This document shows, in pieces, positions 1-64,000 of a DNA stretch of 64,000 nucleotides. The notes below the pieces were generated by a model. The model had not been told where the DNA came from. It did not search any database and saw only the letters and a program-made list of their open reading frames with translations. Numbering within the stretch: the stretch's first letter is position 1; each line of letters opens with the position of its first letter. The stretch covers positions 333,828-397,827 of the forward strand of contig CACNXQ010000001.1 in the NCBI GenBank assembly GCA_902624455.1, written 5' to 3'. The DNA is from an uncultured Pelagibacteraceae bacterium. Its GTDB lineage: Bacteria; Pseudomonadota; Alphaproteobacteria; Pelagibacterales; AG-422-B15. Made by a program: the position numbers and the translations under genes.

Positions 1-185
1 CAGTCGCAACTTTTTCTCTTAAAAATATGGAATTAAAAAATGATTATAGTAACTATGATTTTACTAAGGCTCTAGTTTGGGATCACATTGATAATGCTTA
101 TTTTTTAACGGTTAAAGCCGATATATATCCTCACGCTGGACCAGTTCAGCATTTTGCTGAACCTGAAATAGATAAAATCAAATAA
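1..185 (+). CDS. 3' end of an unidentified CDS entering from upstream of the window
   Basis: Frame 3 is open from nt 3 to TAA 183-185 (...NMELKNDYSNYDFTKALVWDHIDNAYFLTVKADIYPHAGPVQHFAEPEIDKIK*). No family recognised. Could instead be a 52-aa ORF from ATG 27. Confidence 0.3.
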   Translation, partial: VATFSLKNMELKNDYSNYDFTKALVWDHIDNAYFLTVKADIYPHAGPVQHFAEPEIDKIK

Positions 186-234
186 ATACAAATAAAAAAT
201 TTATTTTCAAATCATATAGTATAAAAAGATATCA

Positions 235-1209
235 ATGAAAGTACTAATTACAGGAGCAGCAGGATATCTTGGGAGCCAGTTAACAATGCACTTAATTAAT
301 AAAGGCATCGAAGTTACAGCTTATGATAATATGATGTACAACCGTGAGTCTTTACTTTTATGCTTTAATCATCCAAATTTAAAAATTGTACAGGCAGACG
401 TTAGAGATTTAAGTGTTGCAAAAAAACACCTTCAAGATTGCGATTATCTAATTTATCTCGCTGGTATTGTCGGTGACAGCGCATGTAAATCAGTACCTGC
501 AATATCAAAAGATATAAATACAACTGCAATAATTGATTTTCTTGAAATTTCTTACAAAACTGGAATCAAAAATGTAATTTTTATTAGTACCTGTAGTAAC
601 TATGGCATATCTAACCCAAATGAACTAGTAAACGAACAAACTAAATTGAACCCTTTATCAGAGTATTCAAATTATAAAATTGAAATTGAGAATTTTTTAA
701 TCAATAAATACAATGGATCTTTCACGATATTAAGGTTAGGTACATTGTGCGGCATAAGCTCCCGAATGAGGTTTGATTTACTTATAAATGAAATGTGTAA
801 ATTAGCATCCTTAGGTAGAGATATACATATTTACACTCCTAAAGCTTGGAGACCTTATTTAACTTTAGATGAAGCCTCGCAGAGTATCGAAAAAGTTTTA
901 CTTTCAGAAACAAAATTTATGAATAATGAAATTTATAATATAGTTTCGGAAAATTTACAAAAGTCAGATTTGATTAATTTAATTAAAAATGTTTGCCCAG
1001 ATGCCTCTATTAAGATAACTGATAAAGCTCCAGATTTAAGAGACTATAAAGTTGATGGTAATAAATTTAATAAAATTTTTGGTAATTTTAAAAGTAACTC
1101 AATTAAAATCGAAATAGAAAAAATGTGTTATGCTATAAAAAATAATTTTTTTGAAGACATCGATTCAAGCAAACATTCTGCGATCCCACTAGGGAGTTCA
1201 TCAATATGA
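235..1209 (+). CDS. NAD-dependent nucleotide-sugar epimerase/dehydratase (extended SDR)
   Basis: Rossmann motif ITGAAGYLGSQL at the N-terminus and catalytic YxxxK (YSNYK). ATGA 4-nt overlap with the downstream dehydrogenase. Confidence 0.8.
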   Translation: MKVLITGAAGYLGSQLTMHLINKGIEVTAYDNMMYNRESLLLCFNHPNLKIVQADVRDLSVAKKHLQDCDYLIYLAGIVGDSACKSVPAISKDINTTAIIDFLEISYKTGIKNVIFISTCSNYGISNPNELVNEQTKLNPLSEYSNYKIEIENFLINKYNGSFTILRLGTLCGISSRMRFDLLINEMCKLASLGRDIHIYTPKAWRPYLTLDEASQSIEKVLLSETKFMNNEIYNIVSENLQKSDLINLIKNVCPDASIKITDKAPDLRDYKVDGNKFNKIFGNFKSNSIKIEIEKMCYAIKNNFFEDIDSSKHSAIPLGSSSI

Positions 1210-2558
1210 CATCTACAATTTCAGTCTTTGGAGTTGGAAAAGTTGGAATTACTCTTATATCTGCAATGCTTAACAAAAATATGAGAGTTATAGGTGTAGA
1301 TAAAAATAAAACTTTATTAGATGACATTAAAAACAAAAATTATAATTCTGATGAACCTGGCGTACAAAAAATACTTAATAAAAAAATTGAATTACTTACT
1401 GTTACTAACAAAACTAGTTTAGCTATTAAAAAAACAGATTTCAGTTTCGTAATTGTTCCAACGAACAGCAACGATTTAGGAGGATTTAGTAACAAATATA
1501 TAATCCAGGTCCTGAAATCAATCAGTAAGGCCATAAAGGAAAAAAAAACATATCATACAATTTCAATTGTAAGCACAATAATTCCAGGATCGTCAGAATT
1601 TGAGTTAATTCCTTTGGTAGAAAAAATTTCAGGTAAGAAAGCAAACAGAGACTTCGGTTTTTGTTATAACCCTTCATTCATTGCGCAAGGTGAGATTATG
1701 AAAGGCATAGTCACTCCTGATTATGTATTAATAGGAGAAAATTCAAAAAAATCTGGCAAAATTACCGAAAAAGTTCACAAAAAAATATTAAAAGAAAACG
1801 TCCCTATAGTGAAAATGAATTGTACAGAAGCCGAGATAACAAAAATTGCTTCAAATACTCACGAAACAATGAGGGTCTCATTTGCAAATATGTTAGCTCA
1901 AATTTGCAATGAAATGCCTGAAACAAATGTAGACTCAGTTACAAATGCTTTATCCTTCAGACTAGGAAAAAGATTTTTCAAAGGGGCGGTACCTTATGGA
2001 GGCCCATGTTGGCCAAGGGATAATATTGCATTATCAGGAGTTCTAAATTCTGTTAATTTAGATGATACTATACCTAGAGTTGTCGATAGCTATAATTTAT
2101 GGCATGGAGATAAAATAATTGAATTAATTTCAAAAAAATTAAATAAATCATCTTCTGTCGGAGTAATTGGACTAGCTTATAAAGTTGGGACAAACTTGAT
2201 TGACAAATCATTTTCTCTAAAAATATGTAATAAATTATCTCCTAAAGTAAAAAGTATAGTTGGTTACGATCCCCTCGCATCGAGTAATTTCAAAAGTGAA
2301 TTTAATTCTTCAATATTTAAAATAGCAAATGATATTGAAGAGTGTTTTAAGAATGATATTTGCATAATTGTTCAACCTATTAATGGTTTAGAAAAAATAA
2401 ATTACTTAAAATATAAAAGCACTGTCATATTTGATTTATGGAGAGTAATACCAGAAAAGACTTCAAAAAAAATCAATCATTATTTTGGTTTTGGTATAAG
2501 TATAAATAAAAATAAAAATTACAAACGCAAACGTAATATTCTTAAGTTAACAAAGTAA
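1206..2558 (+). CDS. Nucleotide-sugar dehydrogenase (UDP-glucose/GDP-mannose dehydrogenase family), copy 1
   Basis: N-terminal NAD fold VFGVGKVGITL, family motif GGPCWPRDN, C-terminal domain GLAYKVGTNLID. Paralog of 13424-14788. Confidence 0.8.
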   Translation: MTSTISVFGVGKVGITLISAMLNKNMRVIGVDKNKTLLDDIKNKNYNSDEPGVQKILNKKIELLTVTNKTSLAIKKTDFSFVIVPTNSNDLGGFSNKYIIQVLKSISKAIKEKKTYHTISIVSTIIPGSSEFELIPLVEKISGKKANRDFGFCYNPSFIAQGEIMKGIVTPDYVLIGENSKKSGKITEKVHKKILKENVPIVKMNCTEAEITKIASNTHETMRVSFANMLAQICNEMPETNVDSVTNALSFRLGKRFFKGAVPYGGPCWPRDNIALSGVLNSVNLDDTIPRVVDSYNLWHGDKIIELISKKLNKSSSVGVIGLAYKVGTNLIDKSFSLKICNKLSPKVKSIVGYDPLASSNFKSEFNSSIFKIANDIEECFKNDICIIVQPINGLEKINYLKYKSTVIFDLWRVIPEKTSKKINHYFGFGISINKNKNYKRKRNILKLTK

Positions 2559-2563
2559 GTTAT

Positions 2564-3109
2564 ATGAAATTACATTTAGGATGTGGTAAAAGATTTATAC
2601 CTGGTTTTGTTCATATTGACCTGGCAAAATTTGATCATATTGATTATCAGGCAAATATAGATGATTTGAGTTTTATTAAAAATGACTCCGTTGATTTAAT
2701 TTACGCTTGTCAGGTTCTTGAATATTTTGATCGAGAGGAGATGATAAATGTTTTGAATGAATGGAAAAGAGTTTTAAAAAAAGGCGCAACGTTAAGAGTG
2801 TCAGTACCGAATTTTGAGATTATTACAGATCTATATAAGAAGGGGCTTGAATTAGACAAATTTTTAGGAACATTATATGGAAAGTGGCCTATAAGTGAGA
2901 ATAAGTATGTTTTTCACAAAACTACATTTGACTATGACTCAATAACTAAATTGTTCACAAATTTAGAATTCACTAATGTACGTTATTGGGATTGGAGAAA
3001 AACTGAACATGCTGGTATTGATGACTATTCACAGGCTTATTATCCTCATATGGATAAAGAAAATGGTATACTTTTTAATTTAAACGTTGAAGCTGATAAA
3101 AAAGGCTAG
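2564..3109 (+). CDS. Class I SAM-dependent methyltransferase
   Basis: KLHLGCGKR, DLIYACQVLEYF and KKGATLRVSVPN resemble Methyltransf_11/23 motifs. 181 aa. Confidence 0.7.
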   Translation: MKLHLGCGKRFIPGFVHIDLAKFDHIDYQANIDDLSFIKNDSVDLIYACQVLEYFDREEMINVLNEWKRVLKKGATLRVSVPNFEIITDLYKKGLELDKFLGTLYGKWPISENKYVFHKTTFDYDSITKLFTNLEFTNVRYWDWRKTEHAGIDDYSQAYYPHMDKENGILFNLNVEADKKG

Positions 3110-3116
3110 TTTTAAA

Positions 3117-4424
3117 TTAAGCAATAAGACGTACTTGATTCATCTTGAATACTGAATGACTATGAAAATCAGCATTCCTAATCATTATGTTACTTTTATA
3201 GCCAGTAATTTCAAATAGTATTTTAATATTTTTGTTTTTATGTTTAATAATCATTTCTTGATAAAGTTTATTGTTTTTATACAAACCTAATGAGATCATT
3301 CCTTCAACTAAATAAACTACAACTTCTATCCATTTACATTTACTACCTTCAATAAAAGGATTTATTTTACATTCTAATGAGTATTCCCATGGATTTGACG
3401 AAGTTTGTAATAAATTATTTTTTTTCTTTTTAGCACCATTAAAGAAAATTGTCTGAAAATCATTTACCTTGTAGTACTTATTTTTTATATTAGGTACATC
3501 TTTTGCTATTCTATTTTTTTTTGTATTTACTTTGACATTATTTTCTCTAATAAATTTTTGAAGTATTTTTGATTTCGGATCATTCTTGTAAGAGCTATTT
3601 AAGAATTTAATAGATTGGTCAATATTTCCATTAATGTATTTGAGTTGTATTGCGGCCCATAAATTAATTCCTGCAATGCATTCTTTTTTCTTAATTTCTT
3701 TTATAAAGAGCTCGCTTTTATTACTTTTTAAAAAGAACTCTAAATAACCAATCTTATCATTTACCATTTGATTGAAAGAGTCGCTTCTAAAAGACATCGA
3801 GTCATCCGTTAACTTAGATTGAACAATCGGTGTATCAAAAAATTTAAAGTGTGTTCTTTTATATTTAAGTAAAAGCCTAGCCCATAATTCGTAGTCCATG
3901 CATGTTTTAAATTTATTATTGTAATTAAGTTCTTTTTTTAGAATAGTTCGATTAAAAAAACATGTATTTATTGCAATAATTTCATCACACTTAAGATGTT
4001 TTTTTAAATCAATATATTTATTTTTAAACGTTGTGATTACCTTTTCTTTCTTATCAATAAATTGACAATTTCCCCCACAAACAATTTTTTTGGGATAATC
4101 ATTATACCATTTATTCACTTTCTTGAGAGTATTTGGATAATACCTTTCGTCTACTGAAAATATGCCGACAATTTCACCTGTTACTATTTTAAGACCTTTT
4201 GAATAAGCATCCGATATTCCATTATCCTCTTCTGATATGATTTTAATTTTTAATTTTTTAGATTGTTTTTCTAAATACTCAACTGACCCATCATTAGATC
4301 TCTTATCTATTACAATAAGTTCAAAATTTTTATAAGATTGATTTTTGAGAGACTCGATTGCATTTTTTAATAAAGACAAAGAATTATAGTTAGCTAAGAG
4401 TATAGATATAAAATATCGTCTCAT
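3117..4424 (-). CDS. Family 2 glycosyltransferase with uncharacterised C-terminal half
   Basis: N-terminus ISILLANYNSLSLLKNAIESLKNQSYKNFELIVIDKRSNDGS is a classic GT2 (GT-A) signature. The roughly 200 C-terminal residues match nothing I recognise. Confidence 0.8.
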   Translation of the reverse strand: MRRYFISILLANYNSLSLLKNAIESLKNQSYKNFELIVIDKRSNDGSVEYLEKQSKKLKIKIISEEDNGISDAYSKGLKIVTGEIVGIFSVDERYYPNTLKKVNKWYNDYPKKIVCGGNCQFIDKKEKVITTFKNKYIDLKKHLKCDEIIAINTCFFNRTILKKELNYNNKFKTCMDYELWARLLLKYKRTHFKFFDTPIVQSKLTDDSMSFRSDSFNQMVNDKIGYLEFFLKSNKSELFIKEIKKKECIAGINLWAAIQLKYINGNIDQSIKFLNSSYKNDPKSKILQKFIRENNVKVNTKKNRIAKDVPNIKNKYYKVNDFQTIFFNGAKKKKNNLLQTSSNPWEYSLECKINPFIEGSKCKWIEVVVYLVEGMISLGLYKNNKLYQEMIIKHKNKNIKILFEITGYKSNIMIRNADFHSHSVFKMNQVRLIA

Positions 4425-5164
4425 TATTTATCATTCTCAATATCTAAGAAAATTTTTTTCCCATTGATTTTAAAATATGGTTTTGGCTTTTCAGGAAATG
4501 TTAGTGCTCTTACCCTGTCGTAGATATCAATAGGTTTTAAATCTAAATTTATTTCATGATCCACCACACCTTTATAATACATGCCAACTTTTCCGACTTG
4601 TGCTTTTGCATTCACCTTAGTTTCTGTATCAATTATTTTGTGTATATTTTTTACAAATAAATCATAAACTTTGTTCGATGCTCTTTTATGTAACGTATGA
4701 GCTGTGTCATCATCATAAATTGGAAATAATATTTCATCTATGATCGGTCCCTGATCTACCTTTTCAACCATATAATGTGTTGTAACAGCAAAATTCCAAT
4801 TATTTTCTTTTCTAGCATTTATAATTGCATGCATTACGCTATTTGATCCTCTAAAGCGAGGAAGGGGACCCATATGAAAATTAATAAAACCTTTTTTAGG
4901 TTTGAGAATAGTTTCTTTTTTTAATACTTTGTCATAGAGTAAACTAATTCCCAGATCATAATCAATCTTTTCTAAATCTTTATTATCTATAATTTTTATA
5001 TTCTTTGACTTGGCAAATTCCAATATATCGTATTGATCTTTTTTTTCAGTTGGATACACATGAGGTGATATAGCCTCAATTTTAATCGACGAAAAATTTT
5101 CATATAAATACTTAAAACATTTATAACTTTGTATATGGCTTCCAAGGAAAAGAATTTTTTGCAT
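4424..5164 (-). CDS. Sugar N-formyltransferase (formyl_trans_N family)
   Basis: HMGPLPRFRGSNSVMHAI matches the HxxxLPxxRG formyltransferase motif. The 246-aa size fits, and it lies directly downstream of a DegT aminotransferase in the same operon. Confidence 0.75.
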   Translation of the reverse strand: MQKILFLGSHIQSYKCFKYLYENFSSIKIEAISPHVYPTEKKDQYDILEFAKSKNIKIIDNKDLEKIDYDLGISLLYDKVLKKETILKPKKGFINFHMGPLPRFRGSNSVMHAIINARKENNWNFAVTTHYMVEKVDQGPIIDEILFPIYDDDTAHTLHKRASNKVYDLFVKNIHKIIDTETKVNAKAQVGKVGMYYKGVVDHEINLDLKPIDIYDRVRALTFPEKPKPYFKINGKKIFLDIENDK

Positions 5165-5178
5165 CTATAATTTAACTT

Positions 5179-6252
5179 CTAAATATCTAGTTTTTTTATT
5201 TCTTTGATAATGAATTCAAATTGATCAAATTTTGTTCCAATGCCAAATGGCAAATAAACAGCGTTTTTTGTCCAATAGTTTCCTATAGCAAAAGACTTAT
5301 TTCTAAATATTTTCTCGTATGCTTTTAACTTAGAGTAAACTTTATACTGTGATGTTGCCATAACACCTTTTTCTCTTAACTTCTTTATTACTTTATCTTT
5401 ATTTTTTGAAAAAAAAACATTTTGAGACGGAAAAATCCCATCAGATGTCTGTACGAGGAAACTAGGTAGCTCAGAATTAAAAAGTTTATTAATTTTCTTC
5501 TTCATTAACATTCTTTTATTAAGATTTTTTAGTTGTGATATACCTAGCGCTGCATTTATATCACTCATTCTTAGATTAGAGCCAATCGAGGAAATATTAT
5601 TTGTTTTTCGCCAATTTAAGCCACCTTGATCAATTAATTCAATTACTTTATTTTTTATTTTTGAGGAATTTGTAAGTATTGCACCACCCTGACCAGTGGT
5701 TATTATTTTTGGCACACTGAAGCTTGTTATAGCAATATCTCCTATTGATCCGCCTTTTTTATTTTTAAACGACCTACCGAGACTCCACGCTGCGTCCTCT
5801 ATAAGTATTAAATTGTATTTTTTACAAATCTTTTTGGTTTCATAAATTTCGTTCCCTATATTACCTAAAAAACTTATAAAACAAACTGCTTTAGTCTTTT
5901 TTGAAATTTGCTTTTCAATTTTATCTGGATCCATACATCCATTTTCTCTTTTTATATCTACAAGCTTTGGATTAAGCCCTATCATTGTAAATGAATTTAT
6001 CACCGATATTACACCGTAACTTGGTATTAAAATCTCATCGCCTCTTTTTAAACCCATTGCTTTTGCAGCAATAGACAGAGCAACTGTTCCACTTGTAGTA
6101 GGAATAGCAAATTTTCTATTTGTAACTTTAGAGAGAATACTCGCAAATTCATCAGCCTTTTTTCCTGGTCCGACAAAAGAAGACTTAACTTGTTCGTAAA
6201 TTATGTTTGCGTTTTGCTTATCAATTAGAGGTTCTGCAAGAGGTATTATCAT
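5179..6252 (-). CDS. DegT/DnrJ/EryC1/StrS-family PLP-dependent sugar aminotransferase
   Basis: IPLAEPLI start, TSGTVALSIA, DAAWSLG, and PLP-lysine region SFSVPKIITTGQGGAIL. Confidence 0.85.
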   Translation of the reverse strand: MIIPLAEPLIDKQNANIIYEQVKSSFVGPGKKADEFASILSKVTNRKFAIPTTSGTVALSIAAKAMGLKRGDEILIPSYGVISVINSFTMIGLNPKLVDIKRENGCMDPDKIEKQISKKTKAVCFISFLGNIGNEIYETKKICKKYNLILIEDAAWSLGRSFKNKKGGSIGDIAITSFSVPKIITTGQGGAILTNSSKIKNKVIELIDQGGLNWRKTNNISSIGSNLRMSDINAALGISQLKNLNKRMLMKKKINKLFNSELPSFLVQTSDGIFPSQNVFFSKNKDKVIKKLREKGVMATSQYKVYSKLKAYEKIFRNKSFAIGNYWTKNAVYLPFGIGTKFDQFEFIIKEIKKLDI

Positions 6253-6461
6253 GTATTTATTCTCAAAATTATTCTATAATTATAATTTTTAAAGTTGCTA
6301 CATACTTAACTATTCAAATTTATGTGAATTTTCAATAACAGACTTTTACTTATATATTAAGAATTGAGAAATATAGAAAATTCCCCATTTATATAAACAA
6401 TTTTGATTGATTTAAATATTACTAATTACAATAATAACGTGCTATAAATCGTCAAAAATTC

Positions 6462-8405
6462 ATGAATATGATTACTGATTTTGTAAGAGTTTGTTCATCA
6501 TCTCCATCTATAAAAGTTGGTGACGTCGAATACAACAAGAACTCAATTATAAAAGAAATAAACAATGCTTTAAAAAAAAGTACTGAAGTAATTTTATTTC
6601 CAGAGCTTATAATTACTGGCTACACCTGTGGTGATTTATTTTTTCAGCCACATCTTATAAAATCTGCCTTCAAAGCTTGTTTATCTATTGCAGATAAGTT
6701 CAAAAACAAAAATATAATTATAATTTTAGGTCTACCAGTTTTACATAATTCGAAACTTTATAATTGCGCGGCTACAATCTATAAAAATAAAATAATTGGT
6801 ATCACCCCTAAAATCTTTTTACCAAATACTAGAGAATTTTATGAATCAAGATGGTTTAAGTCTGGAAAAAACGTAATTGATCAAAAAATTAATATTTTAA
6901 ATAAATATACAATCCCATTCTCGAAAAATCTTATTTTTAAGTCTCACAGAAACTTTTTATTTTCTATAGAAATTTGTGAAGATTTATGGACAGTAGAGCC
7001 ACCTAGTGGAAAACAGTCCTTAGCAGGATCATTAATCACTTTTAATCCTTCAGCGAGCAATGAATTAGTTAGTAAAGTTGAATATAGAAAACAATTAATT
7101 AGTCAACAATCTGCAAGATGTATTTCGGCATACGTATATTCCTCTTGTGGAATGAATGAGTCCTCCACTGATAATGTTTACTCTGGACATAATTTAATTT
7201 ATGAGAATGGAGCTTTATTGAATGAAAGTCAAAGGTTTCAAATTAAGGGTGAGACCATCTATGCCGATATTGACATTGAAAGACTATATTTTGATAGGAA
7301 TCATAGCGCCTCATACAAACTAAATTCGATTAATGAAAAATTTCTGATTGTTGATGTAGAAAACACTTTAACAGCGAGTAAAGTTAGAACAAATCCTACT
7401 CTGGGTACACTTAGAATTAATGAAAAAACTCCTTTCATACCCTCAAATACTCTAATGAGAGATAGTTTTTGTGAGGAAATATTTTCGATACAAGTTTCAA
7501 GTCTTATTAAACGACTACAACATATAAACACCAAAAAAGTTGTAATTGGTATATCTGGTGGTCTTGATTCAACTCTTGCACTGCTTGTTGTTGTAGAAGC
7601 ATTCAAGAGCCTTAAAATTTCACCAAGAAATATATTTACTTGTTCAATGCCAGGTTTTGGTACCAGTAAACATACGAAAGGTAATGCCAAGAAACTTTCG
7701 AATGGTTTTAAAACAAATTTTCAACAGATCGATATTATAAGAACTGTAAAATCTCATTTTAGAGATATAAAACATTCTAAATCTAAATTTGATATTACGT
7801 TTGAAAATTCTCAAGCACGAGAAAGAACTCAAATATTAATGGATCTTGCAAATAAAAATTCTGGTATTGTTGTTGGCACAGGAGATTTATCAGAGGCGGC
7901 ATTAGGTTGGTCGACTTTTAATGGCGATCATATGTCAATGTATCATGTCAATATTGGAGTGCCAAAAACACTTGTGAAGTATTTAGTTGATTGGGCAGCT
8001 GATGCTAGGTTTCCAAAATTAAAAAAGATATTACGAAGTATATCAAGTACGCCAATAACTCCTGAATTATTACCACTTAATATAAAAGGCAATATCAATC
8101 AAAAAAGTGAGAATTCAGTTGGACCATTTATTTTAGTGGATTATTTTTTATATTCTTTTGTAAGACTTGGATATCCACCAAAAAAAATATTATATATGGC
8201 TACAATTGCATTCAAAGGAGAATACTCAAAAACTGAAATCAAGAAATGGTTAATAGTCTTCATCAAAAGATTTTTTGCGCAGCAGTTCAAAAGATCTGCT
8301 ATGCCAGATGGTCCTAAAGTCGGATCAGTTTCCCTATCGCCCCGGGGTGATTGGAGGATGCCGAGTGATGGTAGCCCTGAACTATGGTTGAGGGAGTTAA
8401 AGTAA
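6462..8405 (+). CDS. nadE: Glutamine-dependent NAD(+) synthetase (nitrilase/CN-hydrolase domain plus PP-loop synthetase domain)
   Basis: N-terminal CN-hydrolase motifs (LFPELIITGY, catalytic Cys context SIEICEDLW). C-terminal PP-loop GISGGLDSTLALLV, then VGTGDLSEAALGW and FKRSAMPDGPKVG. Confidence 0.85.
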   Translation: MNMITDFVRVCSSSPSIKVGDVEYNKNSIIKEINNALKKSTEVILFPELIITGYTCGDLFFQPHLIKSAFKACLSIADKFKNKNIIIILGLPVLHNSKLYNCAATIYKNKIIGITPKIFLPNTREFYESRWFKSGKNVIDQKINILNKYTIPFSKNLIFKSHRNFLFSIEICEDLWTVEPPSGKQSLAGSLITFNPSASNELVSKVEYRKQLISQQSARCISAYVYSSCGMNESSTDNVYSGHNLIYENGALLNESQRFQIKGETIYADIDIERLYFDRNHSASYKLNSINEKFLIVDVENTLTASKVRTNPTLGTLRINEKTPFIPSNTLMRDSFCEEIFSIQVSSLIKRLQHINTKKVVIGISGGLDSTLALLVVVEAFKSLKISPRNIFTCSMPGFGTSKHTKGNAKKLSNGFKTNFQQIDIIRTVKSHFRDIKHSKSKFDITFENSQARERTQILMDLANKNSGIVVGTGDLSEAALGWSTFNGDHMSMYHVNIGVPKTLVKYLVDWAADARFPKLKKILRSISSTPITPELLPLNIKGNINQKSENSVGPFILVDYFLYSFVRLGYPPKKILYMATIAFKGEYSKTEIKKWLIVFIKRFFAQQFKRSAMPDGPKVGSVSLSPRGDWRMPSDGSPELWLRELK

Positions 8406-8466
8406 TTATTTTTTTCTAAAAAATATATTGAAGTATAGTATGTCTAACTTATAAGGAGATCTTACA

Positions 8467-9441
8467 ATGAGTAAAATACTAGTATGTGGTGCAGGAGGAT
8501 TCATAGGATCTCACCTGGTTAAAAAACTTAAGTCTGAAGGGCATTGGGTTAGAGGAGTAGACTTAAAATATCCTCGCTATGATGAGACTTTTGCGGATGA
8601 CTTTATTATTGGGGATTTAAGGGATCCTAATTTCTGTTTACAAGTAGTTGATCAGAAATTTGACGAAATTTATCAATTAGCAGCTGATATGGGGGGAGCA
8701 GGTTTTGTTTTTGTTGGCACTCATGATGCTGACATTATGCATAATAGTGCAGCAATAAATTTAAATATGCTTGAGGCAGCTAGAAAAAGAAACAATAAGA
8801 ATATATTTTATTCTTCATCTGCTTGTATGTATCCTGAATACAATCAACTTGATCCTGACAATCCAAACTGCGCAGAGGACTCAGCATATCCTGCAAATCC
8901 TGATAGTGAATATGGATGGGAAAAATTATTTTCTGAACGACTTTATTTAGCTTATGCAAAAAACTATGGAATGGATGTAAGTATTGCACGATATCATAAT
9001 ATATTTGGAATAGAAGGATCATGGTCTGACGGAAGAGAAAAAGCACCAGCTGCGATTTGTAGAAAAGTTGCGCAAGCAAGTGATGGTGGAGAAATCGAGA
9101 TCTGGGGTGATGGAAAACAAACTAGATCCTTTTTATATATAGACGAGTGTATTGAGGGATCAATAAAGTTAATGAGGTCGAACTGGAGTGGGCCTGTAAA
9201 CATTGGTTCAGACGAAATGATTGCAATTAATGATCTCGCAAAAATGGTAATCGAGATAAGTGGAAAAGATATATCAATTAAAAATATTGATGGTCCTGTA
9301 GGCGTTCGAGGTAGGAATTCTGATAACAAATTAATAAACGAAAAACTTGGATGGAAGCCATCAGAATCACTTAAAGATGGCATTATTAAAACGTATGAAT
9401 GGATTAGCACTCAAGTAAGTAATAAAAAACAAGATATTTAA
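8467..9441 (+). CDS. GDP-mannose 3,5-epimerase homolog (extended SDR)
   Basis: Near-colinear with plant GME as I recall it: CGAGGFIGSH, AADMGGAGF, SSACMYPE, YGWEKL, GREKAPAAICRK, WGDGKQTRSFLYIDECIEG, PVNIGSDEM, GPVGVRGRNSDNKLINEKLGWKP. Strong SD AAGGAG lies 8 nt upstream. Confidence 0.8.
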   Translation: MSKILVCGAGGFIGSHLVKKLKSEGHWVRGVDLKYPRYDETFADDFIIGDLRDPNFCLQVVDQKFDEIYQLAADMGGAGFVFVGTHDADIMHNSAAINLNMLEAARKRNNKNIFYSSSACMYPEYNQLDPDNPNCAEDSAYPANPDSEYGWEKLFSERLYLAYAKNYGMDVSIARYHNIFGIEGSWSDGREKAPAAICRKVAQASDGGEIEIWGDGKQTRSFLYIDECIEGSIKLMRSNWSGPVNIGSDEMIAINDLAKMVIEISGKDISIKNIDGPVGVRGRNSDNKLINEKLGWKPSESLKDGIIKTYEWISTQVSNKKQDI

Positions 9442-9488
9442 TAGTTTTAATCATTTATTATTTTAGACATAGGAGTAGTCTTAAGTTA

Positions 9489-10556
9489 ATGGAACAAGGT
9501 CAGATACTTAAGTCTAATGACTTAACTAAATTCATAGTAAATTCTCAATTATTTAAGAATAGTCCGTTCTCACTTATAGATGTTGGTTGTAGTGGAGGGA
9601 TATCAAGCATTTGGAACATTTATGAGCCTCACTTGAAAGCCTACGGTATTGACCCAGTGATCTCAGAGTGCGAAAATCTTAATAAAAATAAAACAAGTAA
9701 AAATATTAATTACTTTCCTGCTTTAATCGGTTTAGACAAAAAGAACAAGCATTATCAAAAAGTCAAAGATGCTGCCAATAATATCAATAATCCCTGGGAT
9801 GAGTTAAGTGCAAAATTGGGCTCTGATATTTTAAATGATAAGATTAAAACTGAGAATAAACTCTCAGTTTTAAATAATTGGAATAATCAAGATTTAGTCA
9901 GTGAAAGTGATCAAATCTCTCTAAGTGAGTTTGTAAAAGTAAAAGAGATTGATAACCTTGATTTTATTAAGATTGACATTGATGGTAATGATTTTGAAGT
10001 TCTTTTATCCTTAGACAACTTACCATATGATTACTCTGTATGTGGATTTGCTTTAGAGGTAAATTTTTATGGTGGAATTAACTCCTATGAACACACTTTC
10101 CATAACACGGATTTATTTATGAAGAAACTTGGCTATCAGCTTTTTGATTTATCAATTAGAAGATACTCGTTGTCAAGCCTACCTTCACCCTTTGAATATA
10201 ACATTCCCGCTCAAACTATTAACGGAAGACCCTATCAGGGTGATGCAATATATTTACTTGATCCACTTATGATGAAAAATAGTAATAACAACAGAATTGA
10301 CATTTCTTCTGACCCAGTAAAGTTATTAAAATTGACATGTTTATTTGAAAACTTTGGTTTATATGATCATGCAGCAAGAATAATAATTGATTTTAAAGAA
10401 GTTATAAGAGAGTACGTAAATACTTCAGATTTGTTAGATATATTAGTTAGACAAATTAACCCAAATTACAAAAGTTATGATGAATACATAAATTCATTTG
10501 AAAAAGATCCAGAGTCATTTTTTAGATCATCGTGGGACAATACAAAAAATGCCTAG
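9489..10556 (+). CDS. FkbM-family methyltransferase (Methyltransf_21-like)
   Basis: SLIDVGCSGG SAM-binding region and DFIKIDIDGNDFEVL, the hallmark FkbM block. Confidence 0.65.
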   Translation: MEQGQILKSNDLTKFIVNSQLFKNSPFSLIDVGCSGGISSIWNIYEPHLKAYGIDPVISECENLNKNKTSKNINYFPALIGLDKKNKHYQKVKDAANNINNPWDELSAKLGSDILNDKIKTENKLSVLNNWNNQDLVSESDQISLSEFVKVKEIDNLDFIKIDIDGNDFEVLLSLDNLPYDYSVCGFALEVNFYGGINSYEHTFHNTDLFMKKLGYQLFDLSIRRYSLSSLPSPFEYNIPAQTINGRPYQGDAIYLLDPLMMKNSNNNRIDISSDPVKLLKLTCLFENFGLYDHAARIIIDFKEVIREYVNTSDLLDILVRQINPNYKSYDEYINSFEKDPESFFRSSWDNTKNA

Positions 10557-11691
10557 TATACCTTTTAACAGACCTTACCTAACAGGAAATGAGATAAAGA
10601 ATATTACAGATGCTCATGAAAGAAATCAACTTTCAGGTGATGGACACTATACAAAATTATGTAATGAGTGGTTAGAAAAAAATTTGAATACTAAAAAAGC
10701 CCTTATAACTCACTCTTGTACAGCAGCCTTAGAACTTTCTGCAATTGCAATCGATATTTCTCCAGGAGATGAAGTAATAATGCCCTCATATACCTTTGTT
10801 TCAACTGCAAATGCATTCGTTATCAGAGGTGCAAAACCTGTTTTTATTGATGTGAATTTGGACGACCTCACACTTGATGTTAATAAAATAGAGCCTGCGA
10901 TAACAAATAAGACAAAAGCAATTGTTGTAGTTCATTACGCAGGTATTTCAGCCAAGATGAAAGAAATTTTAGAAATAGCAAAAAAATATAATCTGTTTGT
11001 TATTGAGGACGCCGCGCAAGCGATTCTATCAAAATACAAAAGTGATTATCTAGGAACCATTGGAGATTTAGGATGTTTAAGTTTTCATGAAACAAAAAAT
11101 GTGGTTTGTGGTGAGGGAGGGGCAATACTAGTCAATAATGAAAATTTAATTGAAAAAGTTATAATAGCTCGTGAAAAAGGTACAAATAGATCAAATTTTC
11201 TAGCAGGTAAAGTTGATAAGTATACATGGGTTGATGTAGGTTCTTCATACCTGCCTGGAGAAATAATTGCTGCATTCCTTTTGGCTCAGCTTGAGTCTGC
11301 CGAGACAATCATTTCAAAAAGGAAAAGTTACAATAAACTTTATCAAGACTTCTTTTTAGAATATAGAGATATGAAAGATTTTAGTATTCCAAATGACTCA
11401 ATTGTTACAAAGTCCAACGGTCATACTTATTATTTAATTTTTAATGATATTAAAAAAAGAAACCTTTTTATTTCTGAATGTGACAAAGAGGGACTAAAAT
11501 GTACTTTTCACTATGTACCGCTTCATTCTTCAACTGCCGGAGAAAAATACGGAAGTACCTCTGGAACTTTACACAATACTGACTACATTTCGAATGGACT
11601 TGTAAGACTTCCAGTTTGGATTGGTATCGATCGCGAAATAGAATTAATATTTGGTATTTTAAAAAAAATAATTAAAAATAATTTTAATTAA
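10549..11691 (+). CDS. WecE/RffA-like dTDP-4-keto-6-deoxyhexose aminotransferase (DegT family)
   Basis: MPSIPFNRPYLTGNE...SGDGHYTKLCNEWLE resembles the WecE N-terminus. PLP-lysine block SFHETKNVVCGEGGAILV. Start moved from the ORF-track 10498 to ATG 10549, giving an 8-nt overlap with the upstream stop. Confidence 0.8.
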   Translation: MPSIPFNRPYLTGNEIKNITDAHERNQLSGDGHYTKLCNEWLEKNLNTKKALITHSCTAALELSAIAIDISPGDEVIMPSYTFVSTANAFVIRGAKPVFIDVNLDDLTLDVNKIEPAITNKTKAIVVVHYAGISAKMKEILEIAKKYNLFVIEDAAQAILSKYKSDYLGTIGDLGCLSFHETKNVVCGEGGAILVNNENLIEKVIIAREKGTNRSNFLAGKVDKYTWVDVGSSYLPGEIIAAFLLAQLESAETIISKRKSYNKLYQDFFLEYRDMKDFSIPNDSIVTKSNGHTYYLIFNDIKKRNLFISECDKEGLKCTFHYVPLHSSTAGEKYGSTSGTLHNTDYISNGLVRLPVWIGIDREIELIFGILKKIIKNNFN

Positions 11692-11708
11692 AATTAAAAA
11701 AAATTTGA

Positions 11709-13400
11709 ATGCGAAATAAAACTTACCTTTCTGTTGTTGCAGTATCAAGAAATGATAATCATGGTGGCGATCCGCTTATAAGAACACAAATATTTATCAA
11801 TTGTTTAGCCGAACAATGTAAAATTTATAAAATTCAAACTGAACTTATTATTGTTGACTGGAACCCAGTTGAAAATGAGAAATTACTTAAAGATGTTTTA
11901 ATTGCACCAGAAAGCGAATACTTCGAATTAAAGTTTGTGGTTGTGCCTACTGAGCTTCACAATAAATTTAAGTATAGCGAGAGCCTTCCATTATTTCAAA
12001 TGATCGGTAAAAATGTAGGCATTAGACGAGCACAAGGCAAATTCATCTTAGCTACAAACATAGATATTATTTTTTCAAATGAACTAATGTCATTTATCGG
12101 TAAAAAAAATTTAAAGGAAAATGAAGTATATCGCTTGGACCGTTTTGACATAAGATCTGGACTAGAAGTAAATACAACTCTAAGTGAAGCCTTAACATTC
12201 GCCTGGGAAAATGTTTATTACAAAAATACTAGATTTTGTGACGATGAACTAAAGGAGGCTATTTATGGTAATTTAAAAGATAATCTGGCAAAACCAAATG
12301 TTGAATACTTAAAAAAAAGGGACTACCCAATCGTTTATGAGGACAGTGGAAACTTTGGAATTAGATCACCAAAAAAAGTAAATTATATGGAACTTCACAC
12401 AAATGCATGTGGAGATTTTACATTAATGTCAAAAAAAGGGTGGGAGGAGATTAGAGGTTACGCTGAATTCGAGGCTTACTCATTTAATATTGACAGTTGT
12501 GGTTTAATTTCAGCGCATTTTAATGGTTATAGAGAAATTTCACTTCTTCCACCCATGGTGTGTTTTCATATTGAACATTCGCTTGGCTCAGGTTGGAGTC
12601 TTGATGGCGAGACAAAACTTTTTAATCGTTTGGAAAAATCTAAAATTTTAAATCCAGAATGGCCTGTCTTAATAAATCTATTTGACGAAATACTTTCAAC
12701 TAAAGATGGAAGGCTTATATTCAATAATGAGCACTGGGGTATGTCTAAATTTGACTTAAATGACAGGAATTGCACTACCGAAAGCATGAAAACCATCAAC
12801 GTATCATCATTAATAGCTCAACTGGATCTTGATCTGCAAAGTTACTGGCTACTTAGAACGGATGAAGACCAAATGAAAAAATATCTCAATCATAAGTTTG
12901 ATCATGAAAACTTTGTTAATACATTTTATGACACATTTACAAGCAAGATTTATGTACCAGATACACTCGGTCGTTTTTCAGAAAAAAACAGTGTTACTAG
13001 AGACTCTATCTATGTAGGTGATATTTATTACAAATTAACTTTTCTTTTTAAGGGATGGAAAAATAATTATCCTGTAAGATTTGACCCATTTGATAATTTG
13101 GGTGAAGGTGAGATTACTAAAATTCTACTAATCAATAAAGATGCTAAAAAGGTTGAGATAAATTATCAAGGCGGTGACTTACATCAATTTGTACATCCAA
13201 TGAACGATATAAAGGTAGATAATACCAATCCTAAAAATTATTTTAATTTTAAGTCAACTGGTAAAGATCCATTTTTCTATATTAATATAGGGAATAATAC
13301 CAAAAAAGGGATAGAATATGAACTTCAAATCATATCATCAATTAACAACTATGAAAAAAAAGCTGTATCAACTCAGACATTAATTAAGGTTGACACTTAA
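11709..13400 (+). CDS. Hypothetical protein, probable GT-A-fold glycosyltransferase N-terminal half with unknown C-terminal domain
   Basis: LSVVAVSRNDNHGG...ELIIVDWNP and ILATNIDIIF resemble a GT-A nucleotide-binding core. ACGDFTLMSKKGWEEIRGY resembles the GT-A C-terminal region. The last roughly 200 aa are unassigned. Confidence 0.4.
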   Translation: MRNKTYLSVVAVSRNDNHGGDPLIRTQIFINCLAEQCKIYKIQTELIIVDWNPVENEKLLKDVLIAPESEYFELKFVVVPTELHNKFKYSESLPLFQMIGKNVGIRRAQGKFILATNIDIIFSNELMSFIGKKNLKENEVYRLDRFDIRSGLEVNTTLSEALTFAWENVYYKNTRFCDDELKEAIYGNLKDNLAKPNVEYLKKRDYPIVYEDSGNFGIRSPKKVNYMELHTNACGDFTLMSKKGWEEIRGYAEFEAYSFNIDSCGLISAHFNGYREISLLPPMVCFHIEHSLGSGWSLDGETKLFNRLEKSKILNPEWPVLINLFDEILSTKDGRLIFNNEHWGMSKFDLNDRNCTTESMKTINVSSLIAQLDLDLQSYWLLRTDEDQMKKYLNHKFDHENFVNTFYDTFTSKIYVPDTLGRFSEKNSVTRDSIYVGDIYYKLTFLFKGWKNNYPVRFDPFDNLGEGEITKILLINKDAKKVEINYQGGDLHQFVHPMNDIKVDNTNPKNYFNFKSTGKDPFFYINIGNNTKKGIEYELQIISSINNYEKKAVSTQTLIKVDT

Positions 13401-13423
13401 GATAAAAAAAATAAATAAGTAGT

Positions 13424-14788
13424 ATGGATTTCAAAAATGTTGCAGTTATAGGTTGTGGTAAGCTTGGCGGCACCATGGTAGGTTGTTTAGCAAGTAGAGG
13501 CTTTAATGTCACTGCTGTAGACGTATCTGAGGCTGCTGTTAATGCTCTTAATAATGGTGAAGCACCGGCACAAGAAAATGGATTAGATGAACTTATTGCA
13601 GCAAATAAAGAGAAGATAACAGCTACAATGTCTCACGAAGATGCAATCCTAAAAAGTGATATTAGTTTTGTTATAATTCCAACGCCAAGCGATAAAAGTG
13701 GTGCTTTCACAAATCAATATGCAATTCACGCATTTAAAGAAATTGGAAAAGCACTTGCAAAAAAAGACTCTTATCATACAGTTGTTTTAACAAGCACAGT
13801 AATGCCTGGCTCTACACGATCAGTATTGTTGCCGGTACTTGAGGAAAACTCGGGAAAAAAATGTGGTGAAGATTTCGGTCTTTGTTATTCACCTGAATTC
13901 ATAGCCCTTGGAACAGTCATTAGAGACTATCTTAATCCTGACTTTTATCTAGTTGGAGAGTTTGATAAACAATCTGGAGATTATCTTGAATATGTTAACA
14001 ATGCTGTAGCACTCAATCATGCACCAACTAAAAGAATGACTCTAGAAAATGCAGAACTTGCAAAGATTGCTGTTAATAGTTTTGTAACAATGAAAATAAG
14101 TTATGCCAATATGCTCGCTGATATGTGTGAAAAAATCCCAGGCGGTAATGTTGATGTTGTTTCAGATGCTCTAGGGATGGATAAAAGAATAGGCAGACAC
14201 TATCTCACCGGTGGTTTTGGATACGGAGGACCATGTTTTCCACGTGACAATGTCGCATTAGACTATGCTGGAAGAAAGCTCGGTGCTAATACTATTTTGC
14301 TGAGGACTAATGATGACTTCAATAGAAATATATCTCCAAGAATCGTAGAAAGAATAAATACCTATCTAAATGCTGACGATACCGTTTCAGTATTAGGTTT
14401 GTCTTACAAACCATTATCACATCTCATTGAAGAGTCTCCAGGTATTTATTTATGCGACTCACTTGCTAGTATGGGATATAGAGTTCTAGGATATGATCCA
14501 CTTGCAAATGAATATGCGAAACAGGCTCTAAAAAACACCCTCATCCTTGACGACTTAGAAGAATGCTTAAATCAGTCAAATGTTATTTTGGTAACCAATA
14601 ACGACGACGTGTTTACATCCTTGTCTGCCAATGATTATCTTGGGAATAAGGATAGTGTTACTATTGTTGACTTCTGGCGCTGTCTACCCGATGAAATTAA
14701 AAACGATTCAAGAATTACTTATGTTCCTCTTGGTAAATGCTTGGATGATGAAACAGCAGCTAAAAATCTTTCTTCTTTATGGAATTAG
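13424..14788 (+). CDS. Nucleotide-sugar dehydrogenase (UDP-glucose/GDP-mannose dehydrogenase family), copy 2
   Basis: VIGCGKLGGTMVGCLA, CYSPEFIALG, GGPCFPRDN, GLSYKP. Colinear with copy 1 at 1206-2558. Confidence 0.85.
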   Translation: MDFKNVAVIGCGKLGGTMVGCLASRGFNVTAVDVSEAAVNALNNGEAPAQENGLDELIAANKEKITATMSHEDAILKSDISFVIIPTPSDKSGAFTNQYAIHAFKEIGKALAKKDSYHTVVLTSTVMPGSTRSVLLPVLEENSGKKCGEDFGLCYSPEFIALGTVIRDYLNPDFYLVGEFDKQSGDYLEYVNNAVALNHAPTKRMTLENAELAKIAVNSFVTMKISYANMLADMCEKIPGGNVDVVSDALGMDKRIGRHYLTGGFGYGGPCFPRDNVALDYAGRKLGANTILLRTNDDFNRNISPRIVERINTYLNADDTVSVLGLSYKPLSHLIEESPGIYLCDSLASMGYRVLGYDPLANEYAKQALKNTLILDDLEECLNQSNVILVTNNDDVFTSLSANDYLGNKDSVTIVDFWRCLPDEIKNDSRITYVPLGKCLDDETAAKNLSSLWN

Positions 14789-14883
14789 ATTTTTAATATT
14801 TTATAAGTTTTTTTGTCTATATTGCGTCTATCTATAGTTAAAATCTTTACTTTTTGTAATTACTAATGCAATAAGTAACTAAG

Positions 14884-17800
14884 ATGAATATTCTATTTGT
14901 TTTCTACGGAGACGCGAGATCTAACTCATTTAATCCTCTGGATATTCTCATGCGATCGCTTTATGACAGGGGTCATAATATAGCCGTAGCAATGCCCAAC
15001 AATGCCAAAGCGATAAGTCCTAAATATAAATCTTTTACATTCCAAAAAATATTTAAAAATAATTTAAAAATTTTCAGAAATAATAATACAGCTGATATTT
15101 TACATGTTATCTCACCAAGGTCAGTTAATATTAATTTTTTATCCAAATATTTAAAAATAAAACCTACACCCTTTTTAGTTTTTCTTGAGGACAATGAAAC
15201 TTATATAACAAAAAACATAATAAATAAATTTGTTGGTAAAGAATACTTAATGAGTGACAATGATTATATTAATATTTTAGGTGGCCAACTTACAAAAAAA
15301 TCAGCTTATATTAGCACACTTCTTTTAGCAGATAAAATAGTAACAATTAATGAAACCATTCAAAATGATTTTCCAATCAAGCTAAATTTTGAAAACATTT
15401 TACCTGGAATTGATCTTGAATTTTTTTCAAATAAGGTAAATCCATCAGATAATTTTTTAAAAAAATATCAACTCGACTTAAAAAAAAATAAATATATTAC
15501 ATTTCCAGGAGGAATTAATTATTTTACTCTTAAACCGGCAATAGAATTGATAAAAGGAGTAAATCTTTACAACAGAAAAAATAATCAAAATATTCAATTG
15601 ATTTTTTCTGGTCCGGATGGTCCAGAAAGAGAAAAAATAAATGATTTTGTTAAAAAAAATAATATTCAAAACTTTAGATACATTGGTTTTATAGATAGAA
15701 AAAATATGCCGAATTTTCTATCAATTTCTGAAATATTGATACAACCAGGTAAGCAAAATGATTTTGAAGAGCTTAGATTTCCAGGAAAGATAGCTGAATA
15801 TTTGGCCATGGGCAAACCTGTCATATTGCCAAACACTAGCATCGCTAGAAAAATTAACTTAAAAGTCAAATCTGAAATTTTGCTTAATGGAAACTCTACT
15901 GAAATTGCAGAAAAACTAAGATTATTACTTAGCGACAATCATCGGTTAAAGCAAATTTCTATGTCGAGTCGAAAATATGCAGAATTGAATTTTGATATTA
16001 GATCCACAGTAAAGAAGTATGAGTTAATTTATTTCAAAATAAGAAAAAACACTAAAAAATTCAATATATTAAGAGATATTTCGTTTAATAATATTGAGGT
16101 AAGTGCAATAAAAATTCTTTTAGAAAACTATAAAAACAAAAATAAAGAACTATTGTTAAATTTAATTAGTAAAATAAATAAAGATAGAACAGAGAAGGAT
16201 ATAAATTATTTTTTAGTCAGAAACAAAAATGAAAAACTTATTCATCTCGAAGAGTCTTTTGATAGGCTCGCAATAAAATATAACAAGCAAGTTGAAAATA
16301 GTAGAAATGAGATTGAAAAACTTCAAAAAGAGATACAAGTTAGAGATAATCAAATACATGGCTTGCTTACTTCGAAAAGTTGGAAAATTACAAAACCAAT
16401 TCGGATTATATATCAACTTCTAAAACTGATAAGAAGCTGTTTTGTACTTATCAAGTTCTTGAATACTAGAAATATAAAAAAAATAATACAATATTTACCA
16501 CGTGATAAAAAACTGAGTAATACCATAAAAACTATTAATCACTACGCAGAGCAGTTAAACAATAAAAAAATATTTGTTAATCGATATAATGAGTGGATTC
16601 AAAGAGAAGAGGATTTTAATTTAAACGATGTTAAAGTAATAAGAAATAAATTACAGAGCATTAAATTAAAGACAAAGTTTTCAATTTGTATGCCTGTATT
16701 TAATCCTAATCCGATTTATTTAAAAGAAGCAATAGACTCAGTAATAAATCAAATTTATCAAAACTGGGAATTATGTATTGCTGATGATGCGTCAACTAAT
16801 CCTGAGATAAGAAAGATTTTAAAATACTATGAATCACAGTACAGAAATATAAAAGTTATTTATCGTAAAGAAAATGGCCATATTTCAAAAGCATCAAATT
16901 CTGCTATAAGAGTTTGTACTGGAGACTATATAGGTTTTTTAGATCATGACGATAAATTATCACCTCATGCACTTCTATGGGTCGCTGCAGAAACAAAAAA
17001 TAATCCAAGAGCTCAAATAATATATTCAGATGAAGATAAAATAAATGAAGCTGGAAATCATGATGGACCATATTTTAAGCCCAATTTTAGTCCTGAACTA
17101 TTCTATTCGCATAATCTTATAACTCATTTTGCAATTTATAAAAAAAATATCATTAAAAAAATAAAAGGTTTTAGAAGTAAGTTTGATGGAGCACAAGACT
17201 ATGATCTTGCCCTTAGGGCTCTTTCGGAATGTGGTGAAAAAAATATTTCTCACATTCCAAAGATACTATATCACTGGAGACAGCATTCGGATAGTACTGC
17301 GTTAGACAGTAACGCTAAGCCATATGCAATGTTAGCTGGTGAAAAAGCACTAAACGAGTATTTTAATTCAAACAAAATTCCATATAAAGTAAAATATATT
17401 GGCAGTGCTTATAAACTTCTTGGAAAACTTCCTAAATCAAATCCTAAAATTAGTATAATTATACCATCAAATAATCTTGATAATTTAAAAATTTGTATAA
17501 ATAGTATTATTAAAAAATCTACTTACAAAAACTACGAAATTGTTGTGATTGCAAATAACAAGTTAAATGTAAAAGATGTAATTAATATTTTTCCAAATTT
17601 AATTAATTTAAAAGTTCTGAATTACAAAGGTGAATTTAACTACTCAAAGTTAAATAATTTTGGCGCAAAGAAATCTAAAGGTAAATATTTGTTGTTTTTA
17701 AATGATGATACTGAAGTAATTAGCTCAGACTGGCTGGAAGTCTTACTTGGGTTTGCTTCTATTAGAGAAGTTGGAGCTGTGGGATTAAAACTTATATATA

Positions 17801-18297
17801 AAAACAATACTGTGCAACATGGAGGTATTGTACTAGGTATCAATAATTGGGCTGGGCATGCTTTTAGAGGATTCCCAAAAGACTCTCCTGGATCTAATCA
17901 TCGACTGTCACTTGTATCAAATTTTTCAGCTGTTACTGCGGCTTGTTTAATGATCTCAAAAGTTAAATTTGATTTAGTAAGAGGTTTTAATGAAAAAGAA
18001 TTAAAAGTTGCATGCAATGATGTAGATTTTTGTTTAAGTTTAATGAATAAAGGCTACAGAAATGTATATTGTGGACATACTTCAATTTACCACTATGAGT
18101 CAATTTCAAGAGGTTATGAAGATACTCAAGAAAAGAAAAAACGTTTTGATCATGAATCTAGTTATGTAATTAACAAATGGAGAGATTTATTTAAAAATGA
18201 TCCTCACTATAATCCTAATTTAACTGATAAAACTGAAAATTTTGATTTAGCAGACAAACCTAGAATAGAAAAAATTCCTCAAATCATATATCAATAA
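14884..18297 (+). CDS. Three-domain glycosyltransferase: N-terminal GT4 (GT-B), coiled coil, then two tandem GT2 domains
   Basis: GT4: RFPGKIAEYLAMGKPVILPN. Coiled coil around aa 450-495, followed by SKSWKITKPIR (nt 16372-16404). GT2-1 from nt 16678: FSICMPVFNPNPIYLKEAIDSVINQIYQNWELCIADDAS. GT2-2 from nt 17449: ISIIIPSNNLDNLKICINSIIKKSTYKNYEIVVIANN. Confidence 0.8.
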   Translation: MNILFVFYGDARSNSFNPLDILMRSLYDRGHNIAVAMPNNAKAISPKYKSFTFQKIFKNNLKIFRNNNTADILHVISPRSVNINFLSKYLKIKPTPFLVFLEDNETYITKNIINKFVGKEYLMSDNDYINILGGQLTKKSAYISTLLLADKIVTINETIQNDFPIKLNFENILPGIDLEFFSNKVNPSDNFLKKYQLDLKKNKYITFPGGINYFTLKPAIELIKGVNLYNRKNNQNIQLIFSGPDGPEREKINDFVKKNNIQNFRYIGFIDRKNMPNFLSISEILIQPGKQNDFEELRFPGKIAEYLAMGKPVILPNTSIARKINLKVKSEILLNGNSTEIAEKLRLLLSDNHRLKQISMSSRKYAELNFDIRSTVKKYELIYFKIRKNTKKFNILRDISFNNIEVSAIKILLENYKNKNKELLLNLISKINKDRTEKDINYFLVRNKNEKLIHLEESFDRLAIKYNKQVENSRNEIEKLQKEIQVRDNQIHGLLTSKSWKITKPIRIIYQLLKLIRSCFVLIKFLNTRNIKKIIQYLPRDKKLSNTIKTINHYAEQLNNKKIFVNRYNEWIQREEDFNLNDVKVIRNKLQSIKLKTKFSICMPVFNPNPIYLKEAIDSVINQIYQNWELCIADDASTNPEIRKILKYYESQYRNIKVIYRKENGHISKASNSAIRVCTGDYIGFLDHDDKLSPHALLWVAAETKNNPRAQIIYSDEDKINEAGNHDGPYFKPNFSPELFYSHNLITHFAIYKKNIIKKIKGFRSKFDGAQDYDLALRALSECGEKNISHIPKILYHWRQHSDSTALDSNAKPYAMLAGEKALNEYFNSNKIPYKVKYIGSAYKLLGKLPKSNPKISIIIPSNNLDNLKICINSIIKKSTYKNYEIVVIANNKLNVKDVINIFPNLINLKVLNYKGEFNYSKLNNFGAKKSKGKYLLFLNDDTEVISSDWLEVLLGFASIREVGAVGLKLIYKNNTVQHGGIVLGINNWAGHAFRGFPKDSPGSNHRLSLVSNFSAVTAACLMISKVKFDLVRGFNEKELKVACNDVDFCLSLMNKGYRNVYCGHTSIYHYESISRGYEDTQEKKKRFDHESSYVINKWRDLFKNDPHYNPNLTDKTENFDLADKPRIEKIPQIIYQ

Positions 18298-18336
18298 AGG
18301 ACGTAAAATGCTTATGGTAAGATTTTAAATATCAAT

Positions 18337-19758
18337 ATGATTAATAATAAAAATTTAGCAGTTGATTTGGATGGAACTTTAATCAAGACTGATATACTCT
18401 TTGAAAGTATCTTAATTTTCATAAAAAAAAATCCTCTGAATATATTTAAATTATTTAGCTGGCTTTTAAATGGACGACTATTTTTAAAAAAAAAACTTTC
18501 TGAAATTGTTTGTCCTTCAGTTGAAAATTTGCCCTACAATAAGGATGTAATTAATTTTATTCACAAAAAAAAACAAGAAGGATTTAAAATAATACTTGCT
18601 ACTGCCACTATTAATACAATTGCAAACAAGATCTCAAATTATTTAAATATTTTTGACGACGTAGTTGCTTCATCTAATGAGAATCTGTCTGGAAAGTATA
18701 AAGAAGCAGCTCTAGTAAGCATGTTTGGTAAAAATAACTTTGAATATATTGGAAACTCAACAAAAGATGTGAATGTTTGGGAGTCATCCTCAAAATGTCA
18801 TTTGGTTAAACCAACAAAAAAAATATTAAATAAAATAAAAAGTAGAAAATTAGGTGAGATATTTGTAAATAACCTGTCTTTCCTTAAAATTTTTTTCTCA
18901 GCAATAAGAATTCATCAGTGGGTAAAGAACATTTTATTATTTATACCTCTAGCTGCTGCACATTTACTTTTTGAGATCGATCTATTAATTAATGGGCTAA
19001 TTGCATTCTTATGCTTCGGACTGTGTGCATCTTCAATTTATCTATTTAATGATTTGATTGATATTGAAGACGATAGAAATCATGAAGATAAAAGAAATAG
19101 ACAGCTGGCTGCTGGGAATTTAACTATAATGGGTGCACTCTTTTTGATTGCAGTGTTACTGACTATATCATTTACTTTCTCATATATCCTATTACCTATA
19201 AACTTCTTATTAATTATTCTATTGTATATTTTCATAAATATTTTTTATTCAATTTATTTAAAAAATATTATTTTACTTGATTTGTTTTTACTTGCTTTTT
19301 TGTATACATTGAGACTGATTGCAGGAGCAGAGGCGATGTATTTAGAAACTACTTTTTGGATTATAACTTTTTCAATGTTTATTTTTTTTAGTTTAGCTGT
19401 TGTCAAACGATATACAGAGTTTGTGAGGAAAGGAAATAATAATGAAGGTGCAATAAAGGTTCGAAGTTACACTGATCGTGATAAATTATTTTTATTTATT
19501 CTTGGTATAACTACTGGACTAATTTCTGTTTTAGTTCTTGCACTCTATATTAATGAAGTAAGTAGAATTGATATTTATCCTCAAAAAGAATTACTTTGGT
19601 TTTCTTGTCCTTTACTCTTTTATTGGATGACAAGAGTGTGGCTGTTGGCTAGTAGAGGTGAAATGAATTATGATCCAGTAATATTTGCAATAAAGGATAA
19701 TCAAAGTAGATTTATTGGAATTTTATTTTTATCTGTATTCTTAATGTCTGCAATATGA
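18337..19758 (+). CDS. HAD-phosphatase / UbiA-family polyprenyl-phosphate phosphoribosyltransferase fusion (Rv3806c-like)
   Basis: HAD motif I LAVDLDGTLIKTD and motif IV IGNSTKDVNVW in aa 1-170. The C-terminal polytopic domain carries the UbiA Asp-rich motif NDLIDIEDDRNHEDKRNRQLAAG. 4-nt overlap with the DprE1-like gene. Confidence 0.75.
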   Translation: MINNKNLAVDLDGTLIKTDILFESILIFIKKNPLNIFKLFSWLLNGRLFLKKKLSEIVCPSVENLPYNKDVINFIHKKKQEGFKIILATATINTIANKISNYLNIFDDVVASSNENLSGKYKEAALVSMFGKNNFEYIGNSTKDVNVWESSSKCHLVKPTKKILNKIKSRKLGEIFVNNLSFLKIFFSAIRIHQWVKNILLFIPLAAAHLLFEIDLLINGLIAFLCFGLCASSIYLFNDLIDIEDDRNHEDKRNRQLAAGNLTIMGALFLIAVLLTISFTFSYILLPINFLLIILLYIFINIFYSIYLKNIILLDLFLLAFLYTLRLIAGAEAMYLETTFWIITFSMFIFFSLAVVKRYTEFVRKGNNNEGAIKVRSYTDRDKLFLFILGITTGLISVLVLALYINEVSRIDIYPQKELLWFSCPLLFYWMTRVWLLASRGEMNYDPVIFAIKDNQSRFIGILFLSVFLMSAI

Positions 19759-21068
19759 AAAACAGTTATCTGTCATGGGGAAGGTATCCCAATATTCCGC
19801 AAAAAGCGGAGATTATTTATTGGCCTAACAATGTAATTTCAAAAATCAATGCTGTCATTGAGAATAATGATACCACTTTAGCTTATGGCTTAGGTCGAAG
19901 TTATGGAGATTCATGTTTAGCAAACAGCAACAATATTTTAAATATGCAAAATATGGACAGAATTATTTCATTTGACAAACAAAGTGGAATAATTGTCGCT
20001 CAATCTGGAATTTCAATTGAACAAATCTCTAAAATATCCATACCTAATGGATGGTTTGTACCTGTGAGCCCAGGTACAAAGTATGTGACTTTAGGAGGAG
20101 CCGTTGCTAATGATGTACATGGCAAAAATCATCATAATGCAGGTACATTTGGCTGCCACGTCAATAGTTTTAAAATTTACAGATCTAAAGAGGGCATTCT
20201 CGAATGTTCAGAGAACTTACACCCAGAACTCTTTAAAGCAACGATTGGTGGTTTGGGCTTAACAGGTATCATTCTGCAAGTTGAATTTAGGCTAAAGAAA
20301 ATAAACTCATCAAGAATTCAGGTTAATAATATTAAATTTAATAATATAGATGAATTTTTTGAATTAAGTAACTTGCACGATAATAATCACGAATATACAG
20401 TTTCATGGATTGATTGTTTATCTCAGGGAAAAAATCTTGGAAGAGGAATTTATTCGTATGCTGATCACCTCGATGATAATTTTTTAGAATTTAGTAACTC
20501 AAAAAAGATAAATTTCCCATTTGAAATTCCATTTTCACTTGTTAACTCTTTTACATTAAAATCATTTAATTCATTCTATTACAATAGCCAGTTTAAAAGC
20601 AAAAATTCAAAAATTACTGACTATGAAAGTTTTTTATATCCATTAGATAAAATTTTAAATTGGAATCGAATGTACGGAAAAAAAGGATTTGAACAATTCC
20701 AATGCGTGATACCAAAAACTAACGGAAAACAAGTATTAAAAGATATATTAAAAACGATAACAAAATGTAACAACGGTTCATTTTTATCGGTATTAAAACA
20801 AACTGGAGATATAGTTTCTCCAGGAATTTTATCATTCCCTATCCCGGGATATTCGCTTGCTTTGGATTTTCCTCAAAAAAGTAATAGTAATGATGTTTTA
20901 TTTAGGAAACTTGATCAAATTGTCCATGAAGCTGGAGGCAGGCTTTACCCCGCTAAAGATGCACATGTAAGTAAATTGAATTTTCAGTCATCTTACCCTA
21001 ATTGGCATAAAGTAGAAAATATGCGTGATAAAACTTTAATGTCAAAATTTTGGGAGAGAGTTGCATGA
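19755..21068 (+). CDS. DprE1-like FAD-dependent polyprenyl-phospho-ribose 2'-oxidase
   Basis: Blocks shared with M. tuberculosis DprE1 as recalled: GLGRSYGD, VPVSPGTKYVTLGGAVANDVHGKNHHNAGTFG, LGLTGII, WNRMYGKKGFEQFQCVIP, SFLSVLK, LSFPIPGYSLALDFP, GGRLYPAKD. Confidence 0.85.
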   Translation: MKNSYLSWGRYPNIPQKAEIIYWPNNVISKINAVIENNDTTLAYGLGRSYGDSCLANSNNILNMQNMDRIISFDKQSGIIVAQSGISIEQISKISIPNGWFVPVSPGTKYVTLGGAVANDVHGKNHHNAGTFGCHVNSFKIYRSKEGILECSENLHPELFKATIGGLGLTGIILQVEFRLKKINSSRIQVNNIKFNNIDEFFELSNLHDNNHEYTVSWIDCLSQGKNLGRGIYSYADHLDDNFLEFSNSKKINFPFEIPFSLVNSFTLKSFNSFYYNSQFKSKNSKITDYESFLYPLDKILNWNRMYGKKGFEQFQCVIPKTNGKQVLKDILKTITKCNNGSFLSVLKQTGDIVSPGILSFPIPGYSLALDFPQKSNSNDVLFRKLDQIVHEAGGRLYPAKDAHVSKLNFQSSYPNWHKVENMRDKTLMSKFWERVA

Positions 21069-21817
21069 AAAAATCAAAAACTGTTGCTATTTTTGGTGCC
21101 ACTTCAAACATAGCTGAAGCAGTTGCAAGAATTTATTCAAAAGAAGGTGCAAGCCTTGTTTTAGTTGGAAGAGATATGGAAAAATTAGAAATTATAATGA
21201 GTGACCTCCTAATCAGAGGAGCAAAAGAAGTTAAATTAATAATTAATGATCTTTCAATTGAAAGTCAATCAGAGAAACTTGTTGATGATGTTTGGAATCT
21301 ATTTGAAAGTATTGATATTGCTTTAATTGCACCCGGTACATTACCAACACAGAATGTAGCAAACAAAGATATTGCTTACGCACGGAAACATTTTAGATTT
21401 AATTCTGAGACAATTATAATTTTATTATCACTGATAGCAAAAAAATTTATAACTCAAAAATTTGGAAATATTTCAGTAATAAGTTCTGTTGCAGGGGACC
21501 GGGGTAGAAAAGATAATTTTTTATATGGCGCTGCAAAATCCGCTGTCTCAGTTTTTACAAGTGGTTTAAGAGGTATGATGCAAGAGCATGGTGTGTCCGT
21601 AATGACTATCAAGCCGGGATTTGTAAAAACATCAATGACTAGAGATGTCCAATTTCCATCCTTATTATCAGCTACTGCTGATAGAGTTGCTAACGATATT
21701 GTTAAATCAATAAATAATGGTCGTGATGTAGTTTACACACCGTCGTTCTGGAAAATAATAATGATCGTAATAAAAATAATTCCGGAGAGTATATTTAAAA
21801 AAATTAACTTTCGGTAG
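21065..21817 (+). CDS. DprE2-like short-chain dehydrogenase/reductase
   Basis: AIFGATSNIAEAVA, SSVAGDRGRKDNFLYGAAKSAV, IKPGFVKT, and the DprE2-type C-terminus PSFWKIIMIVIKIIPESIFKKI. Start set at ATG 21065 (ATGA overlap) rather than the ORF-track 21050. Confidence 0.8.
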   Translation: MKKSKTVAIFGATSNIAEAVARIYSKEGASLVLVGRDMEKLEIIMSDLLIRGAKEVKLIINDLSIESQSEKLVDDVWNLFESIDIALIAPGTLPTQNVANKDIAYARKHFRFNSETIIILLSLIAKKFITQKFGNISVISSVAGDRGRKDNFLYGAAKSAVSVFTSGLRGMMQEHGVSVMTIKPGFVKTSMTRDVQFPSLLSATADRVANDIVKSINNGRDVVYTPSFWKIIMIVIKIIPESIFKKINFR

Positions 21818-21828
21818 CTACATTTGGA

Positions 21829-23991
21829 GTGATAAAATTAGTAATGGTAGCCATTAATTCATTCAAAAATACAATTTCTTTAATTACTATTTTTTCAGTA
21901 CTTATTACAATTTTTGGAGTTTTCTCAAATTTTAGTAGTATTCCTTACTGGGATATGTGGGATGGGTATCTCAATTTCTATCTTAAGATTCAAAATGGAC
22001 AATATTATGAGTGGTTTGCACTACATAATGAACATAGGATATTTTTATCAAGAATACTGTTCTTTATAGATATAAAGATTTTTAATAATCAGAGTTATTT
22101 TTTAGTATTATGTAATCTATTATTTTTATCTTTTGCAGTATTAATATTTATTACTTTTCTCAGAAATAATTTTTCATTTAAAGATTATAGTACGGTATAT
22201 CTTGTTATTGTTTGTCTTTTATTTTCTTGGATACAGGAAAACAACTTAATCATTGGTTTTCAAACAGCATTTGTATTAGCTCAACTAATTCCATTAGTCG
22301 CATTTTATTATTTTTTTAAGTCAATTAATCATCTCGACCAAAGAACAAACTTTTTTATAATTTCAATTTTTTTTGGTTTCTTATCTAGTTATACACTTAT
22401 TTCTGGTATTTTTGTTTTACCAATTCTTACTTTTTATTGCTTTATTGTTGGTTTTAAAAAAGAGTACTTAATTTCTCTAATTATAGTTACAGCTATTTCA
22501 CTAATTTTGTATTTCTTTTCTTATCAATCTGTAGAACATCATGGGTCCATTCAAGATGCAATATTGCATAATCCTTTGGATTTTATAAATTATGTATTTT
22601 TATATTTTGGTGGCCCTTTTTATTATTTTTTTGGAAAAGGTGAAACAGGGATGAATTTAGCATGGATTGCTGGATTTATTTTTATCTTTCTTTCGCTATA
22701 TTATTTTTTTTATTATTTAAAAAAACAATCATTTATAAATTATTATGGATGGTTATATTGTTTTATCTTATATGTAGGATTGACAGCTGCAGCGACAGCA
22801 GGAGGAAGGCTTATTTTTGGTGCTAGCCAGGCATTGTCTAGCCGATATATGACTCCTGTAATTTTTTCTTGGGTGTGCCTAATAATAATAACAGTTTATT
22901 ATTTATATAAAGAAAATAATATAAATGAGAAGTACAAGAAATTCCTTCAAATATTTTTTTCAATATTTCTATATTTATTAGTCATAGTTATTGTTTTTTT
23001 TCAGTTGCGAGTATTTTCATATGATAATGATATTAATTTTGAAAAAAATATTGCTGCACTAAGTATTAAAATGGACGTAAAAGACATAGCTCAAATTCAA
23101 AGTGTTTACCCAAATTTTGATATGCCATTAAATGTAAAAAATAAAATGAATGATATTGGAAAAGATATTTTTAACTTTGATCCTTTCAAGGATATTTCAT
23201 TCGATAGTAAATATCACAGACAAAAAAACTTTAATAAAAAATTTTCAAACAAGTGCATTGGTGAAATCGATAATATTTCATTTGCAGGTGACAATTTAAT
23301 GAAGATTTCGGGTTGGATTTATAGTCCAGATGAAAAAGCTATCTCAAAAAAATTATACGTTCTTAATTCAGATAATAAATTAATTGGTTTTATCCTTACC
23401 GGAAAAAAAATGTCTCTAATAAAAGAGATGTACGGAAAAAATGCTTTAAACTCAGGATTTAAGGGATACATATTAAATAAAAACGATACAATTAACAGTT
23501 CCAAAATAAAATTCGTAAGCTATGAACAAGATTGTGAACTCTCTATTGACAATGGTTTAGATAATATTCCAATGTTTAGGATTAAAGAATTTGAGGACGT
23601 GGATGAAAACAGTATCGTTAGACCTGAGGCTATATTAAGTACTGAATGGTTAGGGCAAGATTATTACAGTGTTTGGTCTGGTACTGCTACTCTACCGTTA
23701 AAGTACAATATATATGGTTCATTCAGTGTGTCAGACGCTGAGTCAGGATCAATTACATTAAGACTGAATAAGGGGCAGGGCTTTTTCTTTAGATCTGAAC
23801 CAAATTCTAAAATTCAATACATGCAAATTAATGGTGGCGAGAAATTTTTTATTCCAAGAGATATTCCTCCAGCCTCAGAGTGGTTATTTCTGGAATTTAA
23901 CAACCCATCACTACCAGATACTTTTAATGTTGAAATTACTGACGAAGGTGCTGGATGGGGAGAGTGGTCTGCAGTAGGATTGATAAGATAA
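21829..23991 (+). CDS. Polytopic membrane protein with about 290-aa C-terminal soluble domain; candidate GT-C-type (arabinosyl)transferase
   Basis: About 11-13 hydrophobic helices across aa 1-400. The first loop carries acidic/aromatic YWDMWDGY...HNEHRIF. The C-terminal 430-720 is hydrophilic. It lies immediately downstream of the DPA-type genes. No family motif recognised with certainty. Confidence 0.4.
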   Translation: MIKLVMVAINSFKNTISLITIFSVLITIFGVFSNFSSIPYWDMWDGYLNFYLKIQNGQYYEWFALHNEHRIFLSRILFFIDIKIFNNQSYFLVLCNLLFLSFAVLIFITFLRNNFSFKDYSTVYLVIVCLLFSWIQENNLIIGFQTAFVLAQLIPLVAFYYFFKSINHLDQRTNFFIISIFFGFLSSYTLISGIFVLPILTFYCFIVGFKKEYLISLIIVTAISLILYFFSYQSVEHHGSIQDAILHNPLDFINYVFLYFGGPFYYFFGKGETGMNLAWIAGFIFIFLSLYYFFYYLKKQSFINYYGWLYCFILYVGLTAAATAGGRLIFGASQALSSRYMTPVIFSWVCLIIITVYYLYKENNINEKYKKFLQIFFSIFLYLLVIVIVFFQLRVFSYDNDINFEKNIAALSIKMDVKDIAQIQSVYPNFDMPLNVKNKMNDIGKDIFNFDPFKDISFDSKYHRQKNFNKKFSNKCIGEIDNISFAGDNLMKISGWIYSPDEKAISKKLYVLNSDNKLIGFILTGKKMSLIKEMYGKNALNSGFKGYILNKNDTINSSKIKFVSYEQDCELSIDNGLDNIPMFRIKEFEDVDENSIVRPEAILSTEWLGQDYYSVWSGTATLPLKYNIYGSFSVSDAESGSITLRLNKGQGFFFRSEPNSKIQYMQINGGEKFFIPRDIPPASEWLFLEFNNPSLPDTFNVEITDEGAGWGEWSAVGLIR

Positions 23992-24930
23992 ATGAATGAT
24001 AAAAGAATAATTTTAACTGGCGGTGCTGGCTTAGTAGGTCTCAATTTAATACCAAGATTATTGAAAAAAGGCTATAGAAACATACTAGTTTTAGATAAAC
24101 ACAAGGATAATATTTTAATCGCGAGAAAGCTCTTTCCAGATATTGAAATCGAAGAAGCTGACATTTCCGAAAGAGGCAATTGGACTAAATATCTTGAAGC
24201 TGGGTCTGTTATTATTATGTTGCAAGCTCAAATAGGTGGAAATAAATTTATTGATTTTGAGAAAAATAACGTAACTTCTACGCACAACATAATTGAAGAG
24301 ATTAAACATAAAACAAATATTCGCCTTATTCATGTTAGCTCATCAGTCGTAGAGTCGATAGCTGATGACTACTATACAAACTCAAAAAAAACCCAAGAAA
24401 AATTGGTTATAGATAGCGGTCTTAAATGTGTTATTTTGAGGCCAACTCTTATGTTTGGATGGTTTGACCGTAAACACCTTGGTTGGTTATCAAGATTTAT
24501 GCAAAAGATACCAGTATTCCCTATTCCAGGAAATGGAAAATTTATAAGACAGCCATTATATGCTGGAGATTTTTGTAATGTAATAATAAGCTGTATCTCT
24601 AATCAAGAAATAAATGGTATTTTTAATATTTCGGGGTATGAAAAAATTTTTTATATTGATTTAATAAAAAAGATAAAACAAATTATCTCGGCAAATACTT
24701 ATATCGTTAAGATACCATTTTTAGTTTTTTATTTTCTTATCTGGTTATGGAGTTTATTCGATAAAAATCCACCTTTCACAACTCAACAATTAGTCGCACT
24801 TAGTAATGATGAGGAATTTGAAATTATTGATTGGGCAAAAATTTTTTCGATCTCTTGTTATACACTTGATGAAGCTCTTAACGAAACTTTTAATGATAAA
24901 ACATTCAGTAAAATAAAAATGAAATTTTAG
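23992..24930 (+). CDS. NAD-dependent epimerase/dehydratase-family protein with C-terminal hydrophobic segment
   Basis: ILTGGAGLVGLNL Rossmann motif and YxxxK (YTNSK). Hydrophobic IPFLVFYFLIWLWSLF near the C-terminus. Abuts the upstream stop (TAAATG). Confidence 0.7.
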   Translation: MNDKRIILTGGAGLVGLNLIPRLLKKGYRNILVLDKHKDNILIARKLFPDIEIEEADISERGNWTKYLEAGSVIIMLQAQIGGNKFIDFEKNNVTSTHNIIEEIKHKTNIRLIHVSSSVVESIADDYYTNSKKTQEKLVIDSGLKCVILRPTLMFGWFDRKHLGWLSRFMQKIPVFPIPGNGKFIRQPLYAGDFCNVIISCISNQEINGIFNISGYEKIFYIDLIKKIKQIISANTYIVKIPFLVFYFLIWLWSLFDKNPPFTTQQLVALSNDEEFEIIDWAKIFSISCYTLDEALNETFNDKTFSKIKMKF

Positions 24931-24935
24931 CAACA

Positions 24936-26231
24936 ATGAGTGATAAAGGGAAAATTGCTGTACTAGGAGCCGGACCAATGGGACTTGCAGTGGCCTACCA
25001 GCTAATTTTAGATGGCTACAAACCTATTGTATTTGAAGCAGATGATAGAGTAGGCGGAATGACTGCAAGTTTTGATTTTAATGGTTTAAATATTGAAAGA
25101 TACTACCACTTTCATTGTACATCAGACAAAGCATTCTTACAGATATTGACCGATTTAAATATAAAACATTTATTTCATTGGAAAGAAACAAAAATGGGGT
25201 ACTGGTACTTAAATAGACTACAAGAATGGGGAAATCCTCTGGCACTTTTAAAATTTAAAGGGTTAAGTTTTCTGTCAAAAATTCGATACGGCATTCATGC
25301 TTTCACATCAACAAAAAGGTCAAATTGGATAAAATTAGATAAGTTAAGTGCAAAAGAATGGATTATTAAATGGGTAGGAGCAGAAGCATTTGATATATTA
25401 TGGCGAAAACTATTCGAGTATAAATTTTATCATTTTAGTGATTCAATTTCTGCAGCTTGGATATGGAGCAGAATAAGACGATTAGGTAATTCAAGGTATA
25501 ATATATTTAGAGAAAAGCTTGGATATTTAGAGGGTGGATCTGAAACTCTTCTTTTCGCTCTTAAGAGAAACATACTTTCAAACGGAGGTGAAATACACTT
25601 ATCAACATCTATAAAAGAGGTTCAATTAGAAAATAATAAAGTTTCTGGATTACGAACAGAAAAAAATTTTTATGAATTTGAGAATGTGATTAGTACAATT
25701 CCTTTACCATACATACCGAAAATAATACCAAAGTTACCAAAAAAAATACTTGAAAAGTATTCCAACATCAAAAATATTGCCGTTGTTTGTGTGATTGCGA
25801 AGCTATCAGAGAAAGTTTCTGATAATTTTTGGGTAAATGTTAATGATCCAGAAATGGATATTCCTGGATTTGTAGAATACTCAAATCTTAGACCTCTTCA
25901 AAATAGTATTGTATATGTCCCTTTTTACATGCCAGGTGAACATTCTTACTATAATGAACCTGACAAATTTTTTATAGAAAAAGTAAAATTATATTTAAAA
26001 AAAATCAATTCTCGTATTGATGAAAAAAAATTCATAGATATTAAAGCTAGTAGATATAGATTTGCACAACCAATATGTGAAACAAATTTTTTAGATCAAT
26101 TACCACCTATCAATTTGCCTATTAAAGGGTTATATGTTGCAGATACATCTTATTACTACCCAGAGGATAGGGGAATTTCTGAAAGTGTTGAGTTGGGTAT
26201 AAAAATAGCTAAAAGTATCAAAGTTGATTAA
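24936..26231 (+). CDS. FAD/NAD(P)-binding oxidoreductase (amine-oxidase / phytoene-desaturase / UGM-like superfamily)
   Basis: Dinucleotide motif IAVLGAGPMGLAVA...FEADDRVGGM. 431 aa. Substrate unknown. Confidence 0.65.
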   Translation: MSDKGKIAVLGAGPMGLAVAYQLILDGYKPIVFEADDRVGGMTASFDFNGLNIERYYHFHCTSDKAFLQILTDLNIKHLFHWKETKMGYWYLNRLQEWGNPLALLKFKGLSFLSKIRYGIHAFTSTKRSNWIKLDKLSAKEWIIKWVGAEAFDILWRKLFEYKFYHFSDSISAAWIWSRIRRLGNSRYNIFREKLGYLEGGSETLLFALKRNILSNGGEIHLSTSIKEVQLENNKVSGLRTEKNFYEFENVISTIPLPYIPKIIPKLPKKILEKYSNIKNIAVVCVIAKLSEKVSDNFWVNVNDPEMDIPGFVEYSNLRPLQNSIVYVPFYMPGEHSYYNEPDKFFIEKVKLYLKKINSRIDEKKFIDIKASRYRFAQPICETNFLDQLPPINLPIKGLYVADTSYYYPEDRGISESVELGIKIAKSIKVD

Positions 26232-26631
26232 ATTTTTTTTTACAAAACAATTTTTAAAATTTTTTGCAGTTGGATTAAGCGCAGCTTTTATACATTGGTT
26301 ATCTCGAGTATTATTAAATTTCTATTTTTCATTTTATTGGTCCGTATTTATTGCTTATTTTTTTGGAATTTTAAGTGCGTATATCTTAAATCGTATTTAC
26401 GTGTTTCCAAATTCAAATAAAAGCATGTATGAACAAATATATAAATTCTTTATTATCAATTTATCTTTCTTGCCAATCGTATGGTTTTGTTCAATATTTA
26501 TTTATTCCTTATTAATAAAATTTGGTATAGACTTTTACCCAGAGGCAATCGCACATGGAATGGCAGTGTCGTTGCCAATGCTTATAACTTTTATTCTTTA
26601 TAAATTTTTAGCTTTTGCAGATTATAAATAG
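26224..26631 (+). CDS. GtrA-family small membrane protein
   Basis: 135 aa with 4 predicted helices. FLKFFAVGLSAAFIHW resembles the GtrA N-terminal motif. TTG start overlaps the upstream stop by 8 nt. Confidence 0.65.
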   Translation: MIKFFFTKQFLKFFAVGLSAAFIHWLSRVLLNFYFSFYWSVFIAYFFGILSAYILNRIYVFPNSNKSMYEQIYKFFIINLSFLPIVWFCSIFIYSLLIKFGIDFYPEAIAHGMAVSLPMLITFILYKFLAFADYK

Positions 26632-27290
26632 TGGAACAAGAAAAACTATCAGAATTATATAAAATAAGGTTTCAAGAAGAAATTTTAAGTAGAAAGAATG
26701 ATATTTGGAAAGTTCTATGCTCTGATTTTTTCCAAAAATTTATTCCAGAAAATTCAACAGTAGTTGACTTAGCATGCGGATATGGCGAGTTTATTAATAA
26801 TGTGGAAGCTTCAAATAAAATAGCATTTGACCTTAATGAAGAAAGCAAAAACTTTCTTAATAATGATGTTAAGTTTCATGAAAAATCTGTCATGGAACTC
26901 AATAAGCTTTATAATGAAGAAATTGACGTTATATTTACATCCAACTTTCTTGAGCATTTAGAAAATAAGAAAGCATTAGAGCAATTATTAGCAGAAATAT
27001 ATAGAACACTAAAAATTGGAGGTAAATATATAATTTTAGGTCCAAACCTCAGATATTTAAACGGTTCATATTGGGATTTTTATGATCATCACCTCGGATT
27101 AACTCATATTTCTCTTCAAGAAGCACTTAGATTAAATGGTTTTAAGATTGATCTTTGCTATGCCAAATTTTTACCATTTACTATGCAGGGATCACTTCCA
27201 ACACACCCACTCTTAGTTAAGATTTATTTAAATGTAAAATTTGCTTGGAAATTATTGGGCAAGCAATTTTTTATAGTTGCTAGCAAATAG
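26631..27290 (+). CDS. Class I SAM-dependent methyltransferase
   Basis: VVDLACGYGEF (motif I), DVIFTSNFLEHL, LKIGGKYII. GTG start overlaps the GtrA stop by 1 nt. Confidence 0.7.
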   Translation: MEQEKLSELYKIRFQEEILSRKNDIWKVLCSDFFQKFIPENSTVVDLACGYGEFINNVEASNKIAFDLNEESKNFLNNDVKFHEKSVMELNKLYNEEIDVIFTSNFLEHLENKKALEQLLAEIYRTLKIGGKYIILGPNLRYLNGSYWDFYDHHLGLTHISLQEALRLNGFKIDLCYAKFLPFTMQGSLPTHPLLVKIYLNVKFAWKLLGKQFFIVASK

Positions 27291-27300
27291 TATTTATTTT

Positions 27301-28353
27301 TTATGGTGACAGCTTCTTTTCTATATGAAGTAGAAATAAATAAATAAATAATTGAGCAAACGAAATTATAAAAAATGTATTTAAGTATCCGATTACATCA
27401 CCATAATAATATATTAATACAGAAATAAACGAAAGATATAGAAGGATTAGTATTGATGTTAAAGAATTTGGATTTATGATTAAAAATCTATTTAAAAATT
27501 TATTTTCATTAATGTTATATTTTAGCAGCCGAAAAAGTACCGAATGTAAATGTTTGTCATCTGGCTTTAGTGGATTTTTTTTGTTAATCAAGAGTCGTCT
27601 CCAAAAAGATATAAATAGATCATTTACAGGATAACTAATCAAACAAGCTATTAATGTAGCGTAAATTAATTCGTTATTAGCAATATATATACTTAATGAG
27701 CCAATCAAAAATCCTAAAAAATATGCTCCACAATCACCTGACAAGATCTTTCCTGTAGTAATATTGACTAAAAATAATACAAATATACTTAAAAATAAAA
27801 TTTCTATTAAGTATAATATTTCAGAATTTGTATTTTCTGCATAAATATAAAAATTTATAAGAATTATAATTGTTACGCCACTCATAAGTCCATTGTTTCC
27901 ATCAATAAAATTGAAACCATTAATACAAAACAAAAGACCAATTATTGTAAATATATAGGGTATAATTTGGTATGAATTGAATATAGTATTTAGGACATTG
28001 TGATCTAAATTATCTAATACAAAATTATTTCTAAATAAAAAAATTAAAATAATTAGTGTCATAAGAATAAATCTTATTTTACCACTGAATTTTTCATTTA
28101 AATCAGCAATAAATCCAATCATCATAAATAATAGGCTAAAAATTATAATTTCAAATATTAATGGATCGCTTACAAAAAATACGGTCGTATAAAATGAAAG
28201 CATTGAGGCGCCTCCTATTTTTATTACAGTTCTATTATGTATTTTCCTTATATTTTCTGACGGCTCATCCAAAAATAATTTTGTCTTATGACTAAGAGAA
28301 AAAATAATTAAAAGAATAAGTATTGAAATAAATAATGTTATTATAATATGCAT
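27301..28353 (-). CDS. WecA/WbpL/MraY-family polyprenyl-phosphate hexosamine-1-phosphate transferase (initiating GT)
   Basis: Polytopic, 350 aa. LFLDEPSENIRKIHNRTVIKIGG and NGFNFIDGNNGLMSG match GT4 (MraY-like) family motifs. Confidence 0.8.
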   Translation of the reverse strand: MHIIITLFISILILLIIFSLSHKTKLFLDEPSENIRKIHNRTVIKIGGASMLSFYTTVFFVSDPLIFEIIIFSLLFMMIGFIADLNEKFSGKIRFILMTLIILIFLFRNNFVLDNLDHNVLNTIFNSYQIIPYIFTIIGLLFCINGFNFIDGNNGLMSGVTIIILINFYIYAENTNSEILYLIEILFLSIFVLFLVNITTGKILSGDCGAYFLGFLIGSLSIYIANNELIYATLIACLISYPVNDLFISFWRRLLINKKNPLKPDDKHLHSVLFRLLKYNINENKFLNRFLIINPNSLTSILILLYLSFISVLIYYYGDVIGYLNTFFIISFAQLFIYLFLLHIEKKLSP

Positions 28354-28370
28354 ATATTAACTTTCATGTA

Positions 28371-29627
28371 ATGATTCAAAATTCTAAAATTATTAAATTC
28401 TCAAGTATTTTATTTTACTTAATTCCTCTTGCCCTCTTAACTGGTCCATTAATTCCAGATTTGATTGTATCAATAATTTCCATAATATTCCTATATTATT
28501 CCTACACAAAAAAATTGAAAAAATATTTTACAAATAAATTTTTTATTTTTTTTATGATCTTCTATATATATTTAATAATAAATTCACTTTTATCTGAGTA
28601 TACTTTATTTTCTCTCGAAAGTAGTATTTTTTACTTTAGATTTGGTATTTTTTCATTGGCTACTTGGTTCCTGATTGACCACAATGATGATTTTTTTTCT
28701 TATTTTAAGATTATATTTCTTATTACTTTTTTGTATGCGATTTTTGATGGTTACATCCAACATCTTTATGGGGTAAATTTCCTTGGTTTTGGAATAAAAG
28801 ATATATCAAGATTAAGCTTACCATTTAATGATAAATTAATACTTGGTGGTTATCTTGCTAGACTTTTCGTAATTCTCATTGCTTTACTATTGTTGGGCAA
28901 ACAGAATATTTATAAATATTTATTTTTTGCGATTATTTTGGTGCTAACAGATGTCTTAATTTACGTTTCTGGTGAAAGAACTGCATTAGGCTTAATGTTT
29001 TTATCAACTATTTTAATTATTTCTTTCCTTAACAGCTATCGATCTTTAAGAGTAATTACCTTTTTATTGTCAATTTGTACGATAATTTTTTTAACCATTT
29101 CAAATGAACAATTAAAAGAAAGAAATATCAGTCAAACCCTGAATCAGCTTGGTTTTAGCTCACAAAGTGACAAAATCAATATTTACTCACCAATTCATGA
29201 AAGCCATATCATATCAGCTTACAAAATGTTTAAAGACAGTCCTTTGATAGGTAAAGGAGTGAACACGTTCAGAAAATATTGTAACGAACCTGAATACAAC
29301 ATCGATATTCATTCTTGTTCTACTCATCCGCATAATTCATCAATACAAATTATGGCAGAGACAGGTATTGTAGGATTTTTAGTAATTCTGAGCATTAATA
29401 TGTATATTTTTTCCCTTCTAATAAAAAATTTGTACTTAGAAATTAAAGGGAAAAAAAGGATACTTAGCAATTATCAAATATTGCTGCTAATATCAATTTT
29501 ATTAACTGTTTGGCCATTTTTTCCAACTCAAAATGTTTTTAATAATTGGATAAACATTATTTATTATTTCCCAGTTGGATTATACTTACATTCAATTTAT
29601 TCTAATAAACCATATGTGGATAGTTAA
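28371..29627 (+). CDS. O-antigen ligase / Wzy_C-domain membrane protein (WaaL, Wzy or PglL-type O-oligosaccharyltransferase)
   Basis: About 10-12 TM helices, SGERTALG, and a periplasmic-loop His motif STHPHNSSIQIMAETGIVG typical of Wzy_C. Confidence 0.7.
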   Translation: MIQNSKIIKFSSILFYLIPLALLTGPLIPDLIVSIISIIFLYYSYTKKLKKYFTNKFFIFFMIFYIYLIINSLLSEYTLFSLESSIFYFRFGIFSLATWFLIDHNDDFFSYFKIIFLITFLYAIFDGYIQHLYGVNFLGFGIKDISRLSLPFNDKLILGGYLARLFVILIALLLLGKQNIYKYLFFAIILVLTDVLIYVSGERTALGLMFLSTILIISFLNSYRSLRVITFLLSICTIIFLTISNEQLKERNISQTLNQLGFSSQSDKINIYSPIHESHIISAYKMFKDSPLIGKGVNTFRKYCNEPEYNIDIHSCSTHPHNSSIQIMAETGIVGFLVILSINMYIFSLLIKNLYLEIKGKKRILSNYQILLLISILLTVWPFFPTQNVFNNWINIIYYFPVGLYLHSIYSNKPYVDS

Positions 29628-30108
29628 AAAATCTAAAGTTCATGGGCATGGAGTTTTTGCTAATTCAAAAATCTCGAAATCAGAAAAGATAATTGAATAT
29701 ATCGGTGAAAAGATTTCAAAAAAAGAAGGTGATAAAAGATCTAACGCGAGATTAACAAAATATCTAGGTTCAAAAAAAACAGGTTCAGTCTATATTTTTG
29801 AATTAGATAAGAAATATGATATTGATGGATCACCATTATATAATAAGGCAAGATACATTAATCACTCATGTGATCCAAATTGTGAGGTAGAAATTTCAAA
29901 TGGGAGAATTTGGATCTCATCAATAAAAAATATTAAAAAGGGTGAGGAGCTTACCTATGATTATGGTTATGAGTTTGACTCGGATGACTATAAGGACCAC
30001 GTATGTAAATGTGGATCAAAAAAGTGTATAGGTTATATTATTTCATCAGATGATTGGCCTAAATTTGGAAAATTTATCAATAGACTTATTAAAAAACGCA
30101 ATAAATAA
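29614..30108 (+). CDS. SET-domain protein-lysine methyltransferase with Cys-rich post-SET
   Basis: SKVHGHGVFA, RYINHSCDPNC, GEELTYDYGY, and post-SET CKCGSKKCIG. Start set at ATG 29614 (14-nt overlap with the upstream gene). The ORF-track start 29575 would add a hydrophobic non-SET extension. Confidence 0.8.
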   Translation: MWIVKKSKVHGHGVFANSKISKSEKIIEYIGEKISKKEGDKRSNARLTKYLGSKKTGSVYIFELDKKYDIDGSPLYNKARYINHSCDPNCEVEISNGRIWISSIKNIKKGEELTYDYGYEFDSDDYKDHVCKCGSKKCIGYIISSDDWPKFGKFINRLIKKRNK

Positions 30109-31112
30109 TGATACTTGTTACAGGTGGATGTGGTTATATAGGCTCTCACTGTGCTGTTGAACTATTGAAAAACAATAAAGATATATTAATAATCGATGAT
30201 CTATCAAATAGCGATTACCAATCTATTAGAAATATAAAATTAATATCAAATAAAAACGTTGAATTTATTCATGGAGATATAACCGATATAGACGTATTAA
30301 ATGATTGCTTCAGTCAAAATAATATCGAGTCAGTTTTTCATTTTGCAGGTAAAAAATCAATTTCAGAAAGCTATAAAGATCCACTAAGTTATTTTTCTAC
30401 AAACGTGAAAGGTACAATTAACTTGATCGAGTCAATGCAAAAATATGATGTAAATAATATAATTTTTTCATCATCTGCTACAGTATATGGAAGTGACTAT
30501 CCTCTGCCTTGGAAAGAAGATCTTATACTAAATATGCCACACAATCCCTACGCTAAATCAAAATTAATGTCAGAAAATATTTTAAAAAGCTATTTGAGCA
30601 CTAATCAAAATTTCAGTATTGGCATATTAAGATATTTTAATCCTATAGGTTTTCATTCCTCTGGTCTTCTTGAGGATAAAGTTCTTGGCTCTTCAAATTT
30701 AGTGCCTTCAATAATTTCTTATTTATTGAAAAATATTCAATTCTTACCTGTTTACGGTGATAATTATGATACTAAAGATGGTTCTGGAGTTAGAGATTAC
30801 ATTCACATAATAGATTTAATTGAAGGACATCTGAAAGCTTATGAATATACTAAAAAAAATAAAGGTTGCTTTGTATGGAATCTAGGATCTGGTGAAGGAT
30901 TTAGTGTATTCGAGATAATTAAAAAATTTGAAGAACTTCTAGACATGAAGTTTGACTTAAGAGTCTTACCAAGAAGAGAAGGAGATTTAGCTGAATACTG
31001 GGCTGATATAAGTAAGGCAAATAGAGAATTAAATTGGTATCCTGAAAAAGATATAAATAATATGGTAAAAAACATTCTTGCCTTCTTCGAAATTAAAAAA
31101 GAAAACAACTAG
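30108..31112 (+). CDS. galE: UDP-glucose 4-epimerase
   Basis: ILVTGGCGYIGSH, SSSATVYG, YAKSKLMSE (YxxxK), LRYFNPIG, DGSGVRDYIHIIDL. Confidence 0.85.
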   Translation: MILVTGGCGYIGSHCAVELLKNNKDILIIDDLSNSDYQSIRNIKLISNKNVEFIHGDITDIDVLNDCFSQNNIESVFHFAGKKSISESYKDPLSYFSTNVKGTINLIESMQKYDVNNIIFSSSATVYGSDYPLPWKEDLILNMPHNPYAKSKLMSENILKSYLSTNQNFSIGILRYFNPIGFHSSGLLEDKVLGSSNLVPSIISYLLKNIQFLPVYGDNYDTKDGSGVRDYIHIIDLIEGHLKAYEYTKKNKGCFVWNLGSGEGFSVFEIIKKFEELLDMKFDLRVLPRREGDLAEYWADISKANRELNWYPEKDINNMVKNILAFFEIKKENN

Positions 31113-31113
31113 C

Positions 31114-32049
31114 TTAATGATATTTTCCTATTTTTATAAACGGATTTGAGAGATTGTTTTGTTGAGCCGTATTTATTTGTTTCTGCCTGACAAGTGAATT
31201 TTCAATTTTTTCCTTACTTTTTTTATCGTAGCAAAAAGGACAGTATGCACCTTTCAAATAATTTGTTGACAACATATCTTTCTCAGTGATCGGGCTTCTA
31301 CAACCATAGCATTGATAGTAGTTGCCTTTATTTAATTCATTATTAATTGCTACTCGATCATCGAATACAAAACATTCTCCATTCCAAAGAGAGTTTTCAT
31401 CTTTCCCCTTTTTATGTTGAAGATAATTAATTATTCCTCCTTTAAGCTGCACAATATTTCTGTAACCTTTCATGCTAAGAAACGCAGAAGCTTTTTCGCA
31501 CCTAATTCCACCTGTGCAATACATTGCAATTTTTTCATTTTTATTTAATTGTAATTTAGTAAATTTTTCTAAAAATTCTCTAAAACTTTTTGTAAATAAA
31601 TCGATACTATTTTCAAAATTCCCTATCTTTGTCTCAAATATATTCCTCACATCCAATATTTTGGCGTTTTTATCTTTTAAGATGCTATCCCATTCGGAGG
31701 GCTCGATAAATTTTCCTGTAAATCGATCAATATCAATTGCTCCTAATCCAAGAGATACAATTTCATTTTTTAGCCTTACTTTCATTCTATTAAATGGAAG
31801 AAAATTTGTTTGATTTTTTTTTATATCCAATTGATTTACATTAATAAGTTCTTCTATATATCTAACAATGATATCTAAATCTTTTAATGAACCAGAAATT
31901 GATGCATTTATTCCTTCATCTGCCAATAAGATTGTCCCTCTTACTATTTTGTCAGATAAAAAAGACTCAATCTTAGTTTTAATAATCGACTTATTTCGAA
32001 CTTTTACAAATTTATAAAAACTGAAAATATAAAATTGATTATTATTCAT
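31114..32049 (-). CDS. trhO: Rhodanese-domain tRNA U34 hydroxylase TrhO (YceA/UPF0176)
   Basis: FYKF start region, rhodanese active-site loop YCTGGIRCEKA, C-terminal Cys cluster CYGCRSP...CPFC. Confidence 0.8.
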   Translation of the reverse strand: MNNNQFYIFSFYKFVKVRNKSIIKTKIESFLSDKIVRGTILLADEGINASISGSLKDLDIIVRYIEELINVNQLDIKKNQTNFLPFNRMKVRLKNEIVSLGLGAIDIDRFTGKFIEPSEWDSILKDKNAKILDVRNIFETKIGNFENSIDLFTKSFREFLEKFTKLQLNKNEKIAMYCTGGIRCEKASAFLSMKGYRNIVQLKGGIINYLQHKKGKDENSLWNGECFVFDDRVAINNELNKGNYYQCYGCRSPITEKDMLSTNYLKGAYCPFCYDKKSKEKIENSLVRQKQINTAQQNNLSNPFIKIGKYH

Positions 32050-32863
32050 ACTTTATATTATACGTTAAATCCTTTAACTTATTTATTAATATAGTTCTGT
32101 CTTTTATATGAGCTATAGATGTATATTCTACAATGCCCCCAACATAAATTATAATTTCCTTTCCTATCTTTTTTCGTGTCTCATGAATATAAGAAGAGTA
32201 CTTTAAAGTACTGCTTTTTATTTTTGATGCAAATAAGTGAAATAAAAAACCATTTTTTCCATCGAAGTAAATAGGAAGAATATTTGATTTGGTTTGGTGT
32301 GCTAATTTTGCAGGGAAAGTTTTCCATTCATCATCCCTTGCTTCAGACTTTAAATTCTTTGCTGTCGAGACACTTCCTGAAGGAAAAATAATTAAAACAC
32401 CTTTCTTTTCCAAGTGCTGTTTTGCTTTTATGCCAGTCTCCAAATTTTTTTTAATAGATCCTTTATCAGATGCACTAAAATCAACTGGAAGTATGTATTT
32501 CTCTAATTGCGGTAGAAATTTAAGTGTTTCGTGTGTCATAATTTTAAAATCACCTCTTACTTGTGAAACTAAAGAGCATAGTATTAAGCCATCAATAATT
32601 CCAAATGGATGATTAGCAATGACAATTAAAGATCCATCGTTAGGTATTATTAATTTATTTTTTGATTTGTTTGTTACTTTAATCTCCATTATCTCTAAAA
32701 CATCTGACCAAAATGTTCTTGGGTCATTTTCTTTTGTTGAATATTGATTATATAGCATTTCAAGCTTTTTTTTGCCTGTAACACGCTCAATGGTTCTAAT
32801 AATTAATCTTTGTGCAAGATTATGTTCGACCTTTGATGCATAAGAAAAATTTAGTTTATTCAT
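32042..32863 (-). CDS. Lysophospholipid/glycerolipid acyltransferase-family protein (PlsC-like)
   Basis: HX4D motif NHPFGIIDG and FPSGSVS block. Confidence 0.65.
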   Translation of the reverse strand: MNKLNFSYASKVEHNLAQRLIIRTIERVTGKKKLEMLYNQYSTKENDPRTFWSDVLEIMEIKVTNKSKNKLIIPNDGSLIVIANHPFGIIDGLILCSLVSQVRGDFKIMTHETLKFLPQLEKYILPVDFSASDKGSIKKNLETGIKAKQHLEKKGVLIIFPSGSVSTAKNLKSEARDDEWKTFPAKLAHQTKSNILPIYFDGKNGFLFHLFASKIKSSTLKYSSYIHETRKKIGKEIIIYVGGIVEYTSIAHIKDRTILINKLKDLTYNIKYE

Positions 32864-33484
32864 CTAATATTCTACCGGTATAGGATCTAAGCTCCTCCAA
32901 AAATACCATGTTGCAACAGATCTCCATGGCCTCCATTTTTTTGATAATTTTATAGCATGCTCTTTTGAAATTGGGTAATCAAGATTGTAACAATTACATA
33001 TTCCTTTAATCAGTCCCAAATCATCAGAAGGAAATACATCTGGACGGCATAAGTTAAAAATTAGATACATTTCTGCTGTCCAAACTCCGATTCCTTTTAT
33101 TGTAATGAGTTCTTCAATAACTTTTTCATCAGATAATAAATACCATTGTTTTGGATTTACCTCTTTATTAATGAATGCAGTCGATAAGGACTTTAAATAC
33201 GATATTTTTTGTCTTGATAGCCCACAAGATTTTAGAGATTGAAAGTGCAAAGAATTTATGTTTTTCGGATTTATTTTTTTTACTTTAAATTCTAAACGAT
33301 CCCAAACTGCTTGAGCAGCTTTCACAGAAATCTGTTGTCCAACTATTGACCGGGATAGAGTATAGAAAGGGTCAGATCTCGAAAAAAGAAAATCTTTAGG
33401 ATAACTAATAATAATATTTCCAAGCTTTTTATCCTTTGTAATTAGTTCTTTTTTCGCTAAATCCCAAAATTTTGGCTTTTTCAT
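32864..33484 (-). CDS. HhH-GPD DNA glycosylase (AlkA-like 3-methyladenine DNA glycosylase II)
   Basis: IKGIGVWTAEMYLIF (HhH), PSDDLGL, WRPWRSVATWYFW. Confidence 0.75.
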   Translation of the reverse strand: MKKPKFWDLAKKELITKDKKLGNIIISYPKDFLFSRSDPFYTLSRSIVGQQISVKAAQAVWDRLEFKVKKINPKNINSLHFQSLKSCGLSRQKISYLKSLSTAFINKEVNPKQWYLLSDEKVIEELITIKGIGVWTAEMYLIFNLCRPDVFPSDDLGLIKGICNCYNLDYPISKEHAIKLSKKWRPWRSVATWYFWRSLDPIPVEY

Positions 33485-33559
33485 TTTTGTAAATTTTTTA
33501 TTGTCATATAGTCTATAAAATGTTTTATTTCCATTCTTAATTCAATATGGAGATAAATT

Positions 33560-33874
33560 ATGGCTGATGTTGCCACTTTATTAGCAGAGTTCCAAAAAGG
33601 TATCGAAGGCAAAGATACAGGTCTTGGAGCGACTGTGAAATTTGACTTTGAAGGCGCTGGATGCATATTTCTAGACGGAAAATCAAATCCAAACACTGTG
33701 TCTGATGAAGACAAAGATGCTGATTGTACATTATCTATGTCACTTGAAACATTTGAGCAAATGAGGTCAGGTGAAGTTGATGGTACTTCAGCTTTTATGC
33801 AAGGTAAATTAAAGGTTTCAGGTGATATGTCTATTGCAATGAAATTGCAATCTGTCATGGACGCTTTAGCATAA
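33560..33874 (+). CDS. SCP2 sterol-carrier-like domain protein
   Basis: 104 aa. FMQGKLKVSGDMSIAMKL is the canonical SCP-2 C-terminal block. Confidence 0.8.
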   Translation: MADVATLLAEFQKGIEGKDTGLGATVKFDFEGAGCIFLDGKSNPNTVSDEDKDADCTLSMSLETFEQMRSGEVDGTSAFMQGKLKVSGDMSIAMKLQSVMDALA

Positions 33875-33901
33875 TAGATAAAAAATACTATTTTATAAAT
33901 T

Positions 33902-33931
33902 AAACCCAGTTAATTAATAACTGGGTTTTTT
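33902..33931 (+). terminator. Rho-independent terminator after the SCP2 gene, overlapping the stop of the convergent IMPase-family gene
   Basis: Perfect 9-bp stem ACCCAGTTA / TAACTGGGT (33904-33912 / 33918-33926) with a 5-nt loop, followed by TTTTTTATT. An A-run lies on the other side. Confidence 0.65.
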
Positions 33932-34722
33932 ATTAGTATACGTTTGGATAGTTTGTACAATTTTTCATTATTACAAGCAATAATTCTACCACCGTTATAA
34001 ATGCTTTTGTTTTCCCAAGTTTTTATAACTCCTCCAGAGTTTTTTATTATGGGTTCTAAAGCTCTTATGTCCCATGGTTTTAATCCACTCTCCACTACAA
34101 TATCAATGTGCCCATCTGCAAGTAAACAGTAACTATAACAGTCACCACCCAGCCTTGTGCTCTTAACTTTTTTACTTAACTTTTCAAAAGAGGATTGATC
34201 TGATTTACTAGCGAACACATAGGGTGACGTAGTGTTAAGAATTGTATCTTTCATATTATTTATTTTTCTAACTTTGAGCTTAGATTTTTTGCCTTTTATT
34301 ATTTTGTAAGCAACTTTTGAGTAACCAATATATCTTTCATTTAATGCAGGTATATCAGCTACACCAAGAATAATTTTTCTATTTTTTGCGAGAGAAATAA
34401 GAGTTCCCCATAAAGGAACACCTTGGATAAAAGATTTTGTTCCATCTATTGGATCAATACACCATTCAAATGAGCTTTCTTTTATATTACTCTCTTCTTC
34501 CCCTAAAACTGAGTGTTTTGGATAATATTTTGAGATTAGGTTATTAATTTTTTTTTGAATTTTTATGTCAGCAATGGTAACGGGATCAAACTCTTTGTCT
34601 AACTTTGATACAACTTTAATCTTTTTCTTATAATACTTTAGAGAAATTTTCCTTGCCTCATCTGCGAGAAGATTAGAAAAATTAACCAGTCTATTAATAT
34701 TTTCAGACATATTATGTATCAA
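33910..34722 (-). CDS. Inositol monophosphatase-family protein (possibly histidinol-phosphatase HisN)
   Basis: LGEE, WCIDPIDGTKSF, GGDCYSY. The HisN assignment is inference from alphaproteobacterial usage. Confidence 0.7.
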   Translation of the reverse strand: MIHNMSENINRLVNFSNLLADEARKISLKYYKKKIKVVSKLDKEFDPVTIADIKIQKKINNLISKYYPKHSVLGEEESNIKESSFEWCIDPIDGTKSFIQGVPLWGTLISLAKNRKIILGVADIPALNERYIGYSKVAYKIIKGKKSKLKVRKINNMKDTILNTTSPYVFASKSDQSSFEKLSKKVKSTRLGGDCYSYCLLADGHIDIVVESGLKPWDIRALEPIIKNSGGVIKTWENKSIYNGGRIIACNNEKLYKLSKRILIKNPVIN

Positions 34723-34761
34723 AAGAATTCAATTAACTAGTATTTGTTGTATCATATTTGA

Positions 34762-36039
34762 ATGATTTACAAAATTATCATTTTTTTAACTAATATATTC
34801 CTCGCAAATTTAGTTTATGCTGAAAACTATATTGAAAACTATGAAATTAAAGATAGACAACCTATCAATGAACCAATAGGGAGCTATGATCCAGAAATTA
34901 ATTCTTATCCTGATCCGTATCCAGATGACAAAATCCTTCTTGTCATAGATAAAGATAATTTTAATCAATTCGCAGAAACTATTTTGACACCTGGTCAGTT
35001 GGAAATGTTCAAATTATACCCTGAAACATTTAAAATGAATGTATACGAGTCAAGACGTAGTTGCTCAGTTCCACCTGAGGTATACCAGTTAACAAAAGAA
35101 AACGCACTTCTTATAGACGAAGGTGAAGGAGTCAAGGGAGTTGTTGGAAGTATTCCATTTCCCAATCCTTCCGAAGCACTTCATCATGTGTGGAACCATA
35201 TTTTAAGATATAGAGGGGTAGAAATTTTTGGTTCATCGCCATTTTATATTATTAATCCAGATGGATCTCGAACTTATGGAGCTGGTGAAGCAATAGCTAA
35301 GAATTTTTGGAATCCATTTACAAAAAATGATAAAGGTCTTCAAGGAATGATTATGATTAAAGTTACTCATCCTCCAAGACTGGCAGATGCTTCTGCATTA
35401 ATAATCGAGTCTTTGAATGCTTTCGAAACTCCTCGAAGATCTTGGGTTTATAATCCAGGTACCAGGCGTGTTCGAAGAGCACCTGATATCGCATATGATT
35501 ATAAACCAAGTGCAAGCCAAGGCATAACTACAGCTGATCAGTCTGGAGGCTTTAATGGTGCAAAAGATAGGTACGATTGGAAAAGTTTAGGTGTTCAAAA
35601 AAGGTTGATGCCATACAATGCATATAAATTTCATGAAACACCAATTGAAGATATACTCCAGCCATATCATGTGAATCAAGATTTTCTTAGATATGAGCTA
35701 GTTAATGTTAACGTTGTTCAAGCAGATCTTAAAAGTGGCAAAAGACATATAATACCTCATAGAACAATGTATTTTGATTTAGACAGTCATAATATGTTAT
35801 CTGAAGAAACATATGATGGTGAAAAGGTATTGCAAACTTATAGAGAATTTCCTCTAATAAATTTTTATGATCAACCTATGTGTTTGTCAATTCATGAAGC
35901 AACATACGATTTAACAACAAAACGCTATGAGCTATCAAGTGTAAGATCTATTGATATACCAAAAATTCAATGGAGATTGGAAGTACCACATGAAGAAAGA
36001 ATGTTTACACCTGAGGGTCTCAAGAGGTTTGCCCGATAA
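34762..36039 (+). CDS. DUF1329-family periplasmic/outer-membrane-associated protein
   Basis: Signal-like N-terminus. YPETFKMNVYESRRS and GSIPFPNPSEALHHVWNHILRYRG match DUF1329 blocks as recalled. Confidence 0.65.
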   Translation: MIYKIIIFLTNIFLANLVYAENYIENYEIKDRQPINEPIGSYDPEINSYPDPYPDDKILLVIDKDNFNQFAETILTPGQLEMFKLYPETFKMNVYESRRSCSVPPEVYQLTKENALLIDEGEGVKGVVGSIPFPNPSEALHHVWNHILRYRGVEIFGSSPFYIINPDGSRTYGAGEAIAKNFWNPFTKNDKGLQGMIMIKVTHPPRLADASALIIESLNAFETPRRSWVYNPGTRRVRRAPDIAYDYKPSASQGITTADQSGGFNGAKDRYDWKSLGVQKRLMPYNAYKFHETPIEDILQPYHVNQDFLRYELVNVNVVQADLKSGKRHIIPHRTMYFDLDSHNMLSEETYDGEKVLQTYREFPLINFYDQPMCLSIHEATYDLTTKRYELSSVRSIDIPKIQWRLEVPHEERMFTPEGLKRFAR

Positions 36040-36083
36040 TTCTGGATACAATTTATGATTTAATGTATATCTTTTCACCTCAA

Positions 36084-36158
36084 GGGCACGTAGCTCAGTG
36101 GTAGAGCATCACGTTGACATCGTGGGGGTTGTTGGTTCGATCCCAACCGTGCCCACCA
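36084..36158 (+). tRNA. tRNA-Val (anticodon GAC), CCA encoded
   Basis: Hand-folded cloverleaf: acceptor GGGCACG/CGTGCCC, D-arm GCTC/GAGC, anticodon stem TCACG/CGTGG with loop TTGACAT, T-arm GTTGG-TTCGATC-CCAAC, discriminator A plus CCA. Confidence 0.9.
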
Positions 36159-36213
36159 TATCATTAGATTAAGTGTTGTTTTTTTGAAACAATAATATAA
36201 AAACTCCCTATAT

Positions 36214-36351
36214 ATGAAAAAAATTGATAAAATTAGAGAAGCTAGATTAAATAAGAAAAGATCTAGAAAAAACAATTTGAGAAAAGTTAAAGTTAAAATC
36301 AAAAAGCTTGAAGAAGCTGAAAACAAGTTAGTTGAAAAAAATGAAAGTTAG
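36214..36351 (+). CDS. Possible 45-aa highly basic small protein (unassigned)
   Basis: ATG 36214 to TAG 36349-36351: [45 protein letters not shown]. Overlaps the rpmJ start by 11 nt. No SD and no recognised family. Confidence 0.3.
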
Positions 36352-36466
36352 AAGTTCACTTAAAAATCTCAAAACTCGAGATAGAAATAATAAGCTTATT
36401 AAGCGCAAGGGAAGGCTTTACGTTATTAACAAAAGAAATCCTCGCATGAAAGCCAGACAGGGCTAA
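36341..36466 (+). CDS. rpmJ: 50S ribosomal protein L36
   Basis: [41 protein letters not shown] matches alphaproteobacterial L36 (MK..SLK.LK.R...N.L..RKGR.Y.INK.NPR.KARQG). Below the ORF-track size cut-off. Confidence 0.9.
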
Positions 36467-36480
36467 TCATCTTTTGCTGA

Positions 36481-37185
36481 ATGTCACCTTCAGTAAATTT
36501 ACTATTAATTGCCGATCACGCTTCAAATTATATACCAGAAAAATATAATAACCTTGGCCTGGAAAAAAAAGATGTTGTCACTCATAAAGCCTATGATCCA
36601 GGAGTAAAAGAATTAGCAATCAATTTATCAAATAAACTAAATTCTCAATTAGTTCTCGGACAGTATTCGCGACTTTTAATAGATTGTAATAGAGATGAGG
36701 ATGATCCAACTTTAATATCTGCAATATCTGACCGTAAAATAATTTTGGGAAACAAAAAAATTACAAAGCAAGAAAAAAATTATCGAATTAATAAAATGTA
36801 CAGACCTTACCATGAGAAAATTAAAAAAAAGATTTTAGAAAATAAAATTAATATGATTATTTCTCTTCACTCTTTTAACCCAATATTTAAAGGAAAAAAA
36901 AGATTTTTAAAATATGGTATTCTATCAAATGAAGACAGAAGATTAAGTGATTTAATATTAAATGAATTAAAGAAGGGAAAAAAAATTGTTGGTGATAACG
37001 AACCATATAAAGGATCATTGATCGGTGATACATTATATAAACATGCTCTCAAAAGGGGGATACATCACTCTCTAATTGAAATTAGAAACGATCTTTTATC
37101 TAATGTTAAAAAGATAGATCAAGTATCAAATTTGATGTATAGAGTAATTAATAAATCAATAAGAAGTTTATCTATTACATTATGA
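36481..37185 (+). CDS. N-formylglutamate amidohydrolase-family protein
   Basis: DHASNYIP, YSRLLIDCNRD, SLHSFNP blocks of the FGase family. Confidence 0.7.
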   Translation: MSPSVNLLLIADHASNYIPEKYNNLGLEKKDVVTHKAYDPGVKELAINLSNKLNSQLVLGQYSRLLIDCNRDEDDPTLISAISDRKIILGNKKITKQEKNYRINKMYRPYHEKIKKKILENKINMIISLHSFNPIFKGKKRFLKYGILSNEDRRLSDLILNELKKGKKIVGDNEPYKGSLIGDTLYKHALKRGIHHSLIEIRNDLLSNVKKIDQVSNLMYRVINKSIRSLSITL

Positions 37186-38087
37186 AAAGTAATGAGACAC
37201 CTAAATGGTTTCTGGACGCTCTGGCACAAAAACCTGAAATTAAAACCGTTAAAATTAAAGGTTCAAAAATCTCATATAATTGTTGGGGTGAAAAAAATAA
37301 ACCAGGCTTAATTTTTGTTCATGGAGGAATGGCACATGCTGACTGGTGGAACTTCATAACTCCTTATTTTTTAAAAACACATAGAGTTATCGCAATGAAT
37401 TTAGGAGGTATGGGTGATAGCGAGTGGAGAAAAGAGTATTCCACTGAGACATGGGGACTTGAAATAGAAGGTGTTTGTAAAAAAGAAAAACTAAAAAAAC
37501 CTATTATTATTGGACATAGTCTTGGGGGTATGTGTGGTGTTTATGCAGCATCTATAATGAAGAAAAATCTTTATGGTCTGGTAATTGTTGATACAGCGAT
37601 TTTACCTCCATCTGATAAGCCTCCAAAATTTGATTTTAAAATAAGAGCAAATAAGATCTATAAAAGTTTAAAAGAAATAAAGTCAAGGTTTAGACTTGTT
37701 CCTGGTCAAATAGATGCTCTAGGATACATAATGGAATATATAGCTGAAAAATCGATTAAAAAAAACAAGGGTGGATGGACATGGAAGTTTGATCCAAACT
37801 ATATGAAAATTTTCAACAGTGAGAGTTTCTTGGAGAGGCAGGCCGTATATAGAAATAAACTTAAAGGACTGAAATGTAGAGTTGCAATTTTAAGAGGTGA
37901 GAAATCAGTGATCTTTCCTGGTAGTAGTGCAAAGTATATGCATGAATTAATGGATAAAAAATCTCCTATTATAAATGTTCCAGAGGCACATCATCATATC
38001 ATGGTAGATCAGCCTATGGCCCTTATTTCAGCATTAAGATCACTTATTATTGATTGGGACCACTCAAAACCGTCTAAAGCATTGTAA
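37182..38087 (+). CDS. Alpha/beta-fold hydrolase
   Basis: LIFVHGG, nucleophile elbow IGHSLGG, C-terminal catalytic His region EAHHHIMVDQP. ATGA overlap with the upstream gene. Confidence 0.75.
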   Translation: MKSNETPKWFLDALAQKPEIKTVKIKGSKISYNCWGEKNKPGLIFVHGGMAHADWWNFITPYFLKTHRVIAMNLGGMGDSEWRKEYSTETWGLEIEGVCKKEKLKKPIIIGHSLGGMCGVYAASIMKKNLYGLVIVDTAILPPSDKPPKFDFKIRANKIYKSLKEIKSRFRLVPGQIDALGYIMEYIAEKSIKKNKGGWTWKFDPNYMKIFNSESFLERQAVYRNKLKGLKCRVAILRGEKSVIFPGSSAKYMHELMDKKSPIINVPEAHHHIMVDQPMALISALRSLIIDWDHSKPSKAL

Positions 38088-38173
38088 ATAAGTGTATTTT
38101 TTGAAAATATTTTCATAAATATATAAAAATAACACTGTAAAAATAGAAAATTAGAAATATATTACCTACTGCT

Positions 38174-38284
38174 ATGGATATATCTGAGCAGAAAAAAACC
38201 TATGACTTTTACAAGAAATTAGTTTTGTGGGGTTGCGTAGGGGTTATTCTAATTTTGATAGGAATGGCAATCTTCTTACTTTAA
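38174..38284 (+). CDS. 36-aa single-TM protein of the aa3-type cytochrome oxidase subunit IV-like family
   Basis: MDISEQKKTYDFYKKLVLWGCVGVILILIGMAIFLL. The pattern I.EQ.KT(F/Y)..F...W....ALIFL resembles Rhodobacter/Paracoccus subunit IV. Sits just upstream of pntAA. Not in the ORF track. Confidence 0.55.
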   Translation: MDISEQKKTYDFYKKLVLWGCVGVILILIGMAIFLL

Positions 38285-38298
38285 CAAACTTGTAAATT

Positions 38299-39420
38299 AT
38301 GAAAATTTTCGTTTTGAAAGAAACCAACTCTGATGCTCGTGTATCTGCATCTCCGGAGACAACGAAGAAACTTGTTGAGTTAGGTTTAGACGTTAATATT
38401 CAAAATGAAGCAGGTTCAGGCTCAAATTTTTCCAATGACTCCTACACTGCAAATGGTGCAAAGATTTTTAATAATGTATCTGACATTAGTTCCGCTGATG
38501 TAGTGATTAAAGTAAATAAGCCAAATGAAGATGAAATAGCAAATATGAAAGAAGGGACCATTTTGATTTCTTCTTTAGATCCGTATAATAATAAGGATGT
38601 TATTAAATCCTTGAAAGAAAGAGGTATAACTTCATTTGCAATGGAGTTAATGCCACGGATAACTCGTGCCCAATCTATGGATATATTGTCTTCTCAGTCT
38701 AACTTAGCAGGTTATAAGGCAGTAATAGATGCAACTTATATTTTCAATAAAGCTTTACCAATGATGATGACTGCAGCCGGTACTATTGCACCTGCAAAGG
38801 TCATGGTATTTGGTGCTGGTGTGGCAGGACTTCAGGCTATAGCTACAGCAAAAAGGCTAGGCGCTATCGTATCAGCTACCGATGTTAGAATGGCAGCTAA
38901 AGAACAAGTTGAAAGCCTTGGTGGAAAATTTGTTATGGTTGAAGATGATGAAGCTGAAGATGCTGAAACATCAACTGGATACGCAAAAGAAATGAGCGAT
39001 GATTTTAAATTAAAACAAGCTAAACTTATTTCAGACACATTAGCATCACAAGATATTGCTATATGTACAGCTTTAATTCCTGGAAAAAAAGCTCCACGTC
39101 TAGTTTCTAGAGAGCAGGTCAATACTATGAAACCTGGATCAGTAATAATTGATCTAGCTGCAGAAAGTGGCGGTAACTGTGAATGTTCTAAACCAGGTGA
39201 AACTATTGAAGAAAATGGAGTAATTGTAGTGGGTGCAAAAAATATTACTTCAACAATATCTCAAGATGCCTCATCTTTATTTTCAAAAAATATTCTTAAT
39301 TTTATCAATATATTGATTGATGCTGAAACAAAAAATCTTGAGATTGACTGGGAGGACGAAATCATAAAAGGGATTTTAGTTACTAAAGATAAAAAAATTA
39401 TGAATGAGGAGTTTGTTTAA
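38299..39420 (+). CDS. pntAA: NAD(P) transhydrogenase subunit alpha part 1 (dI)
   Basis: KETNSDARVSASPETTKKL, SAMELMPRITRAQSMDILSSQSNLAGYKAV, VFGAGVAGLQAIATAKRLGA. Confidence 0.95.
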   Translation: MKIFVLKETNSDARVSASPETTKKLVELGLDVNIQNEAGSGSNFSNDSYTANGAKIFNNVSDISSADVVIKVNKPNEDEIANMKEGTILISSLDPYNNKDVIKSLKERGITSFAMELMPRITRAQSMDILSSQSNLAGYKAVIDATYIFNKALPMMMTAAGTIAPAKVMVFGAGVAGLQAIATAKRLGAIVSATDVRMAAKEQVESLGGKFVMVEDDEAEDAETSTGYAKEMSDDFKLKQAKLISDTLASQDIAICTALIPGKKAPRLVSREQVNTMKPGSVIIDLAAESGGNCECSKPGETIEENGVIVVGAKNITSTISQDASSLFSKNILNFINILIDAETKNLEIDWEDEIIKGILVTKDKKIMNEEFV

Positions 39421-39744
39421 ATGGAAGCTATAGATCCAAATATATTTAGACTTACAATTTTTGTACTTTCAATTTTTGTAGGTTATTACGTTGTATGGAG
39501 TGTTACACCTGCCTTACATACTCCATTAATGGCTGTAACAAACGCAATATCCTCTGTGATTATAGTAGGTGGCTTATTTGCCTTAGTTTCAAGCAGCGAT
39601 GCTTCCTTTTTAGGCACATTATCTAAAAGTTTTGGATTTGCAGCAGTGCTTCTTGCGGCTGTGAATATTTTTGGAGGTTTTCTTGTAACTCAGAGAATGT
39701 TGGCAATGTATAAAAAAAAACCAAAAGCCAAGGAAGAAAAATAA
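39421..39744 (+). CDS. pntAB: NAD(P) transhydrogenase subunit alpha part 2 (membrane dII segment)
   Basis: 107-aa membrane protein with TPALHTPLMAVTNAISSVIIVG. Abuts pntAA and pntB with no spacers. Confidence 0.9.
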   Translation: MEAIDPNIFRLTIFVLSIFVGYYVVWSVTPALHTPLMAVTNAISSVIIVGGLFALVSSSDASFLGTLSKSFGFAAVLLAAVNIFGGFLVTQRMLAMYKKKPKAKEEK

Positions 39745-41142
39745 ATGCATAATTTAGTAGCTGTAGCATACGTAATCTCAGGCATATTTTTTATTATTGC
39801 ACTTAGAGGCTTGTCTTCACCTGAAAGTTCAAGACGAGGAAATATTTTTGGAATGCTAGGAATGCTAATAGCTGTTCTTGCAACCTTATTTTCTGTTAAT
39901 TTTTTTACATCTAACTTCCAAACTATAGCTTTAGTAATAATTGCAATTTTAATCGGTGGCGCAATTGGATCCGTTATTGCTAGAAAAATTGAGATGACTG
40001 CTATGCCTCAACTTGTTGCAGCATTCCATAGCCTTGTCGGACTAGCTGCGGTTTTTGTTGCTTTGGCTGCATTTTATGCTCCTGAAGCTTTCAACATTGG
40101 TACTTTAGGCAATATTAAAACTTTAAGTCTTGTTGAAATGTCATTAGGTGCGGTTATTGGAGCGATAACATTTTCTGGATCTGTTATAGCTTTTGGAAAA
40201 TTGCAGGGAATTATGTCTGGTGCTCCAATTGTTTTCAAAGGTCAGCACATGTTAAATCTATTCATCGGATTAGTTATTGTTGGAGGTATTGTTTATTTTT
40301 GTTTCAACCAAGACCAATCTGTCTACTTAGCTATTATCGCATTAGCTTTTTTAATAGGATTCTTGATCATTATTCCGATTGGTGGCGCGGATATGCCTGT
40401 TGTTGTTTCAATGTTAAATTCTTACTCGGGTTGGGCTGCTGCTGGAATAGGATTTACACTTGGAAACACAGCTCTAATTATCACAGGTGCTTTAGTAGGT
40501 TCTTCAGGAGCAATCTTATCTTACATAATGTGCGCAGCTATGAACCGTTCATTTATAAGTGTGATACTAGGGGGCTTTGGCGCCGAAGATGCCGCAACTT
40601 CAAAAGATGTTGAGCAAAGACCAGTTAAAGAAGGCAGTGCAGATGATGCAGCATTTATTATGAAAAATGCTGGATCAGTTATAATTGTTCCAGGTTATGG
40701 TATGGCTGTGGCACAAGCGCAGCATGCAATTAAAGAAATGACTGATGCGTTAAAAAATGCAGGTGTGAAAGTTACTTTTGCAATTCATCCAGTTGCTGGA
40801 AGAATGCCAGGTCATATGAATGTTTTACTAGCTGAAGCAAACGTTCCTTACGATGAGGTTTTCGAGCTCGAAGATATAAATTCTGAATTTTCTCAAGCTG
40901 ATGTTGCATTTGTAATTGGAGCAAATGACGTTACAAATCCTATTGCCAAAACAGATCCTGCATCACCAATTTATGGTATGCCAATTCTTGATGTTGAGAA
41001 GGCCAATACAGTCTTGTTTGTTAAAAGGGGTAGAGGTCTTGGGTACGCAGGAGTAGATAATGAACTTTTCTATCGTGATAATACTATGATGTTGTTTTCT
41101 GATGCTAAGAGAATGGTTGAGGGAATTGTAAAGGCTCTATAG
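39745..41142 (+). CDS. pntB: NAD(P) transhydrogenase subunit beta
   Basis: GGADMPVVVSMLNSYSGWAAA, IIVPGYGMAVAQAQH, HPVAGRMPGHMNVLLAEA, GANDVTNP. Confidence 0.95.
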   Translation: MHNLVAVAYVISGIFFIIALRGLSSPESSRRGNIFGMLGMLIAVLATLFSVNFFTSNFQTIALVIIAILIGGAIGSVIARKIEMTAMPQLVAAFHSLVGLAAVFVALAAFYAPEAFNIGTLGNIKTLSLVEMSLGAVIGAITFSGSVIAFGKLQGIMSGAPIVFKGQHMLNLFIGLVIVGGIVYFCFNQDQSVYLAIIALAFLIGFLIIIPIGGADMPVVVSMLNSYSGWAAAGIGFTLGNTALIITGALVGSSGAILSYIMCAAMNRSFISVILGGFGAEDAATSKDVEQRPVKEGSADDAAFIMKNAGSVIIVPGYGMAVAQAQHAIKEMTDALKNAGVKVTFAIHPVAGRMPGHMNVLLAEANVPYDEVFELEDINSEFSQADVAFVIGANDVTNPIAKTDPASPIYGMPILDVEKANTVLFVKRGRGLGYAGVDNELFYRDNTMMLFSDAKRMVEGIVKAL

Positions 41143-41148
41143 TAATTT

Positions 41149-41346
41149 TTAGCTGTAGATTTTTCTTCTAGCCATTTTTCGAGATCTTCTAATATTTTCG
41201 GCTTTTTCTCTTAATTTTTTTTGACTAGGCTTCTCAAAGTAAGTCCTCATTTTCATTTCTTTAAAGATACCTTCTCTTTGCATTTTTTTCTTTAGGATAC
41301 GAAGAGCACCCTCTACGTTATTATCTTTTACACTTACTTCGACTAT
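41149..41346 (-). CDS. rpsU: 30S ribosomal protein S21, apparent ATA start codon
   Basis: (I/M)[64 protein letters not shown] aligns end to end with alphaproteobacterial S21 ([26 protein letters not shown]...). Between the upstream in-frame TAA and the conserved N-terminus there is no ATG/GTG/TTG. ATA at 41346-41344 lies 7 nt after AAGGAGGG (41361-41354). Confidence 0.8.
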
Positions 41347-41433
41347 TGTACTGCCCTCCTTAAGAGCTTTAAAATTTCACGTTTTTTATCATTTGAACTT
41401 TTTATTGTCTACTTTTAAATAAATAAAATTTCA

Positions 41434-42501
41434 CTAAGAAAAATTGATATGGCCCATTTTTCTGCCCTCTTTAACATCTTTCTTTCCATAATTGTATATT
41501 TGGCTTTTTTTATAAGAAGAATATTTACCTAACGAACATATTTCCCTACTTTTTTTGATTTCCTTACCAATTAGGTTTCTCATTATCCCCTTTTTAATAA
41601 TTTTAGGATTGGTTGTAACTTGACCAAGGATGGATAAAATATGTAATTCAAATTGACTTATATTTGCATTATTTAGAGTAATGTGACCTGAATTATGAAC
41701 TCTAGGTGCTATCTCATTCACATAAATAAAATCATTTTTGTCTATGAAAAATTCCACAGTTAGCACTCCAACATAATTTAAATTTTTAATAATACTTAAA
41801 GCAATATTTTTTATATTTGAGGCTAAATCACTATTTATTTTAGCTGGTGATCTAGTTTCAAACAATATGTGATTCTTATGCTTATTACTGAATGGCTCAT
41901 ACGAATAAACATTATTTTTTATATCTTTTGCACATATAACAGAAATTTCTTCTTTTAATTCAATTATCTTCTCAACCACACATGATTGAAAATCTATTTC
42001 ACCCCATTTCATTTTTAACTCATCAAAGCTTTCAACTGAAAATTGACCTTTGCCATCATACCCAAATCTAGAAGTTTTAAGAATTACAGGAAAATTTAGT
42101 TTTCTACATTTATTAATATCATTTTTTTTCTTCAAGAAAGCGATACCAGCATGTTGTATTTTATTTTTTGAAAAAAAAGTTTTTTCTAATTCCCTGTCCT
42201 GACTAATTTTAAGAGAGCTAAGTGGGGGATAGATTTTACTTTTTTTTATACCATTCAATGCTTTTACAGAAATATTTTCAAATTCATATGTTAGTAAATC
42301 AACTTTTGAGGAAAATTCTTCTAGTTTTTTTTTATCATCATATGAACCATAAAACATTTTCGAAGCAAATTTTTCTGCTGGCGCCCCTTTTCCATCCGCA
42401 TAAACAAAGGACTTTACTCCAATACGTTCAGATGCTTGAGACAAGTACATTCCTAATTGTCCACCACCAATGATGCCAATTCTTCTTATTACAGATCCCA
42501 T
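41434..42501 (-). CDS. purK: N5-carboxyaminoimidazole ribonucleotide synthase
   Basis: IGIIGGGQLG, ATP-grasp blocks GYDGKGQ and EIAPRVHNSGH, C-terminal GRKMGHI. Confidence 0.9.
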   Translation of the reverse strand: MGSVIRRIGIIGGGQLGMYLSQASERIGVKSFVYADGKGAPAEKFASKMFYGSYDDKKKLEEFSSKVDLLTYEFENISVKALNGIKKSKIYPPLSSLKISQDRELEKTFFSKNKIQHAGIAFLKKKNDINKCRKLNFPVILKTSRFGYDGKGQFSVESFDELKMKWGEIDFQSCVVEKIIELKEEISVICAKDIKNNVYSYEPFSNKHKNHILFETRSPAKINSDLASNIKNIALSIIKNLNYVGVLTVEFFIDKNDFIYVNEIAPRVHNSGHITLNNANISQFELHILSILGQVTTNPKIIKKGIMRNLIGKEIKKSREICSLGKYSSYKKSQIYNYGKKDVKEGRKMGHINFS

Positions 42502-42986
42502 TATTTAGGTTTTTTCTTTACAGACTTAGTTTGCCTTGATCGCCATGCTTTATATTTTGTAACCAATTTTTTGTCATTTATCGATAGTATTGATATCGCA
42601 AGTAAAGCTGCATTTTTTGCACCAGCTTCACCAACTGCTAAGGTTCCAACTGGTACACCCGATGGCATTTGTGCTATTGAAAGTAAGCTATCAAGACCCT
42701 TTAATTTTTTAGATTCAACTGGAACTCCTAGAACAGGTACACTGCTTATCGCTGCAGTCATTCCAGGGAGGTGAGCTGCCCCTCCTGCACCAGCAATAAT
42801 AACCTTTATGCCTCTCTTTTCAGACTCTTCTGCAAACTGAAACATTCTCTTCGGCGTTCTATGAGCAGATATAATTTTGACTTCGTGTTTGATATTGAAA
42901 GATTTTAGAATTTTTGAAGCATGCTTCATTGTAGACCAGTCTGACTGGCTTCCCATAATAATACTTACTATGGCTTTATTGCTCAT
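42501..42986 (-). CDS. purE: N5-carboxyaminoimidazole ribonucleotide mutase
   Basis: [36 protein letters not shown]. Confidence 0.95.
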
Positions 42987-42993
42987 GAGAAAA

Positions 42994-43626
42994 TTATTCT
43001 TCTGGATTTTGAACTATTGGACTTTCTGCAACCTCTACATTTTCAGCTAGACGTTGTCGCTCTTCTTTTTCCTTCTTTTTTTGAGCACGCTTTAGTGATC
43101 TCTCAGCTTTTTCAAGTGCCTCATCCAATTCAATCTGCCTGCAAAGTCCTAAACCAATAGGATCTTGTGGTCTAATATTATTCATATTCCAATGCGTTCT
43201 TTTTCGAATTGCATCAATAGTATTTTTAGTACTTCCAACAAGTCTAGCAACTTGAGAGTCCTTAAGTTCAGGATGATTTCGTATAAGCCAATAAACAGCA
43301 TCTGGCCTATCTTGTCTCTTTGATAGGGGAGTGTACTTCTTTTTCTTTTTTGATTGCTCTGTTTTTTCAGAAATTTCGTTTTCTATAATATGAAGCGTCT
43401 CTCCCTCGTCATTCTCACACTTTTCAATTTCTTCTTTGGTTAGTTGGCCACTTGTAATGGGGTTTAGCCCTTTAATCCCTATTCCTACTTCACCATCTGC
43501 AATACCTTTTATTTCTAACTCGTGCATACCACAAAAATCTCCTATTTGGCGAAAGGAGAGAGATGTATTGTCAACAAGCCATATTGCTGTGGCTTTTGGC
43601 ATTAGTGGTAATTTAATAGTTTTCAT
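42994..43626 (-). CDS. DUF1013-family protein (alphaproteobacterial TrcR-like)
   Basis: [40 protein letters not shown] matches the DUF1013 N-terminus as recalled. C-terminal KE-rich tail. Confidence 0.7.
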
Positions 43627-43680
43627 AATTTATCTCGAAAAGTCCTTATAAGTGAATTTAATGGTATTTCAAAGCATATA

Positions 43681-44655
43681 CTAAATTTTAAGTAAAATTT
43701 TACCAATATTCTCGTTGTTTTCCATGTATTGGTGGGCTTTGACAGCATCTTTCATTTCAAAATACTTATCAATGTGAAGTTTAATCATTTTTTTCTCAAA
43801 TAGAGGCCAAATATATTTTTCAATATTTTTTTTGATTCCGTGTTTTTCTTCATTTGATCTTACCCTTAAAGTGGAGCCAGTTACTACAAGTCTTTTTAGC
43901 ATTATTGGCAATAAATTAGCTTCAACTTTTGAGCCTCGTAAATAAGCAATATTGATGAGCCTTCCATTACGGTTTAATAGGTTTATATTTTTTTGAAAAT
44001 AATCACCGCCAACCATATCTAAGATTACATCTACCCCTTTAAACTTTTGTTTTATTTTTTCTTCAAAGTCATGGCTATTATAGTTTATTACCATTTCTAA
44101 ATTTAGTTTATTTAAATATTCTTCCTTTTCTTTAGAACCAACAGTTGCAATACATTTAATACCCATTGCTTGAGCGATAGTTATAGCTGTCAGTCCAATG
44201 CCACTTGCTCCACCATGTATAAGTAATACCTCATCTTTTAAAATTTTTGCCGTATCAAAAAGATTTGTCCAAACTGTAAAAAATGTTTCAGGAATGGCAC
44301 ATGCGTCAATCAGTGATATATTTTTAGGAATTGACATGACAGTTGAAATATCACAACTTGCATATTCCGCATAACCTCCACCACTAAGAAGCGCACATAC
44401 ATCTTTATTCATATAATTTCTATCTACTTTACTGCCTACCTCGACAATAGTGCCTGAAACTTCAAGGCCAAGTATATCAGAAGCTCCTGGTGGAGGAGGG
44501 TAGAGCCCCATCCTTTGTATGATGTCAGGCCGATTTATGCCCGCAGCTTTAACTTTAATTAAAACTTCAGTATCAGTAATACTCGGTTTGATGACATTAT
44601 CAATTACTTCTAAAACTTCAGGTCCACCAAAATTTTTTAAGTTAATTGCTTTCAT
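43681..44655 (-). CDS. NAD(P)H:quinone oxidoreductase (zeta-crystallin/PIG3-type MDR)
   Basis: MKAINLKNFGGPEVLE, AAGINRPD, GLEVSG, IHGGASGIG. Start placed at ATG 44655. The ORF-track GTG 44673 lies inside a strong stem-loop. Confidence 0.8.
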   Translation of the reverse strand: MKAINLKNFGGPEVLEVIDNVIKPSITDTEVLIKVKAAGINRPDIIQRMGLYPPPPGASDILGLEVSGTIVEVGSKVDRNYMNKDVCALLSGGGYAEYASCDISTVMSIPKNISLIDACAIPETFFTVWTNLFDTAKILKDEVLLIHGGASGIGLTAITIAQAMGIKCIATVGSKEKEEYLNKLNLEMVINYNSHDFEEKIKQKFKGVDVILDMVGGDYFQKNINLLNRNGRLINIAYLRGSKVEANLLPIMLKRLVVTGSTLRVRSNEEKHGIKKNIEKYIWPLFEKKMIKLHIDKYFEMKDAVKAHQYMENNENIGKILLKI

Positions 44656-44665
44656 AAGTTTTGAA

Positions 44666-44693
44666 GAAGCCACTAAAGATTTTTAGCGGCTTC
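44666..44693 (-). terminator. 12-bp stem-loop between hsp20 and the quinone oxidoreductase gene (possible hsp20 3' terminator/stabiliser)
   Basis: Minus-strand RNA GAAGCCGCUAAA-AAUC-UUUAGUGGCUUC pairs fully with one G-U. On the plus strand the same position is an A-C mismatch. There is no clean U-run on the minus strand (TTCAAAACTT follows), but a T-run follows on the plus strand. Confidence 0.35.
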
Positions 44694-44714
44694 CTTTTTT
44701 ATAGTTTTATTATA

Positions 44715-45140
44715 TTAGTTTTTAGATGAGATACTAATTTTTCTTGGTTTTTGATGCTCTGGAATTTCTCTTTCAAGAAATATATGAAGTAAACCATTTT
44801 CATAATTAGCGTCAGTGACCTTAATAGTATCAGCTAATCTAAATTTTCTTTCAAAATTTCGACCAGCAATACCTTTATGCAAAAATTCAATATTTTCCTG
44901 ATTGTTTTTTATTGCACCTTTTACAACTAATTCGTTTTCTTGAACTGATATGTCAACCTCATCTTTTGAGAAACCTGCAATTGCAAGTGAAATTGTATAA
45001 TTATTGTCTGATTTAACGATATTGTAAGGTGGGTATGAGTTATTTGACTCATTCAAATTGAATACTGAGTCAAAAACATTGTCAAAAACATCGAAGCCAA
45101 CACTTGATCTAAGTAATGGCGATAAGTCAAAAGTAGTCAT
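44715..45140 (-). CDS. Hsp20/alpha-crystallin small heat-shock protein
   Basis: YPPYNI, AIAGFSKDEVDI, FERKFRLAD, NGLLHI. Strong SD AAGGAGG upstream. Confidence 0.9.
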   Translation of the reverse strand: MTTFDLSPLLRSSVGFDVFDNVFDSVFNLNESNNSYPPYNIVKSDNNYTISLAIAGFSKDEVDISVQENELVVKGAIKNNQENIEFLHKGIAGRNFERKFRLADTIKVTDANYENGLLHIFLEREIPEHQKPRKISISSKN

Positions 45141-45237
45141 AATTTAATCCTCCTTAAGCGATTATATTTATTTTGCTTTCTCATAATTGAGCAAAGCTTG
45201 TAAGTTTATTCGTACATTATTGCTACGAACGATTTAT

Positions 45238-45265
45238 ATATTGGGATTGAAATTATTTTTTCAAG
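45238..45265 (-). promoter_or_regulatory. Putative RpoH (sigma-32) heat-shock promoter for hsp20
   Basis: Minus strand reads CTTGAAA-N13-CCCAATAT, against the consensus CTTGAAA-N13-15-CCCCATNT. It lies about 95 nt upstream of the hsp20 ATG. Confidence 0.5.
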
Positions 45266-45273
45266 ACCGGAAT

Positions 45274-45492
45274 TTAGGTTTTTAAATTACTGAACCTTTT
45301 CTTAAATCTGCTTACTTGACCTTTGTCTTGTATCTTTTGTTGACCGCCTGTCCATGCAGGGTGAGAAAGTGGATCTATATCAAGAGACATAGTATCGCCT
45401 GATTTACCCCAGGTAGACCTAGTTTCAAACTTAGTACCATCTGTCATTACGACTGTTATTGTATGATAGTCTGGATGTTTATCTTTTTTCAT
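45274..45492 (-). CDS. rpmE: 50S ribosomal protein L31
   Basis: [29 protein letters not shown]...HPAWTGGQQ. Confidence 0.95.
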
Positions 45493-45565
45493 TTTTTTAT
45501 ACTTTTTGAAGTTTAATATCTTATATATATTGCATGATCAATACTTATTTGAGTGATTAACAGAC

Positions 45566-45865
45566 ATGTTCAAAAGCCTATTAAAACATATGAAAATTGA
45601 GAGTTTTTTTCAGTTTGTGCTTGTCATGATTGTGTTTGCTATTACGGGTTCTTTATCTCTAATTGTTACAGTATCACTCTTTGAGGCTTTAAATTTAAAT
45701 GTTGATAGTTTCAGTCCTTTAGTTTTCTGGCCACTCAGAATTATTTTTATTTTTTTTGTTTATCAAGTTTTATTATTAATAATAGCAATACCTTTTGGAC
45801 AATTTCGATATTTTTGGCAGTTTGAGAAAAAAATATTAAGTCGTTTTGGTTTAAAACTTAATTAA
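45566..45865 (+). CDS. Small conserved 2-TM membrane protein (DUF6787-like)
   Basis: VFAITGSLSL, WPLRIIFIFFVYQVLLL, FGQFRYFWQFEKKILSRFG resemble a conserved family I recall as DUF6787. Its stop overlaps the convergent suhB stop by 4 nt. Confidence 0.5.
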   Translation: MFKSLLKHMKIESFFQFVLVMIVFAITGSLSLIVTVSLFEALNLNVDSFSPLVFWPLRIIFIFFVYQVLLLIIAIPFGQFRYFWQFEKKILSRFGLKLN

Positions 45866-46644
45866 ATCTCAGATAATAGTTTATCGTGTATAATAAAGTT
45901 TGAAGCAACTATTTCTCCTGACTCGAGATAATTATTGCGTCCTTTAAAATCTGTAACCCTTCCTCCAGCCTCTTTCACAATGATTGAGCCAGCTGCAATA
46001 TCTACAAGCTTTAAATTTTTTTCCCAATATCCATCAAATTTACCACTAGCAGTGTACACAAGATCCAGTGATGCAGCTCCCATCCTCCTTATACCAGCAA
46101 CATTTGACATTAATTTTTCTAAACCTGGTAAATAACTTTCATGACCTTGCATGCCTGTATGAGGTATTCCTGTACCAAGCATACACTGATTTAAATTTTC
46201 TTTTTTTGAAACCCTTAATCTTAAGTTATTACAGAACGCACCTTTACCTTTTACTGCCCAATAGAATTCATCAGTTAAGGGCTGATATACTCCACCACAA
46301 ATAATTTCATCATTTTTTTCTAATGCTATTGATATAGCAAAATGTGGAATGCTAAAAATAAAATTAGTTGTTCCGTCCAGTGGGTCAATCAACCATCTTA
46401 TATTTTCGTCTGAATTTTTGATATTGCCGGTTTCCTCTGCGTGAATGTTTATTTTTGGATGCAGGGATGAGAGTTCCCTAATAATTGTATTTTCGGCTTT
46501 AATATCAGCTTTAGAAACAAAATCTGAAACACCCTTTAAAGAAACTTGCAGTTTTTCAACTTCTCCAAAATCTCTTATGAGCGCTACACTTGCCTTTCTC
46601 GATGCTGCAAAAATTGAATTAATAAATGGATCTGAATAGCTCAT
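45862..46644 (-). CDS. suhB: Inositol monophosphatase (SuhB-type)
   Basis: HAEE, WLIDPLDGTTNF, GAASLDLVYTASGKFDGYWE. Confidence 0.85.
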   Translation of the reverse strand: MSYSDPFINSIFAASRKASVALIRDFGEVEKLQVSLKGVSDFVSKADIKAENTIIRELSSLHPKINIHAEETGNIKNSDENIRWLIDPLDGTTNFIFSIPHFAISIALEKNDEIICGGVYQPLTDEFYWAVKGKGAFCNNLRLRVSKKENLNQCMLGTGIPHTGMQGHESYLPGLEKLMSNVAGIRRMGAASLDLVYTASGKFDGYWEKNLKLVDIAAGSIIVKEAGGRVTDFKGRNNYLESGEIVASNFIIHDKLLSEI

Positions 46645-47207
46645 TATTCAGCTCTTTTAGAGTATGAAAGATCCTCAGTATTGATTTCGACTTTTTCCCC
46701 TTGTTGTATAAATGGAGGAACCATTATTCTTATGCCATTTTCTAAAATTGCTGGCTTATTGGATGAAGCAGCAGTCTGGCCTTTAACAACTGCTTCAGTT
46801 TCTTTTATTTCAAAAATCAAAGTTTTAGGAAATTGTATACCAATCGGTTTTTCATTATACATTTCCAAAGTAATTTCATCATTTTCACTTAATAATGGTA
46901 GCTTATCTTCTATAAAATCTTTCTCTAATTCAATTTGTTCATAACTTTGAGAATTCATAAAAACTAATTTTCCTCCTTGATCATAGAGATAAACGTATTT
47001 TTCTTCTTCAACTCTTACCTTCTCAACTTCTTCTGATGCTCTGAAACGTTCATTTAATTTTGAATTATTTTTGATATTTTTCATCTCAACTTGATTAAAT
47101 GCACCTCCTTTTCCAGGTTTAACTGATTGGGATTTAGCAACAACCCATAATTCACCCTTGTGCTCTATGACCATCCCTGGTTTAACTGCATTTCCATTAA
47201 TCTTCAT
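46644..47207 (-). CDS. efp: Elongation factor P
   Basis: VKPGMVIEHKGELWVV, KPGKGGAF, ETEAVVKG..A.S.KPA. 187 aa. Confidence 0.95.
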   Translation of the reverse strand: MKINGNAVKPGMVIEHKGELWVVAKSQSVKPGKGGAFNQVEMKNIKNNSKLNERFRASEEVEKVRVEEEKYVYLYDQGGKLVFMNSQSYEQIELEKDFIEDKLPLLSENDEITLEMYNEKPIGIQFPKTLIFEIKETEAVVKGQTAASSNKPAILENGIRIMVPPFIQQGEKVEINTEDLSYSKRAE

Positions 47208-47209
47208 TA

Positions 47210-48226
47210 TTATTTCGCTTCTAATTTCTCATTCCAATTTCCTTGAGCCGCTTTCATATTCATTAAAGCACGATGATTAAATGCGTTTTGGGCATTCTCA
47301 AGATTGCTATCTTCACCATTCCAGGCTTTCAATGCTGCCTGTTGTAAAGCCCTTCCATAGGAAAAACTCAATTTCCATGGATTGCCTCCAATTTTATTCA
47401 TACAATCCAAGTGAGCAGTTGCATCTATATCTGATTGACCTCCCGACAAAAAAACAATTCCAGGTAATTCATTAGGTACGGTTGCAAGCAAACATTTAAG
47501 AGTTTTTTCTGCAACTTCATTTACTGAAGCTTGGTTCTCATTTGTTGTACCTGAGATAACCATATTGGGTTTTAACAAGGTACCTTCAATATCAATTCCT
47601 TCGGCACTTAAATGACTAAATAAACTTGTCAAGCTCACCTGTGTTACTTCATAACATCGATCAATACTATGGCTACCATCCATTATAACTTCTGGCTCAA
47701 CAATAGGCACCATTCCATTTTTTTGAGCAATAGATGCATACTTTGCAAGTGCATTCATATTTGCATCGATACAGTCTTGGGTAGGAATATGTTCATCAAT
47801 ATTAATTACAGCTCTCCATTTAGTAAATTTTGCTCCAAGAGATGCGTATTCGCGACAACGATCATCAAGGCCTTCTAAACCTTGTGTAAGCTTCTCACCA
47901 TTAACTGTCTTAAAATCAATCAAACCTTGATCAACTTTTATTCCAGGTAATGAGCCCTTTTCTAATATAATTTCTCTTAAGGGTTTTCCGTCGCTAGATA
48001 CTTGTTTTATAGTCTCATCAAAAAGAATAACTCCACCTATTGCTTCAGACATAGCAGGTGCTCTAAACAACATTTCTCTATATTTTCTTCGATTTTCTTC
48101 AGTTGAATCAACCCCTATAGATTTAAATCGTTTTTCAATAGTGCCAGTACTTTCATCAGCAGCTAAAATTCCTTTTCCATCAGCAACAATATAGTTTGCT
48201 ATATCTTTCAGTGTATTAGGTATCAT
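47210..48226 (-). CDS. fba: Fructose-bisphosphate aldolase, class I
   Basis: GKGILAADESTGTIEKRF, GIKVDQG, LLKPNMV (Schiff-base Lys region), FSYGRALQ. Confidence 0.9.
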   Translation of the reverse strand: MIPNTLKDIANYIVADGKGILAADESTGTIEKRFKSIGVDSTEENRRKYREMLFRAPAMSEAIGGVILFDETIKQVSSDGKPLREIILEKGSLPGIKVDQGLIDFKTVNGEKLTQGLEGLDDRCREYASLGAKFTKWRAVINIDEHIPTQDCIDANMNALAKYASIAQKNGMVPIVEPEVIMDGSHSIDRCYEVTQVSLTSLFSHLSAEGIDIEGTLLKPNMVISGTTNENQASVNEVAEKTLKCLLATVPNELPGIVFLSGGQSDIDATAHLDCMNKIGGNPWKLSFSYGRALQQAALKAWNGEDSNLENAQNAFNHRALMNMKAAQGNWNEKLEAK

Positions 48227-48234
48227 ATCATCTC

Positions 48235-49446
48235 CTATTCTAATATGTTTAGAGCAACCAGCCCTGGTAATTTTTTTCCTTCAATTAATTCCAGTAATGC
48301 GCCTCCACCTGTGGAAACATAAGTAAAATCACTTTTAACACCAGCAAGGCTCATCGCAGCTATTGTATCACCACCACCAGCAAATGAATTTATTTTTTTT
48401 TCATGAGTACTCTTAGCTATATATTTAGCAATTTCAATAGTACTTTTATCAAAAGGCTTTTTTTCAAATACCCCTACGGGACCATTCCAAAAAACAGTAG
48501 ATGCCAAATCAATCATAGATTTAATTTTTTTAACAGTTTGTGGTCCAATATCAAGTATCATATGATTGTCTTCGATTTCATTAACGCTAGATATTTTTGT
48601 TTCATCTTTTCGGTCTAACCCAGGCGAAGTTGTTACATCGATAGGCAAAACTAACTCACACTTATTCTGTTTAGCAAAATCAACAATTTCGCTGCATATT
48701 TCTGAAACATCATTCTCCTTAAGAGATTTCTTTATATCAGAACCATAGAATTCTAAAAAATTATTTGCCATACCCCCAGCAATAACAATCGAGTCCATTT
48801 TTTCAGTGAGCTTCTTAAGGACTGTAATTTTTGTGGAGATTTTTGATCCTCCTAAAATAGTAATTGCAGGCTGAGTAGGACTAAACGATGCCTGATTGAG
48901 ATTTAGAAGTTCTTCTTCGAGCATAGTGCCGCAATATGATGGAATATATTTAGTAATTGCATCCACAGATGCATGAGCTCGATGCGAGCAAGCAAACGCA
49001 TCATTAACGTATGCGTCTGCTAAAGATGATAGTTTTTTTGCAAATTCTTGATCGTTATTTTCTTCCTCCTTATAGAATCTACAATTTTCCAGCAGAATAA
49101 CAGAATTTTGGCTAGCTTTTTCTATCTGATCTATCACGCCTTGGCCTATGCAGTCATCGATGAAAATAACTTCATGGTCAAGAGTTTGTGAAATCTGTGG
49201 CAGTATTTTTTTAAGACTTAGATTATCGTCTCTCTTTCCTTTTGGGCGACCTAGATGAGATAAGATAATAATTTTGTTGTTTTTTTTTCTGATTTCATCA
49301 ACTGATCGTTTAATTCGCAGAATACGATCATTAATGATTAATTCTTTTGATTCTTCACTTGTGTTTACTGGCACATTTAAATCAAATCTGATCAATATTT
49401 TTTTATTTTGCTGGTCTAATTTTTTAATACCGTCAAGATTAAGCAT
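48235..49446 (-). CDS. pgk: Phosphoglycerate kinase
   Basis: RFDLNVP, SHLGRPKG, NDAFACSHRAHAS, GGSKISTKI, WNGPVGVFE, GGGDT. Confidence 0.95.
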   Translation of the reverse strand: MLNLDGIKKLDQQNKKILIRFDLNVPVNTSEESKELIINDRILRIKRSVDEIRKKNNKIIILSHLGRPKGKRDDNLSLKKILPQISQTLDHEVIFIDDCIGQGVIDQIEKASQNSVILLENCRFYKEEENNDQEFAKKLSSLADAYVNDAFACSHRAHASVDAITKYIPSYCGTMLEEELLNLNQASFSPTQPAITILGGSKISTKITVLKKLTEKMDSIVIAGGMANNFLEFYGSDIKKSLKENDVSEICSEIVDFAKQNKCELVLPIDVTTSPGLDRKDETKISSVNEIEDNHMILDIGPQTVKKIKSMIDLASTVFWNGPVGVFEKKPFDKSTIEIAKYIAKSTHEKKINSFAGGGDTIAAMSLAGVKSDFTYVSTGGGALLELIEGKKLPGLVALNILE

Positions 49447-50456
49447 TATCGAGCTTTTTTCATAGCAACTGCAGTATCACACATCCTGTTTGAGAAACCC
49501 CACTCATTATCATACCAACTAAGAACTCTCCCAAATGTACTTTCAATTACTTGTGTTTGGGTTAAATCAAAATTTGAAGACGAGGGATTATGATTAAAAT
49601 CAGAAGAAACAAGTGGCTCGGAATTAACGCTCAATATGCCCTTTAATTTTTTTGACTTTGATGCATTTTCCATCAACTTGTTTATTTTTTCAGTTGTCAT
49701 TTTTTTTCTTGCGACAAATTTAAAATCTATGAGAGACACGTTTGGCGTTGGAACTCTTATAGCTGTGCCGTCAAGTTTTCCTGATAATTCTGGCATCACT
49801 AAACCAACTGCTTTAGCAGCACCTGTGGAAGTAGGTATCATCGATAAAGACGCAGCTCTTGCTCTTCTAAGATCAGGGTGAAAGGTATCAAGGACACTTT
49901 GATCACCCGTAAATGCATGTATTGTTGTCATATAACCATGTACGATTGAAAAATTATCATGCAGAACTTTTGCAACAGGCGCTAAGCAGTTTGTAGTACA
50001 GGAAGCATTAGACACCACTAGATCATTTTTACCTAATACATCCTCATTAACACCGTAAACAATAGTTTTATCAGCATCAGAACATGGCGCAGAAACTAAA
50101 ACTTTTTTCGCACCTGCTTTAATATGCATACCTGCCTTATCTTTAGATGTAAATAATCCTGTACATTCTAAGGCAATATCTATCTTTAATTTTTTCCAAG
50201 GTAATTTGGATGGATCTCTTTCAGAATAAACATTGATAGATTTCTTGCCTATTATAATCTTATTCTTACTAACGCCAATTTTTTGTTTCAATGGTCCATG
50301 AACAGTGTCATTGGATAGAAGAAACGCATTTGTTTCAATTGGAGCTAAATCATTAATAGCAACAACATTCACATCTTTTCTTCCACTTTCGATGATTGAT
50401 CTTAATATTAATCTACCTATTCTTCCAAAACCACTAATTGCTACATTTACAGCCAT
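49446..50456 (-). CDS. gap: Glyceraldehyde-3-phosphate dehydrogenase
   Basis: NGFGRIGR-like ISGFGRIGR, SNASCTTNCLAP, WYDNEWGFS. Confidence 0.95.
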   Translation of the reverse strand: MAVNVAISGFGRIGRLILRSIIESGRKDVNVVAINDLAPIETNAFLLSNDTVHGPLKQKIGVSKNKIIIGKKSINVYSERDPSKLPWKKLKIDIALECTGLFTSKDKAGMHIKAGAKKVLVSAPCSDADKTIVYGVNEDVLGKNDLVVSNASCTTNCLAPVAKVLHDNFSIVHGYMTTIHAFTGDQSVLDTFHPDLRRARAASLSMIPTSTGAAKAVGLVMPELSGKLDGTAIRVPTPNVSLIDFKFVARKKMTTEKINKLMENASKSKKLKGILSVNSEPLVSSDFNHNPSSSNFDLTQTQVIESTFGRVLSWYDNEWGFSNRMCDTAVAMKKAR

Positions 50457-50466
50457 TCAAAACTCC

Positions 50467-52464
50467 TTATATTTTATTATTTATCTTTTTTAATATTTTT
50501 TTTGCCGTTAAACCATAAGTCTCATACAATTTTTGGTATGGAGCGCTTGCACCAAATTTTTCAATACTTATATTTATTGCGTTATTTGGGCATACTAAAT
50601 TCCAACCCAGGCCAGAAGCTGCTTCTATTGTAACATTCAGCTTTGATTTTCCATGAATTTTCTTTCTGTAACTTGTTTTCTGTTTTAAAAATAGTTCAAA
50701 ACTTGGAACCGAAATAATTCTAACTTTTTTCTTTTTCTTATTTAAGATTTTCATCATTTCGAGAGCTATTTGCACCTCTGATCCAGAGGCAAAGATGCTA
50801 ATATCAGGCTCATTTGAATTTGAGATTAATTCATATGCACCGAGCTCAGATAAATTTTTACTTTTGTAAACTTTCCTAACAGGTTCTAATTTTTGTCTAG
50901 TTAAAGCTATAACACTTGGTCCTTTCTTATTCGATAATGCTAGTTCCCATGACTCAGCAGTTTCGATAGTATCTGCTGGCCTGAATACATTTACATTAGG
51001 AGTGGCTCTTAATGATGCAAGTTGTTCAATAGGTTGATGAGTTGGGCCATCTTCACCTAATCCAATAGAGTCATGAGTTAAAATATAAATTGCTCTTTGA
51101 TTCATTAGAGCTGAAAGTCTTAATGATGGTTTTAAATAATCAACGAATATTAAAAAAGTCCCACCAAACGGAATAGCACCTCCATGAAGAGCAATGCCAT
51201 TCATTATTGCTGCCATTCCATGCTCTCGGATACCATAATAAATATATTTTCCAGAATGATTACTTTTATCTAGAGGCAGCATTTTAGAACCTTTAGTATT
51301 ATTTGATCCAGTAAGATCTGCTGATCCACCAAGCAACTCTGGCATGTGGGGAGCAATTGCATTAATTACCATTTCAGAAGATTGCCTAGTCGCTGTTGAA
51401 ATTGGGTTATTTATAGAATTTTTCTTAAATTTATTTAATATTTTTTTTAGATCCTTGGGAAGAACTCCATTGATCCTTCGATTATACTCAATCTTTTTTT
51501 TCTTCGATAATTTATCAAAATTTTTTTTCCATTCTGAAAAATCTCCTTTTGATCTTTTTCCTGAAAGAAGCCATTCCTCACTTATATTTTTAGGTATAAC
51601 AAACGGTTTAAAATTCCAGTTAAGCTTTTTACGTGTTAAATTAACTTCATCTATCCCAAGAGGAGAGCCATGTGAAGATGATTTACCTTGTTTATTTGGT
51701 GAACCATAACCAATTTTTGTTTTACAGCTAATTATTGTAGGTTTAGACGATTTTTGTGCTTTCTTTATTGCTTTTTCAATCTCATCGACTTTATGCCCAT
51801 TAATTTTTATGGTGTTCCAATTATATGATTTAAAACGATCAATAGTTTTCTCTGAATTTGAGAGTTTGACAGGACCGTCAATAGAAATTCCATTGTCATC
51901 AAAAAAAACTATCAACTTATTCAGTTTTTGATGACCAGCAAAAGAGGCAGCTTCATGACTTATGCCTTCCATGAGATCTCCATCGCTTGCGACAACATAT
52001 GTGAAGTGATTACACATTTTATTTCCAAATTCATTTGCTAGTAATCTTTCCATTAGGGCCATACCTACAGCATTTCCAAGTCCTTGACCTAATGGACCAG
52101 TAGTAGTTTCGATACCGTTTATGTGACCAAACTCTGGATGACCTGCACATTTACCATTCAGTTGCCTGAAATTTTTAATATCTCTGATAGAAATATCTTT
52201 ATATCCGGTTAAAAATAATAAGGAATAAAGAAGCATTGAACCATGACCTGCAGAAAGTATAAATCTGTCCCGATCATGCCACTTTGGCGAACCCGGATTG
52301 AACTTTAAAAATTTTCTGAACAAAACTGTGGCAACATCAGCCATTCCCATTGGAAGACCTGGATGCCCACTTTTAGCTTTCTCTACGGCATCAATGGAAA
52401 GGAACCTAATAGCATTTGCTAAGTCGTTATGAGTTACTTCTTTTTGATTATTTGAAATTTTCAT
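50467..52464 (-). CDS. tkt: Transketolase
   Basis: GHPGLPMGMADV, RDRFILSAGHGSMLLYS, GPLGQGLGNAVGMA, DGDLMEG, THDSIGLGEDGPTHQPIE. Confidence 0.95.
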   Translation of the reverse strand: MKISNNQKEVTHNDLANAIRFLSIDAVEKAKSGHPGLPMGMADVATVLFRKFLKFNPGSPKWHDRDRFILSAGHGSMLLYSLLFLTGYKDISIRDIKNFRQLNGKCAGHPEFGHINGIETTTGPLGQGLGNAVGMALMERLLANEFGNKMCNHFTYVVASDGDLMEGISHEAASFAGHQKLNKLIVFFDDNGISIDGPVKLSNSEKTIDRFKSYNWNTIKINGHKVDEIEKAIKKAQKSSKPTIISCKTKIGYGSPNKQGKSSSHGSPLGIDEVNLTRKKLNWNFKPFVIPKNISEEWLLSGKRSKGDFSEWKKNFDKLSKKKKIEYNRRINGVLPKDLKKILNKFKKNSINNPISTATRQSSEMVINAIAPHMPELLGGSADLTGSNNTKGSKMLPLDKSNHSGKYIYYGIREHGMAAIMNGIALHGGAIPFGGTFLIFVDYLKPSLRLSALMNQRAIYILTHDSIGLGEDGPTHQPIEQLASLRATPNVNVFRPADTIETAESWELALSNKKGPSVIALTRQKLEPVRKVYKSKNLSELGAYELISNSNEPDISIFASGSEVQIALEMMKILNKKKKKVRIISVPSFELFLKQKTSYRKKIHGKSKLNVTIEAASGLGWNLVCPNNAINISIEKFGASAPYQKLYETYGLTAKKILKKINNKI

Positions 52465-52578
52465 CCAATTTTACCATTGATAAATGCAGGTATTATAAAG
52501 AACACTTTATAAAAGAGTCATAAATTATAATGTCTTAATCTTAAAGTAAAATATACACAGAATTAAATATTTTAAAAG

Positions 52579-52607
52579 TTGACGCATCTCAAAAAACACA
52601 GTTAAAT
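52579..52607 (+). promoter_or_regulatory. Putative sigma-70-type promoter for the zapA operon
   Basis: TTGACG (52579-52584), a 17-nt spacer, then TTAAAT (52602-52607). About 28 nt upstream of the first ORF. Confidence 0.3.
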
Positions 52608-52634
52608 TCTTCCATAAACATTTAGGGGCTATTG

Positions 52635-52898
52635 ATGTCTGTCATAAACGAGGCTAAAGCAAATATTTCATCCACAATTAACGACCTCAATGACGAAATT
52701 AATAGACTTTCAAATAAGCTTCAGCGGTTAGCAGAGCTAGAAATGAAGAATTCTCAATTAACTGAGCAAAATGCTCATCTTGAAAATGAAATTAAGATCT
52801 TAAAGTCCGATTTTATGGAGTTAAAAAATTTTGCTGGAAGTATTTCCTCACAATTAGACGAGAATATCTATACGATAAAGGATATTCTAGATTCTTAA
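52635..52898 (+). CDS. Small coiled-coil protein upstream of zapA (DUF4164/ZapB-like)
   Basis: 87-88 aa and entirely heptad-like (LNDEINRLSNKLQRLAELEMKNSQLTEQNAHLENEIKILK). Its position directly before zapA matches other alphaproteobacteria. A TTG at 52632 is an alternative start. Confidence 0.5.
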   Translation: MSVINEAKANISSTINDLNDEINRLSNKLQRLAELEMKNSQLTEQNAHLENEIKILKSDFMELKNFAGSISSQLDENIYTIKDILDS

Positions 52899-52902
52899 AA
52901 AA

Positions 52903-53265
52903 ATGCCTGAAATTACCGTAAATATCAATGATCAAAATTATGCTATTGTATGTGACCCAGGTGAAGAAAACCATTTAAAACAATTAAGTTCAAAGATCGA
53001 TACTAAAGTAAGAGAGCTCACAGGGCGTTTTGGAAAAATTGGTGAGACGCGTTTAATGGTGATGGCTGCACTCTTAATTGCCGATGAAGTTCAGGATCTC
53101 AATTCAAATCTTGAAAAAGGTATTCAGAAAATAGAAGAATTAGAAACATTACTGAAATCAAAAGACCAAGAATTAGTAAATAATGAAACTGCTAATAAAG
53201 ATTTTGTAAATGAAAGTAATAGCAAATTAAATGATCTTTTGACAAAACTGTCTTCAATTAACTAG
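52903..53265 (+). CDS. zapA: Cell division protein ZapA
   Basis: ITVNINDQNYAIVCDPGEENHL...RLMVMAALLIADE plus a C-terminal coiled coil. Confidence 0.8.
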   Translation: MPEITVNINDQNYAIVCDPGEENHLKQLSSKIDTKVRELTGRFGKIGETRLMVMAALLIADEVQDLNSNLEKGIQKIEELETLLKSKDQELVNNETANKDFVNESNSKLNDLLTKLSSIN

Positions 53266-53288
53266 TCGTTGTAATTCATATTTTACTT

Positions 53289-53855
53289 ATGTCTGAATTT
53301 GAACATAAGAATAGTTACGAAAAAAAAATTATAAGAAAGTTCTTATTAAATCGAAGGTCAGAGCTCTCTAGTTTATTCGAGACTAAGAATAAAGCGCACA
53401 TACATCTGAAACCACTTTTAACAGACCATCAATGTGTTGGGTCTTATGTTAGTTTTAGAAATGAGTTAAATACAGAACTCATTCATGACATGTTAAATAA
53501 TCAAAAACTAACAAAATGCCTACCCTCAATTGATGAAAAAAATAGAAACATGCAATTTAAAAAATATGATGAAGATACTAGTTTTATAGTAAATAAGTAC
53601 GGCATTAAAGAGCCAGATCCTAAAGGTAAAAATATAAAACCTAGCATTATTTTAGTTCCACTTTTAGCGTTTAATGATGATGGATATAGAATTGGATATG
53701 GGGGAGGCTTTTACGATAAATATATAAATAGCAATAAAGATATTACAAAAGTTGGAGTTGGTTTTACTTTTCAAGAGTATAAAAATTTACCAATAGAGCC
53801 TCATGATGAAAAACTTGATTGGATTTTAACAGAAAAATATTTATATAAAGTTTAA
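53289..53855 (+). CDS. 5-formyltetrahydrofolate cyclo-ligase
   Basis: ILVPLLAFNDDGYRIGYGGGFYDKY and D.ILTE-like DWILTEK. Confidence 0.85.
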   Translation: MSEFEHKNSYEKKIIRKFLLNRRSELSSLFETKNKAHIHLKPLLTDHQCVGSYVSFRNELNTELIHDMLNNQKLTKCLPSIDEKNRNMQFKKYDEDTSFIVNKYGIKEPDPKGKNIKPSIILVPLLAFNDDGYRIGYGGGFYDKYINSNKDITKVGVGFTFQEYKNLPIEPHDEKLDWILTEKYLYKV

Positions 53856-54655
53856 TGAGGATAGTTTTTTTAGGAGACATCGTGGGCCGCTCAGGAAGGC
53901 AAGTAGTTAAAGACTATTTGCCAGAAGTAATCGAAAAATATAAACCTGATTTTATCATTGCTAATGGTGAAAATGCTGCTGGAGGATTTGGTATTACAGA
54001 AGAAATATGTAAAGATTTGTATTCCTTTGGAATTGATGTGATCACCACCGGAAACCATGTTTGGGATCAAAAAGGCATTACAGAATATATTGATAAAGAT
54101 CCAAACCTTCTAAAGCCATATAATTTTGCTGAGGGATCTCCTGGTTTAGGTTTTAATATTTATGAGACAAAAAATAAATCTAAAATTGCGGTGATAAATA
54201 TAATGGGAAATTTATTTATGAGATCTTGTGATAATGCTTTTTTTAAAATCGAAGAAGTTTTAGGCCATATAGATAAGCAAAAACCTAATAGTATTTTTCT
54301 TGATTTTCATGCCGAGGCCACAAGTGAAAAAATGGCTATGGGCCATCACTTGGATGGAAGAGTTACAGCTGTTATTGGGACGCATACTCATGTTCCTACT
54401 TCTGATACAATGATACTTGAAAATGGAACAGCGTATCAAACAGATGCTGGCATGTGTGGAGATTACAATTCAGTGATTGGCACAGAAAAAGAGGGTTTTG
54501 TGGGTAAATTTGCAACTCAAGATAATAAAAAAGTAAGGTTAAAACCTGCGATGGGAGAGGGAACTTTATGCGGAGTTGTTATAGATACAAACACAGAAAA
54601 TATTTTAGCAAATAGAATAGAGCAAATTAAATTAGGTGGACAAATAGGATTATGA
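53855..54655 (+). CDS. YmdB/TIGR00282-family metallophosphoesterase
   Basis: MRIVFLGDIVGRSGR, ANGENAAGGFGIT, TTGNHVWD, DFHAEATSEK, GTHTHVPT. Confidence 0.85.
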   Translation: MRIVFLGDIVGRSGRQVVKDYLPEVIEKYKPDFIIANGENAAGGFGITEEICKDLYSFGIDVITTGNHVWDQKGITEYIDKDPNLLKPYNFAEGSPGLGFNIYETKNKSKIAVINIMGNLFMRSCDNAFFKIEEVLGHIDKQKPNSIFLDFHAEATSEKMAMGHHLDGRVTAVIGTHTHVPTSDTMILENGTAYQTDAGMCGDYNSVIGTEKEGFVGKFATQDNKKVRLKPAMGEGTLCGVVIDTNTENILANRIEQIKLGGQIGL

Positions 54656-55405
54656 ATGGCTGGTCATAGCAAGTTTAAAAACATTATGTACCGCAAGGGA
54701 GCTCAAGATAAAAAAAGAGCCAGCTTGTTTTCAAAAATTTCAAAAGAAATAACTGTTGCTGCGAAACTTGGCGCTCCTGATCCAGAACAGAATGCGAGAC
54801 TAAGATCAGCAATTCAATTAGCTAAGGCCAACAGCTTTCCAAAAGATAATATAGAAAGGGCAATTAAAAAATCTTCTGAAAAAGATCATATTAATTATGA
54901 CCAAATGAGATATGAAGGATTTGGTCCAGGTGGTACATCTATTATTGTTGAAGCTCTCACTGATAACAAAAACCGCACAGCCTCTAATGTTAGAACAGCA
55001 TTTCAGAAATTCGGTGGATCTCTTGGTGAAACAGGATCAGTTTCACATGCATTTAGTCATTATGGTTATGTAAGATACGATAAAGAAAGTTTGGAGGTAA
55101 GTGAGGAGGAATTTTTTAATAAAGCAATAGACAGTGGTGCAGATGATTGCTTAATTGATGAAGATTTTTTTGAGGGGTTATGTAAACCAGATGAGTTATC
55201 AAATTTTTATAATCTTCTTCAAAAAGAAATTGGAGAGCCAAATGCTTCGGGGTTTCAATGGAAGCCAACCAGCCAAATAAATATTGAGGGAGAAAAACTT
55301 AAATCTCTTTTTAATTTGCTAAACGAACTTGAAAATGACGAGGATGTTCAACATGTCTACTCAAATTTTGAAGCAAATGAAGATGAAATTAATAATTTAG
55401 CTTAA
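54656..55405 (+). CDS. yebC: YebC/PmpR-family transcriptional regulator
   Basis: MAGHSKFKNIMYRKGAQDKKRA, YEGFGPGG, TDNKNRT. Confidence 0.95.
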   Translation: MAGHSKFKNIMYRKGAQDKKRASLFSKISKEITVAAKLGAPDPEQNARLRSAIQLAKANSFPKDNIERAIKKSSEKDHINYDQMRYEGFGPGGTSIIVEALTDNKNRTASNVRTAFQKFGGSLGETGSVSHAFSHYGYVRYDKESLEVSEEEFFNKAIDSGADDCLIDEDFFEGLCKPDELSNFYNLLQKEIGEPNASGFQWKPTSQINIEGEKLKSLFNLLNELENDEDVQHVYSNFEANEDEINNLA

Positions 55406-55472
55406 CTTATTCCCTTTAAAATAAATGATTTTTATCTATCCTTAAGTTTATCAATAAACTTGATTCGTTTTT

Positions 55473-55853
55473 ATGGCAGGAAGTGCACCAAAGAGAAAAG
55501 GTGATGGGTATGAGCGAGAGCTTGCTAAGTATTTAAATGAAAAAATGTTTGATGGTGATGATAAAGTTCAGAGGATGCCACTTTCGGGAGGTGGCGCTGT
55601 AAAGTCATCGGGCGGCAGTGATTTAAAAAATACACCCCATATTTTTGTAGAAGCAAAGAGGACTGAAAAGTTCAAGATCCACGAGTCAATTAAACAGGCT
55701 GAATTTAATGCAGAATTATCTAAATCAGAAGATACGCCAATCGTAATTACTAGACGGAATAGAGAGTCAACCGGTGAGTCATTGTGTGTTTTAAGGTTAG
55801 ATGATTTTCTAAAATTTTATAAAGCAATGTTAGACTCTAGGAGTGATAACTAG
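55473..55853 (+). CDS. Putative PD-(D/E)xK nuclease resembling archaeal/phage Hjc-type Holliday junction resolvases
   Basis: KRKGDGYERELAKYL (cf. Hjc KG...ERELxxxL), PLSGGG, SDL (Asp), FVEAKR (ExK). 126 aa. Assignment rests on a motif pattern recalled from memory only. Confidence 0.5.
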   Translation: MAGSAPKRKGDGYERELAKYLNEKMFDGDDKVQRMPLSGGGAVKSSGGSDLKNTPHIFVEAKRTEKFKIHESIKQAEFNAELSKSEDTPIVITRRNRESTGESLCVLRLDDFLKFYKAMLDSRSDN

Positions 55854-55891
55854 TGCCCTATTTAAGACATATTAATATCTGAGAAGTAAAT

Positions 55892-56593
55892 ATGGAAAAT
55901 GAAGAAATAGTAGCTGTATCACAAATCAATGACGAATTTTCTCTGATCTCATTATTTTTCAGAGCTGATATAGTTGTAAAATTAGTAATTCTAATCCTAT
56001 TTGCCGCTTCGATTTATTCATGGACAATAATTATTCATAAAATTCGATTGTTTCGAACACTTAGTAAAAAAAGCAAAGAATTTGAAACTGAATTCTGGTC
56101 AGGTCGTTCACTCAAAGACATTAGCTCAAGCGTAGCTACATTAGAGGAAAGCCCAATCAAATATGTATTTGAGGAAGCAGTAGAAGAAATCGAAAAATCT
56201 AATAAATCTAGTGAAAAAAAAATAGACACTCTTATAGATCGAATTAATAGAAAAATTGACGCAGCTATAGATTTTCAAAATGAAAAAATGTCAGAGTATT
56301 TTAGTTATCTCGCAACAATCGGTGCAACTACTCCTTTTATTGGATTATTTGGAACTGTGTGGGGCATAATGAATTCTTTTCAATCAATCGCTATTTCTAG
56401 GAACACCTCTCTGGCCGTAGTTGCACCGGGCATAGCCGAAGCACTTTTTGCAACAGCGTTAGGTTTACTAGCAGCGATACCAGCAGTTATTGCCTATAAT
56501 ATTTTCACTAGTCAGGTAAATGACGAAAATGCAAGAATGTATCGTTTTAAAGAACACTTCAATATAATTTTTTCAAGAGGTTTGAGTAGCTAA
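55892..56593 (+). CDS. tolQ: Tol-Pal system protein TolQ
   Basis: MotA/TolQ/ExbB blocks: [46 protein letters not shown]. Confidence 0.95.
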
Positions 56594-56613
56594 GTGTTTC
56601 TCAAAAGTATCCT

Positions 56614-57018
56614 GTGGCACGAATGAATAGATCAAAACCATTTAGTGAAATTAATGTTACACCTTTTGTTGATGTAATGTTGGTTTTATTAATAATTTTT
56701 ATGGTAACTGCACCACTTCTTACAGTAGGAGTGCAAGTTGACCTACCTGACAGTAACGCTGATAGCCTGCAGTCTGACGATGAGCCTTTAGAGATCACGA
56801 TCAACTCTGAGTCTGAAATTTTTATACAAGAGACATTGATTAAAGTAGGAGAACTTGTGCCAAAACTAAAAGCAATTACAGACAATAAAATGGATACAAA
56901 AATTTATGTCAGAGGAGACGAAGGAATTAATTATGGTGAAGTTATGGAAATTCTTGGAGAACTCTCTGGCTCAGGATTTTCAAAAGTTGCATTAATAACA
57001 AAACCTAAAGAAAATTAA
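56614..57018 (+). CDS. tolR: Tol-Pal system protein TolR (ExbD family)
   Basis: SEINVTPFVDVMLVLLIIFMVTAP, and a VYVRGD-like IYVRGDEGINYGEVM. GTG 56614 or ATG 56623 start. Confidence 0.9.
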   Translation: MARMNRSKPFSEINVTPFVDVMLVLLIIFMVTAPLLTVGVQVDLPDSNADSLQSDDEPLEITINSESEIFIQETLIKVGELVPKLKAITDNKMDTKIYVRGDEGINYGEVMEILGELSGSGFSKVALITKPKEN

Positions 57019-57037
57019 GAGGGCATGAATAATTTTT

Positions 57038-57847
57038 ATGAGGTTATCTGTTTTAGGCTCAATAATACTTCATTCTCTAATACTTGTATTTACAGTTTTT
57101 TCATTACCTATATTTAATGATCCAAAAATCGATACTCCACCTATTATTCAAATTGAGTTAATTGAGATTTCTAAAGTAACTAACGTTCCAGAAAAATCAG
57201 TACAAAAGTCTGAAGAAGAAAAAAATGAAGAAAAAGAAAAAAAAGAAGAAAAATTAACCCGTCCAATTTCAAAACCAAAAGATGAAACATCAAATAAAAA
57301 AACAGAGGAAGTTGAAGATACAGTAAAAAAAGTTGAGAAAAAAATTGAAAAAAAGATGATAGAAAATATGCCAATAAGAAAACCTCAGATAAAGAAGAAA
57401 GATATGTTTGATCCTTTAAAGTTAGCAGAATTAATAGATAAGCAAAAAGACACAAAGACAAAAATTGAGGACATACCTGAAAAGGATTATGAGGTATTAG
57501 ACAGTAAGCCTTCACTCAATAAAAGGCTGACATTAAGTGAGGAAGATGCTATTCGTGCTCAATTCATGCAATGTTGGAGTATCCCATTAGGAATTCCATT
57601 TGATGAAACTATGATTGTGAAAATAAAGATTCTACTAAACACTGATGGAACTCTTCAGAAGCCACCAGAAGTAATTCAACATGAGAGAATGAATAAGCCT
57701 AGTGAAAAATATTTCAGAACCCTTGCAGAAAGTGCGCTGAGAGCGGTAAGAAGATGTGACCCAATCAAAGTTCCTGAAGTAGAACGATATGAAAGCTGGA
57801 AAAGCCTTCAATTAAATTTTGATCCAAGAGAAATCTTAAGAGGCTAG
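57038..57847 (+). CDS. tolA: TolA-like cell-envelope integrity protein
   Basis: N-terminal TM helix, K/E-rich linker, TonB/TolA-like C-terminal domain. Position between tolR and tolB. Confidence 0.75.
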
Positions 57848-57848
57848 T

Positions 57849-59174
57849 ATGAAAAATATTCTTTTATTTTTACTTTTTTTAATTCCTTTTTCATTTAATT
57901 CTCATGCAACCATTGAAATTGATATAACCGAAGGAAATAGGGAACCCCTGCCCATAGCAATCACAAATTTTTTTCATGATGGTAATGAAAAAATAACAAA
58001 TACTGATCTGCCCTCAAAAATAAGAGGTGTTATTCAAAATGATTTAGAGAGCACAGGTCTTTTTAACTCAATTGATGAAAAGGCTTTCATTCAAGAAAAT
58101 AAATCTCTTCATCTAAAGCCTAGATTCGCTGATTGGAGACTGATTAATTCTCAAGGTCTTGTTACTGGTGATTTAAAAATCGAAGATGATAGGCTAAAAG
58201 TCGAATTTCGACTATGGGATACACTTGCTGAAAAAGAGATAGAAGGTTTAGTACTAATTACTACACCCGATAATTGGAGAAGAATCAGCCATATGATTGC
58301 TGATAAAATATATGAGAGATTAACAGGTGAAGAAGGTTATTTTGATACAAGAATTGTTTATGTTGCTGAGGAAGGTCCAAAAAATAACAGAGTAAAAAAG
58401 TTAGCTATAATGGATCAAGATGGAGCTAATCACAAATTTTTAACCAGTGGAAAAGAACTTGTTTTAACCCCAAGATTTAATCCAGTACGACAGGAAATTA
58501 CATATTTGTCATACTTTAAAAATTTACCTAGAGTATACCTTCTTAATATTCAAACTGGGATCCAAGAAGTAGTGGGAGATTTCCCTGGCATGACATTTGC
58601 GCCTAGATTTTCACCTGATGGAAATAAAATAATAATGAGTTTAGCAAGAGAGGGTAATTCTGACATCTATGTCATGGATTTAAATTCCCGGGTTGTTGAA
58701 AGGTTAACTGATAGTCCGGCAATCGATACATCCCCAAGTTATTCGCCGAATGGTAAAAAAATAACTTTCAATTCAGATCGTGGTGGATCTCAACAAATTT
58801 ATGTAATGGATAGTAATGGAAGAAATCAAAAAAGAATTTCTAAAGGAAGTGGAAACTATGCAACTCCAGTATGGTCTCCAAGAGGTGATCTGATAGCTTT
58901 CACTAAAAATTTTCAAGGACAATATTTCATCGGTGTCATGAGAACAGATGGAACTGGGGAGAGACTCTTAACAGAAAACTGGTATCAAGAAGCACCTTCT
59001 TGGTCATCGAATGGAAGAGTTTTAATTTTTTACCGCGAAACAAAAGCCGATAGCAGCGGTAAAGGGCATTCAGCTTCTATTTGGTCTATTGATTTAACAG
59101 GGTTTAATGAGAGGAAATTAGTGACACCAGGCGATGCTTCAGATCCATCGTGGTCAAAATTAATACAAAATTAA
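57849..59174 (+). CDS. tolB: Tol-Pal system beta-propeller protein TolB
   Basis: Signal peptide. Repeated propeller blocks [38 protein letters not shown]. Confidence 0.95.
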
Positions 59175-59291
59175 TTAAAAACCCCAAAAAAGGTAGTTTT
59201 ATTTGAAATTTATAGGGAATTTCTTGTAGACTTGTGTTATTTAATGAATAAAGTACCTCAAGGGCTTACAACTATTTACGGGAGTAATGTA

Positions 59292-59816
59292 ATGATTTTT
59301 AAATCTTTTCTTAGATATTCAATAATTTTAATGTCTGCTTTAATTATAGCGGCGTGTGCAACTGTTCCAGATGAAACAGTTTCATCATCATCATCTTCAA
59401 GTTCGTCTTCTTCAACATCATCTGGCCCTCAAGTTGTTGATGGAGTTTATGTAGGATCTGAAACTGTTGAAATGCTAGCTGTAGATGTGCCAGACAGAGT
59501 CTTCTTCGCTTATGACAGTTTTGCACTTAATTCTAACGCTCAAGACACTCTATCTAAACAAGCAGCATGGTTAAAGGCTAATGGTTCAGTTACTATCGCA
59601 ATCGAAGGTCATGCTGATGAAAGAGGTACAAGGGAATATAACTTAGCTTTAGGTGATCGTAGAGCTAATGCAGCAAAAGATTACTTAATGTCACAAGGTA
59701 TAAGTGCGAATAGAATAACTACAATTAGCTTTGGTAAGGAAAAACCAGTTGTTAACGCATCAAATGATAAAGCCTGGGCACAAAATCGTAGATCTGTAAC
59801 TGTAAGAACTAACTAA
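59292..59816 (+). CDS. pal: Peptidoglycan-associated lipoprotein Pal (OmpA family)
   Basis: Lipobox LIIAAC, poly-Ser linker, OmpA_C blocks VFFAYDSFAL, IEGHADERGTREYNLALGDRRA, AQNRRSV. Start moved to ATG 59292 (GGGAG 7 nt upstream). Confidence 0.9.
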   Translation: MIFKSFLRYSIILMSALIIAACATVPDETVSSSSSSSSSSSTSSGPQVVDGVYVGSETVEMLAVDVPDRVFFAYDSFALNSNAQDTLSKQAAWLKANGSVTIAIEGHADERGTREYNLALGDRRANAAKDYLMSQGISANRITTISFGKEKPVVNASNDKAWAQNRRSVTVRTN

Positions 59817-59824
59817 GTTTTACG

Positions 59825-59852
59825 CCTTTATTTCGACATAAATAAAGGTTTT
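59825..59852 (+). terminator. Rho-independent terminator after pal
   Basis: Stem CCTTTATTT / AAATAAAGG (59825-59833 / 59840-59848) with a 6-nt loop, followed by TTTT. Confidence 0.55.
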
Positions 59853-59882
59853 ATCGCATTATCAATTTAATGTTTTGATATT

Positions 59883-60896
59883 ATGCACAGAACTATTTAC
59901 TTAATACTCCCTGCTCTTTTATGTTTTATACATTTGGGAACATTAAACGCAAACGAGACATCTCTATCAAGTGAGATCTTAGAAAAATTAAATACAATTG
60001 AAAGTCGAATTAAAGTTCTTGAAAAAGCAACATTTAATAAAACTACTTCTCAATCTCAAGGAAATATATCGTTAGATGATTATCAATCGATAATTGCAAA
60101 ACAATCTATACAGATTTCTGATTTACAAAATGAACTTCAATCACTTACAGCTCAAGTAGAAGAAATAATTTTCACAATGCAGTCTACGGTAAATAATTTT
60201 AATAGTTTTAGGGAAGATGCAGAATTCAGAATGGATGAGATTTCAAATTTAACAGAAACAATAAATGAAAATAAAGAAAAATTAGATATCGTTAATCAAT
60301 ATGCTAAGCAAAATGATGTGAGTTCTGAACTTGAACCTAAATCACTTGGAACAATTCAAGTCAACAATCAAGGTGAAATTGAAAATTCACCGTTTGAATT
60401 AAAAACTAATTCAATTGAAACTGAGCAAGAAATTACTGATACGATTTCTCAAGATAATTTAATAGTCCTTGAAGAACAGCAAAAACTCGAGATACTCCCT
60501 GATGAAAATGAAGATGTGCAGTACCAGTTTGCCATGGATCTATTGAAACAAGGTGATTACGAGACAGCAGAAATTGCATTTCAGGAGTTTTTAAATGTGG
60601 GTGAAGATCCAGGCCTTTTGAGTAATTCAAATTTTTGGTTGGCAGAAACACTATATGTTAGAGAAAACTATAAAGATGCAGCAAAAAATTATTTAAATTT
60701 GTATCAAGTTTATCCTAATTCCATGAGAGCACCTGACTCACTTTTAAAACTTGGAATATCTCTTATCAAAATGGATCAAAGAGAACAAGGGTGCTTGACA
60801 TTTCTTCAGTTACAAGACACTTATCCAGATGCAAGTCCATCACTAATTAATAGAAGTAATTTAGAACTACAAAAAAACGAGTGTGAAGTTAGTTAA
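59883..60896 (+). CDS. cpoB: Tol-Pal system protein CpoB/YbgF
   Basis: Signal peptide, N-terminal coiled coil, C-terminal TPR region (YQFAMDLLKQGDYETAEIAFQEFL...PNSMRAPDSLLKLGISL). Position after pal. Confidence 0.8.
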   Translation: MHRTIYLILPALLCFIHLGTLNANETSLSSEILEKLNTIESRIKVLEKATFNKTTSQSQGNISLDDYQSIIAKQSIQISDLQNELQSLTAQVEEIIFTMQSTVNNFNSFREDAEFRMDEISNLTETINENKEKLDIVNQYAKQNDVSSELEPKSLGTIQVNNQGEIENSPFELKTNSIETEQEITDTISQDNLIVLEEQQKLEILPDENEDVQYQFAMDLLKQGDYETAEIAFQEFLNVGEDPGLLSNSNFWLAETLYVRENYKDAAKNYLNLYQVYPNSMRAPDSLLKLGISLIKMDQREQGCLTFLQLQDTYPDASPSLINRSNLELQKNECEVS

Positions 60897-60942
60897 GCCA
60901 ATTAATTTTAGAAATATAGATGTAGTTTCCACTTTGGACTTC

Positions 60943-61962
60943 ATGGAAAACATGAAGAAGTTCAAAATTAATAACAACTTTGCTGTAGCGGTTTCTGGAG
61001 GACCTGACAGCTTGGCTCTCATGTTATTATCAAATGAATTCGCTAACCACTTTGATATAAAAATGACAGTAATTTGTATAGATCACAATCTTAGAAAAAA
61101 TTCATCTAGCGAAGTGAAATGGGTCAGGAGTGAAGCAATGAAACTAGGGGCACATTTCATTACTGCAAAAATTCCAAAAAATAATTTGAAATCCAATCTT
61201 ATGTCATACGCAAGAGACGTTAGGTATAAAGAGCTATACAAAATATGTAGCAGAAAAAAAATTAAGGTTTTACTGACTGCCCATCACCTTGACGATGAAA
61301 TAGAAAATTTCCTCATGAGATTAGTAAGAGGAAGCGGTATTAAGGGACTTTCTTCTTTAAAAGAAAAATCCATGGTTAATAATAATAAATTACAGCTTAT
61401 AAGGCCATTATTACGTTATCCAAAAAAGTCACTTATTAAATATTTGTCTTCAAAGAAACAAACTTACGTATGTGATCCAACAAATAAGGATTTAACTTTT
61501 GATCGATCAAGAATAAGACAACTTTCTGAAACGTTGATTAAAGAAGGCCTAAGTAAAAATAGATTTAGTGCTGTAATAAAAAATCTTAAAAATGCCAACG
61601 AAGCAGTAAATGAACTGATAAATATTCATGTTCCCAAAATATTTACATTTCATGACAAAAGTAAGATACAGATAAATCTAAAAAAATTTTATCAATCGTC
61701 AGAAGAAGTTCAGTTTAGGATTTTAGTAAAACTAGTTCGTTTTGTAGGCTATAAAGATAAAGTACCTAGATCCAAATCAATAATGAAATTGATATCAGAA
61801 TTTCAAAGAAAGCAATTTAAACGTTCATCTTTAAATGGGTGTCAGTTTACAAAACATGAAACCTCTGTTTTTTGCGAGCCAATGATTATCAAAAAAAGCC
61901 TAATGAATTCAAGGAAAAGCCTTCAAAACAAAGATTTCATAGAATTAACACAGAATTTTTAG
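60943..61962 (+). CDS. tilS: tRNA(Ile)-lysidine synthase
   Basis: PP-loop AVAVSGGPDSLAL, TAHHLDDEIENFLMRLVRGSG. Start uncertain: ATG 60943, or the ORF-track GTG 60883 overlapping cpoB. Confidence 0.85.
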   Translation: MENMKKFKINNNFAVAVSGGPDSLALMLLSNEFANHFDIKMTVICIDHNLRKNSSSEVKWVRSEAMKLGAHFITAKIPKNNLKSNLMSYARDVRYKELYKICSRKKIKVLLTAHHLDDEIENFLMRLVRGSGIKGLSSLKEKSMVNNNKLQLIRPLLRYPKKSLIKYLSSKKQTYVCDPTNKDLTFDRSRIRQLSETLIKEGLSKNRFSAVIKNLKNANEAVNELINIHVPKIFTFHDKSKIQINLKKFYQSSEEVQFRILVKLVRFVGYKDKVPRSKSIMKLISEFQRKQFKRSSLNGCQFTKHETSVFCEPMIIKKSLMNSRKSLQNKDFIELTQNF

Positions 61963-62064
61963 GACTAAGTTACTGAATTTCTGTGAAAAATTATTTTCCC
62001 TATTTTCTTGTATGAATGAAAATAGTAATTATCTATTAATTCATAACAATAAACTCTGCACAAT

Positions 62065-63975
62065 ATGAATATTAGAAACTTGGCATTATGGCTCTTTATA
62101 GCGCTAATCGTATTTGGATTATTTAATCTTTTTAGCACTAACAGCACTGAGAGAAACTCAATAAACCTAACTTATTCGCAATTTTTGGATGAAGTGGAGA
62201 TCGGCTCAGTTAAAGATGTTGTCATTAAAGGTAATAACATAAGTGGAGCTTTTGATGATGGTCGCCAGTTTAAAACTTACGCAGCCAATGATCCAACTTT
62301 AGTCGAACGATTAAATGATAGAGGTGTCAATATATCAGCTGCACCACTAGATGATGGTTACCCTTCAATTCTTGGTATTTTAATTTCATGGTTTCCAATG
62401 CTTCTTCTTATTGGTGTATGGATATTTTTCATGCGTCAAATGCAGGGTGGAAGAGGTGGAGCAATGGGATTTGGCAGGTCCAAAGCCAAACTTTTAACCG
62501 AGAACAAGAACAAAGTAACTTTCAATGATGTTGCTGGAATTGATGAGGCAAAAGAGGAGTTAGTTGAGATTGTAGAATTTTTAAAAGATCCTCGTAAGTT
62601 TCAAAAACTTGGAGGTAGAATTCCAAAAGGTGCACTACTTATTGGTCCTCCAGGTACGGGAAAAACTCTTTTAGCAAGAGCAGTTGCAGGAGAAGCTGGA
62701 GTTCCATTTTTTACCATTTCTGGATCTGATTTTGTTGAAATGTTTGTTGGTGTTGGTGCCTCTAGAGTGCGTGACATGTTTGAACAAGGTAGAAGAAATG
62801 CACCATGTATAATTTTTATTGATGAAATTGATGCCGTTGGACGAAGCAGAGGGGCAGGACTAGGCGGTGGTAATGACGAGAGAGAGCAAACGCTTAATCA
62901 AATTCTTGTTGAGATGGATGGGTTTGATACTCAAGAAGGTATCATATTAGTTGCTGCAACAAATAGACCTGATGTTTTAGATCCCGCATTGCTTCGACCA
63001 GGCCGTTTTGACCGACAGGTTGTAGTTCCAAACCCAGATATTATCGGAAGAGAAGCTATTTTAAAGGTTCACACAAAAAAGATTTCCATGGCTCCTGATG
63101 TTGACATAAGAACAATTGCTAGAGGCACTCCTGGTTTCTCTGGCGCTGACTTAGCAAATATTGTTAATGAGTCAGCATTATTAGCTGCTCGAAAAAACAA
63201 GAAGATAGTCACCATGGTTGATTTTGAGGAAGCTAAAGACAAAGTCATGATGGGTTCAGAAAGAAGATCTCTTGTGATGTCTCAAGATGAAAAAGAACTT
63301 ACAGCATATCATGAAGGAGGACATGCAATTGTAACATTAAATCAACCTGCATCTGACCCGATACATAAAGCTACAATTATCCCAAGAGGTAGAGCGTTGG
63401 GAATGGTTATGAGATTACCTGAAAGAGACCAACTATCAATGTCTCGTGAAAAAATGTTAGCTGATATTACAGTTGCTATGGGTGGTAGAGTTGCTGAGGA
63501 AATTATTTTTGGCGATGAAAAAGTAACCTCAGGAGCATCCTCTGATATTGAGATGGCTACAAAAATGGCGAGAAATATGGTCACTAAATATGGAATGAGC
63601 GATAAATTAGGAACTATCCAATATGGTGAAAATGAAGAAGAAGTTTTTCTAGGTCGATCGGTTCAAAAACATCAAAATGTATCTGAAGAAACTGCTAAAG
63701 TGATTGATTCAGAAATAAGAGGCATTGTTGATACATGTTATGAGAATGCTCGTAAGATTTTGAAAGACAAGATTAATGATCTGCATGCAATAGCCAAGGG
63801 GCTAATAGAATACGAAACTTTGTCAGGTGATGAGATTATAGAGCTCCTCAGAGATGGAAAGATTAGTAGACCAGATCCTGAAGTGGAGATTAAAAATGCA
63901 GGATCTTCAGTTCCTAAAAGCGGCAAAACAAGTTCACCAATATCACCAGATTTAAAACCAAAGCCTACTGGTTAA
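62065..63975 (+). CDS. ftsH: ATP-dependent zinc metalloprotease FtsH
   Basis: Walker [12 protein letters not shown], Walker [32 protein letters not shown], zinc site HEGGHA. Confidence 0.97.
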
Positions 63976-64000
63976 AATCTAATTTATATGACATATTTTC

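Follow-up and report, generated by a model that had tools for sequence, protein, structure and literature searches.

Among the closest known counterparts of the locus analyzed here are three-component extracytoplasmic pentofuranosylation systems, a general type described in 2024 and exemplified by ORF15-ORF14-ORF12 of Citrobacter youngae O1/O2 (Kelly et al., PNAS 2024, PMC11127046). The biochemistry of the C. youngae ORF15 protein (PRP-PPPRS) has been demonstrated, and Araf-containing glycans are accompanied by DprE1/E2 homologues (PMC11127046). In Pseudomonas aeruginosa, DprE1, which is 33% identical to the Mycobacterium tuberculosis (Mtb) enzyme, and DprE2 are needed for glycosylation of pilin with D-Araf (bioRxiv 10.1101/2020.04.19.049825). 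The mycobacterial decaprenyl-phospho-arabinose (DPA) pathway (Rv3806c, Rv3807c, DprE1 Rv3790, DprE2 Rv3791, the GtrA protein Rv3789 and AftA Rv3792) employs the same three core families as the locus described below.

The window, i.e. the whole stretch of 64,000 nucleotides analyzed, derives from a SAR11-like bacterium and contains a surface-glycan gene island in which the present module lies. It is rather likely that genes 18337-27290 direct extracytoplasmic addition of a pentofuranose to a surface glycan, in the manner of a three-component system.

Core enzymes of the putative donor pathway

The trio at 18337-21817 (+ strand) comprises three translationally coupled genes, i.e. the HAD-UbiA gene (18337-19758, a 473-residue ORF), the DprE1-like gene (19755-21068, 437 residues) and the DprE2-like gene (21050-21817, 255 residues as called). 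The coupling is deduced from ATGA start/stop overlaps at 19755-19758 and 21065-21068, the latter also indicating that ATG 21065 is probably the true start of the DprE2-like gene, giving a 250-residue product; the start is placed equivalently in a 71%-identical relative, L081. The order HAD-UbiA/DprE1/DprE2 is kept in 70 of 80 related loci. An earlier note on this DNA had recognized a complete donor pathway in these three genes; with respect to the core enzymes this holds, but the wider system, including the HAD domain and the downstream and adjoining genes, had been overlooked. The motifs that it quoted (NDLIDIEDDRNH, GLGRSYGD, GGAVANDVHGKNHHNAGTFG, GFEQFQCVIP, LSFPIPG, GGRLYPAKD and IPESIFKKI) are all present in the translations. 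Its assignment of the trio as the closest homologues of PRPP:polyprenyl-P phosphoribosyltransferase, DprE1 and DprE2 is borne out by comparisons with the PDB; among functionally named NCBIfam models, the DPPRS, DprE1 and DprE2 families rank first, and the contrary affinities specified beforehand, i.e. to lactone oxidases or to quinone/heme prenyltransferases, are far weaker in both sets of comparisons. At the sequence level, the similarity of the trio to the DPA enzymes is far beyond chance.

The first protein is a predicted fusion of an N-terminal HAD phosphatase domain (PRP-like, residues ~4-180), which had escaped earlier notice, with a UbiA-family polyprenyl-phosphate 5-phosphoribosyltransferase domain (residues ~185-473). 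It is matched over its full length (residues 4-472) by NCBIfam PRK08238 (538 bits, cutoff 351); the Pfam HAD match is weak (20.3 bits, cutoff 27), and the DxDxT nucleophile motif of HAD enzymes is present as DLDGT (residues 10-14). The UbiA domain carries NDLIDIEDD, corresponding to the NDxxDxxxD motif of the UbiA-type cytoplasmic loop II. The sole protein matched in the PDB is Rv3806c (8j8j, 4.8e-24); DPPRS models score 136 bits, under their equivalog cutoffs of 207-474 bits, and those for other prenyltransferases score at most 34 bits. The fused HAD domain is predicted to supply the dephosphorylation step; in Polynucleobacter, the UbiA protein is without a HAD domain and a PAP2-like DUF212 gene comes next.

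The second protein is a DprE1-like FAD-dependent polyprenyl-phospho-ribose 2'-oxidase, with a VAO-type FAD_binding_4 domain (PF01565; 60.7 bits, cutoff 26.4). Its best PDB match is DprE1 (4aut, 2.9e-69, over residues 6-417), the next family being sugar-lactone dehydrogenases (7.7e-07); identity to M. smegmatis DprE1 is 33-35%, and the NCBIfam DprE1 equivalog model NF053785 gives 354.6 bits (cutoff 500). The equivalents of Mtb Lys418, His132, Lys134, Tyr60 and Gln334/336, the catalytic and substrate-site residues of DprE1 structures, are intact and are invariant in 83/83 homologues from related loci. By contrast, the position of mycobacterial Cys387, the covalent benzothiazinone (BTZ) target and dispensable for catalysis, is occupied by Ala (SLALDFP), as it is in 80 of 83 non-actinobacterial DprE1 homologues. 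PGAP names homologues of this protein merely as 'FAD-binding oxidoreductase'.

The third protein is a DprE2-like SDR 2-keto reductase, with a YxxxK motif in the form YGAAK. Its best PDB match is a DprE2 structure (21gq_C, 1.7e-27, residues 9-252; runner-up 6.6e-17), with which it aligns end to end, including the tails (IPESIFKKI versus IPRSIFRKL). The DprE2 equivalog model NF053786 scores 164.2 bits (cutoff 250), and the generic PRK07102 is passed (279.5 bits, cutoff 267).

Downstream and adjoining genes and a proposed mechanism

Immediately downstream, 21829-23991 (+ strand; annotated start ATG 21844) encodes TM720, a 715-720-residue multi-pass membrane protein with ~11-13 predicted TM helices, a C-terminal β-rich domain and, after TM1, a conserved WDMWDGY motif, whose D37 is retained by 90% or more of the 45 homologues compared. 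The GT-C fold is characterized by 7-13 TM helices and by a catalytic acidic residue in the extracytoplasmic loop that follows TM1. Its sequence gave no match in Pfam or the PDB and no similarity to solved GT-C enzymes. When an AF2 model (pLDDT 87.4, pTM 0.82) was compared using Foldseek, the credible membrane matches were GT-C enzymes only, i.e. ArnT (probability 0.97), Pmt1/2 (0.92), EmbB (0.90), AftA (0.84) and DPY19, with E-values of 0.012-0.38 and TM-scores of 0.2-0.3; the tail resembles CBM4/29/32, with E > 1e-3 throughout. In Polynucleobacter and Hyphomonas, too, members of the family adjoin this module. The model and this linkage suggest that TM720 probably transfers the pentofuranose as a GT-C-type enzyme carrying a CBM-like domain.

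The following four genes are all on the + strand. That at 23992-24930 encodes an extended-SDR 'NAD-dependent epimerase/dehydratase' (Pfam Epimerase, 1.1e-17), a candidate second epimerase, with the motifs TGGAGLVG and YTNSK, a hydrophobic C-terminal stretch and PDB matches that are WbmF-like or to NDUFA9; orthologues (52-59% identical) lie beside DprE2 in 26/80 loci. The gene at 24936-26231 encodes an FAD-dependent oxidoreductase of the phytoene-desaturase/protoporphyrinogen-oxidase/amine-oxidase superfamily, matching the NCBIfam 'hypothetical protein' model PRK07233 (525 bits, cutoff 252) and, by profile, PDS (9.4e-15) and PPOX (5.2e-14) in the PDB. A GtrA-family small membrane protein of 135 residues (26224-26631; Pfam GtrA_DPMS_TM, PF04138, 46.1 bits, cutoff 26.1) may serve the lipid-linked sugar as a flippase or hub, and as such be a counterpart of Rv3789 and PsPA7_6247, flippase activity being putative in the model systems too; its gene is present in 19/80 loci, always behind the FAD gene. 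A class I SAM-dependent methyltransferase (26631-27290; Pfam Methyltransf_11, 1.7e-10), homologues of which occur in 5-6 related loci and in B. stagnalis, is an occasional member of the module.

The flanking genes also relate to glycan assembly. Directly upstream of the HAD-UbiA gene, on the same strand and after a 39-nt gap, 14884-18297 encodes a 1137-residue fused glycosyltransferase with one GT4 domain (Pfam Glycos_transf_1, 4.2e-15) and two GT2 domains (Glycos_transf_2, 1.4e-40, two stretches), which probably assembles the backbone of the acceptor glycan and whose gene probably forms one operon with genes 18337-27290. Beyond the module are a WecA-like polyprenyl-phosphate sugar-1-phosphate transferase (27301-28353, - strand; NCBIfam ECA_wecA, 3.5e-18, below cutoff), predicted to start a lipid-linked glycan, and a Wzy_C/O-antigen-ligase-family membrane protein (28371-29627, + strand; Pfam Wzy_C, 54.5 bits, cutoff 31.7), which may act on the acceptor glycan as a ligase or an O-oligosaccharyltransferase.

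What has been demonstrated is homology, conservation of residues and linkage of genes, and from these we infer each step of the following scheme. The UbiA domain would transfer ribose-5-phosphate from PRPP to polyprenyl phosphate, with undecaprenyl-P rather than decaprenyl-P expected in a Gram-negative bacterium; the fused HAD domain would strip the 5-phosphate; the DprE1-like flavoenzyme would oxidize C2'; and the DprE2-like SDR would reduce the keto intermediate, giving polyprenyl-P-D-arabinofuranose. The GtrA-family protein may aid transfer of this donor to the periplasmic face, and TM720, as a putative GT-C-type enzyme with a carbohydrate-binding-like tail, would place the sugar on a glycan. 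The acceptor would be made by the adjoining WecA-like, GT2/GT4 and O-antigen-ligase-family enzymes, and may be an LPS/LOS O-chain, a capsule or a glycoprotein.

The most likely lipid-linked five-carbon sugar is D-arabinofuranose. The earlier prediction of a surface glycan or glycoprotein containing D-Araf is supported as regards the donor pathway, but not as regards plain D-Araf as the final sugar, which may be modified because the SDR and FAD oxidoreductase pair is conserved and linked; the methyltransferase, likewise, could alter the product. It is possible, if somewhat unlikely, that the donor pathway is the same, but that the residue transferred is other than plain D-arabinofuranose, with the SDR and FAD enzymes (with or without the methyltransferase) acting on the lipid-linked pentofuranose. 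This could involve a second oxidase/reductase or GalE-like epimerization (at C3, giving a lyxo- or xylo-furanose), or other oxidation or methylation, and the TM720-family transferase would then be specific for the modified donor. Consistent with this proposal, identity of the SDR and FAD proteins to their relatives (54-63%) exceeds that of DprE1 (50-53%), the pair is directly behind DprE2 in 26 of 80 loci, and 7/7 plasmid orthologues of the FAD gene are ~3 kb from a DprE1-like gene. Genes of the TM720 family, present in 12 of 80 DprE1 loci, are confined to those bearing the pair (12/26 with versus 0/54 without). The TGxxGxxG and YxxxK motifs of the SDR are intact, as in the Xylf epimerase ORF13, the pairing of FAD enzyme and SDR echoes DprE1/DprE2 logic, and Kelly et al. 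mention multi-epimerase systems, the significance of which they leave unexplained (PMC11127046). However, the FAD protein matches a superfamily only (PDS, PPOX, amine oxidases), with no specific functional relative, and the pair is equally compatible with action on the lipid carrier or the acceptor.

It is improbable that the trio are merely distant relatives of the DPA enzymes acting on another prenyl-linked or soluble substrate, such that the arabinofuranose prediction is wrong. None of the three proteins reaches the equivalog cutoff of the corresponding NCBIfam models (DprE1, DprE2, DPPRS), and the models passed (PRK08238, PRK07102) are generically named. Against this stand the full-length alignments to the mycobacterial enzymes of solved structure, in which catalytic residues are conserved, the P. 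aeruginosa orthologues, which are equally divergent yet experimentally linked to D-Araf, and the location of the module in a glycan island that also includes genes of the GtrA, WecA-like and ligase families.

Host and distribution of the module

Evidence for the proposed SAR11-like host comes from transketolase, where the organism-named matches among the top 120 are 'Pelagibacteraceae bacterium' in 3/3 cases, and from a GC content of 31%. The view that the pathway is sporadic in Proteobacteria applies to experiments alone, as relatives of the trio are present in at least 591 genomic stretches (species-representative genomes) and on 65 plasmids. Nor does it appear to be a trait of an abundant marine oligotroph, as had been supposed, since a single identical copy and a single relative, at 71% identity, occur among 5.8e9 proteins, compared with a transketolase cluster of 106 for the lineage; the module looks to be rare in the Pelagibacterales-like lineage and a flexible-genome trait. 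The suggestion of novelty in SAR11 is upheld, in that a literature search found no paper tying SAR11/Pelagibacter to DprE1 or arabinofuranose biosynthesis. The type of system is already known and widespread, and it is its occurrence in SAR11 for which no prior report was found.

That the module is foreign to the organism (through chimeric assembly or a binning error), or a decaying, functionless recent import, is highly improbable: it has a singleton distribution and its nearest relatives at ~53% identity are from Burkholderiales, Pseudomonas and Chlorobiaceae, but its GC content (29.1%) is close to that of the window and unlike that of homologous loci (39-66%), its nine ORFs are all intact and tightly packed with overlapping stops and starts, the 410-kb contig on which it lies continues into Pelagibacterales-like core genes, and a second low-GC relative exists (L081, 29.8%). 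We regard the module as a rare, fully ameliorated flexible-genome cassette, situated in the glycan island of a marine bacterium that is Pelagibacterales-like.

Comparison with known systems

The mycobacterial pathway and the window share, in addition to the core families, a DprE1 (~33-35% identity) with conserved catalytic residues and, within the cluster, a protein of the GtrA family. The DprE1-DprE2-GT-C-like order in the window parallels Rv3790-Rv3791-aftA in Mtb. By contrast, the role of the PAP2-type phosphatase Rv3807c of mycobacteria would fall to the fused HAD domain in the window, the carrier is presumably undecaprenyl-P rather than decaprenyl-P, Emb/Aft homologues were not found by sequence in the window, and the predicted product is a decoration of a Gram-negative surface glycan rather than arabinan.

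In P. aeruginosa Pa5196/PA7 (PsPA7_6245-6249 and TfpW), DPPRS, GtrA-like, DprE1 and DprE2 proteins feed a GT-C enzyme, as is proposed for the window (bioRxiv 10.1101/2020.04.19.049825); the DprE1 there is cytoplasmic and as divergent from the Mtb enzyme (33%) as is that of the window. The phosphatase (6245) is, however, separate, the SDR/FAD pair is absent, and TfpW has TPR repeats and a pilin target, whereas no pilin gene is adjacent in the window. Among alphaproteobacteria, the noeCHOP genes of Azorhizobium caulinodans, which are involved in D-arabinosylation of Nod factor and are likened to the window by description, encode homologues of the mycobacterial enzymes that make D-arabinose precursors; unlike the window module, they are in a nod operon and decorate a lipochitooligosaccharide (PMC2443382).

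The architecture of C. youngae ORF15 (PMC11127046), with a HAD (PRP) domain N-terminally fused to a UbiA-type polyprenyl-P phosphoribosyltransferase, appears to be identical to that of the HAD-UbiA protein. Systems of this type and the window further share a lipid-linked pentofuranose donor and auxiliary epimerases (both predicted in the case of the window), a gene for a small transporter, a large multi-TM protein, labelled 'hypothetical', that ends in a β-rich CBM-like domain, and a setting within an O-antigen-type gene cluster. They differ in that the transporter is of the GtrA family in the window and MATE-like in C. youngae, in that the window has the conserved SDR and FAD oxidoreductase pair and the methyltransferase in addition, and in that it belongs to a marine bacterium that is streamlined and Pelagibacterales-like. 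By analogy, the window module appears to match the three-component pentofuranosylation systems (PMC11127046), in their DprE1/DprE2 (arabinofuranose) version.

The predicted donor-pathway enzymes

The three genes that an earlier note assigned to a complete DPA-type donor pathway at 18337-21817 are present: ORF calls and translations give, each on the + strand, a UbiA-type protein (18337-19758), a DprE1-like FAD enzyme (19755-21068) and a DprE2-like SDR (21050-21817), and every motif quoted for them is found in the translations. ATGA stop/start overlaps couple the genes (19755-19758 and 21065-21068); the start of the third gene is thus most likely the ATG at 21065.

The sole solved relatives of the UbiA protein in the PDB are two Rv3806c entries (8j8j, E 4.8e-24), and in NCBIfam the DPPRS models score 136 bits, against at most 34 bits for the quinone and heme prenyltransferases. 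Residues 6-417 of the DprE1-like protein align with DprE1 (4aut, E 2.9e-69), the next PDB family being the galactonolactone dehydrogenases (7.7e-07). On these score gaps a lactone-oxidase identity for the FAD enzyme and a quinone/heme prenyltransferase identity for the UbiA protein were rejected; comparison with the mycobacterial enzymes did not reveal the affinities that the earlier note had named as speaking against its proposal. The top PDB match of the DprE2-like SDR is the DprE2 of a DprE1-DprE2 complex (21gq_C, 1.7e-27), with an alignment that covers it end to end, including the tail (IPESIFKKI versus IPRSIFRKL).

M. smegmatis DprE1 and the window protein are 33-35% identical; the experimentally validated P. 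aeruginosa DprE1 is equally far from that of M. tuberculosis (33% identity). The equivalents of Lys418, His132, Lys134, Tyr60 and Gln334/336 are kept in the window protein and in 83/83 homologues from related loci. At the position of Cys387 (residue 369 of the window protein) there is Ala, as in 80 of 83 non-actinobacterial homologues. Since Cys387 of DprE1 is the covalent benzothiazinone (BTZ) target, covalent inhibitors of the BTZ type would be expected to leave these enzymes unaffected. All three proteins miss the NCBIfam equivalog cutoffs (DprE1, 354.6 < 500; DprE2, 164 < 250; DPPRS, 136 < 207), passing only the generically named models PRK08238 and PRK07102; judged by sequence they are clear homologues, though ones that curated thresholds would not name.

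The donor-pathway proposal thus stands for the three enzymes, but it overlooked both a phosphatase domain and the genes downstream. The UbiA protein is a fusion, in which residues ~4-180 form a probable HAD-type phosphatase with a DLDGT motif, and the PRK08238 match spans its whole 473 aa. The same architecture occurs in C. youngae ORF15, where the UbiA domain makes polyprenyl-P-ribose-5-P and the HAD 'PRP' domain then removes the 5-phosphate (PMC11127046). By analogy, we infer that the HAD domain would supply the step carried out by Rv3807c in mycobacteria. Consistent with a phosphatase role, a Polynucleobacter sp. locus (L086; GCA_018881505.1, 17999-19299) has a UbiA gene of 294 aa without HAD, followed by a separate DUF212/PAP2-like gene, in what looks like a swap of phosphatase type inside the same pathway.

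The downstream genes and their linkage to the trio

The genes following the trio lie on the same (+) strand with minimal spacing. First comes TM720, a membrane protein of 715-720 aa (21829-23991), then an extended SDR with intact TGxxGxxG and YxxxK motifs (23992-24930) and an FAD oxidoreductase (24936-26231); the set ends with a protein of the GtrA family (26224-26631) and, last, a SAM methyltransferase (26631-27290). The FAD oxidoreductase matches only the PDS/PPOX/amine-oxidase superfamily and falls in NCBIfam PRK07233, named 'hypothetical protein'. Its assignment as a UDP-galactopyranose mutase (UGM) was rejected, UGM being a weak superfamily match (5e-07) behind PDS and PPOX, and the GLF domain being absent. 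A promoter and terminator scan of 13300-28500 gave counts at the shuffled expectation (99 vs 97.2 and 5 vs 4.7, respectively), so operon boundaries are taken from spacing alone.

In species-representative genomes, relatives of the DprE1-like protein number at least 591. The best 80 are no more than 43-53% identical and are spread over Variovorax, Paraburkholderia, Pseudomonas, a Chlorobiaceae MAG, Acidobacteriota, Chloroflexota, Nitrospirales and further groups, with no Pelagibacterales label among the 80. The gene also occurs on 65 plasmids, mainly of Rhizobium, but also of marine Rhodobacterales such as Ruegeria and Salipiger. Among the best 80 loci, the HAD-UbiA/DprE1/DprE2 synteny is kept in 70, the SDR-FAD pair follows the trio in ~26, and GtrA does so in 19. 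The SDR and FAD proteins are 54-63% conserved, i.e. above DprE1 itself, and all seven plasmid FAD orthologues (7/7) lie ~3 kb from a DprE1-like gene; the pair invariably stands beside DprE1/DprE2, in the window (23992-26231) and at related loci in other genomes or plasmids (L001, L003, L016, L080, L082, L083, L086 and L087). When the same 80 loci are searched with a TM720-family HMM, 12 contain a member, all 12 having the SDR gene, whereas 0 of the 54 loci without that gene do (hypergeometric p ~ 1e-7, our own calculation over the 80 loci); among the loci examined, the family is found only together with the SDR/FAD/GtrA sub-module. Independently chosen TM720 homologues, from Polynucleobacter and Hyphomonas atlantica, are encoded directly upstream of SDR-FAD-GtrA and adjoin UbiA-DprE1-DprE2, the H. 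atlantica module adjoining a Wzm/Wzt ABC exporter. The conserved synteny and linkage thus imply that the window holds a recurrent seven-to-eight-gene cassette, not the trio alone.

On a Burkholderia stagnalis megaplasmid (L082; NZ_CP156687.1, 1139-4307), the same eight-gene module adjoins an isonitrile-synthase-family gene and a GT1-like gene, so that in that host it may be tied to a glycosylated natural product and not to LPS. A phage search with HAD-UbiA returned one partial match and no pelagiphage link.

TM720 has no match in Pfam or the PDB in sequence and profile searches; its family comprises ~560-730-aa 'hypothetical proteins' (248 matches), and homologues (n=45) share WDMWDGY right after TM1 as well as the invariant elements HNEHR and R334-Y335. 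The AlphaFold model is confident (pLDDT 87.4, pTM 0.82) and has ~11-13 TM helices and a C-terminal beta-rich domain. In Foldseek searches of the PDB, GT-C glycosyltransferases are the only membrane proteins with appreciable probability (ArnT 0.97, Pmt1/2 0.92, EmbB 0.90, AftA 0.84) and the tail resembles CBM4, CBM29 and CBM32, all matches being weak (E > 1e-3, TM-scores 0.2-0.3). Our best reading of TM720 is that of a putative GT-C enzyme.

Island context, host and rarity

The window has a GC content of 31%, and its first ~31 kb form a surface-glycan island, the last gene of which ends at 31112. The island encodes nucleotide-sugar dehydrogenases, aminotransferases, a formyltransferase, GT2/GT4 glycosyltransferases and GalE-like epimerases; it also has a WecA-like initiating transferase and a protein of the Wzy_C/O-antigen-ligase family. 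After it comes core metabolism, with pntAB, transketolase, GAPDH, PGK and Tol-Pal genes. Rfam detects a single tRNA in the window but no rRNA, and the island is therefore not to be equated with the classical rRNA-flanked SAR11 HVR2.

Several other genes merit mention. In a single 1137-aa polypeptide (14884-18297), a GT4 domain is joined to two GT2 domains and there is a long Lys/Asn-rich linker (aa ~390-590); homologues spanning 50-58% of it adjoin the module at two related loci (L002, L066). The grouping of a GT2, an Fmt/ArnA-like formyltransferase and a DegT-type aminotransferase at 3117-6252 (- strand) points to an N-formylated amino sugar as another product of the island. The gene for a 177-aa SET-domain protein (29575-30108; PF00856, 92.6 bits) overlaps the end of the O-antigen-ligase-family gene; its presence inside a glycan island is unusual for a streamlined bacterium. 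In the core stretch, a DUF1329 protein (34762-36039, 330.9 bits) is encoded just ahead of the sole tRNA gene (36084-36155).

A Tara Oceans scaffold with matching gene order carries a 99%-identical relative of the transketolase, and the only named relatives among the best 120 transketolase matches are 'Pelagibacteraceae bacterium' (59-69% identity); by these sequences the genome is Pelagibacterales-like and marine. The GC content of the module (29.1%) is like that of the host, against 39-66% in homologous loci elsewhere. The cassette has long resided in low-GC lineages, which speaks against a chimeric assembly.

In a set of 5.8 billion proteins, a single entry is identical to the DprE1-like gene, i.e. 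the 410-kb source contig, and a single relative reaches 71%, on a contig of 2.8 kb and 29.8% GC; the rest are at most 57% identical, whereas the transketolase 90%-cluster of the same lineage has 106 members. The earlier description of the carrier as an 'abundant marine oligotroph' therefore does not extend to the trait, though the contrast may be inflated if variable islands assemble poorly. A TrhO-anchored metagenome scan for the island in relatives was uninformative, returning merely four weak loci (36-51% identity).

Proposed product and comparison with known pentofuranosylation systems

The best-supported reading is that the module is the arabinofuranose form, with DprE1/DprE2, of the system that Kelly et al. 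describe for three-component extracytoplasmic pentofuranosylation (PMC11127046). From homology, residue conservation and gene linkage, we infer the catalytic steps as follows. The UbiA domain would form lipid-P-Ribf-5-P from PRPP and polyprenyl-P, the HAD domain would convert this to lipid-P-Ribf, and DprE1-like oxidation to a 2'-keto intermediate followed by DprE2-like reduction would give lipid-P-D-Araf. The lipid-linked donor would be translocated with the help of GtrA, and TM720 would move the sugar, in the periplasm, onto a glycan that the neighbouring WecA-like, GT and ligase-family enzymes would produce.

The strict linkage of the SDR/FAD pair with DprE1/E2 and the TM720 family suggests action on the same lipid-linked sugar, where the pair may catalyze a second redox step; the product may therefore be a further-modified pentofuranose. 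It seems unlikely, by our estimate, that the TM720/SDR/PDS-PPOX-like FAD/GtrA sub-module, which occurs solely together with HAD-UbiA/DprE1/DprE2 in Burkholderiales, Hyphomonas, Polynucleobacter and this SAR11-like genome, is an as yet uncharacterised lipid-linked pentofuranose branch, with FAD and SDR as second oxidase/reductase on polyprenyl-P-Araf giving a sugar so far undocumented in glycans, and a dedicated Pfam-less GT-C family to install it. D-Lyxofuranose, which according to Kelly et al. has never been found so far (PMC11127046), may be one example of such a sugar.

On the preferred, arabinofuranose reading, the locus predicts a pentofuranose, most likely D-Araf, added periplasmically to an O-antigen-like glycan in one rare lineage. 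The surface glycans that SAR11 encodes in its variable genomic islands are held to influence its encounters with phages and grazers, yet next to nothing is known of their chemistry. For SAR11 populations as a whole, the module is too rare to be of consequence.

The earlier note was not aware of any description of this pathway in SAR11, and our search of the literature likewise found no paper linking SAR11 or Pelagibacter to DprE1 or arabinofuranose biosynthesis; neither name occurs in the supplement of Kelly et al. (PMC11127046). Pentofuranosylation systems of this kind are already known, and they are explicitly called widespread (PMC11127046); the uncharacterised SDR/FAD/TM720 sub-module is a secondary lead. 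The view of the pathway itself is unchanged. What is exposed is a widespread seven-gene version, in which two redox enzymes lack an explanation and the transferase family has no classification; it could be studied in culturable carriers such as Paraburkholderia caffeinilytica, Hyphomonas atlantica and Polynucleobacter sp. UK-Mo-2m-Kol15.

The C. youngae transferase ORF12 (GT136) is reported to have 11 TM helices and a small periplasmic domain that follows TM1; its catalytic Asp lies close to TM1, and it carries an R349/Y350 pair and ends in a CBM (PMC11127046). Compared by description, the putative architecture of TM720 is like that of ORF12. On the preferred reading, the 2024 'three-component' paradigm would extend to streamlined marine oligotrophs.

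Follow-up and report, generated by a model that had tools for sequence, protein, structure and literature searches.

A predicted GT-C fold membrane protein of an unclassified family as a probable pentofuranosyltransferase in a conserved seven-gene cassette of a marine Pelagibacteraceae genome

We report that a polytopic membrane protein encoded at 21844..23991 (+ strand) of the window, a 64,000-nucleotide stretch of DNA from an uncultured Pelagibacteraceae bacterium, carries a GT-C fold in its structural model and belongs to an unclassified glycosyltransferase family. We consider it likely that this protein (the target) is a periplasm-facing GT-C enzyme that performs the last step of an operon-encoded, extracytoplasmic pentofuranosylation of a cell-surface polysaccharide. 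It has been previously reported that such systems consist of a lipid-phospho-pentofuranose synthase, a flippase and a GT-C enzyme whose gene is usually annotated as hypothetical, and that arabinofuranose (Araf) systems of this type carry DprE1 and DprE2 (Kelly et al. 2024; PMC11127046). An earlier note on this DNA had suggested that the protein may represent a new family. The sequence family is indeed new, with an expanded seven-gene cassette around the gene, but the concept had already been described, and the system type has been known since the study of Kelly et al. 2024 (PMC11127046).

The target gene is an uninterrupted open reading frame at 21829-23991 (+), which yields 720 aa when read from a GTG start at 21829. 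Both the public annotation (P0001, 715 aa, 100% identical to the target) and the N-terminal register of 59 homologues favor ATG 21844, and from these alignments the 715-aa product appears more likely than the 720-aa one; residues are numbered accordingly below. The distance of 11 nt to the DprE2-like gene given in the earlier note is true for the GTG start and becomes 26 nt for the ATG, as the stop of the DprE2-like gene lies at 21817, and the next gene begins at 23992 with zero gap. Given its length of about 720 codons in DNA of 28% GC and its homologues (best E = 1e-131), the reading frame is not a chance one.

Structural comparison placed the target among the GT-C enzymes, in agreement with the architecture that had been proposed for it. 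The AlphaFold model of the full-length protein had a pLDDT of 90.3, and a model of the transmembrane (TM) part only had a pLDDT of 92.5 and a pTM of 0.92. In Foldseek searches of the PDB, matches with a prob of at least 0.5 were solely to GT-C enzymes (STT3, AglB, PglB, ArnT, AftA, AftB, EmbA/B, ALG3 and PMT). The best match of the full-length model was EmbB, and the membrane domain resembled solved GT-C membrane domains with TMq values of 0.53 (AftB), 0.52 (AglB), 0.51 (STT3), 0.47 (PglB) and 0.38 (ArnT and AftA). Transporters and all other non-GT-C folds reached a prob of at most 0.14 and a TM of at most 0.20. The top 50 matches contained nothing from Wzy, WaaL, SEDS, MurJ or Wzx. With Foldseek E-values of moderate strength (1.7e-3 to 4e-4) and 10-15% identity to the matched structures, the GT-C assignment is one of fold and not of detectable sequence homology.

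The membrane domain (residues 1-392; 21844..23019, +) contains 11 TM helices, rather than the "about a dozen" first estimated, in an N-in/C-out arrangement. This topology was derived from the DSSP helices of the model, the TM-only model and the positive-inside rule applied to 60 sequences, in which K+R per residue is 0.15-0.28 in the proposed cytoplasmic loops vs 0-0.05 in the periplasmic loops. Such an arrangement is in keeping with the GT-C superfamily, whose members have 7-13 TM helices with a cytoplasmic N-terminus, short helices in the first extracytoplasmic loop (EL1) and a conserved acidic residue just after TM1. In the target, EL1 (residues 30-84; 21931..22095, +) comprises two short helices (residues 37-50 and 54-57 in the AlphaFold model) and an interfacial helix, and it carries the motifs PxWDMWDGY and HNEHR (22024-22038, +). 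The acidic early loop singled out in the earlier note (YWDMWDGY...HNEHRIF) corresponds to residues 35-42 and 61-67, where conservation across the family is highest; by the positive-inside rule, both EL1 and the C-terminal domain are periplasmic, as the proposed function had implied for the loop.

Within EL1, D37 and W39 are conserved in 59/59 sequences, H61, N62 and E63 in 59/60, and H64 and R65 in 60/60, with D40 kept in 42/60 only. D37 (21952-21954, +) is the putative catalytic base; its position right after TM1 corresponds to that of the catalytic Asp of GT-C enzymes (PMC11127046). Together with H64, R65 and R322, it belongs to a set of invariant residues, all on the periplasmic side, that also includes R334-Y335 at the periplasmic start of TM10 (22843..22848, +; 60/60). 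The latter pair resembles R349 (essential) and Y350 (nearly essential) in the GT136 enzyme ORF12, and by this analogy, which is not an alignment, R334-Y335 may contact the phosphate and sugar of the donor.

The soluble C-terminal region (residues 393-715; 23020..23988, +) was correctly anticipated, with a size of ~320 aa instead of ~290 aa. AlphaFold secondary structure divides it into a helical linker (residues 393-465), a first beta-sandwich domain (~466-575; 23239-23568, +) and a second one (~579-715; 23578-23988, +). Foldseek matched this region to the C-terminal CBM of EmbC (3pty, prob 1.00) and to CBM4-2 (1k42, prob 0.97), and judging from the model, the beta-sandwich domains are probably acceptor-binding, CBM-like modules. 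A Cys pair in this region, C471/C564, is kept in 56/60 sequences, and a class of ~565-aa homologues is without the second beta-sandwich domain.

The target gene is part of an operon with gaps of -19 to +95 nt, in which the catalytic motifs of the donor enzymes are whole. Pfam and NCBIfam searches confirmed the identity of the genes that had been named upstream of it. The first (18337..19758, +) encodes a PRP(HAD)-PPPRS(UbiA) fusion (NCBIfam PRK08238, 538 bits; DPPR synthase models, 1e-39) with a Pfam UbiA match, a weak HAD match, and the DLDGT and Asp-rich motifs. Its domain order equals that of Citrobacter youngae ORF15, and from its sequence we infer that it makes polyprenyl-P-ribofuranose from PRPP. 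It is followed by a DprE1-like FAD oxidase (2'-OH to 2'-keto; 19755..21068, +; NCBIfam DprE1 at 1e-105, Pfam FAD_binding_4), whose 355 bits lie below the NCBIfam equivalog cut-off of 500, and by a DprE2-like SDR reductase (2'-keto to arabino; 21050..21817, +), which has a YGAAK motif and matches PRK07102 above the NCBIfam cut-off (280 bits) and the DprE2 model below it (4e-48). Downstream of the target are two further conserved cassette members, an extended SDR of the 'epimerase/dehydratase' kind (23992..24930, +; Pfam Epimerase; GGAGLVG and Y128xxxK) and an FAD oxidoreductase of the amine-oxidase/phytoene-desaturase superfamily (24936..26231, +; NCBIfam PRK07233, 525 bits; Pfam Amino_oxidase), and a GtrA-family small membrane protein (26224..26631, +; Pfam GtrA_DPMS_TM, 6e-12). 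By analogy with Rv3789 and PsPA7_6247, we propose that this GtrA protein may serve the lipid-linked donor as a flippase or hub; whether GtrA proteins are flippases is a matter of debate.

The cassette is conserved around homologues of the target, and the co-occurrence with the DPA genes that the earlier note expected is evident. UbiA (PRP-PPPRS), DprE1 and DprE2 were all present within 10 kb of the homologue in 46 of the 57 fully flanked loci, and DprE2 lay directly upstream of it in 41/80 loci. The SDR was found at most 500 nt from the homologue in 47/80 loci, the FAD oxidoreductase was present in 63/80 and GtrA in 51/80, and DprE1/E2 occurred together with the SDR/FAD pair in 58/80. The usual order of the seven genes is fixed: PPPRS-DprE1-DprE2-target-SDR-FADox-GtrA. 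No cassette gene was nearby in 11/80 loci, six of which had at least 7.6 kb on both flanks; loci of Thiorhodococcus and Achromobacter aestuarii are examples. The cassette was found in Beta-, Gamma- and Alphaproteobacteria, and outlying cases occur in Actinomycetota, Chloroflexota, Patescibacteria and Planctomycetota. Culturable carriers include Pseudomonas nitroreducens S00179, Janthinobacterium sp., Achromobacter pestifer LMG 3431 and Cellvibrio sp.

The wider locus bears the marks of surface-glycan synthesis. A 1137-aa GT4-GT2-GT2 multidomain glycosyltransferase (14884..18297, +; Pfam), homologues of which are found near the target homologue in 21/80 loci, resembles the multi-module polymerase ORF7 described in PMC11127046 and is a candidate for polymerizing the acceptor glycan of the target. 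Furthermore, a WaaL-type O-antigen ligase (28371..29627, +; Pfam Wzy_C, 1.5e-14) and a WecA-like initiating transferase (27301-28353, -; Pfam Glycos_transf_4, 5e-21) mark the locus as LPS/O-antigen-type. Nucleotide-sugar genes also lie near the target, alongside these genes and that of the three-module enzyme, whereas the 64-kb window showed neither Wzm/Wzt nor Wzx/Wzy genes. A transketolase search led to Pelagibacteraceae, with 59-69% identity.

Clustered at 50% identity, the family to which the target belongs comprises about 9,900 representatives. The target is without a match in Pfam or NCBIfam, the sole NCBIfam hit (SLATT_5, 17.8 bits where the cut-off is 60) being noise. In addition, no Pfam match at an E of at most 10 was obtained for any of 60 aligned members, and phmmer and profile searches of PDB sequences returned noise alone (UPK1B, E 0.6); with these searches empty for 60 members, the earlier statement that the protein matches no named GT-C family still stands. 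When the family profile was compared by hhalign with membrane proteins that partner PPPRS elsewhere, no relationship was found to two ~519-aa proteins of R. leguminosarum or to the 443-aa and 476-aa proteins of Vibrio alfacsensis, and an 811-aa protein of B. stagnalis gave a weak match limited to the first C-terminal beta-domain. A search of 2.9 million viral contigs revealed just three distant relatives, none with the cassette, and for this reason we rejected an origin from a seroconversion phage; tblastn of PPPRS against phages returned one unrelated fragment.

Fold, topology and synteny together support a GT-C transferase that uses a lipid-linked pentofuranose, and operon membership and synteny with PPPRS, DprE1, DprE2 and GtrA suggest that the donor is a polyprenyl-phosphate-linked sugar. 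In the pathway that we propose, the PRP-PPPRS fusion would move ribose-5-P from PRPP onto polyprenyl phosphate and then strip the 5-phosphate, and inversion at C2 by the DprE1-like and DprE2-like enzymes would yield polyprenyl-P-D-arabinofuranose. The SDR and FAD oxidoreductase conserved alongside may alter the donor further, and GtrA would help it reach the periplasmic leaflet. There, the lipid-phospho-sugar would sit in a groove of the target between EL1 and the top of the TM bundle, lined by H61-R65, R322 and R334-Y335, with D37 serving as the base. A single pentofuranose, as opposed to a processively grown chain, would be attached to a cell-surface polysaccharide at one of its hydroxyls; this acceptor, probably a polymer of the O-antigen type, would be held by the two CBM-like beta-domains at the C-terminus.

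The identity of the sugar is the part of the earlier proposal that we would loosen. A pentofuranose-transferring GT-C enzyme is supported, but the sugar need not be plain arabinofuranose, given that the linkage of the target to the SDR and FAD oxidoreductase is at least as tight as that to DprE1/E2. A doubtful but tangible possibility is that the family is dedicated to a lipid-linked pentofuranose other than arabinofuranose. The FAD oxidoreductase and SDR would then form a second oxidase/reductase epimerase pair, like DprE1/DprE2 but acting at C3, and might turn polyprenyl-P-Araf into polyprenyl-P-D-lyxofuranose or another modified pentofuranose. According to Kelly et al. 2024 (PMC11127046), no solved glycan structure contains lyxofuranose. 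In the literature we found no pentofuranose-containing glycan for the carrier genera and no follow-up on GT136 or lyxofuranose.

Other readings of the target differ in the reaction or in the acceptor. We judge it unlikely that it is a processive arabinan polymerase or a protein O-oligosaccharyltransferase, like EmbA/B/C or TfpW, that would build an oligo- or poly-Araf chain or modify a protein such as a pilin. The full-length match to EmbB and the likeness of the C-terminal domain to the EmbC CBM are consistent with this reading, as are the 11 TM helices, acidic loop-1 motif and DprE1/E2-dependent donors of TfpW. However, no pilA adjoins the target, its C-terminus is a beta-sandwich where TfpW has TPR, and the Emb Pfam domain was not detected in 60 members. 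Moreover, the locus, a glycan operon of LPS type, encodes a large Leloir polymerase, and the characterized proteobacterial polysaccharide system adds single side-chain residues. It is also rather improbable that the target is an ArnT-like modifier that places a pentofuranose on the lipid A/LPS core, the inner region of LPS, and not on a repeat-unit polymer. ArnT is among the structural matches, a WaaL-type gene is close to the target in the window, and a homologue in Achromobacter aestuarii, with no cassette nearby, lies ~1.6 kb from Kdo transferase and heptosyltransferase genes. Against this, proximity to waaA was seen in one locus alone, the multidomain polymerase homologue is co-located in 21/80 loci, and the presence of one or two CBM-like domains points to a polysaccharide as acceptor, the matched ArnT chain having just 537 residues.

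A further reading, to which we give little credence, concerns the window copy, which might be a decayed or neofunctionalized paralogue within the GT-C transferase family, no longer with the standard activity. Of the 60 sequences it diverges most (at most 36% identity to the others); the near-invariant periplasmic GTMANG (residues 183-188) reads YTLISG in it, such that G183, M185, A186 and N187 (each 55-59/59 in the others) are replaced, as are S141/Q142. Yet its reading frame is intact and tightly set in an intact operon, its model confidence is high, and D37, H61-R65, R322 and R334-Y335 are all kept. It also retains 66/76 family-conserved positions, and 71 on an 81-column test, within the family range (minimum 65). 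Finally, it is scarcely credible that the target is not a glycosyltransferase at all but a lipid-linked-sugar flippase or transporter, a Wzy-type polymerase or a WaaL-type ligase, as might be entertained for a polytopic membrane protein in a glycan locus where the GtrA flippase role is debated: we rejected these identities on the Foldseek results, a separate WaaL-type gene is present at 28371-29627, and the conserved residues are polar and periplasmic, like GT-C active sites.

A pentofuranosyltransferase role would have several implications. A family of ~9,900 representatives, everywhere annotated as hypothetical, can now be assigned a GT-C fold, a topology, candidate catalytic residues and a pathway. 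The pentofuranose side-chain pathway defined in Citrobacter is extended by an expanded seven-gene cassette and by a second GT-C family, which appears unrelated in sequence as judged from the published description of GT136. DprE1/E2-dependent chemistry is placed in a variable surface-glycan island of an abundant ocean lineage, in the low-GC marine genome of a Pelagibacteraceae bacterium. Variable surface glycans are thought to shape interactions with phages and grazers. A lead to possibly new chemistry of lipid-linked sugars comes from the two extra oxidoreductases; if the sugar is not arabinofuranose, the cassette would specify a chemically undescribed surface-glycan decoration that is widespread in Proteobacteria and extends to a SAR11-like marine genome. 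Glycoengineers would also gain, with this family and its invariant residues, a further candidate enzyme to install furanose branches.

Among known systems, ArnT (GT83) and STT3/PglB/AglB (GT66) provide some of the best membrane-domain matches and work at the extracytoplasmic face with donors linked to polyprenyl-(di)phosphate, but they differ from the target in donors and acceptors, with no common sequence-family match. There is no PMT/PMT_2 Pfam match to GT83, only a likeness of fold (TMq 0.38), and for GT66 neither an STT3 Pfam match nor a WWDYG motif in the target (fold TMq 0.47-0.52). Wzy/WaaL proteins are represented neither by a Wzy_C match in 60 members nor among the fold matches. The mycobacterial enzymes EmbA/B/C (GT53), AftA (GT85), AftB (GT89) and AftD have the GT-C fold in common with the target (TMq 0.38-0.53). 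Their donor pathway is homologous to its cassette (UbiA-type PPPRS, DprE1, DprE2 and the GtrA-like Rv3789), and the C-terminal CBM resembles that of EmbC. In contrast, identity to Emb/Aft is 10-12%, with no Pfam Emb or Aft domain; specifically for GT53, 60 members lack the Emb Pfam domain (Arabinose_trans and related), and there is no PDB sequence match. The target is much smaller than Emb or AftD, its family occurs mainly in Proteobacteria, and the phosphatase is a fused HAD in its cassette vs a separate PAP2 enzyme in mycobacteria.

TfpW of Pseudomonas (para)aeruginosa is, like the target, a Gram-negative GT-C protein with 11 TM helices, an acidic loop-1 motif and a large periplasmic C-terminus, and it depends on PPPRS, DprE1, DprE2 and GtrA-like genes that match the cassette content. 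However, TfpW has a C-terminal TPR domain, a DDX motif and a pilA neighbor and glycosylates a protein, whereas the target has neither TPR nor DDX, carries beta-sandwich domains and a DMWD motif (with D40 variable), and lies in an LPS-type operon beside donor-pathway genes.

The same logic as in the target cassette is seen in the GT136 system, in which an N-PRP/C-PPPRS fusion produces polyprenyl-P-Ribf, followed by optional epimerases, a small flippase and a periplasmic GT-C enzyme; ORF12 (GT136) of C. youngae O1/O2 uses undP-Ribf or undP-Xylf made by such a fusion (PMC11127046). Like ORF12, the target spans the membrane with 11 TM helices, has a helical domain following TM1 and ends, beyond TM11, in a CBM rich in beta structure, and the Asp right after TM1 and the late Arg-Tyr pair (R349/Y350 in ORF12, R334/Y335 in the target) are placed alike. 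A PRP-PPPRS synthase and a small flippase candidate are likewise encoded alongside, the latter being GtrA-type in the target cassette and MATE/EamA-type in the GT136 prototype. The two families are set apart by description and not by sequence alignment: ORF12 has a CDD EpsG-family label, and no EpsG match at an E of at most 10 was found in 60 target-family members. Relative to the GT136 system, the target cassette adds DprE1/E2 and two further oxidoreductases, and its full-length class of GT-C enzymes has two C-terminal beta-domains.

The earlier note had proposed, from the sequence alone, a candidate novel GT-C arabinofuranosyltransferase downstream of the DPA genes. We found that its ORF (21829-23991, +) runs without interruption and encodes a 720-aa hydrophobic protein that contains the motifs it had quoted. 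Because a public protein with 100% identity is 715 aa long and the N-termini of 59 homologues line up with the ATG at 21844, we took this codon as the likely start and numbered residues from it. The 11-nt gap previously noted behind the DprE2-like gene holds for the GTG start and becomes 26 nt with the ATG, and the gene 3' of the target abuts it with zero gap. A chance ORF is excluded by its length in DNA of 28% GC and by homologues at E = 1e-131. The ten genes at 13424-27290 lie -19 to +95 nt apart and therefore form one operon. By Pfam and NCBIfam, they encode a UDP-sugar dehydrogenase (from 13424), a 1137-aa GT4-GT2-GT2 enzyme (from 14884), a HAD-UbiA fusion or PRP-PPPRS (from 18337; PRK08238, 538 bits; DPPR-synthase models, 1e-39), a DprE1-like FAD oxidase (from 19755; 1e-105, under the equivalog cut-off), a DprE2-like SDR (from 21050), the target (from 21844), an extended SDR "epimerase" (from 23992, +), a FAD oxidoreductase of the amine-oxidase/phytoene-desaturase superfamily (24936-26231, +; PRK07233, 525 bits), a GtrA-family protein (from 26224) and a methyltransferase (from 26631). 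Catalytic motifs are intact in the HAD domain (DLDGT), UbiA (Asp-rich), SDR (GxxGxxG and YxxxK) and flavoprotein (GxGxxG).

Neither the target nor a 60-sequence profile matched Pfam, NCBIfam or PDB sequences, and GT-C Pfam models gave zero matches to each of the 60 aligned homologues even at E <= 10; the earlier failure to match a named GT-C family thus stands. A full-length AlphaFold2 model built from the alignment (pLDDT 90.3, pTM 0.86) was compared with the PDB by Foldseek: the membrane part matched EmbB, STT3, PglB, AftA, ArnT, AftD, PMT and ALG3, and the C-terminus matched the EmbC C-terminal CBM (probability 1.00) and CBM4-2. With a second model of residues 1-400 only, which removes dilution by the beta-domains (pLDDT 92.5, pTM 0.92), all matches with a probability of at least 0.5 were GT-C enzymes (TM-scores: AftB 0.53, AglB 0.52, STT3 0.51, PglB 0.47, ArnT and AftA 0.38). 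Transporters, receptors and every other fold reached at most 0.14 in probability and 0.20 in TM-score, and Wzy, WaaL and SEDS structures were absent from these matches. With modest E-values (~1e-3) and 10-15% identity, these matches assign a fold and not sequence homology; the model predicts a GT-C fold, not that of a transporter or Wzy-type protein.

Hydropathy on the model helices, combined with the positive-inside rule over 60 sequences, gave 11 TM helices, N-in and C-out, so that the protein is polytopic as claimed, with a count of 11 and not "about a dozen". K+R per residue was 0.15-0.28 in putative cytoplasmic loops versus 0-0.05 in periplasmic loops, which places the first periplasmic loop (EL1, 30-84), loops 127-137, 225-266 and 326-333 and the entire C-terminal region in the periplasm; the acidic loop is predicted to be periplasmic by the same rule. 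Invariant polar residues all lie on the predicted periplasmic side: D37 (59/59), H64, R65, R334 and Y335 (60/60 each), W129, Q131, N134, Q140, Y254 and R322. D37, eight residues past TM1, is a better candidate catalytic base than D40, since the latter occurs in only 42/60 sequences. A Cys pair in the first beta-domain (C471/C564, 56/60) fits a periplasmic disulfide. The family occurs in two forms, of ~700 aa with two beta-domains and ~565 aa with one. Of the 60 sequences, that of the window is the most divergent; it keeps 66/76 conserved positions and all putative catalytic residues. In the short periplasmic turn that joins TM5 to TM6 (residues 183-188; 22390-22407), it has YTLISG in place of the near-invariant GTMANG (each position in 55-59/59 homologues).

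Searching all 1.84 billion 50%-identity representatives with the family profile yielded 9,922 proteins at E <= 1e-3, 5,947 at <= 1e-10 and 2,022 at <= 1e-30; any name that a source attaches to a member is "hypothetical protein". The 80 best loci in species-representative genomes are mostly from Betaproteobacteria (Oxalobacteraceae and other Burkholderiales), Gammaproteobacteria and Alphaproteobacteria, with single cases in Desulfosarcina, Syntrophales, Anaerolineales, Gracilibacteria, Gimesia and Actinomycetes including Smaragdicoccus. On IMG/VR viral contigs there are three distant relatives (26-28% identity), with no cassette genes close by; phages essentially lack the family.

When the neighbour proteins were searched against these 80 loci by tblastn, homologues were found for UbiA in 60, DprE1 in 61, DprE2 in 60, the SDR in 66, the FAD oxidoreductase in 63, GtrA in 51 and GT4-GT2-GT2 in 21. 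The gene directly upstream is DprE2 in 41/80 loci, and the one directly downstream is the SDR in 42/80. Among the 57 loci flanked by at least 6 kb on both sides, the UbiA/DprE1/DprE2 donor trio was present in 46, in line with the anticipated co-occurrence with dprE1/dprE2, and all six genes in 41. The cassette was also seen in annotated Polynucleobacter and on a Rhodobacteraceae plasmid. Eleven of the 80 loci had no cassette gene close by; in both of the two inspected, the target homologue lay among unrelated genes. At one of these two, in Achromobacter aestuarii (9983-15570), a short-form homologue lies ~1.6 kb from waaA (Kdo transferase) and a heptosyltransferase gene, a hint that the acceptor may be LPS.

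The SDR/FAD pair (23992-26231, +) is linked to the target at least as tightly as DprE1/E2: none of the 57 fully flanked loci had DprE1/E2 without it, and three had the target and the pair without DprE1/E2. One of these is in a Mycobacteriales genome, where DPA is made by the products of housekeeping genes. By analogy with DprE1 (flavin oxidase) and DprE2 (SDR reductase), the pair could form another oxidase/reductase couple that epimerises C3, with lyxofuranose as product, a sugar not known in any solved glycan (Kelly et al. 2024, PMC11127046). Given the weak similarity of the two proteins to HpnA, HpnE, phytoene desaturase and NDUFA9, they may act on the lipid tail instead.

Fold, topology, residue conservation and synteny support the earlier reading of a periplasmic-face GT-C with a lipid-phospho-arabinose donor, although the sugar may be another pentofuranose. 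The target belongs to a large GT-C family, as yet unclassified, that is devoted to a lipid-phospho-pentofuranose pathway linked to DprE1/E2. The best-supported role of the target is the last step of extracytoplasmic pentofuranosylation. PRP-PPPRS would produce polyprenyl-P-Ribf, DprE1/E2 would invert C2 to give Araf, the SDR/FAD pair may alter the donor further and GtrA may aid its export. The target would then move the sugar, presumably as a single residue, onto a surface polysaccharide bound by its CBM-like domains, with D37 as putative base and a donor site probably lined by H61-R65, R322 and R334-Y335.

A WecA-like initiating transferase and a WaaL-type ligase shortly downstream of the operon, with aminotransferases, a formyltransferase and further nucleotide-sugar genes upstream, mark an LPS/O-antigen-type locus; no Wzm/Wzt or Wzx/Wzy export genes were found within the window. 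Two DegT-type aminotransferases, the formyltransferase and a GT2 (3117-6252, -; 10498-11691, +) suggest a formamido amino-sugar in the same glycan. A soluble-looking 563-aa ORF within the glycan operon (11709-13400, +) has no Pfam match; its N-terminal region recalls a GT-A-type enzyme. A SET-domain gene (29575-30108, +; Pfam 2.4e-26) directly follows the ligase gene and overlaps it, an unusual neighbour for a surface-glycan locus. Window GC is ~30%, and the right half holds housekeeping genes. Relatives of the transketolase that carry a name are Pelagibacteraceae (59-69% identity), which together with the GC tentatively points to a marine alphaproteobacterium related to SAR11. The glycan genes at 235-31112 have a GC of 0.26-0.33 versus 0.30-0.37 in the housekeeping half (36000-64000), and a tRNA lies at 36084-36155; these features would fit a surface-glycan island of a SAR11-like genome that is variable or has been exchanged horizontally.

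PPPRS modules elsewhere partner other unannotated membrane proteins, unrelated to the target family. On a Burkholderia stagnalis plasmid (NZ_CP156687, 5857-15240), adjoining isonitrile synthase genes, the same six-gene donor cassette and a methyltransferase accompany a different 811-aa hypothetical protein, which has in common with the target family the first C-terminal beta-domain only (hhalign E 6e-4, probability 28%). A Rhizobium leguminosarum plasmid (NZ_CP007047, 668-7988) encodes, after PPPRS-GtrA-DprE1-DprE2, two paralogous hypothetical proteins of ~519 aa. They match no Pfam model, are unrelated to the target family and add to the unclassified candidates for partners of DPA-type modules.

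With Emb, Aft, ArnT and STT3 the target has the fold alone in common, and it differs from TfpW, which has a TPR C-terminus, a DDX motif and pilA linkage. The concept itself is already known, as the same type of system has been established in Citrobacter youngae, where ORF15 has PRP N-terminal and PPPRS C-terminal, the order also seen in the window's fusion, and a flippase and the GT-C ORF12, founder of GT136, complete the system (Kelly et al. 2024, PMC11127046). ORF12 combines 11 TM helices and a helical domain behind TM1 with a CBM at its C-terminus (residues 503-652); four of its residues (D31, E34, H106 and R349) are essential, and Y350 nearly so (PMC11127046). The same study reports DprE1/E2 homologues for Araf-containing glycans, notes that most GT-C genes at loci of this kind bear a "hypothetical" annotation, and mentions "more elaborate" systems that have several epimerases (PMC11127046). 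ORF12 carries a CDD EpsG label, whereas the target family has no Pfam match; as far as ORF12's published description shows, the two belong to different sequence families. In contrast to the C. youngae system, the window has a GtrA-type flippase candidate and its cassette adds two conserved oxidoreductases, the SDR/FAD pair, which is the main upside of the finding.

Follow-up and report, generated by a model that had tools for sequence, protein, structure and literature searches.

The window, a 64,000-nucleotide stretch of DNA, is a chromosome segment of a member of the Pelagibacteraceae (SAR11). Within it, yebC (TACO1/YebC family; 54656-55405, + strand) and tolQ (55892-56593, + strand), the first gene of tolQRAB-pal-cpoB, form the upstream and downstream anchors of the slot considered here. 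Positions 55406-55891 make up the entire interval from the end of yebC at 55405 to the start of tolQ at 55892 and, as a preliminary description of this DNA had stated, they hold a single gene for a protein of 126 aa, an open reading frame on the + strand at 55473-55853 (start codon ATG at 55473, last base of the stop codon at 55853). This gene, hereafter X, is predicted to encode an Hjc-like PD-(D/E)xK nuclease of the Pfam family PDDEXK_15 and is a putative Holliday junction resolvase. The identical protein is present at NCBI as MAN18139.1, "hypothetical protein [Pelagibacteraceae bacterium]", and is found on 535 contigs.

The sole element upstream of X that is conserved across SAR11 lineages is TTGATTCG (55460-55467, + strand), which lies 5 nt upstream of the start codon. 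Of the 37 distinct intergenic regions listed for orthologous loci, 36 have a (T)GATTCG core at a distance of 3-9 nt from the ATG, and locus L054 has CGATTCG. A second conserved element, GTGCCCTATTTAAGACA (55853-55869, + strand), lies between the X stop codon and tolQ. Its consensus, (T)TGCC(C/T/G)nAnTTA(A/T)GACA, recurs in nearly all of the SAR11 lineages listed, a few of which have single-base variants. This TTGCCCnAnTTAAGACA-like element has no other match in the window and is a candidate tolQ promoter or operator. The perfect inverted repeat previously placed 12 nt upstream of X is real, but the distance is 11 nt and the repeat, AAGTTTAT-CA-ATAAACTT (55444-55461), proved uninformative. The window contains 16 inverted repeats with 8-bp arms and a loop of up to 4, against 16.6 in Markov simulations, and the hairpin (-5.4 kcal/mol, z = -0.93) folds no better than shuffles. 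Moreover, orthologous intergenic regions from other SAR11 lineages lack the palindrome, and no terminator-like site was found. A role for the repeat as an operator or terminator was rejected on these grounds.

Gene order and selection at the locus

The gene order assumed to be usual for Alphaproteobacteria was borne out by an outgroup alphaproteobacterium, L072 (GCA_046290575.1), in which it runs yebC-ruvC-ruvA-ruvB-ybgC-tolQ-tolR-tolA-tolB-pal-cpoB-tilS. Upstream, L072 and SAR11 have a common block, fba-pgk-gap-tkt / zapA / 5-FCL / ymdB / yebC. A scan of species-representative genomes yielded 59 loci, 47 of them from Pelagibacteraceae or Pelagibacterales; the arrangement yebC-X-tolQ is found in all 47 of these species and on further contigs, including two of 1.37-1.39 Mb. 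None of ruvC, ruvA, ruvB and ybgC lies within 10 kb of X in approximately 55 SAR11 loci. The same slot is occupied by four genes (about 2.6 kb) in L072 and by the 0.38-kb gene X in SAR11, and the comparison of this outgroup with the 47 Pelagibacteraceae species confirms that X sits where other lineages carry ruvC-ruvA-ruvB-ybgC.

X is under strong purifying selection. Among 488 unsaturated pairs drawn from 50 distinct SAR11 orthologs the median pairwise dN/dS is 0.07 and the maximum 0.33, and across the same genome pairs X is 72-80% identical, compared with 63-77% for YebC, while TilS is conserved far less than X. The GC content of about 38% noted in the preliminary description, above that of the surroundings, is correct as a figure (38.1% for the open reading frame and 38.0% for its first 100 nt, against 33-34% for adjacent genes and 31.0% for the window) but not as an informative signal, as the GC3 of X across about 55 SAR11 loci is 0.214 versus 0.22 for its neighbours. 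The 38% is a property of this lineage's copy, where GC3 is likewise raised (0.307 versus 0.19-0.24), and it falls within about 2 standard deviations for 126 codons. Recent transfer as an explanation of the raised GC was rejected, given that in other SAR11 loci the GC3 of X equals that of its neighbours. X is an old, ameliorated and selected gene, not a remnant.

Homology and catalytic motifs of X

X scores 32.7 bits (E = 8.5e-8, residues 7-111) against PF24608 (PDDEXK_15, phage putative PD-(D/E)xK endonuclease), over the Pfam gathering score of 27 bits, and it matches PHROG 244 at E = 2e-20. Against the Pfam family Hjc (PF01870) it reaches 14.5 bits (E = 0.034), and because this is under the gathering score of 21.1 bits X is not filed in that family. 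Judged from its sequence, X is a PDDEXK_15 member and an Hjc homolog in a sister family, which by Pfam's rule places it outside PF01870. No NCBIfam model matched X, none of RuvC (PF02075), RusA (PF05866) and RecU (PF03838) matched it in Pfam at E<=10, and the RuvC of L072, used as a query, had no match in the window or in any SAR11 locus. The PADLOC defence-system models returned 0 families at E<=1. As a side observation, the label "RusA-like" attached to PHROG 244 is a misnomer, X being without a RusA Pfam match.

The relationship to Hjc is seen at the level of the family. PDB searches with the single sequence or with a 31-sequence profile gave designed helical-repeat noise, and Hjc was reached solely by the profile of a 72-sequence family alignment, A2, with members down to 25% identity. 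The best matches of this profile are Hjc proteins, 4tkd_A from S. solfataricus (E = 5.2e-5) and 1hh1 (3.4e-4), with further Hjc matches to 4tkk (1.5e-3), 2eo0 (ST1444; 0.011) and 1gef (P. furiosus; 0.053), the matched sources being Sulfolobus, Pyrococcus and Sulfurisphaera; the Hjc of phage Tth15-6 (7bgs) was matched at E = 4.2e-3. In the alignments printed for 4tkd and 1hh1, the elements KRKGxxxER, RAPxSG, Asp and E-x-K are in register with Hjc. When the A2 members were scanned singly, PDDEXK_15 was matched by 69 of the 72 and Hjc also by 14 of the 72, and the restriction-nuclease models Mrr_cat and HSDR_N gave weak matches in a few family members. Hjc-like folds occur in restriction-type nucleases too. 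At E<=1e-3, a search of 1.84 billion proteins gave 1,593 representative clusters for the family.

All of the motifs quoted in the preliminary description are present, namely GDGYERELAKYL (residues 10-21), SGGG (38-41), SDL (49-51) and FVEAKR (58-63). The N-terminal basic arm K7-R8-K9-G10 and the motif I glutamate E14 (55512-55514) are encoded at 55491-55514 (+ strand); K9, G10 and E14 are invariant in alignment A1 and in 50 SAR11 orthologs, and in the A2 profile alignment the arm and E14 align to KRKGSAVER of S. solfataricus Hjc. A Gly-rich loop, S38-G41...G48, followed by motif II, S49-D50 (55617-55622), spans 55584-55622 (+ strand), with S38, G39-41, G48 and D50 invariant in the same two sets and D50 lining up with the catalytic Asp of Hjc in the A2 profile alignment. 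Motif III, E60-A61-K62 (55650-55658, + strand), is the ExK of PD-(D/E)xK and aligns to IEMK of Hjc. Invariant positions in the 31-sequence alignment are K9, G10, E14, R15, R34, S38-G41, G48, D50, E60, A61, K62, R63, E65, Q75 and R94. Of these, G10, R34, E60 and K62 are still invariant in the 72-sequence A2, in which E14 and D50 are at least 90% conserved, and E14, D50, E60 and K62 are all invariant in the 50 distinct SAR11 orthologs. E14, D50 and E60-A-K62 correspond to the PD-(D/E)xK catalytic signature, which is defined by an E on helix 1, a D where a strand ends and (D/E)xK on the strand after it. Written as E14 / S49-D50 / E60-A-K62, the same residues give the E-SD-ExK signature proposed for the Hjc of the Thermus phage Tth15-6, which has the motif E-SD-EVK and cuts junctions in vitro (PMC8805305). 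The claim that X is an Hjc-like PD-(D/E)xK nuclease is thus upheld by the PDDEXK_15 score together with the family-profile match to archaeal Hjc, in which E...SD...ExK is aligned.

The AlphaFold2 model of X has a mean pLDDT of 85 and an alpha/beta order that may be compatible with the alpha-beta-beta-beta-alpha-beta core of the superfamily, with loop 39-46 poorly modelled. Its top Foldseek matches in the PDB are Hjc proteins, although weak ones (E about 0.02, TM about 0.43). Against BFVD, a set of predicted viral structures, there are 26 matches at E<=1e-3, the highest TM being 0.77, and several of these are named Holliday junction resolvase.

Phage relatives and the slot of a sister lineage

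Where X homologs outside SAR11 were inspected, the loci are phage or prophage, and other genome matches are scattered singles in unrelated phyla. The nearest of these relatives, at about 55% identity, are phage genes found in CRP-810-type temperate phages and in a prophage-like region. One relative (P0070) lies in a region of terminase and portal genes of a Rhodospirillales chromosome, and others are on contigs of 37-43 kb together with genes for Prim-Pol, an AAA ATPase, a YqaJ-like nuclease, an integrase and LuxR. The sole isolate match to X is gp22 of Roseobacter phage CRP-810, a "Holliday junction resolvase" that is 53% identical and sits in the same module as in the 37-43 kb contigs. According to the paper on CRP-810, a prophage found in the single-cell genome of a SAR11 member belongs to this phage family, one subgroup of which is predicted to infect SAR11 (PMC11288001). 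The point tree obtained by neighbour joining groups the SAR11 copies in a single clade if a SAR11-like fragment is included, but the bootstrap support is low (13/30) and no weight is placed on the tree. The phage and prophage contexts of the nearest relatives agree with the phage-type origin proposed earlier for X.

In a streamlined, AT-rich sister lineage (L070, L071, L195 and L196, MAGs that NCBI names "Alphaproteobacteria/Pseudomonadota/Rhodobiaceae bacterium"), the long-range gene order is the same between rpmE and yebC. Downstream of yebC, however, this lineage has a PDDEXK_15 gene (169 aa), ybgC, tilS, ftsH and glmM, and both ruvCAB and tol-pal are absent at that slot. The slot protein of this lineage scores 80 bits against PDDEXK_15 and retains KGxxYE...GD...CECK, and it is too diverged to be found by tblastn with X. 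Its relatives, at 45-63% identity, are in contigs of T4-like or jumbo myophages, where they adjoin Mre11/Rad50-like (gp47/gp46-type) and T4 baseplate or portal genes. Isolates with the sister-type gene are Salicola phage SCTP-2, Pseudomonas phage PA5oct, in which the copy is labelled "D14 protein/putative resolvase", and Sinorhizobium phage Phosso.

The presence of two phage subfamilies in one slot would mean that phage genes were captured twice, or that a gene captured once was later replaced by another phage allele. That the slot is kept filled by PDDEXK_15-type enzymes argues for a function replacing RuvC and against an accidental scar. A fuller scenario, to which we would give even chances, is that phages supplied the gene in the ruv slot on two or more occasions, Pelagibacteraceae receiving an allele of the CRP-810 temperate-phage type and the sister lineage one of the jumbo/T4-like myophage type, and that SAR11 discarded RuvABC and uses X plus RecG instead.

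Junction resolution in SAR11

The gene set of strain HTCC1062 was taken from Table S1, "All Gene Locations", of Smith et al. 2010, which gives the 2005 annotation and, with about 1,377 mentions of SAR11 locus tags, covers essentially the whole genome (PMC2864753). [quoted passage not shown] Because the order here (5-FCL, ymdB, yebC, X, tolQ) matches that of every locus examined, there is little doubt that SAR11_0593 is orthologous to X and that the 2005 annotation gave it the name ruvC, the link being drawn via gene order, not sequence. For this one strain and its 2005 annotation, the table has no entry for ruvA, ruvB or a "Holliday junction DNA helicase" (PMC2864753). The helicases in it are five in all, uvrD, rhlE, suv3, dnaB and recG, and alongside recG (SAR11_0993) there are recA, recO, recR, priA and lexA (PMC2864753). 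Away from the slot are ybgC (SAR11_0872) and a YqgF-type "putative Holliday junction resolvase" (SAR11_1079), the sole other resolvase candidate (PMC2864753). As a control, mutS, known to be absent, is also missing from the table. The suggestion that ruvAB had been moved or lost is in keeping with this gene set, which lacks ruvA and ruvB, contains recG and has ybgC elsewhere.

Metagenome contigs were also scanned for RuvB with an AT-biased Walker-A pattern, GPPGLGKTT, which gave at least 120 loci. No SAR11-like RuvB is among the matches listed, which is a weak negative; the RuvB groups listed are tentatively Bacteroidota-, Firmicutes- and other proteobacteria-like. The best tetranucleotide match among the listed loci, L120, looks flavobacterial (alternative complex III and cox genes), and tetranucleotide correlation mostly followed AT content and did not discriminate the RuvB loci. 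A 2025 paper names recBCD, recF and mutSL as the recombination genes missing from SAR11 and does not mention ruv (PMC12374537), which is mild evidence against ruv loss. Taken with the HTCC1062 table, these results leave it at about an even chance that SAR11 is without any RuvAB and resolves junctions via X and RecG, the loss of ruvAB then extending across all SAR11.

Family membership, catalytic motif, synteny, purifying selection and phage relatives all point to the same reading, that X is probably a domesticated phage Hjc-like nuclease serving as the cell's junction resolvase in place of RuvC, and probably of the RuvABC machinery as a whole. Non-orthologous displacement of RuvC by a phage- or archaeal-type resolvase, as first proposed, is supported by homology, by synteny of the slot and by the phage relatives. 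The SAR11 ancestor would have fixed the phage gene in its chromosome, at precisely the former ruvC-ruvA-ruvB-ybgC site. By homology with Hjc and Tth15-6 Hjc, X would be a small metal-dependent endonuclease whose homodimer binds four-way junctions by structure, contacting them through its Gly-rich loop and the basic KRKG arm at the N-terminus. E14, D50 and E60 may hold Mg2+ and K62 may stabilise the transition state, such that two symmetric nicks in opposite strands would give two ligatable duplexes. Branch migration would most likely be carried out by RecG, since the HTCC1062 table lists recG and is without ruvA and ruvB. In E. coli without RuvC, archaeal Hjc restores repair, and ruv mutants can be rescued by RusA as long as the cells have RecG (PMC10956419). 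SAR11 would thereby have as a natural, fixed trait what the rus suppressor provides in E. coli.

X could instead be a domesticated phage nuclease with another job, such as restriction-like defence, superinfection exclusion or the processing of branched or damaged DNA, its position being a scar of a phage insertion that deleted ruvCAB-ybgC, with X kept for an unrelated benefit. The phage genes that are the closest relatives of X and the weak matches of a few family members to Mrr_cat and HSDR_N would fit such a role. However, X matches no PADLOC defence model, is a lone gene without partner genes and, unlike defence islands, is core and syntenic across the whole family. Its strongest homology is to bona fide resolvases, with the catalytic and DNA-arm residues conserved, two distinct PDDEXK_15 subfamilies occupy the one ruvC slot, and the HTCC1062 table has no other resolvase candidate except the YqgF-type protein, all of which makes a different job for X improbable.

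Still less likely is that a canonical RuvC, and perhaps RuvAB, is encoded elsewhere in SAR11 and that X is an accessory or redundant resolvase. It would fit the 2025 study of SAR11 recombination genes, which names recBCD, recF and mutSL as missing and not ruv (PMC12374537), but the HTCC1062 table has one "ruvC", the slot gene itself, with no ruvA or ruvB among five helicases. In addition, the ruv genes are absent within 10 kb in roughly 55 loci, and the listed RuvB matches, at least 120 in number, include no SAR11-like one, although this negative is weak. That X is a decaying prophage remnant without function is barely credible. Its phage ancestry and the slightly raised GC3 of the window's copy (0.307 versus 0.19-0.24) are what such a remnant might show, yet the idea is refuted by the selection analysis, with a median dN/dS of 0.07 and catalytic residues all invariant in 50 orthologs. 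X is also as conserved as YebC (72-80% versus 63-77% identity), elsewhere in SAR11 it has fully taken on the composition of its neighbours (GC3 0.214 versus 0.22), and the exact protein occurs on 535 contigs.

Read as a resolvase that took the place of RuvC, X can be set beside several known systems. It resembles archaeal Hjc (PF01870; 1HH1, 4TKD, 1GEF, 2EO0) in size class and in motif order, that is, a basic N-terminus-G-x3-E-R, a Ser/Gly loop, D and ExK, but its Gly-rich loop ahead of motif II is longer and its C-terminal half is different, and it belongs to the separate, phage-centred family PDDEXK_15 and is bacterial and chromosomal. We know of no PCNA-type partner for X, unlike archaeal Hjc. 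With the phage Hjc-like resolvases (Tth15-6 Hjc, 7BGS/7BNX; CRP-810 gp22) X has in common the E-SD-ExK signature or membership of PDDEXK_15 and PHROG 244; unlike those genes, it belongs to the host's core genome, where it is fixed, present once and placed like a housekeeping operon gene, and it is not part of a phage replication module. RuvC (PF02075) and X share the slot right after yebC and the label in HTCC1062, but X has no sequence similarity to RuvC, and its E/D/E/K chemistry differs from the DEDD carboxylates and RNase H fold of RuvC.

RecU of Firmicutes and Mollicutes, like X a PD-(D/E)xK-fold resolvase that replaces RuvC across a lineage, is the well-established earlier case in which RuvC was displaced by a non-orthologous enzyme. 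X is without a sequence match to RecU, which is larger, has a stalk domain and works with RuvAB, whereas the HTCC1062 table shows no ruvAB. From RusA, which in E. coli is normally silent and accessory, X differs in fold and family and in being part of the constitutive core genome. Nevertheless, RusA of the cryptic prophage DLP12 together with RecG is a prophage-derived stand-in for RuvABC in E. coli, which SAR11 with X and recG but without ruvAB mirrors (PMC10956419). The kind of event proposed here thus has precedents, RecU for RuvC in Firmicutes and prophage RusA for RuvABC, and because of them the practical stakes are modest.

No other lineage of free-living bacteria in the ocean is as abundant as SAR11, and RuvAB and RuvC are near-universal in free-living bacteria, where they serve as phylogenetic markers. 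If the proposed replacement is true, streamlining has simplified DNA repair by means of a phage part, a 126-aa nuclease plus RecG, with some 2.6 kb of sequence giving way to about 0.4 kb. X also fills a gap in the picture of the unusual set of recombination genes in SAR11; this set is without MutSL, RecBCD and RecF as well, losses that have been invoked to explain the high recombination rates of the group. A sequence-independent resolvase uncoupled from RuvAB could, if this is what X is, add to the promiscuous recombination of SAR11. The prediction follows that X would rescue E. coli ruv mutants in a recG-dependent manner.

In the searchable literature, no statement was found on the SAR11 gene as an Hjc-like PDDEXK_15 nuclease of phage origin, on the deleted ruvCAB-ybgC slot or the apparent absence of ruvAB in SAR11, or on a sister lineage with a different phage allele in the slot, and the supplements of other SAR11 papers gave no gene names. 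What is already known of X is a set of labels: "ruvC" in HTCC1062, "Holliday junction resolvase" in IMG and, at NCBI, now "hypothetical protein". The first of these can be corrected, as the HTCC1062 "ruvC" is almost certainly no RuvC.

Conserved elements flanking the nuclease gene and its base composition

The gene for the putative Holliday junction resolvase (a PDDEXK_15 nuclease; window 55473-55853, + strand) is preceded by a short motif, (T)GATTCG, at window 55460-55467. Comparison of orthologous positions in the SAR11 loci L001-L055 places this motif 3-9 nt 5' of the start codon and shows that it is kept in all lineages examined except one, unlike the remainder of the intergenic region 5' of the gene, which is divergent among them. 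The motif does not resemble a Shine-Dalgarno sequence; a role as a leader or regulatory element is possible. On the 3' side, a TTGCCCnAnTTAAGACA-like element (window 55853-55869 and orthologous positions) overlaps the stop codon of the nuclease gene or directly follows it, 5' of tolQ. It occurs once within the window and, by comparison of orthologous positions, is common to SAR11 loci upstream of tolQ with minor variants; it is a candidate promoter or operator of tolQ.

The GC3 of the window's copy of the nuclease gene is 0.307, with a range of 0.185-0.237 in fifteen other genes of the window and a mean of 0.214 for the nuclease gene in other SAR11 lineages. This raised value could be due to chance (about 2.3 SD) or to lineage-specific allele replacement.

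Related nucleases in a sister lineage and in phages

In two loci of a sister lineage of streamlined alphaproteobacteria, a 169-aa PDDEXK_15 nuclease belonging to a jumbo/T4-like phage subfamily is encoded immediately 3' of yebC (L070, 7423-7932; L195, 10756-11265). Both loci retain ybgC, directly followed by tilS, and tolQRAB-pal-cpoB is absent from the locus. On contigs of marine myophages of the T4-like and jumbo types (L197-L199; 16-335 kb), a PDDEXK_15 gene lies just 3' of Mre11/Rad50-like (gp47/gp46-type) genes, a position which suggests that its product, and not T4 endonuclease VII, is the resolvase used by these phages.

Other features of the window and comparison contigs

Relative to the SAR11 locus L001, the genes yebC, zapA and tolB occur in split or truncated form (L002 and L003: 9193-9936, 12379-13706) in a MAG contig, L002, and in a polished 1.39-Mb contig, L003. 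Both otherwise agree with L001, and the probable cause is sequencing error that introduced frameshifts, not pseudogene formation.

Within the window, a Pal/OmpA-family lipoprotein (59232-59816) carries a serine run (SSSSSSSSSSSTSS) after its signal/lipobox region. A long stretch of glycosyltransferase, sugar epimerase/dehydratase, aminotransferase, methyltransferase and O-antigen-ligase-like genes, of lower GC, occupies positions about 1-30100 and resembles the SAR11 cell-surface hypervariable region. The sole Rfam match at gathering threshold across the 64 kb is a single tRNA (36084-36155), located inside a 440-bp gap between ORFs.
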